Assembly (NCBI GenBank): GCA_016292035.1
Contig: JAEEZR010000014.1
Span: forward strand, 33,171 to 97,170
Reading direction: 5' to 3'
Length of the DNA: 64,000 nt
DNA from: Bacillales bacterium
GTDB taxonomy: Bacteria > Bacillota_I > Bacilli_A > RF39 > UBA660
In this document: piece by piece, positions 1-64,000 of the stretch
How the letters are laid out: each line of letters begins with the position of its first letter
Numbering within the stretch: the stretch's first letter is position 1
The notes under the pieces: generated by a model
What the model saw: the letters and a program-made list of their open reading frames with translations, nothing else
Told to the model about the DNA's origin: nothing
Database searches by the model: none
Program-made: the position numbers and the translations under genes

Positions 1-840
1 ATCAACATTTGATAATTTGCTTCTACATATAGAACTTTCATTTTCAAGAAGCTCTCTTCGTTTACTAAGAGTTCTTCTATTATTTCTTACATCATTTAGC
101 ATTTCTTCTGTTTTAGCTAAAGCGTCTACTGACTTTTCTAGCTTTATTTCTAAATCCTCTCTTGTTGTTTGAAGCTTTTCCCAGATTTCAAAACTTAGAT
201 CAGAGTTATTATTAACATCAGATGCTTTGTTTAATCTTTGAAGATTTTGTCTTAAGTTTTCGTTGTAATTTGTTAGCTTACTTACTATAGACATATCTTT
301 TGTTTCATTATCTCTTAGTTCATCTAATTCTTGCTCTATTTCATAGATTTCTTGATCTAGTGAAGATATTTTATTTTCTAAATAAGTTTTAAATTTATAA
401 TCGATTTCTTTTTCTTCAGTGTTTATATAACTGTTATTTTCTATTTTACTTTTAATTTGGTTATAGTCGTTATTAAGTTCATTTACTCTTTCATATATTT
501 TTGATACCTGTAAATTGTTAGTTCCTTTGTTGGCTAATTCTACTAACCTATCTATTTCAGGTAATACTTCTTTAGAGGACTTTCCATCTAAGTATTGGTT
601 TATTAAATTCTTACCAATAACCTCAGCATTGTTTAGCCAGAAAGCTTCTCTTTGCTTTAATTTTTCCATTAGTTTTATGGTTTCTTTAGCTTGCCCTCGT
701 TTTTTGTCTCTTAACAAATTCTGTATTTCATCTCTAGTTTTTATTAATTCTTCTTCAGCAACGTTTTTGCCAACATCAAACCCTGCCTTTTTAACTAGTA
801 GAGAGATTAAGCTGTAAACCGCTTCTCTATTAGTATCCAC
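1..840 (-). CDS. coiled-coil protein, N-terminal part only (gene runs off the left edge)
   Basis: Absent from the ORF track because no stop lies in the window. Hand translation of the minus strand from GTG 840-838 (AAGGTGG at 852-846) is stop-free to position 1: VDTNREAVYSLISLLVKKAGFDVGKNVAEEELIKTRDEIQ... The sequence is K/E/L/N-rich and heptad-like. The + strand ORF 515-817 is its shadow. Confidence 0.6.
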   Translation of the reverse strand, partial: MDTNREAVYSLISLLVKKAGFDVGKNVAEEELIKTRDEIQNLLRDKKRGQAKETIKLMEKLKQREAFWLNNAEVIGKNLINQYLDGKSSKEVLPEIDRLVELANKGTNNLQVSKIYERVNELNNDYNQIKSKIENNSYINTEEKEIDYKFKTYLENKISSLDQEIYEIEQELDELRDNETKDMSIVSKLTNYNENLRQNLQRLNKASDVNNNSDLSFEIWEKLQTTREDLEIKLEKSVDALAKTEEMLNDVRNNRRTLSKRRELLENESSICRSKLSNVD

Positions 841-929
841 TATAACCACCTTATTTTCCTATAAAATATTTTATCATATTGGGCTGTCAATTACAATTTA
901 CTTTTCTTTGACAAGTATTGACATCGTTT

Positions 930-2546
930 TTATTTTTCTGTGTTAAGTTCTTTGTAAAAATCTATTACTTTTTTATCATAGAAATATATTCTTCCTTCTG
1001 GTAAAAGAAGCATTCTTTCTACTCCTAAATTTTCTACAAAGTCGGTGTTATGCGAAACTATTAGCATAGTTCCATTATAGTTTTTAAATGCAAGGGCTAT
1101 TTCTTTTTGAGTTTCAATATCTAGATGGTTAGTAGGTTCATCTAGCACTAAGAAGTTAGCTTTACTTACATATATTTTAGCAAGTGTACACCTAGCCTTT
1201 TCTCCAGGAGACAATACCTTTACTTTTTTGTATACATCGTCACCATAGAATAGGAACTTTCCTAGTACTGATCTTATTTCATTTGGAGTAAGAGAAGTAT
1301 CTCTAAAGTTTTCTAAGATAGTTTCTTCTTCATTTAGCATTTCAAATTCTTGTGCATAGTAAGCAATATCTATCTTGTTTCCTATTTTAATTGTTCCTTC
1401 ATTTGGTGAAAGGCGATTAGTTATTAGCTTTAATAGAGTTGACTTTCCTATTCCATTTTCACCTACTACTAGGAATTTTTCTCCCTTGTACAAACTAAAA
1501 CTAATGTGATCTATTATATATTCTTCAGTAGAATATTTAAAGCATAAATCATTAACTTCTAATGGAACTTTATTTTCTTCTTTAGCTTTTTCTATTTTCA
1601 TATTTATTTCTTTTACTTTAGAAGGTGCTTCTATTTTATCCATTAAGATTTTTTCTAGTTTCTTTTCTCTGTCCATAGCCATTTTCTTTCTTTTTCCAGA
1701 AGATGTTTTGTATTTATTAATTATGGCTTCATATTTTTTTATCACTTCATCTTGTTTTTCTTTTTCTCTTAAAATAGCTTTTTCTTTTTCTTCTTTAAGT
1801 CTTAGGAATTCTTTATATGTACAGTTATACTTGCTTATATTCTTTTGATTCTTATCTATATAAAGTATAGAAGTACATACTTCATTTAAAAACTCAGTGT
1901 CATGAGATATACATAGTATAGTGCCTTTATAATTTTTTAAGTAGTTCATTACAAATTCTTTAGTTTCTTTGTCTAGATGGTTAGTTGGCTCATCTAGCAA
2001 AAGTATACTATTTTTTGCAAATAAGGTTCTTGCAAATGCTATTTTAGATTTTTGGCCACCTGATAGCTCACCTAGTTTTTTGTCTAGCACTGATATATCT
2101 ATGTTCATTCCTTCAATTATCTGCAAAAGTATGTCTTCTATTTTATCTTCTTCTAAGTATTCTAATCTATTTAGTAGATTAGATACTTTTTTTAAAAGTA
2201 CTTTTTCTTTAGAAGGATATAAGCTTATTTCTTCATATAAAGAGTTTATTTCATTCTTTATAGCAGTTACATCTCTAGCTGAAAGTAGATAGTCATATAC
2301 TGTTTTATCAAGTGGGAAAACATCATCATTTATTACTTGTGGAAGATAAGATATTTCTTCATTTTTATTTATAGTTATTTTTCCACTGTCTAAAGGTGTT
2401 TCGCCCATGATAGCTTTTAAAAGAGTTGTTTTACCTGCTCCGTTAGGGCCTACTAAAAATAGATGTTCTCCTTCTTTTACTTCAAAAGATACATCTTTTA
2501 ATATTTCGTTTATTCCAAATGATATTCCTATGTTCTCTACTTTCAT
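930..2546 (-). CDS. ABC-F family ATPase (two ABC domains, no membrane domain)
   Basis: Two Walker A sites (GPNGAGKTT, GENGIGKST) and two signature motifs (LSGGQKSK, LSPGEKAR). A K/E-rich inter-domain linker is typical of ABC-F proteins. Confidence 0.9.
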   Translation of the reverse strand: MKVENIGISFGINEILKDVSFEVKEGEHLFLVGPNGAGKTTLLKAIMGETPLDSGKITINKNEEISYLPQVINDDVFPLDKTVYDYLLSARDVTAIKNEINSLYEEISLYPSKEKVLLKKVSNLLNRLEYLEEDKIEDILLQIIEGMNIDISVLDKKLGELSGGQKSKIAFARTLFAKNSILLLDEPTNHLDKETKEFVMNYLKNYKGTILCISHDTEFLNEVCTSILYIDKNQKNISKYNCTYKEFLRLKEEKEKAILREKEKQDEVIKKYEAIINKYKTSSGKRKKMAMDREKKLEKILMDKIEAPSKVKEINMKIEKAKEENKVPLEVNDLCFKYSTEEYIIDHISFSLYKGEKFLVVGENGIGKSTLLKLITNRLSPNEGTIKIGNKIDIAYYAQEFEMLNEEETILENFRDTSLTPNEIRSVLGKFLFYGDDVYKKVKVLSPGEKARCTLAKIYVSKANFLVLDEPTNHLDIETQKEIALAFKNYNGTMLIVSHNTDFVENLGVERMLLLPEGRIYFYDKKVIDFYKELNTEK

Positions 2547-2554
2547 TTTCTTCT

Positions 2555-2582
2555 CCTAAAGAAAAAGGCTTTTAAAGCCTTT
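2555..2582 (-). terminator. intrinsic terminator after the SPFH gene
   Basis: Hairpin aaaggct/agccttt (2564-2582) followed on the minus strand by a T-rich run. Confidence 0.6.
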
Positions 2583-3337
2583 TATTTTTTATCGTTTAAT
2601 TTGTTGTTTAGCCCTTGAATTGCTTCTAGTATTTCAATTGGCATTGCAAATACTATTGTGTTAGATTGGTCTGATGAAATATCGTTTAAAGTTTCAAGAG
2701 TTCTTAAGTGTAGAGCTCCTGGAGAAGCTGTTAAGTTATCAGCAGCTTTAACTAGGTTTTCACTAGCTTCTACTTCACCTCTTGATTTAGTGATTACTGC
2801 TTCTTTTTCTCTTTCTGCTTCTGCTACACGAGCAATTACTCTCTTCATTTCTTCAGGAAGTCTTACGTCTTTTAATTCAACGTTTTCAACTTTGATTCCC
2901 CATTCATCAGTTGCTTCATCAACTATTTTACATATCTTAGAGCTTATTTTATCTCTTTCAGATAGTAATTCGTCTAGTGATACTTCACCTACAGCATTAC
3001 GCATTGTTGTTTGAGCTAGTTGTGATACTGCATAGTTATACTTTTCAACTGCTAATATTGCTTTTGATGCGTCGAATACTTTGAAATAAAGAACAGCATT
3101 AATTCTAATAGATACATTATCTTTAGTAATAGCGTCTTGTTCTGGAACGTCTACTGCTTTAGTTCTGATATCTACTTTTTTGTAAGATTCAATTATTGGA
3201 AGTACTATTGACCATCCTGGGTTCATAGTTCTTGAATACTTACCGAATCTAAACTTAATCCCTCTTTCATATTCATCAATTTGTTTGATTGATCCTAGTA
3301 CAATAACTAGTAAAACAGCTAATATTGTATATATCAT
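2582..3337 (-). CDS. SPFH/Band 7 (stomatin-prohibitin-like) membrane protein
   Basis: N-terminal TM helix, then typical SPFH core (IDIRTKAVDVPEQDAITKDNVSIRINAVLYFKV, EWGIKVENVELKDVRLPEEM). Confidence 0.88.
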   Translation of the reverse strand: MIYTILAVLLVIVLGSIKQIDEYERGIKFRFGKYSRTMNPGWSIVLPIIESYKKVDIRTKAVDVPEQDAITKDNVSIRINAVLYFKVFDASKAILAVEKYNYAVSQLAQTTMRNAVGEVSLDELLSERDKISSKICKIVDEATDEWGIKVENVELKDVRLPEEMKRVIARVAEAEREKEAVITKSRGEVEASENLVKAADNLTASPGALHLRTLETLNDISSDQSNTIVFAMPIEILEAIQGLNNKLNDKK

Positions 3338-3395
3338 AATTGTCCTCCTTTTCTAGTTCATATTATATCATATTTTTCATTATTCTTCAATATTA

Positions 3396-4913
3396 CTAAC
3401 TCCAGTAATCTGTTAGTTTTCCATCTTCTTTGTAGAATGAATTCATGTCAATTCTCCAGTAGAAAAATTTTATAAAGTCTGCTTTTGTGTACTCTTCTAT
3501 TACTGCTCCTAGCGCTCTTGAAGGGCCTGCCCATAGTTCTTCTGCTACATAGTAGTGATCATTTTTTATTCCAACTAGTATTGCTATATGGCCACCTGTA
3601 TAAGCATTATATGTTTCTCCATCACCACTTAATAAATCTCCTACTTTTAGTGTTTTATTGTTTAAAGAAGTAGATACTCTTTCTTTAGGACCTAGGTCAG
3701 TTAAGTCTTGTTTTCCATTTGTTACACCTGCTCCTATATCGCCCGGATTAAATCCACCTTGCACTAGTACCCATGTCACAAAGCCAGAGCAGTCTAGTCC
3801 ATTTGAAGTTGCTGATTTATGAACATAACTATATATATTACATCCCCATGGAGCTGGTCCATTCATTTTAAGTGATAAGTCTATATTACTAAATCTAGAT
3901 TCATGAAGATAAAGTCCTTTGTGATAATATCTTCCTTCACCATCTACAGTTGGTTTGCTTGTTAGTCTTCCATTTTCTGCAAAATAGTTTATCTTGTATG
4001 GAAAGTTTAGTGTTAAGAATCTAGCTGCTTCTACAGCTGCGGCTCTTGTTTGATAACCTACTTCGTTTATTTTATATTCTAGTACTTTGTCTATAACATC
4101 ATTATCTTCTTTAGAATATTTTTTACATGTTAGTAAGGATTTGTTTTTGTCATAGTTATTAGGCGTCATGACAAGTAAATCTGTTACTACTACTTTAATT
4201 TCTTTGGTAGAAGAAGCAACATTTATTTTAACAGTGCCTTCTCCCTTTTTAATTCCTTTTATTTTATTTTCTTCTATTGATATATTGTCATTATCAGTAG
4301 TTATACTTAATTTAGTTAATACTTTGCATTCATTATCTTCTTTTATTTTTATTTTCTTAGTTTCACCTTTAATTAAATATATGTCTTCTTCTAAATTGAT
4401 TGTATTTAGATTGCATTCTTTATCAACTAATAAGTCTATCATATCTTTTTCATTTGTTACTATACTGGCATATTTTATTTCATCCATTACCTTATTATTT
4501 AGAGTAATAGATTCTTCATTAGTAACAAATGTAGATAGTTCATTACTTGATTCAAACTTTTCTATATATACTAGTTCTTTATTAGCATTTAATAATTCAA
4601 TGTATATATTATCTACATTATTACCTTCTTTAGGCATTACTGAATAATAAATAGTATTTTTATCTTTTTCAAAGTGAGAGAATCTAATTTTATTAACTGT
4701 TTTACTAAGTTTTAAATTATCTATTTCTATTAAATCTCCATATATATCATTATCTATTCTTTTTGAAGATGCATAGCTTGATTCATATAAAAGAGATGAC
4801 ATGAAAATAAGTAGCATTGATAAGATAATAGATATTAATAGATTTTGGGTTTTAAATTTTTTCTTGTTATATATAATATCAAAGTCAACTATTTCTATAT
4901 CGTCTATATACAT
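3396..4913 (-). CDS. membrane-anchored cell-wall hydrolase: Big_2-like Ig domain plus C-terminal NlpC/P60 cysteine peptidase
   Basis: TM helix at residues 25-45. Ig-like segment IKGETKKIKIK...GEGTVKINVASSTKEIKVVV. NlpC/P60 catalytic pattern NGLDCSGFVTWVL ... GGHIAILVG. Confidence 0.8.
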   Translation of the reverse strand: MYIDDIEIVDFDIIYNKKKFKTQNLLISIILSMLLIFMSSLLYESSYASSKRIDNDIYGDLIEIDNLKLSKTVNKIRFSHFEKDKNTIYYSVMPKEGNNVDNIYIELLNANKELVYIEKFESSNELSTFVTNEESITLNNKVMDEIKYASIVTNEKDMIDLLVDKECNLNTINLEEDIYLIKGETKKIKIKEDNECKVLTKLSITTDNDNISIEENKIKGIKKGEGTVKINVASSTKEIKVVVTDLLVMTPNNYDKNKSLLTCKKYSKEDNDVIDKVLEYKINEVGYQTRAAAVEAARFLTLNFPYKINYFAENGRLTSKPTVDGEGRYYHKGLYLHESRFSNIDLSLKMNGPAPWGCNIYSYVHKSATSNGLDCSGFVTWVLVQGGFNPGDIGAGVTNGKQDLTDLGPKERVSTSLNNKTLKVGDLLSGDGETYNAYTGGHIAILVGIKNDHYYVAEELWAGPSRALGAVIEEYTKADFIKFFYWRIDMNSFYKEDGKLTDYWS

Positions 4914-4977
4914 ACCATACTACTCCTATTATAGTTTTATTATATCAAATAACATAAAAAAAGAATAATCTTTTCGA

Positions 4978-6045
4978 TTATTCTATTTCTTTTTGTATTT
5001 CTACATTATTAATTGAATCAAATCTTTTTGATATTTTATCAGTAGTTATATGAAGATCTTTTACATCTTTATTAACTGTTTCCATATGAGTAGATAATTT
5101 TTCCCATCTTTCTTTATAGCGATCAAATTCTTCTCCTAATTTATTTAATTCTTTATGTATTATGCTTGCATATTTATCTCTTTCCATACCCATTAATACT
5201 GATTGTATAATAGTTAATAAGCTCATTAGGGTTGTAGGAGAAGCAATATATACTTTTCTTTCATATGCGTATGTTATTAGGTTTGTATGATATGCATTAA
5301 TTTCAGCAAAGATAGCTTCTGCTGGTAAAAACATTATTGCTTGCTGCGATGTTTCACCTTCAATAACATATTTACTTCCTATAGCGTCTATATGTTTCTT
5401 AACATCTGCTTCAAATAGTTTTTCTCTTTTTAGTCTTTCTTCAGCTGTTATTCCCTTTTCTAACATGTATCTATAGTTTTCAAGAGGAAATTTAGAGTCT
5501 ATACATATACTGCCAAGTGGTTCTGGTGCAAATACAATAGCATCTGCAATAGATCCAGTACTTAGAGTATATTGTATTCTATATAATTTATCGTTTTTAT
5601 CTCCAAATACACTTGATAGTATTTGATTTAGATTTACTTCACCAAATATACCACGGCTCTTCTTATCAGTTAGTACTCCTTGAAGATCAACTATATCTGT
5701 TGATAGTAAATCAAGTTTCTTTTGAGCCTCATTAATTTTTACTAAACTTTTTAATACTTCATCAAATGTTTTATTAGTTTTTTCAAAGTTTTCATCTAAT
5801 CTTTCATTTACTTTATCATTTATTTTACTTAGTCTAGCATCTATTCTATCATTCATTTCTTGAAAATCATTAGTAAGAGCTTTAGCAAAGTCATATTTAA
5901 AGTCACCTATTTCTTTGACTATGTCTGTTTGCATTTTTGTTATTTTTAGTTCTATATTATTTTCATTATATCTTTTTATTTTAAAGAATAATAAAATCAA
6001 TAGAATTATTACTACTACTAGTAGCCCTACTACTACGTATTCCAT
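4978..6045 (-). CDS. rmuC: DNA recombination protein RmuC
   Basis: N-terminal TM plus long coiled coil. C-terminal RmuC core (IDSKFPLENY, AIMFLPAEAIFAEI, ASPTTLMSLL). Confidence 0.85.
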   Translation of the reverse strand: MEYVVVGLLVVVIILLILLFFKIKRYNENNIELKITKMQTDIVKEIGDFKYDFAKALTNDFQEMNDRIDARLSKINDKVNERLDENFEKTNKTFDEVLKSLVKINEAQKKLDLLSTDIVDLQGVLTDKKSRGIFGEVNLNQILSSVFGDKNDKLYRIQYTLSTGSIADAIVFAPEPLGSICIDSKFPLENYRYMLEKGITAEERLKREKLFEADVKKHIDAIGSKYVIEGETSQQAIMFLPAEAIFAEINAYHTNLITYAYERKVYIASPTTLMSLLTIIQSVLMGMERDKYASIIHKELNKLGEEFDRYKERWEKLSTHMETVNKDVKDLHITTDKISKRFDSINNVEIQKEIE

Positions 6046-6095
6046 ACTATCACATCCTAGTTTTATTATAAAACACTACTAATTATTAGTCTACT

Positions 6096-6683
6096 TTATA
6101 AATCAAATTTATTAGATAATAATTTGCTTATGAAATAAAGTGCAAGTACAAAAGGCACCACTCTTAAAAGCACTATTGGTCTTGTAAATGCTTCTACTAT
6201 GCTTACTCCTACAAATCCCCAAAAGTATACTAAAGATACTTTACCTATTAAAAGAGCAGTAAAGAATTTTTTAGTATCTATTCTAGCAATACCTGCAGCT
6301 ATGTTAACAAGAAAAGCAGGTGTAAAAGGAATTGCTATTAGTAATACTAAAGATGATATACTCATTTTATTAATCTTTTTTAATATGCGATTAAACTTAT
6401 CATTTTTTCTTAGTTTTTCTAGGTACTTATCACTTATACCTTTTTTAAATATATAATAGCTAAGCATGCATCCTAGGCAAGTAAATACCCATGATATTAT
6501 AAAACCTACTATTGGCCCAAATACCAAAAAGTTTAATGTAATAAATATTGATAGAGGTACTGGTGGGATAATAGATTCAAATAGTATGAAAAAACAACCA
6601 AGAACTGCTCCCCACACTCCTAGGCCTGTTAACAAATTAGTTAAATATACTCCAATTTCACTTAAATAATGCATTTCTTTCAC
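6096..6683 (-). CDS. TVP38/TMEM64 (DedA-superfamily) membrane protein
   Basis: Polytopic 195 aa protein. Motifs FESIIPPVPLS and GxxxGxxxS-type loop GFIISWVFTCLGCMLSYYIFKKG. Confidence 0.75.
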   Translation of the reverse strand: MKEMHYLSEIGVYLTNLLTGLGVWGAVLGCFFILFESIIPPVPLSIFITLNFLVFGPIVGFIISWVFTCLGCMLSYYIFKKGISDKYLEKLRKNDKFNRILKKINKMSISSLVLLIAIPFTPAFLVNIAAGIARIDTKKFFTALLIGKVSLVYFWGFVGVSIVEAFTRPIVLLRVVPFVLALYFISKLLSNKFDL

Positions 6684-6691
6684 TTCTTCTA

Positions 6692-6913
6692 CTATTTATA
6701 ATTAATTGTGTTATATCCAAGGTAAGATAACATTGTTGATAATTTTAATGATAACTTACCACTTTTACAGTATAACACATATATATCATTTTTGTTTAAA
6801 AACTTATAATAATTGTTTAGTAAAGTGTCATATGGAATGTTAATCATTCCATTAATATGACTTTTGTTATATTCTTCCCTATCAGATAAGTCTATATACA
6901 CTTTTCTTTTCAT
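6692..6913 (-). CDS. small single-domain rhodanese-like protein
   Basis: IDLSDREEYNKSHINGMINIP ... YVLYCKSGKLS (CxxGxxS active-site loop). Only 73 aa, so short for the family. Its -10/RBS/ATG lie inside the left copy of the direct repeat. Confidence 0.7.
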   Translation of the reverse strand: MKRKVYIDLSDREEYNKSHINGMINIPYDTLLNNYYKFLNKNDIYVLYCKSGKLSLKLSTMLSYLGYNTINYK

Positions 6914-6929
6914 ATCTTCACCTAGTTTA
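6907..6929. repeat. direct repeat, left copy (perfect 23-bp core TTTTCATATCTTCACCTAGTTTA)
   Basis: Identical to 35510-35532. Similarity continues imperfectly to about 6946 versus about 35548 (taatatGa-aaagaa / taatatCaTaaagaa). Read on the minus strand it holds TATTAT, AGGTGAAGAT and ATGAAAA. Confidence 0.85.
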
Positions 6930-6940
6930 TAATATGAAAA

Positions 6941-6966
6941 GAATAAGCCTAGGAATAGGCTTATTC
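6941..6966 (-). terminator. intrinsic terminator after the coupling-protein gene
   Basis: 11-bp perfect stem gaataagccta / taggcttattc with a 4-nt loop, followed by TTTTCATATT on the minus strand. It overlaps the stop codon. Confidence 0.8.
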
Positions 6967-9348
6967 ATCATCTCCAAAGAAATCATCGAAGAACTCATCA
7001 TCTGTGATGTGTTCACTCATTACTATGCTATCTGCATCAACATTGATAGATGGCTTTTGAATTTCAGTTTCAACCGGTTTAACCTCAGGCTCTTTTGGAG
7101 TTTCCTTAGGTATTTCCACTGGTTTTTCTTCTATTATTTCTTTTTCTTCTTCTATAATAGGTTTTTCCTCTTTTATAGGAGTTTCTTTTATAACAGTAGC
7201 ATCTGAAACTGCTTTTTCATTTTCTTCTTCCTCTTCAAGTTCAGCTATCTTAGCATCTATTCTTCTTAGAAGTTCATCAATGTCTACCATGTTGTTGTCT
7301 CCTTCTGGTTTTTCAGTCTTTTCTGCTTTCTTTTCTATTTCTTTAGGTGCTTCTTTTTCTTCTTTTGTTTCTTTAAATTCTTCGAATTTTTTGTTAACTA
7401 ATTCTTCAAATTCATTAGAATTATTTTTGTTTGCACCATTTTTCTCTTCAGCTTCTATTTTGGCAATTTGTTCATCTATTCTTTTGACTAAATCGTCAAC
7501 ATTATTTGGAGCTTTATCATTTCCTGGTGTTTTACCAGGTCTTGGCGCTCCGAAAGGTGGAACAAATGGTGAACCAAATGGAGATGCAAATGGACTATCT
7601 TCTTCTTTTCTATGTTCATCAACGAATTTCTTAATATCAAATGTTTGGATTTCTTTAGGTTCTCTTGTAGGGTAACCACTCATTACTTCTTCATATCCGA
7701 ATCCATTTTCTTTAATTATCTTAAAGCTTGGAGTATGTTTAGTTTTATATGGTTGGTTTCTCCATCTTTTAATAATCATTTCAAATTGTTTCATTTGTTG
7801 TAAGTCACTTACTGTTACTAGAGGTCTAATTGGATCTTGTGGCTTACCTTCTTTTGGATCTTTAGGTTTAACATCACCTAGAAGTTTACTTAGTTCTTCT
7901 AGTGCTGCATATTCTGTTGTAATAAGATAGAACATGTTACCACAGTTACCTTTAATTGTTTCTGCAACATCTTTTCCATAAACTTTATTAAGTTGTGAGA
8001 AGTTTTGAATAACGAAATTGAATCTCATGTTTCTTGAACGAGATGCTGTTATCATACTCTCTACGTCTTTTAAAGCTGGCATGTTTGCAAATTCATCTAG
8101 TATGAAGTTTGTTCTAATTGGAAGCTTTTGATTTGGACACTTTTGTGCTTCATCAATTAAGCATTCATATACTTGTTTTACGAATATAGTACATAGTGCA
8201 TGGTATGTAGTTTTTTCATCATGTACTTTTAAGAACATTGCAGTTTTTTCTGTACCTATTTTTCTAACATCAAAGCTTGTGTAAGAAAGCATTTCTGCTA
8301 GTTTTTGACGAGAACTAAATATTCTTATCTTTTGTCTAAATGTTGAAGTAATACCACCTTTAGTGTCAGCTGGCGCAAGTACTGTTGCGGCTGCAGATAT
8401 GTATGCACTAGATAGTTCACCTTTTAATTTAAAGTATTCTTTATCATATTTACTAGATCCACATCTTTCTTCACCAAATGTACTCATTGCATTTATAGAG
8501 TTTAAGTTTACTTCGTCTTCACTTTTAGCATCTTCAAATAGTCCAAGAGCTAGACCAGTAAAATAGTCAGCCGCTGACTTTTGCCAGAATGGATCATTAT
8601 TATTAGCATCTACTAAGATGTTCATAGCAAGGTCTTCTAGAAGTTCCATTGCTTTGTCTTCTTTTCCATCTTTCCAATATCTATATGGAAGTGTAAGTGG
8701 GTTCCATGCGGCTCCTTGATCTGGATCACGGAAGTTAACGAGTACTACATTATAACCTTTATCCCTTAGTAAATTAGCATTGTGTTCGTAGATTTCACCT
8801 TTAGGGTCAGTAATAACCATTGATTCTCCACCTTTAGCTAATATTTTTACAAGTGGGTCGATTATTGTCCAAGTTTTACCTGAACCAGATGCACCTATGA
8901 TTAGGCTGTGGTTTTCACCATCGTCTACCCATGCTTCTTTGTCTGTTAAGATAATTGGAATACCAGCACTTTTATATTCTGGGTCAGTTAGTTTAATCTT
9001 TTTAATGCCGTAGGCACTTTTCATTTCATCGTCTTTAAACCAACGAGACCATCCATCACTTTTATCTTTTTTCTTACCAAATCCAAATCCCTTTTCCATA
9101 TCAAAGAAATATTTAGATGTACTCATAAATACTCCAATAAGAGCTAGGATATAAATAGTAATAGTTGCAGCTAAATATTTAGGAGTAAATGCCTTAAAAG
9201 GACTTAATCCATATAATTTACTTTTATCTGCTAACCAGTTTAAATTTAATACAGCTATTGCTACTAAATATAACAAAAACAAACAGAATAATCCAAATAT
9301 TAATGCATCTTTAGGTTTAGCTGTAAACTTTAATTTTATATTTTCCAT
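6961..9348 (-). CDS. type IV coupling protein (VirD4/TraG family) with long acidic low-complexity C-terminal tail
   Basis: Two N-terminal TM helices. Walker A GASGSGKTW, then ITDPKGE, WNPL, ILDEFANM and FVIQNFSQL. The last ~200 aa are E/K/P-rich. Confidence 0.88.
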   Translation of the reverse strand: MENIKLKFTAKPKDALIFGLFCLFLLYLVAIAVLNLNWLADKSKLYGLSPFKAFTPKYLAATITIYILALIGVFMSTSKYFFDMEKGFGFGKKKDKSDGWSRWFKDDEMKSAYGIKKIKLTDPEYKSAGIPIILTDKEAWVDDGENHSLIIGASGSGKTWTIIDPLVKILAKGGESMVITDPKGEIYEHNANLLRDKGYNVVLVNFRDPDQGAAWNPLTLPYRYWKDGKEDKAMELLEDLAMNILVDANNNDPFWQKSAADYFTGLALGLFEDAKSEDEVNLNSINAMSTFGEERCGSSKYDKEYFKLKGELSSAYISAAATVLAPADTKGGITSTFRQKIRIFSSRQKLAEMLSYTSFDVRKIGTEKTAMFLKVHDEKTTYHALCTIFVKQVYECLIDEAQKCPNQKLPIRTNFILDEFANMPALKDVESMITASRSRNMRFNFVIQNFSQLNKVYGKDVAETIKGNCGNMFYLITTEYAALEELSKLLGDVKPKDPKEGKPQDPIRPLVTVSDLQQMKQFEMIIKRWRNQPYKTKHTPSFKIIKENGFGYEEVMSGYPTREPKEIQTFDIKKFVDEHRKEEDSPFASPFGSPFVPPFGAPRPGKTPGNDKAPNNVDDLVKRIDEQIAKIEAEEKNGANKNNSNEFEELVNKKFEEFKETKEEKEAPKEIEKKAEKTEKPEGDNNMVDIDELLRRIDAKIAELEEEEENEKAVSDATVIKETPIKEEKPIIEEEKEIIEEKPVEIPKETPKEPEVKPVETEIQKPSINVDADSIVMSEHITDDEFFDDFFGDDE

Positions 9349-9413
9349 TTGAAATCCCTCTTCTTTATGATTATATCAAAAATAATGCTTAAAATAAAGA
9401 AAAATAGTTAATT

Positions 9414-10169
9414 TTAATAACTAACTATTTCACATTCATTTAGTGCTTTATATGAGCCTTCCTCTAATTTGTATACTATTGTGCAGTAATCCATTGCGTC
9501 ATACCCTACTTTAGTTACAATCATCTCTAGATTTTTATCTTTTCCCATATCTATAATATTTGTTATATTATAGCTCATCATTGAGTATGAGTCAGGTTCT
9601 TTTTGCTCATCTATTTTTTCTATATATCCACCTTTTTTATATGCAAGAGCTGAATAATATCCATTATTGCCATAACTCTTTAAATAGCAAAGAGATTCAA
9701 CTACTCCATCATTATCAATATCTACATTTACTTTATATGCATATATAACTGTATCATATCCTTTAAGATTTATACTTGCTATTTCACTTTCAGTCATTTC
9801 TTCTTTGTTAATACTATAAAAAGTTATATTTTTTCTTTTAGATATTAAATAGTTTTCATTAGGTGAAACTATTTCTTCTTTTTTCAAAGTTACACTTAAT
9901 TCTTTATTAGATTCATCATAAGAAATTGATGCATTCTTTACAATATCGTCTGATGTGTAAACATAATACTTATCTTTTAAGTATTTATCATAGTTAGTAT
10001 CTACTGTACACTTATCTTTTTTACAGTTAATGATGTTAAATGGATTTGTTATAAATGTAAATTTGTTGCCATTAAATAGTAAATCTAATGCTTGATATCC
10101 AAAGTATACTATAAATGTTATTACAAAAAGTGCAATTACTATAGTTATTTCAAATCTATTATTTTTCAT
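9414..10169 (-). CDS. bitopic membrane protein of unknown function (T4SS-associated by position)
   Basis: One N-terminal TM helix (ITIVIALFVITFIVYFGY). The extracytoplasmic part carries a DIDNDGVVE (DxDxDG-like) motif and several Cys. Confidence 0.6.
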   Translation of the reverse strand: MKNNRFEITIVIALFVITFIVYFGYQALDLLFNGNKFTFITNPFNIINCKKDKCTVDTNYDKYLKDKYYVYTSDDIVKNASISYDESNKELSVTLKKEEIVSPNENYLISKRKNITFYSINKEEMTESEIASINLKGYDTVIYAYKVNVDIDNDGVVESLCYLKSYGNNGYYSALAYKKGGYIEKIDEQKEPDSYSMMSYNITNIIDMGKDKNLEMIVTKVGYDAMDYCTIVYKLEEGSYKALNECEIVSY

Positions 10170-10178
10170 TCTTTTCTC

Positions 10179-12491
10179 CTACAAATATTTTATTAATTGA
10201 ACTTCAGTTATACCTTCATTTATATATCTCCAAGAAGAAGATGGAATTGTTGTTATATTGTAGCCTGGATCTGCTATATGGATCGTTGTTCCCTCTACTC
10301 CAGTTACTAATACCCAGTGTTCTTCACCTGTATCACCATATCCTCTTGAAGCCAGTATTCTAGCTCCTTCCGGAGATTTAACTCTTAGCATTACATCATA
10401 ACCACTATTAATATATCCCGCTATTTGAGATGCTTTATCATTTAATGAACCGTTTAAATAATTAAATACTATTTCATGTCTTTGGTTACCAGTAGCTAGA
10501 TTTATTACTTCATCACCACTTCCTACTAGTCCTCTTGAACTAACTAGTCCCTTTTTCTGGGCCTCAAGTAATAGTGTTCCTGGGTTAAAGTTATTTAATA
10601 CTATGTTCTTCGCACTTTTAGCAATACTCATTGCTAGTGATGTAAAGAAGCATCCCATTCTGGCAATTGTTTTTCCAGTGGCGGTTGCCATTACTAGTGA
10701 TCCCCAAGCAGGATCTGTCTGTTTCCATGTAGTCCAATCTCCTGAAGCAATTATTGTTGAAGAATTGATAGAGCCATCTGATTTATATCCTAGGAATATG
10801 TCCATGTATTCTTTTTTGTCGTATATGTTAGCTATAATTAATTCAATTTCTCTGGCTACTAAGTAGTCCATTCCAACTGTTGTATTGTTGTTGTATTTAG
10901 ACATATATCTAGGAAATTTTGAATATATGAATCCTGTTCTATAATTGTATTCACCATCAGAGTTTGATGCAGTTAATACATTCTTTCCACTTTTTTTAGC
11001 ACTTACTAGTTTATACTCTTTATCATCAATATCTACCTTTGATGAAAAACCTTCTAGTATAGTTTCGGATATTCCTGAATGTTTTGATAAGCACTTTTCA
11101 CTTGTTCTGTATAATTTTTCATTATCATTTGTTTTCGTCTCATAATCATTGGAAGCTGCTTGACCATATCTTAAGAATAATTCCAATTTATGTTCATCAT
11201 ATGCAGTGCTTGAGTACTGAACAGAACAGTATCCTTCATCTTCTTCATCAGCAGGCTCTATATATGTATAGAATCTATAACCTTTCTTTACAGTTGCTTT
11301 ATACATATTTTCAATATCATTTTTATTTATTATTTTGTTAGAAATTAGCGTATTTAAAGCAGATAATTTTATTTCATTTGTTTCATTTTCATTGCCAAAT
11401 TCTACAATAATGGTATTGTTACCATTTTCATCTAATCTTTGAGTTTCATATGCATAGTAAAATGTACTGTAAATAACACCTGGATAAAAGCCAACTACGT
11501 TCTTGTTTTTCTTTATTTCTGATAATGATTTTTTGTAGTTTCTTACATCTTCGTTTGATATTGTTAATGGATTTCTTCCTATTTTTTGACTATAACTATA
11601 TATTGTTGGTATTAATGTTTTTATTTCACTATCAATTGAATTATTTTCTTCTAAATCTCTATAAACTTCTTCTTTCTTAGTTTTTGAAAGTAAAGCATAC
11701 TCTTTATGCATTTGGTCTATATCACTTTCATCTATGTCTATTGAATATGCTTTATCAATATCTTCGACATAAAAGAAATTTGATTTTAATATTGCTACTT
11801 GATAGTATTTAACTCTTTCCAAATTATAGAAACATGATTCAGTTGCATCTGACATATCATATATACCAAGTATATCGTTCTTTATCTTTTGGAAGAATCC
11901 CCTGTCTCCACATGTTGTAGCTGGTTCATTATCTTCAGTTGATGAATTTATTTGATTTTCTACTAAGTTTACTGTTTGGCTTGTATCATATCCTACTTCA
12001 TAATCTTTAAATGTATCAAATGTAGTGTTATCTCCTTCTGAGTAGAATATTTCTAGTGATCCAAACATGTTTTCAAATACTGCTATCATTAACACTACGA
12101 TAAGGAATAAACCAATTACACCTAAAACTCCTATTAAGAATATTCTTAGTTTTCTGTGCTCTGGGCTTAATAGATATTTTATGATTCCTTTTTTTTCCGT
12201 TTCTTTTTTACTTTTTAATGTATTTATAATTTTATCTTTTACAGAAGGTATATTGTCTGCTTCCACCTTTGGTTCATCTACTTCTGATTTATTTGTTAAT
12301 TGGTCTTTAGATCCTAAAGGTTCATTATTTTCTATTGTTTCTTCATCACTAGATTCAGGAACTACATTCATTCTATTCTTGGTTCTAGATTCATTTATTC
12401 TTGATGCTATATTTTCTTTATCACTACTAAAAGAGCCAAAATTATTTTGACTTTGGTTATAGAAGTTTTCATTTTTTAGCTCTTTTTTCAT
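10179..12491 (-). CDS. large membrane-anchored protein with C-terminal papain-like cysteine peptidase (C39-like, probable peptidoglycan hydrolase)
   Basis: Polar N-terminal ~110 aa, one TM helix (LRIFLIGVLGVIGLFLIVVLMIAVF). C-terminal pattern WKQTDPAW...GKTIARMGCFFTSLAMSI ... EEHWVLVTG...IADPG. Confidence 0.7.
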   Translation of the reverse strand: MKKELKNENFYNQSQNNFGSFSSDKENIASRINESRTKNRMNVVPESSDEETIENNEPLGSKDQLTNKSEVDEPKVEADNIPSVKDKIINTLKSKKETEKKGIIKYLLSPEHRKLRIFLIGVLGVIGLFLIVVLMIAVFENMFGSLEIFYSEGDNTTFDTFKDYEVGYDTSQTVNLVENQINSSTEDNEPATTCGDRGFFQKIKNDILGIYDMSDATESCFYNLERVKYYQVAILKSNFFYVEDIDKAYSIDIDESDIDQMHKEYALLSKTKKEEVYRDLEENNSIDSEIKTLIPTIYSYSQKIGRNPLTISNEDVRNYKKSLSEIKKNKNVVGFYPGVIYSTFYYAYETQRLDENGNNTIIVEFGNENETNEIKLSALNTLISNKIINKNDIENMYKATVKKGYRFYTYIEPADEEDEGYCSVQYSSTAYDEHKLELFLRYGQAASNDYETKTNDNEKLYRTSEKCLSKHSGISETILEGFSSKVDIDDKEYKLVSAKKSGKNVLTASNSDGEYNYRTGFIYSKFPRYMSKYNNNTTVGMDYLVAREIELIIANIYDKKEYMDIFLGYKSDGSINSSTIIASGDWTTWKQTDPAWGSLVMATATGKTIARMGCFFTSLAMSIAKSAKNIVLNNFNPGTLLLEAQKKGLVSSRGLVGSGDEVINLATGNQRHEIVFNYLNGSLNDKASQIAGYINSGYDVMLRVKSPEGARILASRGYGDTGEEHWVLVTGVEGTTIHIADPGYNITTIPSSSWRYINEGITEVQLIKYL

Positions 12492-12523
12492 TTTTTAATA
12501 CCTCTTTTTAATTATAGCAAATT
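12432..12523. repeat. repeat copy A (5' end and upstream region of the 770-aa gene)
   Basis: agagccaaaattattttgactttggttatagaagtttt...ttaattatagcaaat aligns with 15374-15442. Copy B lacks about 20 nt that hold the RBS and ATG. Confidence 0.8.
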
Positions 12524-12553
12524 TATTGATAATATTCTACTTTATAGAGTAAA

Positions 12554-12579
12554 AAAACAAAATCATATGATTTTGTTTT
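12554..12579 (-). terminator. intrinsic terminator after the 821-aa gene
   Basis: Hairpin aaaacaaaatca/tgattttgtttt followed by a T run on the minus strand. Confidence 0.7.
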
Positions 12580-15043
12580 ATTTGCCTTTTGTTATTCTTC
12601 CAACAGCTGGTATAAACTCTAAATTACCATCTATTATTTGTACTTCTACTATGCTTCCGTTATCAGAGATTAATAGTTTACTTGTATCTACTCCTTCATT
12701 CATTTCATATTTATTAGATAAATCTACTTTTTCTCCAGTAGTAGCATCTACTGTATATACAAGTACATCGTTGTTATTATAGAATATATAAGAAGCTGTA
12801 TTTCCACTTACTTGTACGTTGTAGTTATAACCTTCTGGGAAAGTGTTTTTAATTATATTACTAATCTCATTAATATAATCATCTTTTAGTTTAATCTTTC
12901 CATCTTTTATATACTTGTTTTTGTTTTGAAGTTCTCCCTTACTTTGTACTCTGTAATCTATCAAATCTGTTTCTGGTATTGTCATCTTAGTATATGTAAT
13001 GATATTAGTTTTATCTCCATATTTTTCTAAATATATATAATCAGCATCTAATACCATGTCATCGTATCCATATTTTTTAAGTTTATTTTTAACATTATAA
13101 CTCTTTCCATTAGTTAAATTAATATTATATACTTTCATTTCATTATTTTGGAATGTTACTTTTATTGATAAAACATTTAGTTCAGGAATAATTGAATAAC
13201 TATATTGAAATAGATTTTGTTTTGATAGTCTCTTATTTAGTTTTTTAACATATTTAGAGTCTATATTTACTTTAAGATCTCCCTTTTTATTTTGATATAC
13301 TATCTTTTCATCTTCTGCTAGTTTATTTACTTTCATGTTGTCTACAACATCTTCTATTTCTTTTTTTATTTCATCTAAACGCTTTTGAATTAAATAATTA
13401 TTATATTCTTCTTTACGTCTTTCATGTAAGTCTTCAATTTGTTTTTCAATTAGTTCCTTATTGTCCATTAGATAATCTTCAGTCACATTAATTCTTTCAG
13501 CTTTAATCTGATAATTAACTATCTTATAATTGTTTGCATCTACTTCTTCAATTACTCCATATTTAATAGCATCTTTAACAGACATAGAATATTGCTCTTT
13601 TAATATATTTGCTGCTTCCTCTTTTGAACATATTATTTCGTCTTGTTTTTGCCAATTTAGATGCACGGTTACACCTGGTGTTTTTAAATAACTATCTGAA
13701 GTAGTATTAAAATAATCTTTAGATTGACCACTATCATAATTTGCATGGCTACTATATAGTTCATAACCATCTTCCGCTTGATTATTGCTTCCTAATACTA
13801 CATGGTAACTATATATAAGCATAAGAAGATATGGATTAGTATAAATAGGTTTGTTATACTTAGCTTCATAGTATTCTCCTAGTAAATCTTCTACTGTGTT
13901 TCTTTCAAGACTCTTATTCTCATAATTTCTTACATTTGTAGATGAAGCTAGACTGGTCATTAAACTATAAAACTTAGCTTCATCAGGTATTATCTTCATA
14001 AACTCATCTTTTATAACATTAATAAAAGGTTTATAGTTGTATTCTCTAAATGGTTCATTGCCTATTATCTCCATCATAGCTTTTACATATCTAGTATCAT
14101 ATCCTGTATCTTCAAAAAAATTATCTTCACCAGCATATTCACTATTAAGAGTTACATTTAATTGTTCGGTTAAACCAACATTGCTATATCCTTCTCCTTG
14201 AAAAGCGTGATATAATTCATGGTAAAATACTGAAATATTTACTTCATCTAATGATGCAGCATAATAAAAATTAATAACATTTCCATATGGCATATATGTT
14301 CCAGCTATATTTTGAGAGTCTTCTGACTCATAACCTTCATGATAAACTATTTTTAATGAATTCATTCTTTCAACTATTAAATCATAGTCCATATAGTCAA
14401 TGTTATCATCTATTACAGATAATCCTTTTAATATCTTGTTTTTTTCATTGTCAGTTAGATTAGGATTAGTCATAATGGCTTCTTTTATATTGGCTATTTT
14501 TTCTTCTTTAGAAAGACTAGTTTCTTCTTCTATTTCATAGTCTTCTATTTCACTAACTACTTCTAATTTATTAGTTTCTTTAGCATATGCTTTTAAATTA
14601 GCAGTACTTGGTATTAAAGAAGAAGCAAGCATTAAAGCTAGAATAGTCTTTTTACCACATTTAACTAGTCTGTGCACTAATTTATCTTCTTTATTGCTGT
14701 TTCCTAGATATAATATTTCACTTTGATGGTTGTATTTAAGGTTTAATTTTTCAAATTCTTCTAGTTCAAGTCTAGTTCCATCAACATGTAAAAATGTATG
14801 AAAATCATTTTCTTTATCATAAAAATGTTGATACTCTACTCCTTCAAATACAACGTTAGAAAGCTTAAGATGATTCTTCACCTTAAGCTTATTAAACATA
14901 GTATTAACTAATACTTTTTCTTCATTTGTTAATTCTAGAGTAACTTTATCATTTACTTTTTTACATGCTATATAACTGCTATCCTTTTTATACACCATGT
15001 ATTCAATATTATTTTCTATAAAAGACAATATAATATTTTTCAT
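12578..15043 (-). CDS. large membrane-anchored protein with an HExxH zinc-metallopeptidase-like motif
   Basis: About 130 aa cytoplasmic N-terminus, one TM helix (KKTILALMLASSLIPS). Extracytoplasmic VFYHELYHAFQGEG. GGAGG RBS upstream. I could not assign a family. Confidence 0.65.
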   Translation of the reverse strand: MKNIILSFIENNIEYMVYKKDSSYIACKKVNDKVTLELTNEEKVLVNTMFNKLKVKNHLKLSNVVFEGVEYQHFYDKENDFHTFLHVDGTRLELEEFEKLNLKYNHQSEILYLGNSNKEDKLVHRLVKCGKKTILALMLASSLIPSTANLKAYAKETNKLEVVSEIEDYEIEEETSLSKEEKIANIKEAIMTNPNLTDNEKNKILKGLSVIDDNIDYMDYDLIVERMNSLKIVYHEGYESEDSQNIAGTYMPYGNVINFYYAASLDEVNISVFYHELYHAFQGEGYSNVGLTEQLNVTLNSEYAGEDNFFEDTGYDTRYVKAMMEIIGNEPFREYNYKPFINVIKDEFMKIIPDEAKFYSLMTSLASSTNVRNYENKSLERNTVEDLLGEYYEAKYNKPIYTNPYLLMLIYSYHVVLGSNNQAEDGYELYSSHANYDSGQSKDYFNTTSDSYLKTPGVTVHLNWQKQDEIICSKEEAANILKEQYSMSVKDAIKYGVIEEVDANNYKIVNYQIKAERINVTEDYLMDNKELIEKQIEDLHERRKEEYNNYLIQKRLDEIKKEIEDVVDNMKVNKLAEDEKIVYQNKKGDLKVNIDSKYVKKLNKRLSKQNLFQYSYSIIPELNVLSIKVTFQNNEMKVYNINLTNGKSYNVKNKLKKYGYDDMVLDADYIYLEKYGDKTNIITYTKMTIPETDLIDYRVQSKGELQNKNKYIKDGKIKLKDDYINEISNIIKNTFPEGYNYNVQVSGNTASYIFYNNNDVLVYTVDATTGEKVDLSNKYEMNEGVDTSKLLISDNGSIVEVQIIDGNLEFIPAVGRITKGK

Positions 15044-15079
15044 TTATGCCTCCGTTTAGTCATTTTGAATTACAATATT

Positions 15080-15427
15080 TTAGTTGTATTTAAGATTTGG
15101 GTATGCTTCTATATCATAGTTGTAAAGTTGTAATACTATTACATTGCATTTAATATCTTCGTGACTTACAAAATCCTTAAGACTTCTATTACTTAATATT
15201 GGATGGCTTGTATGGCCATTATTATCAATTACTTGTCCATTACCAGCATATATTCCTATATGATTATGATACTCTTGTCCGTCATAGCAAGAGCGCCCAA
15301 GCATATCACCAGGTTTAGCATACTCTTCTATTATGCTAGTGTTATTATATCCATCTTGAATTACTTTAACTTTAGAGCCAAAATTGTTTTGACTTTGATT
15401 ATAGAAGTTTTTATTTTTTATCTTTTT
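15080..15427 (-). pseudogene. decayed paralog: leader of the 770-aa protein fused to a catalytic-Cys-less NlpC/P60 C-terminal fragment; RBS and ATG deleted
   Basis: The frame is open from 15427: KKIKNKNFYNQSQNNFGSKVKV...PGDMLGRSCYDGQEYHNHIGIYAGNGQVIDN. The first 18 aa match MKKELKNENFYNQSQNNFGS of the 770-aa protein. No canonical start occurs before the internal M at 15304. The CSGF-type Cys region is absent. Confidence 0.65.
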
Positions 15428-15442
15428 TTAATTATATCAAAT
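15374..15442. repeat. repeat copy B (remnant)
   Basis: Aligns with 12432-12523, including the TGnTATAAT-like element (15431-15439 versus 12511-12519). Confidence 0.8.
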
Positions 15443-15472
15443 ATCGCTAAATATTGCTATGAATATATAAAA

Positions 15473-15497
15473 AGAAAATAAGTTTAGCTTATTTTCT
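15473..15497 (-). terminator. intrinsic terminator after the 402-aa gene
   Basis: 10-bp stem agaaaataag / cttattttct with a 5-nt loop, followed by TTTTATATA on the minus strand. Confidence 0.75.
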
Positions 15498-16705
15498 TAA
15501 TCATATTGGCAATAATTTTTGTCAATTCGTCCAACTGCACCTTTTGATGAGTCTTGTGGACAGTAGTAATTTTTTTGCCTTGTACAGTTTTTATATACAC
15601 CACTTGTTCCATTAATGTCGCAAACATAAAGTGGCTCTACATGCCAGTCTTCATTGTCAAGTCTAAATGCAAGTCCATATTCTTCAGCGTGATTATGTGC
15701 CCATCTATATGCCCTAGCAGTTTTTTTACCATTTTCTCGTATAGATAAATCTGCAGCTAGTCCCCATCCATGAGGAGAAGTTCCAGGAATCGATGCAACA
15801 GTATTACCGTTACCATTACATGTTCCTCTCGCTTTGCAAATAGCTCCACTAGTTGGATGAGTAGAAGGCACAGGAACATCATTCGTTTTACAATTATCAT
15901 ATTTAGCGCAGCAACAATAGTAATTTTGAGCTTCAATAGATCTAAATCCGTCTTCTTGACCTCTAATTACATCTATTGTTATTCCCTCTTTTGCTGCAGC
16001 AGAAGCAAATTCTTTAATTCTTTGATAGAAGTATTTGTTAAGTCCTTCATCTGATGAACCTTTATACTTCGTATTACCATTTAAGTCCTTGTCATATGCA
16101 AAATAGAATACTCCATTGGTAACTCTTATCATTCCATCGTCACCATTTTCATTGCATAGTCCTTTTTGATAGCAAGATTCATTTTTTATTCTTTTTACTG
16201 ATTCAACACTTGAGGCATTCTCATATCTTTTTTTACTCCACAATGTTAAATCGTCAAAAAAATCTTTTGTAGCTGCAGTTGGATTATTATCAACTTTTGA
16301 TGGATTGTTAGGTTTGTCTATTGTTATACCCCCGTTAAAACTTCCACTTTTCATTATGTAGCAGTTATTTGATTCATTAAATGGGCTAAAAGCACATTTA
16401 GCACATTTTTCAAAGAAACTTTCTTTAGATACAAACTGCATTATTAATCCTACTAATTGTATTACCAAGAAAACTACTACTGCATATAGTGCTTTCTTTT
16501 TTAAAAGATCTAGAGATTCACTAGCTTCTTTTCCTTCTTTTATTACTGCTTTTAAGAATGTAACCATTCCTGTTATTACTAGTAATATAGGTACTATTAC
16601 TTTAATAGCAAAAATGATATATCCCATTATTGTCCATATTGGTGTGAAATTGGAACAGAATTTTGTTGCTTCTTCTTCAGCAGCTAATAATAGTAAATAA
16701 TTCAT
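15497..16705 (-). CDS. fusion protein: N-terminal VirB2/TrbC-like two-helix membrane module plus C-terminal M15B (VanY-like) zinc peptidoglycan peptidase
   Basis: Residues 1-115 are paralogous to the 125-aa protein at 25329-25706. The C-terminus has the LAS/M15 motifs FRSIEAQ, SPHGWGLAADL and EDWHVEP. Many Cys residues. Confidence 0.75.
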   Translation of the reverse strand: MNYLLLLAAEEEATKFCSNFTPIWTIMGYIIFAIKVIVPILLVITGMVTFLKAVIKEGKEASESLDLLKKKALYAVVVFLVIQLVGLIMQFVSKESFFEKCAKCAFSPFNESNNCYIMKSGSFNGGITIDKPNNPSKVDNNPTAATKDFFDDLTLWSKKRYENASSVESVKRIKNESCYQKGLCNENGDDGMIRVTNGVFYFAYDKDLNGNTKYKGSSDEGLNKYFYQRIKEFASAAAKEGITIDVIRGQEDGFRSIEAQNYYCCCAKYDNCKTNDVPVPSTHPTSGAICKARGTCNGNGNTVASIPGTSPHGWGLAADLSIRENGKKTARAYRWAHNHAEEYGLAFRLDNEDWHVEPLYVCDINGTSGVYKNCTRQKNYYCPQDSSKGAVGRIDKNYCQYD

Positions 16706-16761
16706 CTAATTCACTTTCCTTACATTAATATAATAGCATAGCTTAATTCTTTAGTAAATAT

Positions 16762-16788
16762 AAAAAAATAGTGGCATTGCCACTATTT
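16762..16788 (-). terminator. intrinsic terminator after the 292-aa gene
   Basis: Stem aaatagtggc / gccactattt with a 3-nt loop and a T run on the minus strand. Confidence 0.75.
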
Positions 16789-17661
16789 AACTAGTTTTAG
16801 TTTTATATCTTGTCCTTTTAAAGAGCTATTTGAGTTTGGCAAATAATCATTTATTTGAATACTCTTTCCATCCTCTTCTATGTAGAATATGTCAGTGTCA
16901 GTTATTTGCTTTTCTTTTAATTCTTTAGAAGCATCTGAATAGTTTTCATTTAATAAATACATTCTTGTAATTATTAGTTTTCCGTCTTCTACTATGTATG
17001 TTCCTCTATAGCTTTCTACATCTGATTTAATATCAAATACATTGTCTTTATATATGATTAGTGATAATTGTTCACTTTCATATTTATTAACAATATCTTC
17101 ACTTGTTTTAGTTCTAATATAGTTTAGGTATTCATTTATTGTGTTTTGAGCTAGTACTAGTGGATCATTATTTTTATTTAAATAATAATTAACTAAGTTT
17201 AATTGTGCTCCGTCACCTTCTATCACAAATGTTTCAGATAGTGGAATATTTTCATTAATACTACTTTCTCTTACCCACACTATTCCATAGTCACTATAAA
17301 TAGCTGATAATACTCTTTTTATAGTTAATTTATCATCATCTATTTTATAGATACCACGAGTGTGTTCTTTTATAGCATCTGGCGTAGTTGTTTCTATTTC
17401 AAAAATACCATTATTAAATAACTTGATTGTTATTTCAGTATTAAAGTCAATAGCATTTACTACTTTATACTCCTCTTTTAAGTCATCAAGTGTAGTTGAT
17501 ACCATTAAAGAATCAATTTCACTTTCTTTTGCTTCTAATTTTTCAGCTTCTAGTTTTTTTAAATAATTATCAGTTGCTAGGTAAGCACCAAGTAAAAAAA
17601 CTATTATTAATATAATAGATACTACTATTATAAGAACAGAATTAGTTTTTTTACTTTCCAT
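16783..17661 (-). CDS. bitopic membrane protein with an internally duplicated ectodomain (possible VirB8/TcpC-like role, by position only)
   Basis: N-terminal TM helix and short coiled coil. Two repeats share RG(I/T)Y..(D/E)D.KL.I.R ... F.IE.DG ... YL. Confidence 0.6.
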   Translation of the reverse strand: MESKKTNSVLIIVVSIILIIVFLLGAYLATDNYLKKLEAEKLEAKESEIDSLMVSTTLDDLKEEYKVVNAIDFNTEITIKLFNNGIFEIETTTPDAIKEHTRGIYKIDDDKLTIKRVLSAIYSDYGIVWVRESSINENIPLSETFVIEGDGAQLNLVNYYLNKNNDPLVLAQNTINEYLNYIRTKTSEDIVNKYESEQLSLIIYKDNVFDIKSDVESYRGTYIVEDGKLIITRMYLLNENYSDASKELKEKQITDTDIFYIEEDGKSIQINDYLPNSNSSLKGQDIKLKLVK

Positions 17662-19442
17662 TATAGTCCTCCACCTGAACCGAAGCTATCTAACTCTTCT
17701 TGAGTTGCTATTACATTTATTCTCATTCTTCTTGATCCACAAACAAATAGAGCTTCTCCTTGGTTATATCTCTTAATTGATTCTTTTTCTTGATCATTTA
17801 AATCAATTAATTTAGATAAATCTTCAACAGCTTGTTTCTTAAGACCCATTACTAGGTAGTAAGAAGCATTATCGAATATAGCTTTACCATGAACAATTAC
17901 TTCCGGTGAAGCAAAGTCTGTTGGTTGTTGTGTAATTATAATAGTACCAGTATTGTACTTTCTACTTCTTCTTTGAACTTGCGCTAAGAATTCAGCTCCT
18001 AGTGTGTTTCTATCAGCAAGTAATGTGTGTGCTTCATCAACCATAAGGATTGTATTAATATTTTTATCAAGACATAATCCCCATGCGTGTTTTAATATGT
18101 TGAAGAATAATGCGTTTCTAATATTTGAATCGGCATTCATTAATTCTCTTATATTAAATACGATGAAATCACTATTAGGCATTACTGTTGTGTGTCCTGT
18201 AAAGTAATATCTTAATTCTTTAGTTAAAGGTCTAATCTTTAACTCTAGTTTTTCCATTACTTCTTTTTCACGTGTGGCTTCAATCATTGAATGAAGACGA
18301 CCATTAACAGTTGCATAAACGTCATCAAATGTAGGGAACATATCACTAGTTAGTTTAGTGAAGTCAGTAGATGCATCTATCTTATATCTCTTATAAGTAT
18401 CTTGCACTACTTCACTGAACATTGTTAATGTATCTTCTTCAATATCTGGACTGTAGTACTTCATGAATGCTTTTAATGTTTGAAGAGAACGAGTAAATAC
18501 TGCATATCCTGCTCCTTGAATTTCTTCTTCATCAACATCAGCTATTATTTCTAGAGGGTTAATCATACCATATGATCCACCACGTCCTAAGTCTATGAAG
18601 TCGCCTCCATAAAGCTTAGTCATTTCTTCTAGTTCACCTTCAGGGTCTATTGCAACTATCTTATGACCATTTCTGATATTTGATCTAAGAAGTATTTTTG
18701 CTGCAGTAGATTTACCACTACCTGAAGTACCAAGCATAATCATGTTGGCATTATTTCTGTTAAATTCTTTTTTAATTTGGTATAAGAATTGGTTAAATAA
18801 TATTATACCTCCAGAAAAGTCTACACCTAGTAAGCATGAAAGACCTGGGTCTTTGATGCTATCAAATACGAATGGGTACATTGCACTCATTGTAACTGTT
18901 GGAATAGGTGTTCCTATTCTTTCTTCTATTTCACCATCTTTAAATAATGGCAAACAACTCTTAAGTAAGTTTTCTTGTTCGAATCTAAGGATAACTCCTT
19001 TCATTCCCATAGCATCTAGGTAGTTTTTAACTTGTAATTTTTTATTTTCAAGTTCTTCTGCAGAGTCTGCACTTATTAGTAGATGCATTTGGAAATCGAA
19101 AATTCTAGCTTGAGTTGCAGTTAGCATTGTTATGAAGTTTTCAATGCTTTCGTAGTCTTGTCTAATTCTTTCTTGAATTGTTCTATCATATTCATTTTGA
19201 TATCTCATTTTTAAATCTGCTATTTCTTTATTAAGCATTTTTGATAATACTGAGAAATCAATAGGAATATGTTTAATTATTACTTTGATACCTGAGTATT
19301 GTGTTAAATTAGCTAGGTATCCTTCACTTATCATTTTTGGATAACTTATTACTGTCATGATTGTGCAGTACTTACCACTGATAATCATGTCTCCAGCTCT
19401 AAATTCTAGGCCTTTAGGCGCTAATTGACTTTTTAAATTCAT
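17661..19442 (-). CDS. virB4: VirB4-family T4SS ATPase, C-terminal (ATPase) part
   Basis: Walker A MLGTSGSGKST, Walker B ILMVDEAHTLL, IIITQQPTDF. Starts with the ATG of an ATGA overlap on the upstream ORF. Confidence 0.88.
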   Translation of the reverse strand: MNLKSQLAPKGLEFRAGDMIISGKYCTIMTVISYPKMISEGYLANLTQYSGIKVIIKHIPIDFSVLSKMLNKEIADLKMRYQNEYDRTIQERIRQDYESIENFITMLTATQARIFDFQMHLLISADSAEELENKKLQVKNYLDAMGMKGVILRFEQENLLKSCLPLFKDGEIEERIGTPIPTVTMSAMYPFVFDSIKDPGLSCLLGVDFSGGIILFNQFLYQIKKEFNRNNANMIMLGTSGSGKSTAAKILLRSNIRNGHKIVAIDPEGELEEMTKLYGGDFIDLGRGGSYGMINPLEIIADVDEEEIQGAGYAVFTRSLQTLKAFMKYYSPDIEEDTLTMFSEVVQDTYKRYKIDASTDFTKLTSDMFPTFDDVYATVNGRLHSMIEATREKEVMEKLELKIRPLTKELRYYFTGHTTVMPNSDFIVFNIRELMNADSNIRNALFFNILKHAWGLCLDKNINTILMVDEAHTLLADRNTLGAEFLAQVQRRSRKYNTGTIIITQQPTDFASPEVIVHGKAIFDNASYYLVMGLKKQAVEDLSKLIDLNDQEKESIKRYNQGEALFVCGSRRMRINVIATQEELDSFGSGGGL

Positions 19443-20059
19443 CCTGGCATCACCGTCCCAAATTCTGTTTTAACCCCATCGTTAAAGAATCCATCTAGAA
19501 GTACTCTTAGATCGTCATTACTTGTTTGTGAGGCTACTAGGCCACATGATGCTAATCCACTTACTAAGTTTTGAATTTTCTTTTGCATCATTTCAGGTTT
19601 CTTTTCTCTGAATAAAATATAGTATTCAGTGTCAGCAACACCTACTTCTTTAGACATGAACATATTAGCTTTGTTAATATCTTGCATTACTAACTTCTTC
19701 ATTATAGGAGTTTGTACGTTGTTATAAAGAAGCTGCAATTGAGATAAATAAACATTGATGTCTACAGGTCTATCTGCTACTATAATCCAAAACTCATAAT
19801 CAAGTGTATTATAGAAATTTCTTAAATTGTAAATAACGTTTTTTTGGCTATCATTATCCATGATAAATATATTTTTAGGCTGAATTTTAACACCTGTTAC
19901 TTGCATACCATCTTCAAGCTGTATAGCTCCATTTAGTATGGACTTAACAGGAAGCCATCCTTCAGCAAATCTACTATTGTTGTTCTTGCCCGTATTCACT
20001 TCTAACACACCAACCTTTCCATCTATATACTCTTCTATTTGAGAAGAATGCATATACAT
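19439..20059 (-). CDS. virB4: VirB4-family ATPase, N-terminal domain encoded as a separate ORF (start uncertain)
   Basis: WLPVKSILNGAIQLEDGMQVTGVKIQPKNIFIMD resembles Gram-positive VirB4 N-termini. 206 + 593 aa gives a normal VirB4 length. The first 86 nt overlap the upstream ORF; in-frame GTG codons near 20008-19999 are alternative starts that shorten, but do not remove, this overlap. Confidence 0.7.
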   Translation of the reverse strand: MYMHSSQIEEYIDGKVGVLEVNTGKNNNSRFAEGWLPVKSILNGAIQLEDGMQVTGVKIQPKNIFIMDNDSQKNVIYNLRNFYNTLDYEFWIIVADRPVDINVYLSQLQLLYNNVQTPIMKKLVMQDINKANMFMSKEVGVADTEYYILFREKKPEMMQKKIQNLVSGLASCGLVASQTSNDDLRVLLDGFFNDGVKTEFGTVMPG

Positions 20060-20297
20060 CTTTTATAAAGCACAATACATTGTGATAGTATGGCACAGGG
20101 ACCACTAGAAGTGATCCTATGCCTATTGGTAATATTTTTATTATTGTAGCTCCTAGTTCATTACTTGGAATAGCAAAGAACATTATTAATGTTAATGCCA
20201 ATCCAGTAAGTGCTATCATTAAGTCTACTGGTCTAAAAATATTAAATATCAATTTACCACTTTTTGTATTAGCTGGAATCAAATACATATTATTCAT
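19974..20297 (-). CDS. PrgI/VirB3-like small membrane protein
   Basis: 107 aa with two TM helices. The position immediately upstream of VirB4 and the N-terminal pattern IPANTKSGKLIFNIFRPVDLMIALTGLAL match the PrgI/TcpE type. Confidence 0.6.
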   Translation of the reverse strand: MNNMYLIPANTKSGKLIFNIFRPVDLMIALTGLALTLIMFFAIPSNELGATIIKILPIGIGSLLVVPVPYYHNVLCFIKDVYAFFSNRRVYRWKGWCVRSEYGQEQQ

Positions 20298-20318
20298 ATT
20301 CTCTTTTCCTTTCTAAAA

Positions 20319-22397
20319 CTAATTGTTTGAATTATTATCAGATGGTTTAGGAGCATCATCATTCCCTCTTAAGCCAGGTGATTTTCTATATGAATTAGTT
20401 TCAGGATCTTCATTTCTCTTTTCTGTTCTAACATAGTGAGACTGTTTTTTAAATGCTTTTCTATTATTTTCTACCGTTTCTTTAGTATTTTCAAGATCTC
20501 TTCTCAATGAATCTAATTGAACGTTAGCGTTAATTTGACTTTGACTACTTAATCTAGCTGCTTGGTCAATATCACTATAGTGTTGAATGATTCTATCAGC
20601 CATACCATTGTCATTAACATACTGGTTGTAGTCTTGAACATATTGAGCAATGTCTGCATCTTCTCCAGTTAGGGCACTTGGATCCCCAAGATTAAGCATT
20701 TGATCGTAGAATACTTCTCTCTGTCTGTTATATTCTTTTCTAACTGCTTCTTCCCTTTCTTGAATCCTTCTATTGTCTTCAGCTATTTCTTCAGCTGTAT
20801 AGTTATATGTTTCACTATCAAGTAGTTTTTGTTGTTCTGATCTCATTTTCATTAGCTCAGGATCATTAGCAAGGACATCTTCTATAGAACCGTGTCCTCT
20901 TTTAAAACTATTATCAATAGCGTTAGCCATTTGATTTCTTAATTCATCAGATCTTCTGTCAGAGTTTATAGTTGCTTCTAATGGTTTAGAATCTCTTGCA
21001 AATTGCTCTTCTGCGTCGCTAATTTGCTTATCATATTCTTTCATAGATTTTTCATTTCTAGCATGTGCTCCGAAGAAGTTTTCAACAGCGCCCCAAGCAT
21101 AAGGAATTGTTCCTCCTGCTCCATGCATGTTTCCACCGAATGTGTATTGATTCTTGATGTTTCCTACTCCGCCTTTTACAGCTTCACTTATACTCTTAGC
21201 TTTAGATGCATTTTGTCCGCCTTGGTATGCTCCTCTTACAGAACCAACAAGTCCTGCTAAAGGTCCTTGACCTCCAGCTGCTCCAGCAGCAAATCCACCA
21301 ATTGCACCAACAGTTCCTCCAACAATTCCAGAAAGAACGCTTCCAAATGATCTTCCACCGCTTCCAGCAATCTTTGTTCCAATTGCATCCTCTATTAATT
21401 TTGGTAATTCTTTAGCAGCTTGTAATACACCTATTACAATTATTACTTTTAGGATAATTCCTACTCCGCCTAATACATTTAAGTTATTTAGTATTATTGA
21501 CATTATTACAAATGCTAATTGGAATGTAGCTACCCGTATAAATACCTGTGCATATATTCCAAAATAAGTTGTAAAGAAAGTTTTAATCCTATCAGATTTT
21601 TGCGTTGGATCAATTGATAATATTACTGGTATTGGATATACTATTTGTAGTACTAGTAGTCTAAAAATACGACCTACTAATTCAAATACTGCTGTAAAAA
21701 AGTAATAGCATAACACACATCCCGCAAAGAATGGAATAATTGGGGTAAAATTGAAATATGCTGTGTAATCTGAAAGTGCATCTATATCTTTTTCACCTTT
21801 TATTACTGAACTATATTCCACACAATATCTTTGAGTTGAGCCTTCAGCACATTTAATAATTGGGGTAAAAAATAATGTCCATATCTTATTTGTAAATGAT
21901 CTAGCTTCTACTTCGCTTCCAAATGATTGACTGTTAACATTCTCTCTTCCATATATAATCATTGGTATTAAACCTGGAGTGGTTGAACCATCTTCGGTTT
22001 GATATCCAACAAGAACCCTTGTTTCAAAAACCGCTAGTTGTTCAAACATAAATGATGATGTAACTAGAAGAATAACAGCAATTAAAACATTTTTAACTAT
22101 TTTCATTCCAGTATTTTGACCATCTTTAATTTTTGAAGGGTCAATTATGAATGTTATTAGCATTACCGCTACTCTAAATAGTGCATAGATAGCAGCTAAG
22201 ACCATAAGTCTTTGTAATATACTATGAATGATTTCGCCATCTAATCCAATTTTAGCGCCTATTTGTATTATTTCATAGAAAGCTCTTAATAATAAAGCTG
22301 CTGCTTTATATACTGCTTCGTCTATAAATATGCAAACTGCTGTTAATGCATTTTTAATGGCTCCAGCTATTGAAATACCATTTAATAAAAATCGCAT
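20319..22397 (-). CDS. polytopic membrane protein, VirB6/TcpH/PrgH-like channel-component candidate
   Basis: At least 7 predicted TM helices in the first ~370 aa, a Gly-rich segment (GGTVGAIGGFAAGAAGGQGPLAG), and a coiled-coil-like polar tail. Confidence 0.6.
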   Translation of the reverse strand: MRFLLNGISIAGAIKNALTAVCIFIDEAVYKAAALLLRAFYEIIQIGAKIGLDGEIIHSILQRLMVLAAIYALFRVAVMLITFIIDPSKIKDGQNTGMKIVKNVLIAVILLVTSSFMFEQLAVFETRVLVGYQTEDGSTTPGLIPMIIYGRENVNSQSFGSEVEARSFTNKIWTLFFTPIIKCAEGSTQRYCVEYSSVIKGEKDIDALSDYTAYFNFTPIIPFFAGCVLCYYFFTAVFELVGRIFRLLVLQIVYPIPVILSIDPTQKSDRIKTFFTTYFGIYAQVFIRVATFQLAFVIMSIILNNLNVLGGVGIILKVIIVIGVLQAAKELPKLIEDAIGTKIAGSGGRSFGSVLSGIVGGTVGAIGGFAAGAAGGQGPLAGLVGSVRGAYQGGQNASKAKSISEAVKGGVGNIKNQYTFGGNMHGAGGTIPYAWGAVENFFGAHARNEKSMKEYDKQISDAEEQFARDSKPLEATINSDRRSDELRNQMANAIDNSFKRGHGSIEDVLANDPELMKMRSEQQKLLDSETYNYTAEEIAEDNRRIQEREEAVRKEYNRQREVFYDQMLNLGDPSALTGEDADIAQYVQDYNQYVNDNGMADRIIQHYSDIDQAARLSSQSQINANVQLDSLRRDLENTKETVENNRKAFKKQSHYVRTEKRNEDPETNSYRKSPGLRGNDDAPKPSDNNSNN

Positions 22398-22413
22398 AAT
22401 TACTCCTTTCTAG

Positions 22414-23340
22414 TTATTTAATACCACACAATACATCACTATATCCGAATAATCCGAACACCATATCTATTATTGTTGGTAATAACAATAATATTATAAC
22501 TATCACTATTTTTTTAACCACCTTCATAAACGCAGGTTTTAATTCGCTTTTTTCGTTAGTTATTACTGATACTAAGTCTATCATGCTTAGTATTATTGTT
22601 AGAACTATTGCCACTATTTTAATAATAGTAAATGCTTTATCAAGCATGTTAGCTAGTGAACCTTTTTCTGATGCACTTCCTAAATAGTCTACGCAGAATC
22701 CAACTTTACTTGAAATATTTGGATTGTCAATAAGTTTTTGGTTATTAACAAAATCTTCATATTCTGCTGTTAATTGTTTTATTTCATTTATTCTCTCTTG
22801 TGATAAGTTAGATGAGAATATTAATTGTTTTGATACATTTTTAGTGCAGTGATTAAACACCGAATCGCAATCCGCTATTAGCCAGTATCCTTCATAAAAG
22901 TCAAATGTTATTAAGCTTGATAATTCTGGGTTTTGAAGAACCATTGTCGGACAAAAAGCTCCACCATTTCTTGTGAATTGGTCAATTACACTTCCTCCTG
23001 ACATAGTTCCGGCTTGTTTTTGCATTTTATATCCTTTAGCAGTTTCATCAGCAGAATAGTTTTCTGTCTTATTGGAACCTGGATTACTTGCGGGCTCATA
23101 CTCATATACAACTACTTCTTTTCCAAGTTTTACCGCTCTCATTTCAATTTTTTTAGTTGAATAGTTGACATACACTGTGAAATCTTTGATATAGAAATTC
23201 TTTTTAGCGCTGTCGCCAGGCACATAAATATCTCCATAATCGCATCTAAAATCCCAATCACCTGTGTATGCATTTAATTTGGTGACAGGAATAATTGATA
23301 ATAATAATATTAATACTATATACGTTAATTTTTTACTCAT
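22414..23340 (-). CDS. secreted Cys-containing protein ending in a VirB2-like two-helix module
   Basis: Signal peptide MSKKLTYIVLILLLSIIPVTKLNA. The last ~95 aa (FCVDYLG...IIKIVAIVLTIILSMI...IVIVIILLLLPTII...LCGIK) form a TM hairpin. Confidence 0.65.
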   Translation of the reverse strand: MSKKLTYIVLILLLSIIPVTKLNAYTGDWDFRCDYGDIYVPGDSAKKNFYIKDFTVYVNYSTKKIEMRAVKLGKEVVVYEYEPASNPGSNKTENYSADETAKGYKMQKQAGTMSGGSVIDQFTRNGGAFCPTMVLQNPELSSLITFDFYEGYWLIADCDSVFNHCTKNVSKQLIFSSNLSQERINEIKQLTAEYEDFVNNQKLIDNPNISSKVGFCVDYLGSASEKGSLANMLDKAFTIIKIVAIVLTIILSMIDLVSVITNEKSELKPAFMKVVKKIVIVIILLLLPTIIDMVFGLFGYSDVLCGIK

Positions 23341-23421
23341 AAAAAAACTCCTACTTTTCCCTAAGTAAATTATACATGATAATTACTTATAAATCAATAG
23401 GAGTTAATAGTCTAATGGTCT

Positions 23422-25209
23422 TTATTCATTTTGATACTTAGCGACAATATTTCCCCATTTTTTACCATTTTCATCAACACAATCCCAGTGTAATTGACCG
23501 TTACTTGAATCTTTGACTGCACTAATGTTTTTAAATCCATTGTTCTTTCCTTTTTGTATTAAAGCTACTTTACAGTATGCTTCTGCATAGGCTTCTTCTA
23601 GTTTGTCTGTATATATAATTGCAAAGCTTCCTTCTGCACGTCTTCTAATTTCCGCAAATTCTAGTCTGTCGTGTGCTTCTCCTAGATTTCTAACATATTC
23701 TATTAATTGATCGTCACTTAATTCATCGTTGATAAATTCATCGTAGTATTTTAACACATAATCAACGTTTTCAGATGATGAATTGCTCTTGCCTTTTGTA
23801 GTTGCGACAAATCTTCTACTTCCAGAAGAGTCAACACATTCCCATGATGTTCCGTTTAGTTCTACAGTTTGACCAGTATAGCATTTAGTTTGATAATATA
23901 CTTTTTCCAAATAATGAATATTAGAATTTGTAGCACTAAGTACTTCTTGTAGTTTATCATCGTCTTTTAGAACTGTTCCTAATGATCTTATAAATAATTC
24001 TTTTTCTTTGTCATTTAAATTATTTTGATAAAAATCATTATATTTTTCCGTAACGTATTCTACTGATGTATAATACTGGACTCCATCATGTTCTTGTTTT
24101 ACTTGTAGTAATGAGCATCCACTACTGAATGGGTGAGCTGCACATTTCGCACACGCTTGCCAATCGGTATCTGATCCTATAGCACTTATAACTATTGTAA
24201 CTAGCTGTGCTACTAGGAATACAGCAACAGCTGCTATTATTTTATTTTTAATTAGGCTAAATGGATTAGTATCTTTGTCCGCTGCAATAGCTTTGGTTAA
24301 TTCTACCATGCTCATAATTATTAGTAGTAAAGGCACTAATATTTTAATCATGAACATTACATATCCGCCAATAACCCATACACCTTCTAATTTTGAACAG
24401 TAGTTAACATCTTCAATTACCGGTAATGAAGAGGTTTCACTTTTGCTACCACTATTTGATGAATCATTATTGCTATTGCTACTGCTATTGCTATCATTTT
24501 TATACTGAGAGAAATCATATGTTGTATATAATTCACATGAGTATTTTGTTCCTCCCTGATGTTCACATACAACTTTTAGTTCTGGACAATTTCCATCCGA
24601 AAAATCTCTAGCTATAGTCCCATATGAATTATATGTAGAGCTAGGTATATTTAATCCTTCTTTAGAAAAACTTACACCTACTATATTTGTTCCATCACTA
24701 ATTACTGAAGCTTTATCTATGACTAATCCTTCTTGATTTTGAACATCATAACTACATGTATATGTTTTTGCATCGGATTTAAATACAAATTCACCGTTAG
24801 ATGCACCAGTTTTTAAATTAATTAAACTCTTTTTAATGCCCACACTACTCTTTTGTGAATTTTCGTCCTTATAAATATAATTTTTTTCACCTTGTGTATA
24901 CACGTATATTTGATTTGGGCATTCAAAAGTATCATGTCCAGTTATAGATTTTGTCAAGAAATCATTGTGCGTAAGATCAGTCGCTATGTTTAGAAGTGCT
25001 GCTCCAGAATTAAATGAATCTATAATTTTAGGACTTGGCATAGTTGTGCCATCGCTTGCTATAAAGTATTTTAACGTTGTAGTATCATCTACTTTGTATT
25101 CACAGTATGCACATGCATATGTTTCACTGTCACACAAACTTGCATTTAACTTGATTGGAGCTAATATAAATGCAGTAAGCATTATTATTAATAATCCTAT
25201 TTTTTTCAT
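23422..25209 (-). CDS. secreted Cys-rich protein with a central VirB2-like two-helix module and a repeated C-terminal domain
   Basis: Start moved to ATG 25209 (AAGGTGA RBS; MKKIGLLIIML signal peptide). S/N-rich linker, then YVMFMIKILVPLLLII...AAVAVFLVAQLV...CAKCAAHPFSSGC, paralogous to 25329-25706. Confidence 0.7.
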   Translation of the reverse strand: MKKIGLLIIMLTAFILAPIKLNASLCDSETYACAYCEYKVDDTTTLKYFIASDGTTMPSPKIIDSFNSGAALLNIATDLTHNDFLTKSITGHDTFECPNQIYVYTQGEKNYIYKDENSQKSSVGIKKSLINLKTGASNGEFVFKSDAKTYTCSYDVQNQEGLVIDKASVISDGTNIVGVSFSKEGLNIPSSTYNSYGTIARDFSDGNCPELKVVCEHQGGTKYSCELYTTYDFSQYKNDSNSSSNSNNDSSNSGSKSETSSLPVIEDVNYCSKLEGVWVIGGYVMFMIKILVPLLLIIMSMVELTKAIAADKDTNPFSLIKNKIIAAVAVFLVAQLVTIVISAIGSDTDWQACAKCAAHPFSSGCSLLQVKQEHDGVQYYTSVEYVTEKYNDFYQNNLNDKEKELFIRSLGTVLKDDDKLQEVLSATNSNIHYLEKVYYQTKCYTGQTVELNGTSWECVDSSGSRRFVATTKGKSNSSSENVDYVLKYYDEFINDELSDDQLIEYVRNLGEAHDRLEFAEIRRRAEGSFAIIYTDKLEEAYAEAYCKVALIQKGKNNGFKNISAVKDSSNGQLHWDCVDENGKKWGNIVAKYQNE

Positions 25210-25303
25210 TTTTATCACCTTTTTTGTACAAGTTAAGTCTATCATATGAAGTTATTTTTTTCAATAAAAGTCTTATTTCTTTTGATTATTTGATGTAAAT
25301 AAA

Positions 25304-25323
25304 AAACTGCCATTTGGCAGTTT
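25304..25323 (-). terminator. intrinsic terminator after the 125-aa pilin-like gene
   Basis: Stem aaactgcc / ggcagttt with a 4-nt loop and TTTTTTATTTA on the minus strand. Confidence 0.75.
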
Positions 25324-25328
25324 AATTA

Positions 25329-25706
25329 TTAATTTCCAAAGTCACTAGTTGGTTGAATAAATTCACAACCTGTTGAGAATGGACTGAATACACATTTACC
25401 ACAAGTTTTGTACGCTTGACTAGAGCTTACTAGTCCCATAATAATACCAACGATTTGGATTACTAGGAATACAGAAACAGCATATACAACTTTCTTAATT
25501 AATATACCTTGTGCTTCCTTAGTCTTCTTTTCGTCTCCTGTAGTTACAGCCTTTGCTAAAGTTAACATACCAGTAATGATTAAAATAATTGGTACGATTA
25601 CTTTAATGATAAATACTGCATATCCAGCAATTGTGAATAGTAGTGAGAATTTATCACAGAAAGCTTGTGCATCAGAAGCAGCATCCATTAGTAATAAATA
25701 ATTCAT
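25329..25706 (-). CDS. VirB2/TrbC-like pilin-like protein (stand-alone two-helix module)
   Basis: 125 aa with two hydrophobic helices separated by a charged loop (TGDEKKTKEAQ). Conserved Cys before helix 1 and a C.KC..SPF...C motif after helix 2. GGAGAG RBS and its own terminator. Confidence 0.6.
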   Translation of the reverse strand: MNYLLLMDAASDAQAFCDKFSLLFTIAGYAVFIIKVIVPIILIITGMLTLAKAVTTGDEKKTKEAQGILIKKVVYAVSVFLVIQIVGIIMGLVSSSQAYKTCGKCVFSPFSTGCEFIQPTSDFGN

Positions 25707-25791
25707 ATATATCTCTCCTTCTTTATAATCTAATTTTATTATAAAAAAAGTGTGATGTCAAACAAATGCGTCTAACTTTACACTTTGTTTA

Positions 25792-26796
25792 TTAAAACTT
25801 AAACATCCCTAGTAATTTATTTTTGTTTTCTACTACTCCATCATCAGATACATTTTGTTTAATGAATCCTAGTTTTGATAGTAGTTCATTAACTTTATTA
25901 CTTGGTAAGTTTCTTTCATCTATAGATGGTAAATTATAGAATACTTTTGCCTTTGTTTCATATTCAAACTCAGTTAATTCACTTTGTTTAATATTACTTT
26001 TGTTAAGTACTACTTTACCATTTTTAGTAGTTTCAAATATATTCTTATTAGCCATTAATAGCTTGTTTAGTTTAACTGTTGATGGCTCTACTAAGTAGAT
26101 TACTTCTGAACAAATATCAGGATCTACATAGTTATTTAAGTCTACTAGAATGATATTTTTTTCATTCTTTTTCATTAATTCTTTAGGTAAATTTTCACTA
26201 GTAGTTGATACTAATTCCTTATCATCAAAGAATGTGAAGTCGGTTTTATCTACTTCTATTGCCGCTACATCATAGTTTTCTTCTAGTTGTTTTTTCATTA
26301 CATATGTAAGTGTTGTAGCTCCAGCACTACCAGTTAATGATTTAATTCCTATTATTCTACTCTTAGCTATTTGAGTTTCTACTACAGTTTCTTTTTCAAC
26401 TGTAGTTTCTACTTGATTAACATCATGGATATGCGCTACATCACGGTAGCTATTAGGATTTTGTAGTAGGTACTTAATACCTTCCGTATTTCTTGTAAAA
26501 TTATATATACCCATTGATATTAATTTTGATAGATAGGAGCGTGATGAACTCTCTTCAGAGTCATCTAGTAAAAGAATGACTTTGCTCATATCTAAATTTA
26601 TACTTAATTTTTGTAAATTATCTGTATTTTGATAGTCTTTTATTGCAGTTATATCTAGAATCATCCTATCAAAGTAGAAATTGCTGAATTGATTTATTAT
26701 ATCATCAGCTTCAAATACACCTTCAATTGATTTAATTACTTCAATATCAAGGCCCATTAGCATTTCTTTATATTTATTTGATATTATTACATTCAT
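25792..26796 (-). CDS. TadZ/CpaE-like protein (receiver-like N-domain plus ParA/MinD-like domain with degenerate Walker A)
   Basis: IIGIKSLTGSAGATTLTYVM sits where KGGxGKT(T/S) normally lies. ILVDLN and IYLVEPS strands follow the MinD/ParA fold pattern. The call also rests on context. Confidence 0.5.
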   Translation of the reverse strand: MNVIISNKYKEMLMGLDIEVIKSIEGVFEADDIINQFSNFYFDRMILDITAIKDYQNTDNLQKLSINLDMSKVILLLDDSEESSSRSYLSKLISMGIYNFTRNTEGIKYLLQNPNSYRDVAHIHDVNQVETTVEKETVVETQIAKSRIIGIKSLTGSAGATTLTYVMKKQLEENYDVAAIEVDKTDFTFFDDKELVSTTSENLPKELMKKNEKNIILVDLNNYVDPDICSEVIYLVEPSTVKLNKLLMANKNIFETTKNGKVVLNKSNIKQSELTEFEYETKAKVFYNLPSIDERNLPSNKVNELLSKLGFIKQNVSDDGVVENKNKLLGMFKF

Positions 26797-26816
26797 TCTT
26801 TTCCCCTCCGTGTTTA

Positions 26817-27290
26817 TTATAAATTGTCGTATGCATTATATATAACTTTAGTTTCCCCTGTTATAGGCACATTAATCTTAATCCATATTATAGGTAGCTC
26901 TAGACTAATAAAAGTAGCTACTTTATAATATGTTCCTTGAGTAGATGTTATTTTTTTAATGCAATATCCCCCTGGATAATCATTTCCTGCTCCAATGGAA
27001 TCAGGACATTTAATATCTGAATAATTATACCCTATTTCATTTAGGTATAAATATATTTTATCCTCCGTAGCTGGATTTACTTTGCTTTTGATTTTATCAA
27101 TGTCAGTTCCGCTTTCCTTAACATCTGAGCTAGTATTAAAGCCCTCACTTTCTTCAATAAGACTTATGATCCTATTTTTGACTTTGAAGGCTTTAGAATA
27201 ATTAACTGATATTGCTAAATAAGCGGAAAATAATACGATAAATGTTGCAACAAAGCCAAGCATCCAACCTGAGCCTATTGCGTGTTTCAT
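26817..27290 (-). CDS. TadE/pseudopilin-like membrane-anchored protein
   Basis: N-terminal hydrophobic segment GSGWMLGFVATFIVLFSAYLAISV, small size, and position directly after the pilin gene. Confidence 0.45.
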   Translation of the reverse strand: MKHAIGSGWMLGFVATFIVLFSAYLAISVNYSKAFKVKNRIISLIEESEGFNTSSDVKESGTDIDKIKSKVNPATEDKIYLYLNEIGYNYSDIKCPDSIGAGNDYPGGYCIKKITSTQGTYYKVATFISLELPIIWIKINVPITGETKVIYNAYDNL

Positions 27291-27307
27291 TCTCTATATC
27301 ACTCCGA

Positions 27308-27568
27308 TTAATTTAGACAAGTGCTTCCATCTAGTGAACAGCAATATTTTCTATCTCTTGCACTAGCTGATGTTAAATCTGTACCTGGATCAGTTGTACC
27401 CTCATCCCTATTTATTGCCTTGGCATTTTCTCCATAAATAGAACATGTATTATCTACTATAGATTTTTGAATTGCTGGCCATACTAGTGTATAGAAAAGT
27501 GTTGCTACTGCAGCGATTGCTACTACAGTAATAACTGTTGTACTTAATTCTCCTGTAGCTTCTTTCAT
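27308..27568 (-). CDS. small pilin candidate of the Tad-like system (Flp-like by size and position, atypical leader)
   Basis: 86 aa: MKEATG ELSTTVITVVAIAAVATLFYTLVW, then a 4-Cys C-terminal part. GGAGG RBS and its own consensus promoter. Confidence 0.55.
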   Translation of the reverse strand: MKEATGELSTTVITVVAIAAVATLFYTLVWPAIQKSIVDNTCSIYGENAKAINRDEGTTDPGTDLTSASARDRKYCCSLDGSTCLN

Positions 27569-27599
27569 TAATATCTTCCTCCTTTATTTTTATAGTTTT

Positions 27600-27628
27600 A
27601 TTATACCTAGTTTTTATAGTGTTATCAA
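27600..27628 (-). promoter_or_regulatory. sigma-70-type promoter for the pilin gene
   Basis: Minus strand TTGATA (27628-27623), 17 nt, TATAAT (27605-27600), about 30 nt upstream of the ATG. Confidence 0.65.
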
Positions 27629-27677
27629 TATTTTTTGATTATATGTACATTTTTTGTGTAAATAAAAACTTCTGCAA

Positions 27678-28469
27678 TTATACAGAAGTAAATATTTGCA
27701 TTATTGATAGCATTAGAATTACCATTACGCCTACACCTGTAGTCATAAGCATTGTCATGGTTTTCTTTTCCATCTTGTCTAGTCTTTCTTTATATTTAGT
27801 TTCTCTACTTTTTGCTTGAAGAGATGATATTGTTCTTGAGAAAACTATTAATTGTTCTTGTTTTCTTTCTTGAGCACCTAGTCCTAGACGATAAAGAAGT
27901 CTCATCATTCTCATAGAGTCTCTTACTGGATATTTAATTGCAAATTCCATATATGGATCTATTGTTGAATCACCTGCATTTATTTTAGCTACAAGTTCTT
28001 CTAGTCCTTCTTTAAATATTGCTGGAGCTGTATCAAGAGATTTTGACAAAGCTACTGGCACTGTATAGTGTTGAATTAATATTTCCAAACTCTTTAAATA
28101 GTATGGAAGTAATAAGTCTATTTCATGTAAGTGCTTTTTGTAGTAGCTTTTTACATTTGAATATCCTGATTTAAATACAAAGTATGCTCCTGCAAAACAA
28201 GCTAGTAAATTTATAAAGTTTAAACTTGATATAAATACTACTACTAAGATTACTAGTACAAGTAATCCGTTTTGTATACGCTTTTCAAATAAGACATCTG
28301 AGTCTACTTCATCTCCATATTTTGCTTTTACTAGAAAGTCATAATCACTTTCTTTTAATAGTTTAAATAAGGCTGAGTTGTCTTGTACGAATTTGTTTCC
28401 ATCTATCATGCCTCTTGATAAGCATATTATTACTACTAATACGCCAATTACGGCTATTTCCCACATCAT
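27678..28469 (-). CDS. tadC: TadC-like platform protein (T2SS-F domain)
   Basis: N-terminal TM, central TM pair and C-terminal TM. T2SSF-like LPYYLKSLEILIQHYTVPVALSKSL...ELVAKINAGDSTIDPYMEFA. Confidence 0.7.
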   Translation of the reverse strand: MMWEIAVIGVLVVIICLSRGMIDGNKFVQDNSALFKLLKESDYDFLVKAKYGDEVDSDVLFEKRIQNGLLVLVILVVVFISSLNFINLLACFAGAYFVFKSGYSNVKSYYKKHLHEIDLLLPYYLKSLEILIQHYTVPVALSKSLDTAPAIFKEGLEELVAKINAGDSTIDPYMEFAIKYPVRDSMRMMRLLYRLGLGAQERKQEQLIVFSRTISSLQAKSRETKYKERLDKMEKKTMTMLMTTGVGVMVILMLSIMQIFTSV

Positions 28470-29365
28470 TCGGCACCCACATCCTCATTATAATATTTTT
28501 CCCCAGTTATAAGGAAATAACTATTAATGGCAAGTATTGCATGAAGCATTAATTGTACATACCATTTTGATATCAGTGCTAAATAGCTTCCATTTCCTAG
28601 CATATATTGCACTAATGCTATTAAGAAATATAGGGCTATACCAAATGTTACAAATTGTTTATGGAAAGTTTGTCTATCTATTCTATCTCTATAAACATTT
28701 TCAACTAACATATCTATATCCATCATCATTCCTTCTAAAGCTTCTCCTGAATCTTTAGAACCTTCTTTAGTTATTTGTAAGAATAATTGATGCATATTCT
28801 TTATGATATAGTAGTCATATTTACTGTTGAAATAATTAATAGCTTCATCTATTTCTGATGAGTTATAAGCTATTGAAATCATTTCATTAACATCGCTTAA
28901 TATAGGATTTTCAAGTACTCCACTATCTCTTACTCCTTCTAAGGCTTTTACAAAAGATTGTGTTGTATTAAATTCCATTATTACGTTGGTTGAATATACT
29001 TGTATTTGTTCAAATATAAATTCACTATATACCTTATTACATCTTAAATATGCTAAGTATGGAATGAATGCTATTGCAATAAATGCATATATAATAGAAA
29101 TTATAATACTATAAAAGTAAAGATATGATATTATGGCTGCGCCTATACCAAATATAGCTACTTGAATAGCATATTGCTTAGGAGTATATTCTTGACCTAA
29201 CTCTTTTGTTTTCTCTCTTACCATTTTAAATGAGTAAGGTGCATATTTGTTATATATATTAGATACACTATCTGATACATATTTATATAGTTTTTCACCA
29301 GTTTTTCTTCTGTATAGAACTATAAATATTATCAGAAAAAAGACAATTATAATTTCTATATACAT
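28466..29365 (-). CDS. tadB: TadB-like platform protein (T2SS-F domain)
   Basis: Same architecture as TadC-like. 4-nt overlap with the next gene. Adjacent to the TadA-like ATPase. Confidence 0.65.
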   Translation of the reverse strand: MYIEIIIVFFLIIFIVLYRRKTGEKLYKYVSDSVSNIYNKYAPYSFKMVREKTKELGQEYTPKQYAIQVAIFGIGAAIISYLYFYSIIISIIYAFIAIAFIPYLAYLRCNKVYSEFIFEQIQVYSTNVIMEFNTTQSFVKALEGVRDSGVLENPILSDVNEMISIAYNSSEIDEAINYFNSKYDYYIIKNMHQLFLQITKEGSKDSGEALEGMMMDIDMLVENVYRDRIDRQTFHKQFVTFGIALYFLIALVQYMLGNGSYLALISKWYVQLMLHAILAINSYFLITGEKYYNEDVGAE

Positions 29366-29383
29366 AACTTTCCTCCTTCTTTA

Positions 29384-37176: not shown

Positions 37177-38056
37177 CTACTTTCTCAATAAATATTTCAT
37201 TTAATGAAGCATCTTCTAGTTCATATTTAGTTATATTATTTCCTTTAGCTACTTCTTTAAACACTTTTTCATTTACTGATATATCATCTATGTTAATAGT
37301 ATATGTTCCTTTATTTTCTTCTACTTTATTAACACCTTTTATTTTAGATATTTTATCAATATCTATATTACCTTCTACTACTATATTTTTCTTTCTATAG
37401 TCTTCTTTTATTTGTTTTAAGTTACCTTTTAAAACTGTTTTACCTTTAACAAGTATTACTAGAGAATCACAGAAATACTCGACATGATCCATTCTATGAG
37501 AACTAAATATAATAGATGTTCCTTTATTTTTTAGATCCATTATTAATTCTTTGAATAGTTCAATATTAATAGGGTCTAGCCCACTAAATGGTTCATCTAG
37601 TATTAGTAATTTAGGTTCATTAATTATAGACATTATTAATTGAACCTTTTGTTGGTTACCTTTACTTAGTTCTTTTATTTTTTTATTTTTATAATCTTCT
37701 ATTTCTAATTTCTTTAGAAGTTTATCTAGTCTTTTTTCTATTTCTTCATTAGTTAGTCCTTTTAAGCCACCATATAGCTTAGCTTGTTCTAGTACAGTTA
37801 GTTTAGTTAGTAAACTTCTTTCTTCTGTTAGAAATCCTATTTTATCAGTAACTGAGTAATCTATTTTTTTGTCATTGAAAGTAATATTTCCCTTTGTCAT
37901 ATCTAGAAGTCCAGTAATCATTCTAAATGTAGTTGTTTTACCAGCACCATTTACTCCTAGAAGTCCAAATATTTCTCCGTCTTTAACTTCAAAAGATAGA
38001 TCATCAACTGCTTTTAATTTGTCATAATATTTTGTGACGTGATCAACTTTTAGCAC
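37157..38056 (-). CDS. ABC transporter ATP-binding protein (NatA-like)
   Basis: [29 protein letters not shown]. Confidence 0.88.
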
Positions 38057-38115
38057 TTTTTTGCCTCCTTATTTATATATATTATATTATCATAAAATAT
38101 AAATAAAAACCATGA

Positions 38116-38292
38116 TTATTCTATATAAATTATCATGGCACTGAAACAATATATTTGTTCATCTGAAAATATACATGTACTTACTTCATATTTAATATCT
38201 ACTATATCTTTATCTTTTATAGTTAATAAAAATTCATTTACTTTGTTTTCTAGTAGTTTTTCATGTGACTCATCAAAAACTTTTACTTTCAT
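38116..38292 (-). CDS. small Cse60-like protein (58 aa)
   Basis: Below the ORF-track size cutoff. ATG 38292 follows AAGGTGA. MKVKVFDESHEKLLENKVNEFLLTIKDKDIVDIKYEVSTCIFSDEQIYCFSAMIIYIE resembles, from memory, the Cse60/YteV pattern (VK.FDE.HEKDLE..VN.FL......I..I.Y.V). Confidence 0.55.
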   Translation of the reverse strand: MKVKVFDESHEKLLENKVNEFLLTIKDKDIVDIKYEVSTCIFSDEQIYCFSAMIIYIE

Positions 38293-38323
38293 ATAATCAC
38301 CTTAGTAAATTATATTACTAATA

Positions 38324-38773
38324 TTATTCGATATATGTCGGATTATCTATAATATAATAACATTTGTAGGTTTTATTATCACTTTTATAACTTAAATATA
38401 ATCTATATTTACTGTCTTTTTTATATGTATAACCTGATAGTTTGATTCCCTTTTCTTTTGTTTCTTCATTTAAAGATACTTTATTATCAAATATACCAAT
38501 TGATGGATATATATCTTCCTTTTCACTAGATATTAGTAGAGCTTCTACTTCATTAATAGGATAATCTGGTTTGTTAATAAGGGCTCTATAGTTATATATA
38601 TTGTTAGTTAAATACTCTACTTCTACTTTTACTTCTAAATCATCGCATGTAAAAGAAGTAATTCTATTATTTAGAATGTCTATTAATTCTCTGTATTTTT
38701 TTAATTCTTTACTCTCACTAAACTGGCATGCAGTTAGTAGTAATATAGTTGTTAATAATAATAATTTCTTCAT
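38324..38773 (-). CDS. lipoprotein, unknown function
   Basis: Lipobox LLLTAC at residues 12-17. Confidence 0.7.
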   Translation of the reverse strand: MKKLLLLTTILLLTACQFSESKELKKYRELIDILNNRITSFTCDDLEVKVEVEYLTNNIYNYRALINKPDYPINEVEALLISSEKEDIYPSIGIFDNKVSLNEETKEKGIKLSGYTYKKDSKYRLYLSYKSDNKTYKCYYIIDNPTYIE

Positions 38774-38849
38774 AATTTTATTTTAACAAAATTACATATT
38801 TCTTTCAACTTTCTTAAATGGTATAATCTATATATAATAGGAGGAGTAT

Positions 38850-40070
38850 ATGAAGAAGTGGATTATTATAACTATATCTTTATTAGTTGTTATAGCAGCT
38901 GGTATTGCTAGTTATTTTTTGTTTTTTAATAAAAAAGAGGAAACATTACCTATTGTTAAAGAAATTAAGCCTATTAATGAGCTTAGTATAGTTTTGAAGG
39001 AAAACTTAGATACACCTTTTTTAAGTAAAGTAAAGGTTTCTGATTTTATAGAGAGCTCTAACTACGAAGTGGTTGATGACTATGATATTGAAACTAACAG
39101 TATTGGTGAAAAGGAAATAGAGTTTAATTTAAAGGAAAATGAAAGTGGATACACAATTGACTATAAGTTTACTATTAACATAAAAGATGTTAATCCTCCT
39201 ACTGTATGGCTTAGTTCTAGTAAGAGTATTAATCAGTATTTTGATGGAGATTTAGCTAAATCAATTATGTGTATAGATGATTATGACAGTAATCCTGTAT
39301 GCACTATTGAAGGATACTATAATACTAATGTTGTTGGTACTTATCCGCTTGTTTATAAAGCAACTGATAGTAGTGGTAATACTGAAACAATTAATTTTAA
39401 TTTATATGTTACTAATAGTAGTAGTACTCCTTATACAGGAGAGCCTGTTAGATTTGCTGATGCTTATAATATGTATAAAAATGAAAATACTATGCTAGGA
39501 CTTGATATATCTTCTTGGCAAGAAGATATTGATTTTGAAGCAGTTAAAAATGCTGGAGTTGAATTCGTTATGATCAGAGTTGGATCAGAAGACAGAAATG
39601 GTAGATTCATAGATAAATGGTTTGAAAGATATTATGAAGGGGCTAAAAAGGCTGGTCTTAAAGTAGGAGCATATTATTATTCTTATGCAGAAAATGAAGA
39701 GTATGCACTAGAGGATGCTAAATACGTAATAAATGCATTAAATGGTAGAAGTCTTGATTTACCAGTTGCATTTGACTTTGAAGAATGGGGAAGAGTTAAC
39801 GGTTTTCATTTAAGTAAATATAGACTTACTATGATGGCTAAAATATTCTTAGATGAGATGAAAAAGAATGGATATGAGGGAATGAACTATAGCTCTAAAG
39901 CATTTTTAGAGGAAGTATGGTTAGATACTACTTACCCTACTTGGCTTGCTCACTACATAGATAAAACTAGTTATACTGGGGAATATAAAATGTGGCAATT
40001 TTCAAGCATGGTTAGTATAAGTGGTGTTAGTGGAAGAGTTGATTGTAACGTACTTTATTTAGATAGATAA
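38850..40070 (+). CDS. membrane-anchored GH25 muramidase with an Ig-like (DUF5011-type) domain
   Basis: N-terminal TM. DVNPPTV...VGTYPLVYKATDSSGN (Ig-like). GLDISSWQEDIDFEAVKNAGVEFVMIRVG (GH25). Confidence 0.8.
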   Translation: MKKWIIITISLLVVIAAGIASYFLFFNKKEETLPIVKEIKPINELSIVLKENLDTPFLSKVKVSDFIESSNYEVVDDYDIETNSIGEKEIEFNLKENESGYTIDYKFTINIKDVNPPTVWLSSSKSINQYFDGDLAKSIMCIDDYDSNPVCTIEGYYNTNVVGTYPLVYKATDSSGNTETINFNLYVTNSSSTPYTGEPVRFADAYNMYKNENTMLGLDISSWQEDIDFEAVKNAGVEFVMIRVGSEDRNGRFIDKWFERYYEGAKKAGLKVGAYYYSYAENEEYALEDAKYVINALNGRSLDLPVAFDFEEWGRVNGFHLSKYRLTMMAKIFLDEMKKNGYEGMNYSSKAFLEEVWLDTTYPTWLAHYIDKTSYTGEYKMWQFSSMVSISGVSGRVDCNVLYLDR

Positions 40071-40072
40071 AA

Positions 40073-40092
40073 AAAGAACCAAATGGTTCTTT
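40073..40092. terminator. bidirectional terminator between convergent genes
   Basis: Stem aaagaacc / ggttcttt flanked by A and T runs. Confidence 0.7.
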
Positions 40093-41489
40093 TATTTTTT
40101 GTTTATGTTTTTAGATATATCTCTTGCGGCTATTAGACCAGTTGCAGCGGCAGCTACTATGTTACCAGCTTTTCCTGCTCCATCACCTATAAAGTATATA
40201 TTTTCATTTTCTATTTTCATATTATTATCTGTAGTTATTTCATTAGAAAAGAATTTTATTTCTGGTCCATATAGAAGTGTTTCATCATTATTAACTCCTG
40301 GGATTATTTTATCCAGTTTTTCTAGTCCTTCTATTATGTTTAGTATTATTCTGTGAGGAAGTACTAGTGCTAGATCTCCTGCTACACAGTCTTTTAGTGT
40401 AGGTTCTATAAATCCTTTGTTAATTCTATGCCATTCACTTCTTCTTCCATTTCTTAAATCTTTAAGTGATTGTATGATAGGTTTTCCTGCACCTAGAACA
40501 TTTGCTATTCTAGCAATGCTTTCTCCATACTCTCTTGTATTTGTTGTTGGATGAGTTAAGTTAACTTTAGAAATAAATGCAAAGTTACTATTGTTTGATT
40601 TTATTTCTTTTAGTGAGTGACCATTAACACATATATATCCTTCATAGTTTTCTTTTGTTACAAATCCTCCAGGATTAGTGCAGAATGTTCTTATTTCATC
40701 TGCATATGTGTCTGTTTTTATAAATATAGTTGGGTCATATATTACGTTTGTTAATTCTTCTAATATTTCTTTTCTTACTTCTACTCTTACACCTATTTCA
40801 ATAGACTGAGAAGTGTATTCAATATTATATTTGTCTGCTAGTTCTTGTACCCATTTAGCACCTGTTCTTCCTGGAGCTACTACGATATATTTACCTGTTA
40901 TAGTCTCTTCTTTAGATCCTTTTTTATATACTACATTATAGTTTTTCTTTTCTTTTACTATATCTAAAACATCACATCTTTCAAATATATCTACTCCCAT
41001 TTTTTCTAAATAGTTAGTAAAGTCTTCTATATATTTTGGAAGATGATCACTTCCTAGATGTTTTTGTTTTATTATAAGTAAGCTAGCACCTGTTTTAGCA
41101 ACACGTGATTGAACTTCTTTAGCTTCGTCCATGTTAGTTGGATATACTTTGCTATCCATACCAAATTTATTAAATATTATTTCTGTATCATCTATTAGTT
41201 TTTCTGCTTCACTTCTTCCCATATATTTATATAGATCAGATTTACCTAGTTTAGGGATGAAGTTTAGTTTTCCGTCTGAAAACGTTCCTGCTCCTCCATA
41301 TCCTGAAAGTATTCCGCATGGATTACAGTTTTGACAGGCAATACCCATTTTATTCATTGGACATACTCTGTTTTCAGCTTTAGCGCCTTTATCTAAAAGG
41401 GCTATTTTAATTTTTTTATTCTTTTCTAAAAGTTCATAAGCAGCGAATAGTCCTGCTGGACCTGCTCCAATTATAACTACATCATACAT
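40092..41489 (-). CDS. NAD(P)/FAD-dependent oxidoreductase (uncharacterised FAD-dependent dehydrogenase type)
   Basis: N-terminal dinucleotide fold VVIIGAGPAGLFAA and C-terminal GDGAGKAGNIVAAAATG. Confidence 0.8.
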   Translation of the reverse strand: MYDVVIIGAGPAGLFAAYELLEKNKKIKIALLDKGAKAENRVCPMNKMGIACQNCNPCGILSGYGGAGTFSDGKLNFIPKLGKSDLYKYMGRSEAEKLIDDTEIIFNKFGMDSKVYPTNMDEAKEVQSRVAKTGASLLIIKQKHLGSDHLPKYIEDFTNYLEKMGVDIFERCDVLDIVKEKKNYNVVYKKGSKEETITGKYIVVAPGRTGAKWVQELADKYNIEYTSQSIEIGVRVEVRKEILEELTNVIYDPTIFIKTDTYADEIRTFCTNPGGFVTKENYEGYICVNGHSLKEIKSNNSNFAFISKVNLTHPTTNTREYGESIARIANVLGAGKPIIQSLKDLRNGRRSEWHRINKGFIEPTLKDCVAGDLALVLPHRIILNIIEGLEKLDKIIPGVNNDETLLYGPEIKFFSNEITTDNNMKIENENIYFIGDGAGKAGNIVAAAATGLIAARDISKNINKK

Positions 41490-41497
41490 ATTTTTAC

Positions 41498-43915
41498 CTA
41501 CCTTACTACTATATTTACTATTTTTCCTGGGATAACTATTTCTTTTACTATTTCTACTCCTTCTAAGTATTTAGATACATTTTCATTTTGTTTTGCTGTT
41601 TTTAATAACTCATCCTTATCCATATCTTTAGGAGCAGATATTGTACCTCTTAATTTACCATTTATTTGAATACCGATAGTTACTTCATCATCTACTAATT
41701 TAGAAGAATCATATGTTGGCCATTTTTCATAAGCTATTGTATTGTTGTGACCAAATTTTTCTTTCCATATTTCTTCAGTTATATGAGGGCAAAGTGGATT
41801 TAATAGTTTTATAAATCCTTCTGCATATTCTTTTGGAAGAGTTTCTTCTTTAGATACACTGTTCATAAATATCATCATTTGTGAAATAGCAGTGTTGATA
41901 TTTAATGATTCATAGTCTTCAGTTACTTTTTTAACTGTTTGATTATATACTTTATCAAGATTTTTGTTTTCTGTGTCTTTTATTTTATCTTCTTCCATGA
42001 ATAGGCGGTATACTCTGTCTAGGAATTTTTTAGCGCCTACTACTCCATCATTATTCCATGGTTTATCTGCTTCAAGAGGCCCCATGAACATTTCATAAAG
42101 TCTTAATGTATCAGCACCATATTCTTTTACTATGTCACTAGGGTTTACTACAAATTCTGGAAAACGTTTACCCATTTTAATACCATTCGATCCAAGTATC
42201 ATTCCTTGATGTACTAGTTTTTTAAATGGCTCTTTTGTGCTTACTAAATCTTTATAGTAAAGGTATTGGTTCCACATTCTTGAGTATAATAAGTGGCCTA
42301 CTGCGTGCTCTGGGCCTCCAACATAAAGGTCTACTGGCATCCAGTGGTCAAGTAATTTTCTGTCTGCAAATTCCTTATCATTATGTGGATCAATATATCT
42401 TAAGAAGTACCAAGAGGATCCTGCACTACCTGGCATTGTTGATGTTTCTCTTTTTCCTTTTATACCATTTACTGTTACGTTTACCCATTCTTCATCGTTT
42501 TCTAGAGGTGCTTTTCCACCTTTTGACTTGTAGTCTTTAAGTTCTGGAAGCACAAGTGGAAGTTCTTCATCAGAAAGAGCAATGCTTTCTCCATTTTCTA
42601 GGTGAATAATAGGTACTGGTTCTCCCCAATATCTTTGACGAGCAAATATCCATTCTCTTAATCTATAGTTTGTTTTTTCTTCTCCTACTCCTAGTTTTAC
42701 TAATTTTTCTGTTATTGCTTTTTTAGCTTCTTCTACAGTTAATCCTGTAAATTCTTCAGAGTTAACAAGTTTGCATCCTTTTCCTAAGTAGTCTTGTTTT
42801 TCGAAAGCACATTTACTAGTGTCTCCGCCTTCGATTACTTCTATCATAGGAATGTTGTATTTCTCTGCAAACTCAAAATCTCTTTGGTCATGTGTAGGAA
42901 CTGCCATTACAGCGCCTGTTCCGTAACTAGCTAGTACGAAGTCACCAAGGAATATAGGTACTTCTTTGTTATTAACTGGGTTAATTGCTTTTATTCCTTT
43001 AAGTTCTATACCATTTTTATCTTTATTAAGTTCTGTTCTATCTAGATCAGACTTTTTAGATGCTTCTTCTACATATTTTTTTACTTCATCATAGTTTTCT
43101 ATTCTGTTCTTTAATTCTTCTACAAGAGGATTTTCAGGCGCTAGTACCATGAAAGTTATTCCATAAATTGTTTCGATACATGTTGTATAAATCTTAAAGC
43201 TTCCTCCACCTACTATATCAAATTTTACTTCTACACCTGTTGATTTACCTATCCAGTTTCTTTGTATTTCTTTTGTTGATTCTGGCCAATCTAGTTCGTT
43301 TAATCCATCTAGTAAACTTTCTGCGAATCTTGGTATATCTATTACCCATTGTTTCATATTCTTTCTTATTACTGGGTATCCACCACGTTCACTTTTACCA
43401 TCTATTACTTCATCATTTGATAGAACTGTTCCAAGTTCTTCACACCAGTTAACCGGCATATCAATGTATTTAGCATATCCGTCTTCATATAATCTTTTAA
43501 ATATCCACTGTGTCCATTTATAGTATGATGGATCAGAAGTTGATATTTCTCTATCCCAGTCATATGAAAAACCTAGACTCTTTAGCTGTGTTCTAAATGT
43601 TTTTATATTTTCATTAGTAAATATAGCTGGATGATTCCCTGTTTGAATAGCGTATTGCTCTGCTGGAAGTCCAAAGCTATCATATCCCATTGGGTGAAGT
43701 ACATTATACCCCATCATTCTTTTCATTCTACAAACAACATCTGTTGCTGTGTATCCTTCTGGGTGACCAGCATGAAGTCCTACTCCGCTAGGATATGGAA
43801 ACATATCAAGAGCATAGTATTTAGGTTTACTAAAGTCCCATTCATCTGTTTTAAATGTTTTATTTTCTTCCCAATAATCTTGCCATTTCTTTTCTATTTC
43901 GTTAAAGTTATACAT
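41498..43915 (-). CDS. leuS: leucine--tRNA ligase
   Basis: Full-length class I LeuS: [16 protein letters not shown] (HIGH variant), [15 protein letters not shown]1 editing domain. The KMSKS position reads KMGKR. Confidence 0.95.
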
Positions 43916-44258
43916 TTTTATCTTCTCCTTTTTTAAGTATTCTACCTATTATTTCATATATTGCATATATGAGGAATATCATTATTACAAATCCAATCAT
44001 TACTCCAAGCATGAATGATTTAATGTTTATAATTATTATAAATGCCACTGATATTATGAGTGGATTTACAAAGTTAAGTATCCATTTTAATTTCTTATCT
44101 AATTCTTTACTTTTTTTCAGTTTAAATTTTTCTATGATATACATTCTTTCTGTTAATTCTTTTTTATGCTTTTTCTTATTTAATATAAAAGCATATACTA
44201 TAAAAGATAATATATAAGCACCTAGAAAGTATAATGCCATTTCTAAATAATAGTTCAT
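43908..44258 (-). CDS. small membrane protein (3 TM) co-transcribed with leuS
   Basis: 116 aa. GGAGGAAAT RBS. 8-nt overlap with the leuS start. Sits between the T-box leader and leuS. Confidence 0.6.
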
Positions 44259-44264
44259 ATTTCC

Positions 44265-44445
44265 TCCTTAAAAATAAAAACTTTATGATTTAAGGACTAC
44301 TTTAGTAGCGGTACCACCTTAATTCATAAAGTTAATTATGCATCTTTATAGTCTATAACGTAACTACACGAATGTTTCTCATAAAAGCAAGTTCATAATT
44401 ATTTTTAATTAACTTACACCAAGCGTTAACTCTCTTTATAAAAAT
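44265..44445 (-). promoter_or_regulatory. T-box leader, probable Leu (CUU) specifier
   Basis: Minus strand: AAAGAGAGTT (AG box, about 44438-44429), distal-loop-like GCTTGGTGTAAG, GAA-CTT-G (specifier 44391-44389), and T-box AATTAAGGTGGTACCGC (core 44318-44308). T runs precede the RBS. Confidence 0.75.
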
Positions 44446-44492
44446 AAGTTACTACTACTCTTTTTGTCAACGAAACTTACAAAATGATTATA

Positions 44493-46898
44493 TTAAATTT
44501 CGTTAATATATTCAAGTAATTTTAGGAACATTCTTATAAATATTCTCTTTAATCCGCTTGTTCTTAGTTTTCTTATTTCTATACGTTTTCTTCTTACTGG
44601 TTTATCACTAAATAAACATTGTGATACTTTTTCTTTTAAATCAGTAGGAAGTGATATATCATTTAGTATTTCTTCTATTTCTTCATTAATTAATCTAACT
44701 GCATCTATTTCAATGGCTTTACCACCACAGTTAATAGTTAACTGTTGACTTGTCGGTACATTTTCTACTTCTATATAGAAGTCATTTCCATCTACATAAA
44801 CACTGTGTTCAACACTCATACTTCCAACATTTACTTTAACGCTTTCGGCAAGACGTGTGTTTCTAAATTTAATTTTATAATCTCTATATTCAGGAATTAT
44901 ACTTGTTTTTCCTTCAACTGGCCTTATTATTAGGGTATAGTTATTAGGCATATAGTTATAATCTATATTTGTTACTATATAGTATCCTTCTTTATATAGA
45001 TTAGTTACACCATCATCTTCATATAAATTGAATGTATTAGATTCTCCTGGGAATACTTGTATTTCAAGTTTCTTTGGTGGTTTTGTACTGTTTAGGTTAG
45101 TATCATCTAATACTGCTAATGGAATAATTGCTCCACTTTTAGCATATACTGGATAGTCTTCATCTTTGTAGAATGTAACATATCTCTTTCCACCTGGGAA
45201 TTTCTTTCCTGTTTTAAAGTCATACCATGTTCCTTCTGGAATAAATACTCTTTTTACTACCCTGTTCATTATGCTATCTTTGGATTCAGTAATTGGGCAT
45301 ACTAGAAGTTCATCTCCAAAATAGTATTCACTTATATAAAGGGGTTCATCATATATTTCTTTATAAGCGTGATATACTGGTCTTATTAGAGGCTTTCCTT
45401 CATTAGTATATCTATAAGCTCCACTATATATGTATGGAATAAGTTTACTTCTTAGTCTTATATAGTCTCTTACAATACTTTTAGTTTTAATATCCCATTG
45501 CCATGGTTCACGTTTATAAAACTTTCCTTCTTTAGAAGCAAATCTAAATATAGGACTATATGTTCCTAGTTGTACATATCTTGTATATAATTCTGTATCT
45601 TCAGTTCCTTCTTTATATCCACCTATATCATGTGACCAGTAAGATAGTCCAATGTTTGATGATGTTAAGTTATAAAATGGTAAGTATTTTAATGTATCCC
45701 AAGACACTATTGTTTTACCACTATAACTTACTGGATATCTATGGGCAGCTATATTAGGGTTTCTAGATAATATATATCCTCTTCTTTTTTCACTTTTTAG
45801 AGAGTTTGTATATATATAGTGCATAAACATAAATTCTAGTGTTTTATCATCAAATATATCATCTAGCCAGAAATAGTCTATTCCTAAATCATTTAAATGA
45901 TTTAGAATATTTATAAACAATGATAATACTTTTGTGTTGTATATATTAAGTGGTATTTGTCCATCTTTAGTTAAATTTAGCATTTGTTTGAATTCGTTAT
46001 AATTAAAGTCAGCTGGCAACACTCCCAGTGTTGGTTTTAGCTCTAATCCGAAGAATACATCTTTACTGTGATAGTAATTAATTGAATTAGTTATATTAGG
46101 AAACTTTTCCTTACTTATTTCAAAGTTTGATATTATTTTATTATTTTGATCAACTTGTCTATATTTGTCACCTAATAATATAGAGCTTATTGGCATTTGT
46201 TCTTTTTTAAAATTACTTATTATATTATCTATATCTTCTGAGTTATAATCTTCATTTTTATTCCAGCATACTCCAAATGCAAATCTAGGTGGTAAAGCTG
46301 GATATCCAGTTAATTCAAAATAACTATTTAGTGCTTTTTGAAAATTATCTTTATATACAAATAAATATACATCTATACCATTAGATGGATTCTTTTTTAC
46401 TGTTCCATCACTAACAAATACTGGCCTTAGTGAGTCATCAAAACTAGCAAATCCATCAGTATTATATAGTCCTTTTGATAGATTATGATTCTTAGAATCA
46501 TCAAATCTTTCAGGAGCCCCTTTAAAGTTTCTAACTTCTGGATTATTAAAGAACCATATTTTATCTGTGTCTTTAACACTTACCCTTAAATTAGAGTCAG
46601 GTGTTAATTTAGAAGATTCAAACGGTTTTCCTTTTACATATTCTAAAACGAAGTAATCGTTTGATATATTTAAGAATTTTTTATCTTCTTTTACTGTGTA
46701 TATTGGTGAAACTTTAAAGTTTCTATTGATAGCAAATAAAGTTGGGTAGTCATTAAATATACCTTCTTCATTATACTCGAGTCTTATTAAGACATCAGAA
46801 AGAACGGTGATTCTATACTTATCACCTTTAAAGATGTGTTCATCTTTTGCCTTAGCTTTTTGAACATTTATTTTAAAGTAATCATAAAGTTCATTCAT
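44493..46898 (-). CDS. glycoside hydrolase family 31 (alpha-glucosidase/alpha-xylosidase type)
   Basis: YFWLDD nucleophile region and WSHDIGGY. 801 aa, no signal peptide. Confidence 0.8.
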   Translation of the reverse strand: MNELYDYFKINVQKAKAKDEHIFKGDKYRITVLSDVLIRLEYNEEGIFNDYPTLFAINRNFKVSPIYTVKEDKKFLNISNDYFVLEYVKGKPFESSKLTPDSNLRVSVKDTDKIWFFNNPEVRNFKGAPERFDDSKNHNLSKGLYNTDGFASFDDSLRPVFVSDGTVKKNPSNGIDVYLFVYKDNFQKALNSYFELTGYPALPPRFAFGVCWNKNEDYNSEDIDNIISNFKKEQMPISSILLGDKYRQVDQNNKIISNFEISKEKFPNITNSINYYHSKDVFFGLELKPTLGVLPADFNYNEFKQMLNLTKDGQIPLNIYNTKVLSLFINILNHLNDLGIDYFWLDDIFDDKTLEFMFMHYIYTNSLKSEKRRGYILSRNPNIAAHRYPVSYSGKTIVSWDTLKYLPFYNLTSSNIGLSYWSHDIGGYKEGTEDTELYTRYVQLGTYSPIFRFASKEGKFYKREPWQWDIKTKSIVRDYIRLRSKLIPYIYSGAYRYTNEGKPLIRPVYHAYKEIYDEPLYISEYYFGDELLVCPITESKDSIMNRVVKRVFIPEGTWYDFKTGKKFPGGKRYVTFYKDEDYPVYAKSGAIIPLAVLDDTNLNSTKPPKKLEIQVFPGESNTFNLYEDDGVTNLYKEGYYIVTNIDYNYMPNNYTLIIRPVEGKTSIIPEYRDYKIKFRNTRLAESVKVNVGSMSVEHSVYVDGNDFYIEVENVPTSQQLTINCGGKAIEIDAVRLINEEIEEILNDISLPTDLKEKVSQCLFSDKPVRRKRIEIRKLRTSGLKRIFIRMFLKLLEYINEI

Positions 46899-46957
46899 AG
46901 TTAAGCCCCTTTACTCTTATATATATAATAACATATTAAGTGTTTTTTATCAATTTA

Positions 46958-47626
46958 TTAGCTTTCTTTTTTTCGCTTATTTTTTGCCTTAGAGCTTGGC
47001 TTAAATTCAGGGAAAGCTCTTACTATTCTTCTTGTTAGTATACCTTTATTTTCTAGTACTTCTTTTACTTTTTTATTTAATTCTTCAGTTGAATCTTTTA
47101 AAAGCTCTAGTCCAGCTCCTTTAAAACCATAAATAATTATTGTACTTATAGTTAAATCTGCTAAAAAACATATAAGTAATATTGATAATACTACTTTAAG
47201 TACTAAAGGATTTATCTTATATAATACTCCTATTATTGCGGGATTTATGTAATATATAAATAATATTCCAATAAAACCAAATGCTATCATGTTGCTTAAG
47301 CATACTCTTCCATTTACATTAAATAGTTTATTAGAGTAATCCCACCATCGTGTTTTAAATAGTTTTTCCATTATAAAACTTGTTAGATACTCTAGTACAC
47401 TACATATTACTACTGCCATACAAAATAGTACTATTGGGTCTTCTTTATACTTTGTTAGAAGAAGTGTTATTAATATTCCTCCTGTTCCATATATTGGAAG
47501 AATAGGCCCTATTAAAAAACCACGGTTAACAAACTTTTTATAAAGTGGAAGAGTGTGCAACTCTTCCATTATCCATCCAAAGAATGAAAATATAAAGAAT
47601 AGGGCTAAGTATATAAATAATTTCAT
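46958..47626 (-). CDS. polytopic membrane protein (DUF1113 / putative ABC-transporter type IV family)
   Basis: FFGWIMEE ... NRGFLIGPILPIYGTGG pattern. K-rich tail. Confidence 0.65.
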   Translation of the reverse strand: MKLFIYLALFFIFSFFGWIMEELHTLPLYKKFVNRGFLIGPILPIYGTGGILITLLLTKYKEDPIVLFCMAVVICSVLEYLTSFIMEKLFKTRWWDYSNKLFNVNGRVCLSNMIAFGFIGILFIYYINPAIIGVLYKINPLVLKVVLSILLICFLADLTISTIIIYGFKGAGLELLKDSTEELNKKVKEVLENKGILTRRIVRAFPEFKPSSKAKNKRKKES

Positions 47627-47638
47627 ATTACCTCATTT

Positions 47639-49975
47639 CTACTCTGTTCTAAGAGCTACTACTGGATCTTTTCTAGAAGCAATCTTAGAAGGTATAGCGC
47701 CACCTATTAATGTTAAAGATAGACTAACTATAATTAGTACTAATGCATGAAGTGGGTTTAGTACAGCTACATTTTTTATTTCTACTAGTTTAAATAATAG
47801 CATGTTTATAAATATTATTAGAATTCTTGAAATTATTATTCCAAGTAGTCCACTTGTTAATCCTATTATAAATACTTCTGCATTAAATACTCTAGATATA
47901 TCTTTTTTTCTAGCTCCTAGTGCTCTTAAAACACCTATTTCTTTTGTTCTTTCAAGTACACTTGTATATGTAATAATGCCTATCATTATAGAGCTTACTA
48001 CTAAGCTTACTGCTGAGAATGCTATTAGTACATATGTTACAGCATCCATTATATTTTCACTTAAACTAGTTATAGTAGAAGCTAAATCATTATATATTAT
48101 TCTTTCGTTTTCTTCTTTTCCTTCATTATATTTATCTAAGTATTCTTCTACCTTATTTTTACTATCAAAGTCTTTAGAGTAAATATTAATTACATAAGGA
48201 TTATCACTTCCACCTAGCATTGATAGAAAATAAGTTTTATCACTTTCTGATAGGTCTAAACCTGTTAATATATTTCTATTTGTATTTTTTTGAGCAGATA
48301 CTATATTACTTTTAGAGTTTATTTCTATTACTTTTTCTACTAGTGATTCATTATATAATATTGCTCCTGTAGCCATTATTCTAGAAGAATTTGATGCTTG
48401 CATATTTTCGTTAGAAGCAAATGCAAGCGCTACTTCACCTAGATTGCCTTCTTCTTTATTTCTGATAATGCCTACTATTTTTAATGTAATATTATTCTTA
48501 TTATTATATAGTTCATCAGAAGGTTTAGATGGGAAATACATTCCATTATAATTATTATAATATTCATTATTTAAAACTATTTTTATTTCTTTTCCTATTA
48601 TTTCATTAAATGGTACTTCATCTTTTTCTATTCCAAGAAGCATAAGCACATTTTTAGATATTCTATTTTTATTATCTACTAGAAGCATTAGTTCATTATA
48701 TTCTGTTGCTTCTTTTCCTCCAATAACATTATAAGCTCTTTTGGTAAATGATTCTTTATCAAATGTAAGAGGAAGACTATGCATTTGAAGAGAAGATAAG
48801 TCTGTGTATTTTACTCCATCACCATTTTTAATTAGCATGTTAAAATTTGTTAGTCTTGCAAATGATATTCCATTAATAAGAGATGAATCTATTTTCTTTA
48901 CATAATCAATATATTCGTCTGTTAAATTATTTGTATGCATTAGATTAAATTCTGATAAATCAAATGGATATACCATTTTACTACCTGAGAATTCTTCATA
49001 GCTATTCATTTTACTGTTAAAACTTTTTATTTGTTCTTCGCTAAGACTTATAGTTGAAGCTGATACCATAAGTGGGAAGTTTGCTAGTGAGTCTTCTTCA
49101 TATTTATCTATTTGTTTATCCATTCCATTGCTTAAAGATAGTATTAAGCATATTCCTATTACACCAATTGAAGAAGCAAATGAAGTTAAAAGCGTTCTTC
49201 CTTTTTTAGTTTTAATGTTATTAAAGCTTAAACTTAGGGCTGCTAAAAATCCCATTTTAGTTTTCTTTATTTTAATGTTGTCATCTAATTTTTCTTCTTC
49301 TTTTGGTTTACTATCTTTAACAACTTCTCCATCTTTAAGTTCAATTATACGGCTAGAGTATTCTTTAGCAAGTTCTGGATTATGAGTTACCATTATTACT
49401 AATTTTTCTTTTGATATTTCTTTTATTAAATCCATTATTTGTTTACTTGTTTTTGTATCTAGTGCTCCGGTTGGTTCATCTGCAAGTATTACTTGTGGAT
49501 CATTTACTAGGGCTCTTGCTATTGCAACTCTTTGCATTTGACCACCAGATAATTCATTTGGCTTCTTATGAGAGTGTTCAAGAAGTCCTACTCTTTTTAA
49601 AGCTTCTAATGCTCTTTTCTTTCTTGCTCTTTCACCTACTCCACTTAGTGTTAAACTTATTTCAACGTTTTGAAGAATAGTTAAATGATTTATTAAATTA
49701 TAACTTTGGAATATAAATCCAATACAGTTATTTCTATATGCATCCCAAAGTTGATCATTAAACTTTTTGGTACTTTTACCATTTATGATTAAATCACCAC
49801 TGTCATATCTATCAAGTCCACCTATTATATTTAAAAGTGTTGTTTTACCACTACCACTTACTCCAAGAATTGATACAAATTCTTTTGATCCAAAAGAAAG
49901 ATTTATTCCCTTTAATGCATGTTGGATAAAACTACCTGTTTTGTAACTTTTTCTAATATTTTTTAATTCTAGCAT
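47639..49975 (-). CDS. fused ABC ATPase-FtsX/MacB-type permease
   Basis: N-terminal GVSGSGKTT, LSGGQMQRVAIARAL, ILADEPTGALD. Large extracytoplasmic domain. C-terminal FtsX-type TM bundle with EIGVLRALGA. Confidence 0.88.
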   Translation of the reverse strand: MLELKNIRKSYKTGSFIQHALKGINLSFGSKEFVSILGVSGSGKTTLLNIIGGLDRYDSGDLIINGKSTKKFNDQLWDAYRNNCIGFIFQSYNLINHLTILQNVEISLTLSGVGERARKKRALEALKRVGLLEHSHKKPNELSGGQMQRVAIARALVNDPQVILADEPTGALDTKTSKQIMDLIKEISKEKLVIMVTHNPELAKEYSSRIIELKDGEVVKDSKPKEEEKLDDNIKIKKTKMGFLAALSLSFNNIKTKKGRTLLTSFASSIGVIGICLILSLSNGMDKQIDKYEEDSLANFPLMVSASTISLSEEQIKSFNSKMNSYEEFSGSKMVYPFDLSEFNLMHTNNLTDEYIDYVKKIDSSLINGISFARLTNFNMLIKNGDGVKYTDLSSLQMHSLPLTFDKESFTKRAYNVIGGKEATEYNELMLLVDNKNRISKNVLMLLGIEKDEVPFNEIIGKEIKIVLNNEYYNNYNGMYFPSKPSDELYNNKNNITLKIVGIIRNKEEGNLGEVALAFASNENMQASNSSRIMATGAILYNESLVEKVIEINSKSNIVSAQKNTNRNILTGLDLSESDKTYFLSMLGGSDNPYVINIYSKDFDSKNKVEEYLDKYNEGKEENERIIYNDLASTITSLSENIMDAVTYVLIAFSAVSLVVSSIMIGIITYTSVLERTKEIGVLRALGARKKDISRVFNAEVFIIGLTSGLLGIIISRILIIFINMLLFKLVEIKNVAVLNPLHALVLIIVSLSLTLIGGAIPSKIASRKDPVVALRTE

Positions 49976-50065
49976 ATATCCTCCTTATTAATATATGTAT
50001 TATTTTATCATTAAATAACATTTTTTTAAATAATATGTTAAAATATAGGTGAAATTAGTAAAATG

Positions 50066-50112
50066 CAACTCAAAATTGACAAATTACAACTCAAAGTTGG
50101 TGTTATGCAACC
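50066..50112. promoter_or_regulatory. three 21-bp-phased operator-like repeats upstream of the XRE-family gene
   Basis: CAACTCAAAATTG (50066-50078), CAACTCAAAGTTG (50087-50099, perfect CAACT-N3-AGTTG palindrome), CAACC (50108-50112). Confidence 0.45.
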
Positions 50113-50148
50113 GGGTTTCATAATATAATTTTTGCGAGGTGTTGGAAA

Positions 50149-51678
50149 ATGAAGTTTAGTGAAAAACTAACAAAATTGAGAAAAGAAAATGGTCTTTCTC
50201 AAGAAGATCTAGCAGATAAACTAGATGTCTCTAGACAATCAGTATCTAAGTGGGAACTTGGTACTACATATCCAGAAATGGATAAGCTTCTTACCATGTG
50301 TAAGATATTTAATGTTACTCTTGATGATTTAACAAATGATGAAGTAGATTTTAAAGAAGTAAATAATAAAAAGAAAAACTACTTTGATTCTATGATGGAT
50401 GATATTACACATATCATAGATAATTCGTATAATATGTTTAAGAGTATGAATGGTAAACAACTTGCTAAGGTATTATTTGAATTATTCATTATATTCATTG
50501 TACTATTGTTTTGTAGGATACCATTTGAAATGATAGCGTATGATGGTGCTGACTTAATTGCCACTATTCCTACTGTTGGAAATTTCTTCGGTAGACTTTG
50601 GGAGTGCATTATTAATCTTGCTTATGTTGCTTTATTTATATTTACTTACTTGTATATATATAAGAGTCAATTCCTTGATAAATATGAAAAGGAAGATAAA
50701 AAAGTGGAAGAGGTAAATGAAGAAGCTACTACTAATAATGAAGTAAAAAAAGAAAGTGTTGTAAGAGAAACTAAAGATAGTAGCACTTCAGGTGCATTAT
50801 TTAAGACTATTAAAGGAATCGTTATATTCTTCTTTAAAGTATTCTTACTAACATTATTTATTCCTGCTATATTCTTTTTAGTAGGTTTATCAGTTGCTTT
50901 CTTCATTATGCTATATTTAATAATACATGGAGTATTCTATTTTGGATTCATAGTTAGTATAATTGGTCTTATTATTTTATGTGGATTATTTATTAGAATT
51001 CTTTATAGTGGTATTTCTGATTATGAAATTAATCTTAAGAGTGTATTTGCTACTGGTATTATAGGTCTTATAATTGTAGGATGTGGATTTGGACTATCTG
51101 CTATAGACGTAAGTAAAACTAAGTTTATTAATGATATACCTAGCAATAATATGGACGTATATACTAAGACATACGAATATTCATCAAGTGATAATATAAT
51201 AATTTCTGATAATGCATATAATAAAGAAGAATATGTAGTAGATGAAAATTTAAAAGATAAGGTTATAGTAGAAATCAAATATTTTAATAGACTAATGGAT
51301 GTTGATGTTGATACTTTTACAAGAGGAAATTATAAACTAGTAGATTTTGATACAAATGCTATTTTTTCTAAAGATGTATTTGATATTGCTATTGAAGGAT
51401 TAAAGAAACATACCATTTATAACTACACTAAATTATATACATATAATGTAGTTATTAAGTCATCAAAATCAAATATAGATAAAATGAGTAAAAACACGAA
51501 TGATTATTATCGTGATCTTAGTAATCATTATAATGAAAGACAAAATAATGAGGACGCTATTGAAGAGTTAGAAAGCAGAGTTATTGAGCTAGAAAATATT
51601 AATAACTCTCTTAAAGATGAAAATGAAGTATTAAAGGATAAAATTAATTCTTATAAAGAAGCAGTAAACAACTTATAA
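50149..51678 (+). CDS. membrane-bound XRE-family HTH protein with C-terminal coiled coil
   Basis: LRKENGLSQEDLADKLDVSRQSVSKWELG (Cro/C1 HTH), at least 5 TM helices, extracytoplasmic domain, terminal coiled coil. Confidence 0.8.
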   Translation: MKFSEKLTKLRKENGLSQEDLADKLDVSRQSVSKWELGTTYPEMDKLLTMCKIFNVTLDDLTNDEVDFKEVNNKKKNYFDSMMDDITHIIDNSYNMFKSMNGKQLAKVLFELFIIFIVLLFCRIPFEMIAYDGADLIATIPTVGNFFGRLWECIINLAYVALFIFTYLYIYKSQFLDKYEKEDKKVEEVNEEATTNNEVKKESVVRETKDSSTSGALFKTIKGIVIFFFKVFLLTLFIPAIFFLVGLSVAFFIMLYLIIHGVFYFGFIVSIIGLIILCGLFIRILYSGISDYEINLKSVFATGIIGLIIVGCGFGLSAIDVSKTKFINDIPSNNMDVYTKTYEYSSSDNIIISDNAYNKEEYVVDENLKDKVIVEIKYFNRLMDVDVDTFTRGNYKLVDFDTNAIFSKDVFDIAIEGLKKHTIYNYTKLYTYNVVIKSSKSNIDKMSKNTNDYYRDLSNHYNERQNNEDAIEELESRVIELENINNSLKDENEVLKDKINSYKEAVNNL

Positions 51679-51748
51679 TAAGTTGTTTACTTTTTTTTAA
51701 TAATTACTATACAACTCGAATATTATTTGTTATAATTATAACTGATGT

Positions 51749-51823
51749 GGATCCGTAGCCAAGAGGCTAAGGCATCGGACTGCAACTCCGCGAGCGCCGG
51801 TTCGACTCCGGCCGGGTCCTCCA
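51749..51823 (+). tRNA. tRNA-Cys (anticodon GCA), CCA encoded
   Basis: Hand-folded. Acceptor ggatccg/cgggtcc, anticodon loop cuGCAac, T arm gccgg-ttcgact-ccggc. Confidence 0.88.
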
Positions 51824-51832
51824 ATAAAAAAT

Positions 51833-51857
51833 AAACGAGCTATTAGCTCGTTTTTTT
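51833..51857 (+). terminator. intrinsic terminator after tRNA-Cys
   Basis: Stem aaacgagct / agctcgttt followed by TTTT. Confidence 0.8.
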
Positions 51858-51909
51858 CTTTCTATTTTTTCTTATTATGTTATAATAGGTTTTAACAGAG
51901 GTGGCTTTG

Positions 51910-52419
51910 ATGAAATATGTTAAAACTAATCTAGAAATATCTGAGGAATGGGGCCTTAATGAAGAGGCTATAGGCAAGATCAGAGACGCTATTGAAGAGT
52001 TATCTAATGTAGATGAAGTTAGATGTGTGGTATTAGATGCTATATTGCAATCATATGATGCTAGGCATTATATTGATTATGGGCTTTTGATTAATCTTTA
52101 TGTTGTGGCTGACGCTGATTTAGAAACAAGAAATTATATACAGTCTATTTTAGACAAATTTAAATGGGTTAGTGATTGGCCAAGAGCAAAATGGGAAACT
52201 AACTATTATGCTGAAATCATTAAGGCTAAGTCAATTCAGGATAGCTTTATCATTAGAGAGTTTCTTATTAATTCTATATCTAAGGGATACACTCTTATAG
52301 ATAAAGATAACTATTTTGAGAGATATGCCATTAGTGACGATCAAGATCTACATGTTTCAATTACTAATATTGATGAACTAGAGAATGAACTTAAATTAAA
52401 AAACACTAAGAATTCTTAG
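51910..52419 (+). CDS. hypothetical cytoplasmic protein
   Basis: Start moved to ATG 51910 (AGAGGTGG RBS). I recognised no motif. Confidence 0.55.
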   Translation: MKYVKTNLEISEEWGLNEEAIGKIRDAIEELSNVDEVRCVVLDAILQSYDARHYIDYGLLINLYVVADADLETRNYIQSILDKFKWVSDWPRAKWETNYYAEIIKAKSIQDSFIIREFLINSISKGYTLIDKDNYFERYAISDDQDLHVSITNIDELENELKLKNTKNS

Positions 52420-52424
52420 TGTTT

Positions 52425-54029
52425 TTATTTTAGTTTTATTTTATATTTTTTATTTCTTACAGTTATATTTAGAAATGCTGATTGTGCTTCTATAATAGAC
52501 TTATCTAATTCTATGTAAGCATTTTCTTTTGCTATGTGTTCTGATTCTATTATGTTTGCTTTAATTGTTTTCTCTTCTTTACCATTTACTATACTTACAC
52601 TAGCAAAGTGTTTTATAAAATCAGTTAATGTCTTTATATATTTATTTAAATATAAATTATTATCTATTTTAAGTGTTGCATTTATTTTTAATACAGTAGA
52701 AGAACCACTTCCCATTATGTTAGGTGCTATTATTTTTTTTCTAGCATAGCAATCTTTTCCATAACAGTATTGGTACTTTTCAGTAAATTCATTTCCTATT
52801 TCATAACTATTTATTGTTATTTCACTATTTAGAAGTGTAGAATCTGCAAAGTCTACTACATCTAATATATCATACTGTTCATAGTTATCATCTTTAATAT
52901 ACTCTGTAGGACTTAGTTTAGTATCTTTATATTTTGCTTTTAATTCTCCATTTATTAGATTTACTGAGTCCATCATTCTAAATATTGCTTTTGTGTGATC
53001 TGTCTTTTTAGGTATCTCATATAATAACAAATATGTATATTCTTCTGATGGATATAGTGTATTTTTATAATAAGTTTCTCCTAAGTCTTTAAAATACTCT
53101 GATAAGCTGTATGTTGGATAGTAATTCTTACCATCTACCATTAGTCTTAGATTTCTTGTATCTAGACTATTTCTAGCTTTAGTCTTATTGTTTATATTTA
53201 AATATACTACCATATATTTTTTATCTTTGTTAATTGTATTACCTTTTAAATCTGTATCTGTTACTATTGAATTTTGTACGTTAAAGTATATTCCATCCAC
53301 TTGGAACATGTCACTTTCATTATATGTCTTTTTATATACTGCTACATTAAGGAAAACACTAAATCCTGTTATTAATACTACTATTCCTATCATCATTGTT
53401 AGGAATACTTTATTTTCTAGCACATAGTATTTAAATTCTCTTTTAGCTCTTCTTAAGAATCTAAGTACTTTATAGTTATTCTGTCCGAATGTTACTTCTA
53501 TTTCTTCTTGATCTTCTTCTGCTATATCTAGTTCTGCTAGATCTTTTTTGAAGTCAAATTTCTTTATATCAAAGCCTATAGCTCTTATAGTTATTAATGT
53601 GATAAATATAAATTGAGGAGCATACATCATTAAAGATATATCTCTAAATGCTTTTATAGTTCTTATTTCATGTACTTTTGTAGCTAGATTATCTAGTATA
53701 CTAAAGTTAGCTAAGAATCCTATAAATAGGGCAAAATAGAATATACTAATAGTTATATAAAGTAATCTACTTTTCTTTTTCCATCTCATTAATAAATATA
53801 TAAACGATGTTAATAGTAGTAATACTATAATAACTACAAATACATAGAAATTAATATATGTTGTAGCTAGTTGTTCATTATATTCATAGAAACCATTTTT
53901 AACATATCCATTAAAAAAAGTATATAAACCGTTTGTCTTATATAAAAGGTAAAGCATGGCTATAGCAAGCATTAAATGTATAGCTTTAAAGTGTTTGATT
54001 AAAAATGCATATGGCTTTTTTACTATCAT
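52425..54029 (-). CDS. polytopic membrane protein with C-terminal extracytoplasmic beta-rich domain
   Basis: About 5 TM helices in the first 230 aa. No recognised catalytic motif. Confidence 0.6.
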   Translation of the reverse strand: MIVKKPYAFLIKHFKAIHLMLAIAMLYLLYKTNGLYTFFNGYVKNGFYEYNEQLATTYINFYVFVVIIVLLLLTSFIYLLMRWKKKSRLLYITISIFYFALFIGFLANFSILDNLATKVHEIRTIKAFRDISLMMYAPQFIFITLITIRAIGFDIKKFDFKKDLAELDIAEEDQEEIEVTFGQNNYKVLRFLRRAKREFKYYVLENKVFLTMMIGIVVLITGFSVFLNVAVYKKTYNESDMFQVDGIYFNVQNSIVTDTDLKGNTINKDKKYMVVYLNINNKTKARNSLDTRNLRLMVDGKNYYPTYSLSEYFKDLGETYYKNTLYPSEEYTYLLLYEIPKKTDHTKAIFRMMDSVNLINGELKAKYKDTKLSPTEYIKDDNYEQYDILDVVDFADSTLLNSEITINSYEIGNEFTEKYQYCYGKDCYARKKIIAPNIMGSGSSTVLKINATLKIDNNLYLNKYIKTLTDFIKHFASVSIVNGKEEKTIKANIIESEHIAKENAYIELDKSIIEAQSAFLNITVRNKKYKIKLK

Positions 54030-54117
54030 CTTTACCTCTCCTATTCTTCTTATTATATTATAAAAAGAATTTAATTAAAATACAAGGCTTTTGCCATTTA
54101 AAAAGGAATAATAAAGA

Positions 54118-54450
54118 TTATTCCTTTTTAAAAATCATTTGCTGTGGAAGTAAATATATTTCTTTATTTTGATCTATTATTTTACTTATATCACTATTAA
54201 ATACTTTCTCTAAGCTATTTAGAGTATCATTTTCTTTTGTTATATAATACTCTACTCCTTTGTTTGGTACTTTAATAGTGTCTCCTTCATATAAATAGTC
54301 ATCCATTTCCATACCGTTTATATAAGCAATTAGTTTAGGGTTTACATTAAATAATTTACTTATTTTATATAAAGTATCTCCTTTTTCTACTTTATAGTCA
54401 GTGTAATATTTTCCATTTTTTATTAACCTTAGGTTATACATAGTCATCAC
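54118..54450 (-). CDS. protein with two LysM domains
   Basis: YKVEKGDTLYKISKLFNVNPKLIAYINGM...GDTIKVP and YYITKENDTLNSLEKVFNSDISKIIDQN. Confidence 0.75.
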   Translation of the reverse strand: MMTMYNLRLIKNGKYYTDYKVEKGDTLYKISKLFNVNPKLIAYINGMEMDDYLYEGDTIKVPNKGVEYYITKENDTLNSLEKVFNSDISKIIDQNKEIYLLPQQMIFKKE

Positions 54451-54473
54451 CTAAAGTATTATATGGTTTTTAT

Positions 54474-55562
54474 TTATTTTTGATATATAAATACATTATT
54501 ATTAGTATTAAAATTAAGTTCAAAGTAGTGAAGTATATTCTTTGTGTTTTCTAAAGAGTATTTATATATATTGTCTTCATTTATGTAATATATATCAAAG
54601 CCCTTATTATATACTTTCTTAGCCTTAGCGGCATATTTAATCTTAAAGTAGTTATATGAAATGATATTATTATCTACTATTATTGGTGATTCTTCTTTGC
54701 TAAAGAATGTTATTTTCTCTGTTTTATATTCTTTTAAAGAAGCATCAACTACTTTATTATTTACTACTTTTTCATATCCTTTTATGTTACTTCCTACAAG
54801 GCTTATATTTTTCTTTCTATAGTTAATTTTATATAAGTTTTCACTTTTATTATCAAATAAATATATATTATCTTTATATGTTCCTGCATAGTATGAATCT
54901 ATACTTATAGTATTATTTGAATCTATTTCATATGTTTTTTTAGTTGTTATGTCTAGTAATACAAAGCTATTAAAAGTATATTCTTCATCATATTTTGGAA
55001 ATAATAAATATTTATCTATTTCTATCATTAAATCATTATTATATCTATTTTTATCAAATAGTTTTATTTCTTCTTCATTTATTCCATTATAGTAGTAAAA
55101 ACCATCATATTTCCATACTAATAAATATTCATTATCATTAAGTCCATAGTATTCTAAATCTTTATTTGAAGATGACACTTTTAAAGAGCCACTTGCTAGT
55201 TCTTTTGTTATAAACTCATTGTCTTTATAACATACAGTATATGTTTTTATTTTATCAATTAATGGAGTTAGACAAGTGTATCCTTCTATTTGTTCTTCTT
55301 TTATTTTATCTACTATTTTTCTTTTTGCTTTTCTTTTACTAAATAATAGATATTTATATTCTATATTATCTTTTTCTACTATTATATTTATTGTTTTATC
55401 TTTTACTATTTCAGTTATATTATAACCATTTAATTTATAGCTAATTGAGTAATCTTTAGTTATATTTCTAATAAATAAAAATAGTATTAATAATAATATT
55501 AATATAAAAACTATTTTATATTCTTTTTTTATTTTTCTTTTACTAGTTTTCAATAACACCAA
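54474..55562 (-). CDS. membrane-anchored hypothetical protein
   Basis: One N-terminal TM helix and a Y/N/K-rich beta-type ectodomain. Confidence 0.55.
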   Translation of the reverse strand: MVLLKTSKRKIKKEYKIVFILILLLILFLFIRNITKDYSISYKLNGYNITEIVKDKTINIIVEKDNIEYKYLLFSKRKAKRKIVDKIKEEQIEGYTCLTPLIDKIKTYTVCYKDNEFITKELASGSLKVSSSNKDLEYYGLNDNEYLLVWKYDGFYYYNGINEEEIKLFDKNRYNNDLMIEIDKYLLFPKYDEEYTFNSFVLLDITTKKTYEIDSNNTISIDSYYAGTYKDNIYLFDNKSENLYKINYRKKNISLVGSNIKGYEKVVNNKVVDASLKEYKTEKITFFSKEESPIIVDNNIISYNYFKIKYAAKAKKVYNKGFDIYYINEDNIYKYSLENTKNILHYFELNFNTNNNVFIYQK

Positions 55563-55986
55563 CTGCCTTTAAGAAACTTATTAGTTTTGTTTTTGTCATT
55601 TCTCCTGATTTTTCTTTTAGTAAAGTACCATTTTTTGTTATAAAAGTATGTGGTGTTCCTTCAAAGTTTTCTAATTTATATATATTTGTTACTGCATTTC
55701 TATCAATCTCTGATAATGTATCTATATCAATCCAATGTAATTTAAAGCCATTTTCATTTTGAACTTCTTCTATGATTGGTTTTAGATTATGGCAATGTGA
55801 ACATGTAGTTTGCGCTAATACAGATACTACATACTCATCTTTTTTAGTATCTTCATACCAAGTTTTTATTTCTTCACTTTCTATTTTAAATGAGTCATCT
55901 TTTGATAAAATAGCTAATAGTATAAATAATAGTATAAATACAAATATTACTATTAGCGGTATATGTTTTTTTATAAACTTCTTCAT
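55543..55986 (-). CDS. membrane-anchored thioredoxin-like protein (CSHC active site)
   Basis: N-terminal TM helix, CSHC motif, thioredoxin-fold spacing with a GTPHTF cis-Pro loop. Confidence 0.75.
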   Translation of the reverse strand: MKKFIKKHIPLIVIFVFILLFILLAILSKDDSFKIESEEIKTWYEDTKKDEYVVSVLAQTTCSHCHNLKPIIEEVQNENGFKLHWIDIDTLSEIDRNAVTNIYKLENFEGTPHTFITKNGTLLKEKSGEMTKTKLISFLKAVGVIEN

Positions 55987-56061
55987 AATTAATTCCTTCC
56001 TTATTACATTTTTATATTACCACAATTTTTGTAAAATAAAAACTCTTTATGATAAGAGTCT

Positions 56062-58596
56062 TTAAACACCTAGAGGCTTTTTTAGTTTTTTAAGTATTAG
56101 CTTTCTTAAGAAATCAAATGGTATAACTAATGATGAAAGAAACAGTGTTATGTTTAATTCTTTTATAGTTAATCCCGTTGTTCTAAAAATAGTTCCTCCA
56201 TAGTATATCATTATCAACTGAACTATCACTATTATTGCCACTACTGATAAAAAAGCTTTATTTTTATGAAGATTTGCAAATATGTTTAATCTATGTGTTC
56301 TAGCATTAAATGCATTAAACACACTCATAAATATAAATATACTAAAGAATGCTGTCATTATATATTTATTTGTTTTATCTATTCTATAAAAGCTTTGAAG
56401 AAAATCACTTTTTAAGAATAATAAGCAAAATAGTCCCATGAATAATCCTGTTACTATTATTTCATTTATCATGTATTTATTCATTATGTTTTCTTCTCTT
56501 TTTTTAGGTTTTTCTTTCATATATTCAATTAGTGGAGGTTCAAAAGAGTAGGCAACACCTGCTAATGTATCCATTATCATGTTTATCCAAAGCATTTGCA
56601 CTAGTGTTACTGGTGAAGTTATACCAAGAAGTGGTGCTATTACTGATAGCATCATGGCTACCATATTTGTACTTAGTTGAAATATTATAAATTTTCTTAT
56701 GCTTTTAAATATTGTTCTTCCAAATAGTATAGTTTTTGCTATAGACATATAGTTATCATCAAGCACAATTATATCACTTACTTCTTTAGCTACTTCTGAA
56801 GCACTTCCCATTGCAAATCCAACGTCTGCTCTTTTTAAAGCAGGAGCATCATTTACTCCATCTCCAGTCATTCCTGTTACAAGACCTAGGCTTTGTGAAA
56901 TGCTTACTAATCTTTTCTTATCTTCTGGTAATGAACGAGCTATTACTTTTATACTAGGCAATAATCTTTTTATTTCTTCATCACTTTTTTTCTCTATATC
57001 ACTATGAGTTAATACTAGATCTTTATCGTTTGTTATTAGGCCAATTTCTTTTGCCACTGAAGTGGCTGTTAGTTCATTATCTCCCGTTATCATTACGGTT
57101 TGTACTCCTGCATCTGTCACTAAGCTTACCGCTTCTTTAATTTCTTTTCTTACTTCATCTTTGATTAATACTAGTCCTAGAAATGTCAAATTACTAAATT
57201 CTTCATTTCCTACTGCGCAGGCTAGTGTTCTATATCCTTTCTTTGTGTATTCATTAGCTAATGCCATAATACTTTTATCTAATACTTTTCTTTTAGCATT
57301 AGTATCATAATAGAAAGAACACTTATCTATTATTAATTCATATGCTCCTTTATAAAAAGTTGTTTTATTATTATAATTTATTGTTACTGATGAATATTTA
57401 TTTTTACTATCAAATAAAGTTCTATTTAGTACTTCATATTTATCTTTGTTTGAAGAGTTTACAAACTTTATTATTGCTTGATCTGTTGTATTACCAAGCA
57501 TTACTTTATCCATTATTATAGATTCATTATTATATACGAGTGATATGTAGATTAGTTCTTTTAATTTATTATTTATGTCTTTAAATTTATTAAATCTTAC
57601 ATTATTATGTAAAACAAAGTCTGTCATTGTTAGTTTTCCATTTGTTAGAGTTCCTGTTTTATCAGTAAATAATATATTTAAAGATCCCGCACTTTCTATG
57701 CCGACTAGTTTTCTTACTAATACATTATTTTTTATGAGTTTTTTCATATTTGATGATAAAACTAGCGTAATCATCATTGGTAATCCTTCTGGAACAGCTA
57801 CAACTACAACTGTAATTGCAAGTGTAAGAGAATATAATATATGCGGCACTAATTCTTCAAAAGATGTTATTCCTTTTATTAATATTGTACTTATTAAGTA
57901 AGAGGACATTACGAGCAGGGCACATATATATCCTACTTTGCTTATAAACGAGGCTAACACTTTTAATTTTTCTTTTAATGGACTTATTGGAGCTTTTTCT
58001 TTAATATCTTTTGCTATTTTTCCATAGTAAGTGTTATCTCCTACCTTTATTACTTTTGCTATACATCTTCCTGATATAACTGTACTTCCCATGTATATTT
58101 CATCATTTATATTTTTATATTTTTCTTTACTTTCACCTGTTATTGCGCTTTCATCTACTGAAATAGTTTTACTTATGACGATGCAGTCTGCTCCTACTTT
58201 ATCACCACTTTCTAGAAAAAGTAAATCGTCTACTACTAATTGCTCTACATCAACGGTTTTTACTACACCGTTTCTTATTACTTTAGCATTTGATATAGTA
58301 TCGTTAGAAAGCTTTTCAAATGCTTTTTCTGAAGCATATTCACTCATTGAACTTATTAGTGTAGCTAGTATTATTGCTACTATTATTCCTACTGTTTCAT
58401 ATATATCGCTATCTTTTAAAAAGAATATTATTTTTATTCCTAAAGCTATTAATAATATTTTTATTATCGGATCATTTAGTGACTCTATTATGAAATTAAA
58501 AAGGTTATTTCTTTTATATTCACTTATTTTGTTAGATCCATTTTTATTTCTAGATATTATTACTTCCTCATCTGTTAGTCCTTTATAAGTGTTCAT
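56062..58596 (-). CDS. cation-transporting P-type ATPase (P2-like; Ca2+/Mg2+ type, ion not assignable)
   Basis: DKTGTLT, TGES, MITGDN, MTGDGVNDAPAL. Start set at ATG 58596 (GGTGA upstream; MNTYKGLTDEEV is a typical N-terminus). The frame stays open upstream to 58800; see findings. Confidence 0.85.
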   Translation of the reverse strand: MNTYKGLTDEEVIISRNKNGSNKISEYKRNNLFNFIIESLNDPIIKILLIALGIKIIFFLKDSDIYETVGIIVAIILATLISSMSEYASEKAFEKLSNDTISNAKVIRNGVVKTVDVEQLVVDDLLFLESGDKVGADCIVISKTISVDESAITGESKEKYKNINDEIYMGSTVISGRCIAKVIKVGDNTYYGKIAKDIKEKAPISPLKEKLKVLASFISKVGYICALLVMSSYLISTILIKGITSFEELVPHILYSLTLAITVVVVAVPEGLPMMITLVLSSNMKKLIKNNVLVRKLVGIESAGSLNILFTDKTGTLTNGKLTMTDFVLHNNVRFNKFKDINNKLKELIYISLVYNNESIIMDKVMLGNTTDQAIIKFVNSSNKDKYEVLNRTLFDSKNKYSSVTINYNNKTTFYKGAYELIIDKCSFYYDTNAKRKVLDKSIMALANEYTKKGYRTLACAVGNEEFSNLTFLGLVLIKDEVRKEIKEAVSLVTDAGVQTVMITGDNELTATSVAKEIGLITNDKDLVLTHSDIEKKSDEEIKRLLPSIKVIARSLPEDKKRLVSISQSLGLVTGMTGDGVNDAPALKRADVGFAMGSASEVAKEVSDIIVLDDNYMSIAKTILFGRTIFKSIRKFIIFQLSTNMVAMMLSVIAPLLGITSPVTLVQMLWINMIMDTLAGVAYSFEPPLIEYMKEKPKKREENIMNKYMINEIIVTGLFMGLFCLLFLKSDFLQSFYRIDKTNKYIMTAFFSIFIFMSVFNAFNARTHRLNIFANLHKNKAFLSVVAIIVIVQLIMIYYGGTIFRTTGLTIKELNITLFLSSLVIPFDFLRKLILKKLKKPLGV

Positions 58597-58623
58597 ATTT
58601 TCACCAATAAAGTATATGAAACA

Positions 58624-58652
58624 AAATAAAAAAAAGACTAGTTTTCTAGTTT
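58624..58652 (-). promoter_or_regulatory. weak hairpin plus U8 tract in the ATPase leader (possible attenuator)
   Basis: actag-aaaa-ctagt followed by TCTTTTTTTT. The stem is only 5 bp, hence the low confidence. Confidence 0.3.

Positions 58653-64000: not shown

Follow-up and report, generated by a model that had tools for sequence, protein, structure and literature searches.

In Patescibacteria (CPR), the loci for type IV secretion systems (T4SS) carry arrays of 2-11 divergent PF18895/VirB2-like paralogues; VirB2-type profiles including PF18895 served to detect these pilin genes, and a T4SS pilin array is essential in this group (Wang et al. 2023, PMC10633639; Quinonero-Coronel et al. 2025, PMC12102498). 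PrgF (PrgF_B2) from Enterococcus faecalis pCF10 is the first experimentally supported Gram-positive VirB2-like protein, and the only one tested by experiment. The PrgF_B2 class of ter Beek et al. is defined by a length of 50-150 aa, two predicted transmembrane (TM) helices with a PrgF-like topology, a gene near virB6 and a confident AlphaFold pilus model with a pentameric VirB6-like protein (ipTM > 0.65) (bioRxiv 10.64898/2025.12.18.695078).

The locus analyzed here lies in a window of 64,000 nucleotides, the window being the whole stretch of DNA under study, and all the features given below with coordinates are on its minus strand. It forms part of the chromosome of uncultured gut Bacilli and is a supercluster in which a Tad-like pilus operon is joined to a T4SS of Gram-positive type (MPF_FATA-like). 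The Tad-like operon (25792..31311), directly upstream of the modules described below, encodes RcpC/CpaB, a CpaF/TadA ATPase, TadB-like and TadC-like proteins, an 86-aa Flp-like pilin, a 157-aa protein and a 334-aa TadZ-position protein; significant matches were obtained for RcpC and T2SSE only, the other names being given by position and by conservation in 47-67 related loci. The module genes are followed by those for a polytopic VirB6-like membrane protein of 692 aa (20319..22397), a VirB3/TcpE-like protein (19974-20297) and VirB4, whose N-terminal domain forms a separate 206-aa ORF (19439-20059) ahead of the ATPase (17661-19442). The VirB6-like protein was recognized through sub-threshold family matches (MMCAP2_0566, E 2.7e-11; Mbov_0396, 2.5e-8; pLS20_p028, 7.8e-5). 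Further along, a VirD4-type coupling protein (6961..9348) matches PF02534 (E 2e-48) and, above the cut-off, the CD1115 family (E 4.6e-85). No relaxase was found among the ORFs scanned, and the conjugative role of the T4SS itself is thus unproven. A membrane-anchored thioredoxin is also encoded in the window.

An initial annotation of this DNA had placed four copies of a two-helix module in four ORFs, all of which are indeed present. The first is a stand-alone protein of 125 aa (25329..25706), the second forms the N-terminus (aa 1-125; 16331..16705) of a 402-aa protein, the third lies in the middle (aa 275-390; 24076..24423) of a Cys-rich exported protein of 607 aa counted from the first ATG (23422..25245), and the fourth, more divergent, is at the C-terminus (aa 225-300; 22441..22668) of a 308-aa exported protein consisting otherwise of a signal peptide and a variable ectodomain (22414..23340). 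In pairwise BLASTP, the stand-alone protein matches the N-terminus of the 402-aa protein with E 4e-34 (50% identity over 123 aa) and the middle of the 607-aa protein with E 2e-23 (37% over 103 aa). The 308-aa protein gave no significant match to the stand-alone protein (E 0.45) and a barely significant one to the 607-aa protein (E 0.003 across 26 aa). A module HMM, built from 75 stand-alone homologues (the 125-aa protein of the window and 74 from elsewhere), matches exactly 4 of the 690 window ORFs, in the above order with E 4.9e-41, 2.2e-34, 1.7e-30 and 4.1e-11, the best non-module ORF reaching E 0.041. The match of the 308-aa protein is the weakest (E 5.8e-10 and 4.1e-11 in two scans) and spans profile positions 17-93, so that the fourth copy is real and covers the two helices only. 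As judged from sequence, the four are paralogous copies of one two-helix membrane hairpin, three of them clear-cut and the fourth visible by profile only.

The 125-aa protein is made of an acidic N-tail of 16 residues that shows no signal-peptide features, Cys17, helix 1, a K-rich loop, helix 2 and a C102-x2-C105-x8-C114 motif. Its AF2 model is a hairpin (pLDDT 85) with helices at 4-56 and 59-93, and its hydropathy agrees with two TM helices, in line with the two helices and polar loop first described. The loop contains a mean of 5.7 K/R, versus 0.6 and 1.3 in the flanks, and the positive-inside rule is obeyed by 98% of 441 modules, with both ends facing outward. The topology is N-out/C-out with the K/R-rich loop in the cytoplasm; the fused VanY domain and the signal peptides of the longer proteins require the same orientation. 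The conserved cysteines are on one side of the membrane, the outer one; that they share a side had been anticipated.

The longer proteins display this hairpin in different contexts. In the 402-aa protein, which contains 16 Cys and whose gene is two genes downstream of VirB4, the module is followed by an extracellular linker and a VanY/M15B peptidase domain (15497..16330). The VanY match (aa 221-355, about 15641-16045) is clearly above threshold (PF02557, E 1.4e-10, 41.5 bits vs a cut-off of 25), and the zinc and catalytic motifs SPHGWGLAAD (residue 310, SxHxxGxAxD) and EDWH (residue 352, ExxH) are present, which bears out the assignment as M15B peptidase made at the outset. A terminator-like hairpin (16766..16788) separates this gene from a 292-aa gene. 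The 607-aa protein, of 595 aa from the likely start at 25209, comprises a signal peptide ending in ..KLNA, an N-terminal ectodomain, the module and a C-terminal ectodomain; for these ectodomains, Pfam and PDB gave no match and the related loci next to no homologues. The 308-aa gene directly precedes the VirB6-like gene, a place occupied in 28 of 49 related loci, too, by the gene for a protein with a C-terminal module. Among 477 non-redundant modules, 344 are stand-alone and 133 (about 28%) are fused to large domains, being N-terminal in 28 cases, C-terminal in 93 and in the middle in 12. The N-terminal copies are joined to VanY, M15_4, M23, Amidase_3, C39-like (C39_2), GDSL or MBL domains. The fusion to a peptidase, initially taken for an oddity, is thus not unique to the window and recurs with at least six different hydrolase folds. 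This recurrent fusion to cell-wall-cutting enzymes, together with the conserved cysteines, appears not to have been described earlier. The window also encodes a separate 770-aa candidate hydrolase, whose homologue is found directly after VirB4, in the PrgK position, in related loci.

A profile search retrieved 5,863 cluster representatives at E<=1e-3, in which the module occurs alone or at the N-terminus, in the middle or at the C-terminus of longer proteins. PF18895 (T4SS_pilin) is matched by 33 of the 75 homologues at E<=0.01 (best 1.6e-6) and is the sole precomputed Pfam label, carried by 40 of the 120 relatives listed. In the alignments shown, its model is covered near full length by the 125-aa protein and by three fused homologues. 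The 125-aa protein itself scores 12.1 bits (E 0.21, model positions 6-69 of 71), below the gathering score of 26.6 bits, and the fused homologues score 17-21 bits. As TM hairpins draw spurious matches of similar strength (e.g. Frizzled, 2.6e-5), the assignment to PF18895 rests on the whole family and on synteny. NF045849, the Mbov_0395 pilin-like conjugal transfer protein, is matched by 6 of the 75 homologues (best 3e-6, below the curated cut-off) and by none of the window proteins at E<=1. Altogether, family profiles and gene order indicate that the module belongs to the catalogued T4SS pilin-like families PF18895 and Mbov_0395. The kinship with TrbC/VirB2 that was first suggested holds for the two-helix hairpin and for this family membership, but does not extend to the canonical proteins: PF04956 (TrbC/VirB2) is absent from the families listed for the window proteins and the 75 homologues, and hhalign gave a probability of 0.6% against 31 Agrobacterium-type VirB2 sequences and of 1.2% against PrgF. 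A Foldseek search with the 125-aa monomer returned nothing below E 2.7, and a PDB sequence search with the module was uninformative, no structurally proven pilin being matched. The module is widespread as well as real, and its family is already catalogued as a type IV secretion pilin.

We propose, with a probability of roughly 55%, that the module defines a VirB2-like subunit family, presumably pilus-forming, and that hydrolases and hypervariable ectodomains are brought to the machine by its fused members. The stand-alone protein is the candidate major subunit. Its size, two TM helices, N-out/C-out topology and proximity to virB6, two genes upstream of the VirB6-like gene, are all those of the PrgF_B2 class. 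Apart from the VirB3-like protein, it is the only small two-TM protein near VirB6 (ORFs of at least 60 aa, from the VirB4 region to the Tad operon), and hence it agrees in size, TM helices and position with what is used to recognize Gram-positive VirB2-like proteins (bioRxiv 10.64898/2025.12.18.695078). Its gene appears to have its own promoter: the 85-nt gap upstream holds a sigma-70-like sequence, TTGACA-17-TAAAAT (25733..25761), a consensus match only, at 11 of 12 positions. A terminator-like hairpin with an 8-bp stem and a T-run (25304..25323) begins 6 nt past the stop. Such hairpins follow 24 of 138 stand-alone module genes versus 31 of 974 other ORFs (Fisher p 2.5e-9). Compared with the nearest loci, identity amounts to 45-50% for the stand-alone protein and 35% for VirB6, versus 88-89% for VirB4 and CpaF, and the ectodomains are unalignable; such fast evolution is typical of exposed parts.

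According to this proposal, the 125-aa protein would be an abundant major subunit, expressed from its own promoter-like and terminator-like signals, and would use the VirB6-like platform to assemble into a short pilus or a VirB2-like conduit crossing the wall. By means of the same hairpin, the fused paralogues could enter the same membrane pool and dock to, or co-assemble with, this structure. Docking would place at the machine the VanY-type peptidoglycan peptidase of the 402-aa protein as well as the hypervariable Cys-rich ectodomains of the 595-aa and 308-aa proteins, which are candidate adhesin or tip subunits.

One could also assume that the hairpin is a membrane anchor or docking module only, which inserts N-out/C-out and binds the T4SS (or Tad) platform laterally without ever polymerising or leaving the membrane. 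Hydrolases and ectodomains would in this way be localised at the platform, and the stand-alone copy would be a small structural or regulatory membrane subunit. The share of modules fused to large domains sits uneasily with a homopolymeric filament, most N-terminal fusions involve enzymes for which tethering is enough, and the module resembles no structurally proven pilin. On the other hand, stand-alone copies dominate, and the terminator-like hairpins behind them are what one expects of an abundant subunit; arrays of divergent stand-alone copies are hard to reconcile with a simple anchor, for which one ordinary TM helix would do. Moreover, the T4SS pilin array is essential in Patescibacteria, where pilin genes were found with profiles including PF18895. 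We thus consider a pure anchor unlikely, although it deserves to be kept in mind.

The cysteines raise a distinct question. C17, C102, C105 and C114 do not vary among the three strong copies or their close homologues, and across the 75 diverse homologues this frame is conserved to at least 90%. The 308-aa copy departs from it, with a single Cys ahead of helix 1 (C216) and another behind helix 2 (C305), 1+1 instead of 1+3. Over 477 modules, the 1+3 arrangement was counted in 362 and 1+1 in 73, together 91%. This even-number rule fits disulfides and agrees with the earlier idea that the cysteines could staple the hairpin ends together; the frame is compatible with disulfide pairing as far as sequence can tell. 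The Cys before helix 1 would pair with one after helix 2, tying both extracellular ends, and the remaining two would pair mutually. No large proteins of the window are richer in Cys than the module proteins. An alternative is that the four conserved cysteines bind metal in a Zn-knuckle-like site formed by CxxC...C and the N-flank Cys, without disulfides. The invariant CxxC spacing, with the third Cys 6-11 residues on, resembles that of a zinc knuckle, and such a site would suit an anaerobic gut bacterium, obligate anaerobic Firmicutes generally avoiding exported disulfides. However, the 1+1 variant, which includes the 308-aa copy, offers too few ligands for a four-ligand site while allowing one disulfide. 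Two sequences have lost the N-flank Cys together with the first Cys of CxxC, as for a bonded pair, Cys counts are even in the exported parts of all four window proteins, and the gene for the membrane-anchored thioredoxin is nearby. Metal binding is in our opinion quite unlikely.

Conservation of gene order bears on the system to which the module belongs. Across 80 genomes of related, uncultured gut Bacilli, a locus usually contains 2-5 module genes, which are found between a Tad-like operon and the VirB6-like, VirB3-like and VirB4 genes. At least two copies are present in 58 of 83 loci; multiple copies, which had been regarded as not standard, are thus usual for this family, as in the published arrays of Patescibacteria. 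VirB6-like homologues occur in 51 related loci, the order module, VirB6-like, VirB3-like, VirB4 is kept in at least 43, and the last module gene is within 200 nt of VirB6 in 49 of 51 loci. One may then wonder whether the stand-alone protein belongs functionally to the Tad-like pilus, as the last gene of its operon, the fused copies on the T4SS side being derived paralogues. In support of this, the distance from TadZ to the next module gene is at most 200 nt in 60 of 65 loci, and the Flp-like pilin is likewise Cys-rich (4 Cys). In addition, CpaF cluster 7 (at least 13 genomes) keeps Tad and one well-conserved stand-alone copy with an LtaS-like gene downstream, and has no T4SS within 10 kb. This Tad-only clade is the main caveat to reading the module as a VirB2-like subunit. 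Nevertheless, the Tad-only state, as seen in the 10-kb neighbourhood, is confined to one clade and may therefore be a single loss event, and three loci contain T4SS and modules without Tad. The wider family goes with VirB4/VirB6 in Patescibacteria and in Mycoplasma ICEs (Mbov_0395), with no Tad operon reported, and the 125-aa gene has an apparent promoter of its own. We would give little credit to a primary role in the Tad-like pilus.

Finally, it is hardly credible that the copies look alike through the composition of their hydrophobic helices and not through homology, a view already refuted for copies 1-3: although pairwise BLASTP gives no significant match for the fourth copy and HMM scans of TM hairpins yield spurious GPCR matches, composition-corrected BLASTP still gives 4e-34 and 2e-23, the copies have non-hydrophobic invariant positions in common (C17, G28, P39, C102, C105, P109, C114), the HMM sets the four ORFs apart from the other 686 by at least 9 orders of magnitude, and in hhalign the module stayed below 5% probability with each of six further membrane-protein families from this cluster.

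A bolder, and improbable, extension of the VirB2-like reading would be that these gut Bacilli use a disulfide-stapled PF18895-type subunit to build a Gram-positive T4SS conduit or pilus, with the hydrolase and ectodomain fusions as minor or tip subunits, the staple as a counterpart of TrbC/VirB2 cyclisation and a mechanistic coupling to the Tad-like pilus. If true, a filament would carry its own wall-cutting and target-recognition heads (VanY, M23, amidase, C39-like and SGNH hydrolases, plus ectodomains) across the wall of the donor and perhaps that of the recipient.

Comparison with known systems helps to situate this family. Like the members of the CPR arrays, it is a two-helix hairpin with a core of ~70 aa, encoded beside VirB6, VirB3 and VirB4 of a monoderm-type T4SS with no relaxase evident, and about a third of its close relatives are labelled PF18895. 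In contrast, its hosts are gut Bacilli, the window proteins fall below the Pfam cut-off (12 bits), and the 1+3 Cys frame flanks the PF18895 model and lies outside it. The window subfamily is also often fused to hydrolases or ectodomains and wedged between a Tad-like operon and the T4SS; the cited accounts of the CPR arrays make no mention of the Cys frame, the fusions or the Tad-T4SS position (PMC10633639; PMC12102498).

A parallel can be drawn with Mbov_0395 (NF045849) of Mycoplasma ICEs, where the order is likewise pilin-like protein, VirB6-like TM protein and VirB4, the adjacency of Mbov_0395/0396/0397 being inferred from consecutive locus tags. The 692-aa and 593-aa proteins of the window match the Mbov_0396 (VirB6-like) and Mbov_0397 (VirB4) models, below curated cut-offs, whereas the 125-aa protein has no NF045849 match at E<=1. 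PrgF is also a small two-TM protein with a charged cytoplasmic loop, encoded just upstream of VirB6-like, VirB3-like and VirB4 genes; it differs by its 75 aa, the lack of a Cys frame and a weak leaning to Maff2 and DUF4134, and no fused paralogues have been reported for it.

Canonical VirB2/TrbC (PF04956; Ti VirB2, RP4 TrbC) are hairpins too, with their termini outside and the loop on the cytoplasmic/lumen side. In mature TrbC and VirB2, the ends are joined by a head-to-tail peptide bond; in the module, they would be covalently joined by the proposed disulfide and not by cyclisation, so that the parallel between both devices is an analogy only. Unlike Ti VirB2 and TrbC, the window protein has no long cleaved leader and its host is a monoderm. 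Lastly, VirB1-type hydrolases such as PrgK, or TraG of pIP501, are, like the 402-aa protein, membrane-anchored peptidoglycan hydrolases encoded inside a T4SS cluster. They carry SLT, CHAP or LytM domains and are held by a generic TM segment, whereas the 402-aa protein combines an M15B/VanY catalytic domain with an anchor that is itself a pilin-family hairpin.

The hairpin module of the 125-aa protein (25329-25706, minus strand) recurs at the N-terminus of the 402-aa VanY fusion (15497-16705, minus strand; BLASTP E 4e-34, 50% identity) and in the middle of the 607-aa protein (23422-25245, minus strand; 595 aa from its likely start; E 2e-23, 37% identity). The C-terminus of the 308-aa protein (22414-23340, minus strand) gave no significant match to the 125-aa protein (E 0.45), and the 308-aa and 607-aa proteins matched each other across 26 aa (E 0.003). 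We built a module HMM from 75 stand-alone homologues, namely the 125-aa protein and 74 from elsewhere. It matched exactly four of the 690 window ORFs (E 4.9e-41, 2.2e-34, 1.7e-30 and 4.1e-11), the last match, that of the 308-aa protein, being limited to profile positions 17-93, which are the two helices. Of the four paralogous modules proposed in the initial annotation, three are thus unambiguous by BLASTP, while the fourth, unsupported by pairwise comparison with the 125-aa protein, is recovered by the HMM. The next ORF (E 0.041) encodes a 211-aa exported protein located between the RcpC and sortase genes (31401-32036, minus strand), with a signal peptide ending in ..SLNA, four Cys and a C-terminal transmembrane helix; it is probably unrelated to the module. 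When the module family was compared by hhalign with the VirB6-like, VirB3-like, TadB, TadC, 157-aa and Flp-like families, six membrane families of the same cluster, all probabilities were below 5%, so that the module signal is not generic hydrophobicity. Weak NCBIfam matches around positions 50-112, to Mbov_0396 and MMCAP2_0566, had raised the idea of homology with the first hairpin of the VirB6-like protein; this was rejected after hhalign against 52 VirB6-like sequences (0.9%).

A word-indexed search with the single 125-aa query found five relatives only. An exhaustive profile search returned 5,863 cluster representatives at E<=1e-3 and 1,582 at E<=1e-10, in which the module stands alone (about 110-160 aa) or lies at the N-terminus, in the middle or at the C-terminus of 200-670-aa proteins. 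Scanned singly, 33 of the 75 stand-alone homologues matched the Pfam family T4SS_pilin (PF18895, best E 1.6e-6), 12 MMCAP2_0566, 7 Mbov_0396 and 6 the Mbov_0395 pilin-like family NF045849 (best E 3e-6). Since transmembrane hairpins also gave spurious matches of nearly equal strength (e.g. Frizzled, 2.6e-5), the family assignment was not rested on E-values alone. Among the 120 relatives listed, no precomputed Pfam label other than PF18895 occurs, and 40 of them carry it. Moreover, the genes downstream match the Mbov_0396 and Mbov_0397 models, which indicates positional orthology with the Mycoplasma ICE, whose gene adjacency was taken from consecutive Mbov locus tags. The window's own module proteins do not reach the curated cut-offs, the 125-aa protein scoring 12.1 bits against PF18895 for a cut-off of 26.6, with model positions 6-69 of 71 aligned.

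Over 441 non-redundant modules, the inter-helix loop contains on average 5.7 K/R (net charge +2.8) versus 0.6 and 1.3 in the N- and C-terminal flanks, each of which is net negative, and 98% of the modules obey the positive-inside rule. This N-out/C-out topology agrees with a VanY domain placed outside the membrane and with the signal peptides of the 595-aa and 308-aa proteins. All the conserved cysteines are therefore extracytoplasmic, which bears out their earlier placement on a single side of the membrane. Among 477 non-redundant modules, the two flanks hold 1+3 Cys in 362 cases and 1+1 in 73 (jointly 91%), and odd totals are rare. The CxxC motif shows no variation in spacing, and the third Cys comes 6-11 residues later, most often 9; the 308-aa copy (C216, C305) belongs to the 1+1 group. 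No other large proteins of the window are as rich in Cys as the module proteins, which contain 4.0%, 3.2%, 2.8% and 1.9% where ~0.8% is typical, and their exported parts hold even numbers of Cys. Four Cys are also found in the exported part (4.7%) of the 86-aa Flp-like pilin candidate (27308-27568, minus strand), which has no Pfam match. A thioredoxin-fold protein that is anchored in the membrane and bears a CSHC motif (55543-55986, minus strand; PF00085, E 1.9e-8) could be an extracytoplasmic thiol-disulfide oxidoreductase servicing the Cys-rich exported proteins of the cluster. From the flank counts, the even numbers and this candidate enzyme, it can reasonably be inferred that a disulfide would tie together the two extracellular ends of the module. 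The joint loss of the N-flank Cys and the first CxxC Cys in two sequences, too few to settle the matter, hints at C17-C102 and C105-C114 pairs (numbering of the 125-aa protein). An alternative is that the four conserved cysteines bind a metal instead of forming disulfides.

The region has a G+C content of ~29%, and almost every gene is on the minus strand. Taken in transcriptional order, with coordinates descending, the genes for RcpC/CpaB (30499-31311, minus strand) and a CpaF/TadA-type ATPase (29384-30472, minus strand), both with significant Pfam matches, are followed by those for two TadB/TadC-like polytopic proteins and the 86-aa Flp-like, 157-aa and 334-aa (TadZ-position) proteins, all named from position and conservation only. 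Then come the stand-alone, 607/595-aa and 308-aa module genes and the gene of a VirB6-like polytopic protein of 692 aa, whose matches are sub-threshold (MMCAP2_0566, E 2.7e-11; Mbov_0396, 2.5e-8; pLS20_p028, 7.8e-5). A TcpE/VirB3-like ORF with a weak match (19974-20297, minus strand) overlaps by ~85 nt the start of a 206-aa ORF encoding the VirB4 N-terminal domain (19439-20059, minus strand; Mbov_0397 model positions 98-280, E 2.9e-14), and the 593-aa VirB4 ATPase follows (17661-19442, minus strand; E 6.4e-105; model positions 294-891). This split VirB4 is kept in 44 related loci. Further downstream are the genes for a 292-aa protein, the module-VanY fusion, an 821-aa (12578-15043, minus strand) and a 770-aa protein (10179-12491, minus strand), both without any family match, a 251-aa protein and a VirD4-type coupling protein (PF02534, E 2e-48; CD1115 family, E 4.6e-85). 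By eye, the 821-aa protein displays an HExxH-like motif, FYHELYHAF, and the C-terminal region of the 770-aa protein resembles C39-like or papain-like peptidases; homologues of the 770-aa protein in the nearest loci (L008, L010, L014) hold the same position, directly after VirB4, as PrgK of pCF10. Between the 821-aa and VanY-fusion genes, a 74-aa ORF (15080-15304, minus strand; …GDMLGRSCYDGQEYHNHIGIYAGNGQVIDNNGH…) resembles, by eye, an NlpC/P60-type domain reduced to its C-terminal half, and may be what is left of a gene.

Housekeeping genes occupy both flanks (LeuRS, TsaD, RmuC, ABC-F, P-type ATPase and others) and neither a relaxase nor an integrase was found among the window ORFs scanned. 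The cluster thus looks chromosomal and a conjugative role is only putative; the T4SS may instead be co-opted, a status proposed for that of Patescibacteria. No match to PLSDB plasmids was obtained, either by megablast of the region or by tblastn of the 125-aa protein. The interval 32096-34970 encodes, side by side, a 519-aa protein whose C-terminal domain is a sortase (minus strand) and, on the plus strand, a 401-aa protein with a weak match to a GBS104-like tip-pilin Ig domain; this pair may represent a third, sortase-dependent surface-fibre system adjoining the Tad/T4SS cluster.

A 7-sequence alignment served as query to scan one genome per species for related loci; the 80 that were found all come from uncultured gut Bacilli, with record titles including Mollicutes, Tenericutes, Erysipelotrichaceae and Clostridium sp. 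CAG:628. With two short metagenome contigs and the window added (83 sequences), one, two, three, four, five and seven module copies are present in 25, 19, 14, 20, 4 and 1 loci, respectively. The order is fixed. RcpC-CpaF-TadB-TadC-Flp-p157-TadZ precedes the module gene(s), which in turn precede VirB6-like, VirB3-like, VirB4 N-domain, VirB4 and hydrolase genes. In 60 of 65 loci, no more than 200 nt separate the TadZ-position gene from the start of a module gene, and in 49 of 51 the same limit holds between the end of the last module gene and the VirB6-like gene; among 49 such last genes, 28 encode C-terminal-module proteins like the 308-aa protein and 21 a stand-alone module. In the window (6961-31311) and in 43 related genomes (L006-L082), a Tad-like operon adjoins a Gram-positive-type T4SS in the same orientation, and their junction always bears the pilin-like module genes. 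Arrays of 2-11 PF18895/VirB2-type genes beside VirB4, the array being essential, have been published for Patescibacteria (PMC10633639, PMC12102498), so that, for this family, the initial annotation is wrong in calling multiple copies non-standard.

We propose, with a probability of about 55%, that the modules constitute a PF18895-type family of VirB2-like subunits. The stand-alone 125-aa protein would be the major subunit and would assemble on the VirB6-like platform, and the fused paralogues would join or dock to the assembly via the same hairpin, bringing to it a peptidoglycan peptidase and variable ectodomains. Paralogy, family assignment, topology, synteny, the Cys rule and the fusions are what the data show; we infer the polymerisation, the co-assembly and the disulfides. 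The 125-aa gene is preceded by a sigma-70-like match (11/12) and followed, 6 nt past its stop codon, by a terminator-like hairpin, both being consensus matches. Such hairpins follow 24 of 138 stand-alone module genes versus 31 of the 974 remaining ORFs of these loci (odds ratio 6.4, p 2.5e-9), and their sequences differ between clades. These predicted signals would fit a stand-alone subunit produced in excess over its downstream neighbours. The 86-aa Flp-like gene has both an 11/12 promoter-like match (27628-27600) and a terminator-like hairpin (27689-27668) upstream of it.

The partners of N-terminal modules are VanY (in the window and in one related locus, L048), Peptidase_M15_4, Peptidase_M23, Amidase_3, Peptidase_C39_2, GDSL/SGNH (twice), a metallo-beta-lactamase fold with Big_2, and Listeria-Bacteroides repeats. 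They are mostly peptidoglycan-active folds from unrelated superfamilies; wall hydrolases have thus acquired the hairpin as their N-terminal membrane element on repeated occasions. A holin-like reading of these fusions was discarded in view of the N-out/C-out topology and of a Tad/T4SS cluster in which no phage genes were seen. The ectodomains of the proteins with a C-terminal or central module have no Pfam or PDB match, and a PDB sequence search with the 595-aa, 308-aa and 402-aa proteins returned nothing useful. Identity with the nearest relatives is 88-89% for VirB4 and CpaF, 45-50% for the stand-alone module and 35% for the VirB6-like protein; despite such conservation of VirB4 and CpaF, the ectodomains cannot be aligned (window 22414-25245; L007, L008, L010, L014). 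This hypervariability suggests diversifying selection on surface-exposed parts. In the C-terminal ectodomain of the 607-aa protein (23422-24075), two segments of ~100 aa, …YVTEKYNDFYQNNLNDKEKELFIRSLG… and …YVLKYYDEFINDELSDDQLIEYVRNLG…, look alike by eye, as in an internal duplication, and each ends in a Cys pair. Alternatively, the hairpin could serve for anchoring or docking without ever polymerising. We consider this unlikely, although it is the stronger of the two main competing explanations.

Tad and T4SS genes are both present in 43 loci, and T4SS genes without Tad in 3. Thirteen others, all from one CpaF clade, combine Tad with a single stand-alone copy and have no T4SS within 10 kb. In this clade, which includes L004, L017-L021, L025, L026, L029, L034, L036 and L056, the module gene is well conserved; an LtaS-like sulfatase gene takes the place of the T4SS downstream, and a gene that appears MBOAT-like by eye also follows. 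Such loci speak for a Tad-associated role of the stand-alone gene, which we nevertheless judge quite improbable compared with a VirB2-like subunit.

How far can this proposed subunit family be related to proven pilins? Hhalign gave 0.6% against 31 Agrobacterium-type VirB2 sequences (PF04956), a narrow alignment (54-85% identity); a broader TrbC/VirB2 profile might connect to the module family. The probability was 1.2% against pCF10 PrgF, used as a single sequence, and PrgF leans weakly to Maff2 and DUF4134 rather than to PF18895. For the 125-aa protein, AF2 predicts a helical hairpin with confidence (pLDDT 85.3; helices 4-56 and 59-93), together with a short third helix (97-107) bearing the CxxC. 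A Foldseek search of this monomer against the PDB gave nothing below E 2.7, the top matches being generic helical hairpins, uninformative for a two-helix fold; the family HMM retrieved from PDB sequences only spurious transmembrane segments of rhodopsin, AT1R and Shaker (E>=0.015). Hence the VirB2/TrbC pilin reading of the initial annotation has the support of architecture, topology, gene position and catalogue name. The label "VirB2-like" is to be understood in this sense, without demonstrable homology to any structurally characterised pilin.

Neither the family nor its "pilin" label is new, and pilin arrays are known as well. In the literature searched we found no account of the abundance of the family in gut Bacilli, of the fixed Tad-module-T4SS supercluster, of the flanking Cys frame or of the recurrent hydrolase and ectodomain fusions. 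This conserved extracellular Cys frame in an anaerobe offers a simple biochemical handle (redox state, mutagenesis, mass spectrometry). If the hairpin is an assembly module, the fusions suggest how a monoderm T4SS crosses a thick wall and recognises its targets, and they are natural constructs for pilus-incorporation tests.

In the textbook view that prevailed until late 2025, Gram-positive T4SSs are devoid of VirB2-type pilins. The exceptions named in the literature consulted are the Patescibacteria pilin arrays (PMC10633639, PMC12102498) and PrgF, described in a December 2025 preprint that opened the question of Gram-positive conjugative pili (bioRxiv 10.64898/2025.12.18.695078). Next to PrgF, the modules would represent a second pilin-like family, not related to it in sequence and common in ordinary, if uncultured, gut Bacilli (5,863 cluster representatives), whose genes form arrays locked between a Tad-like pilus operon and a T4SS core and whose hairpin is repeatedly fused to peptidoglycan hydrolases and hypervariable ectodomains.
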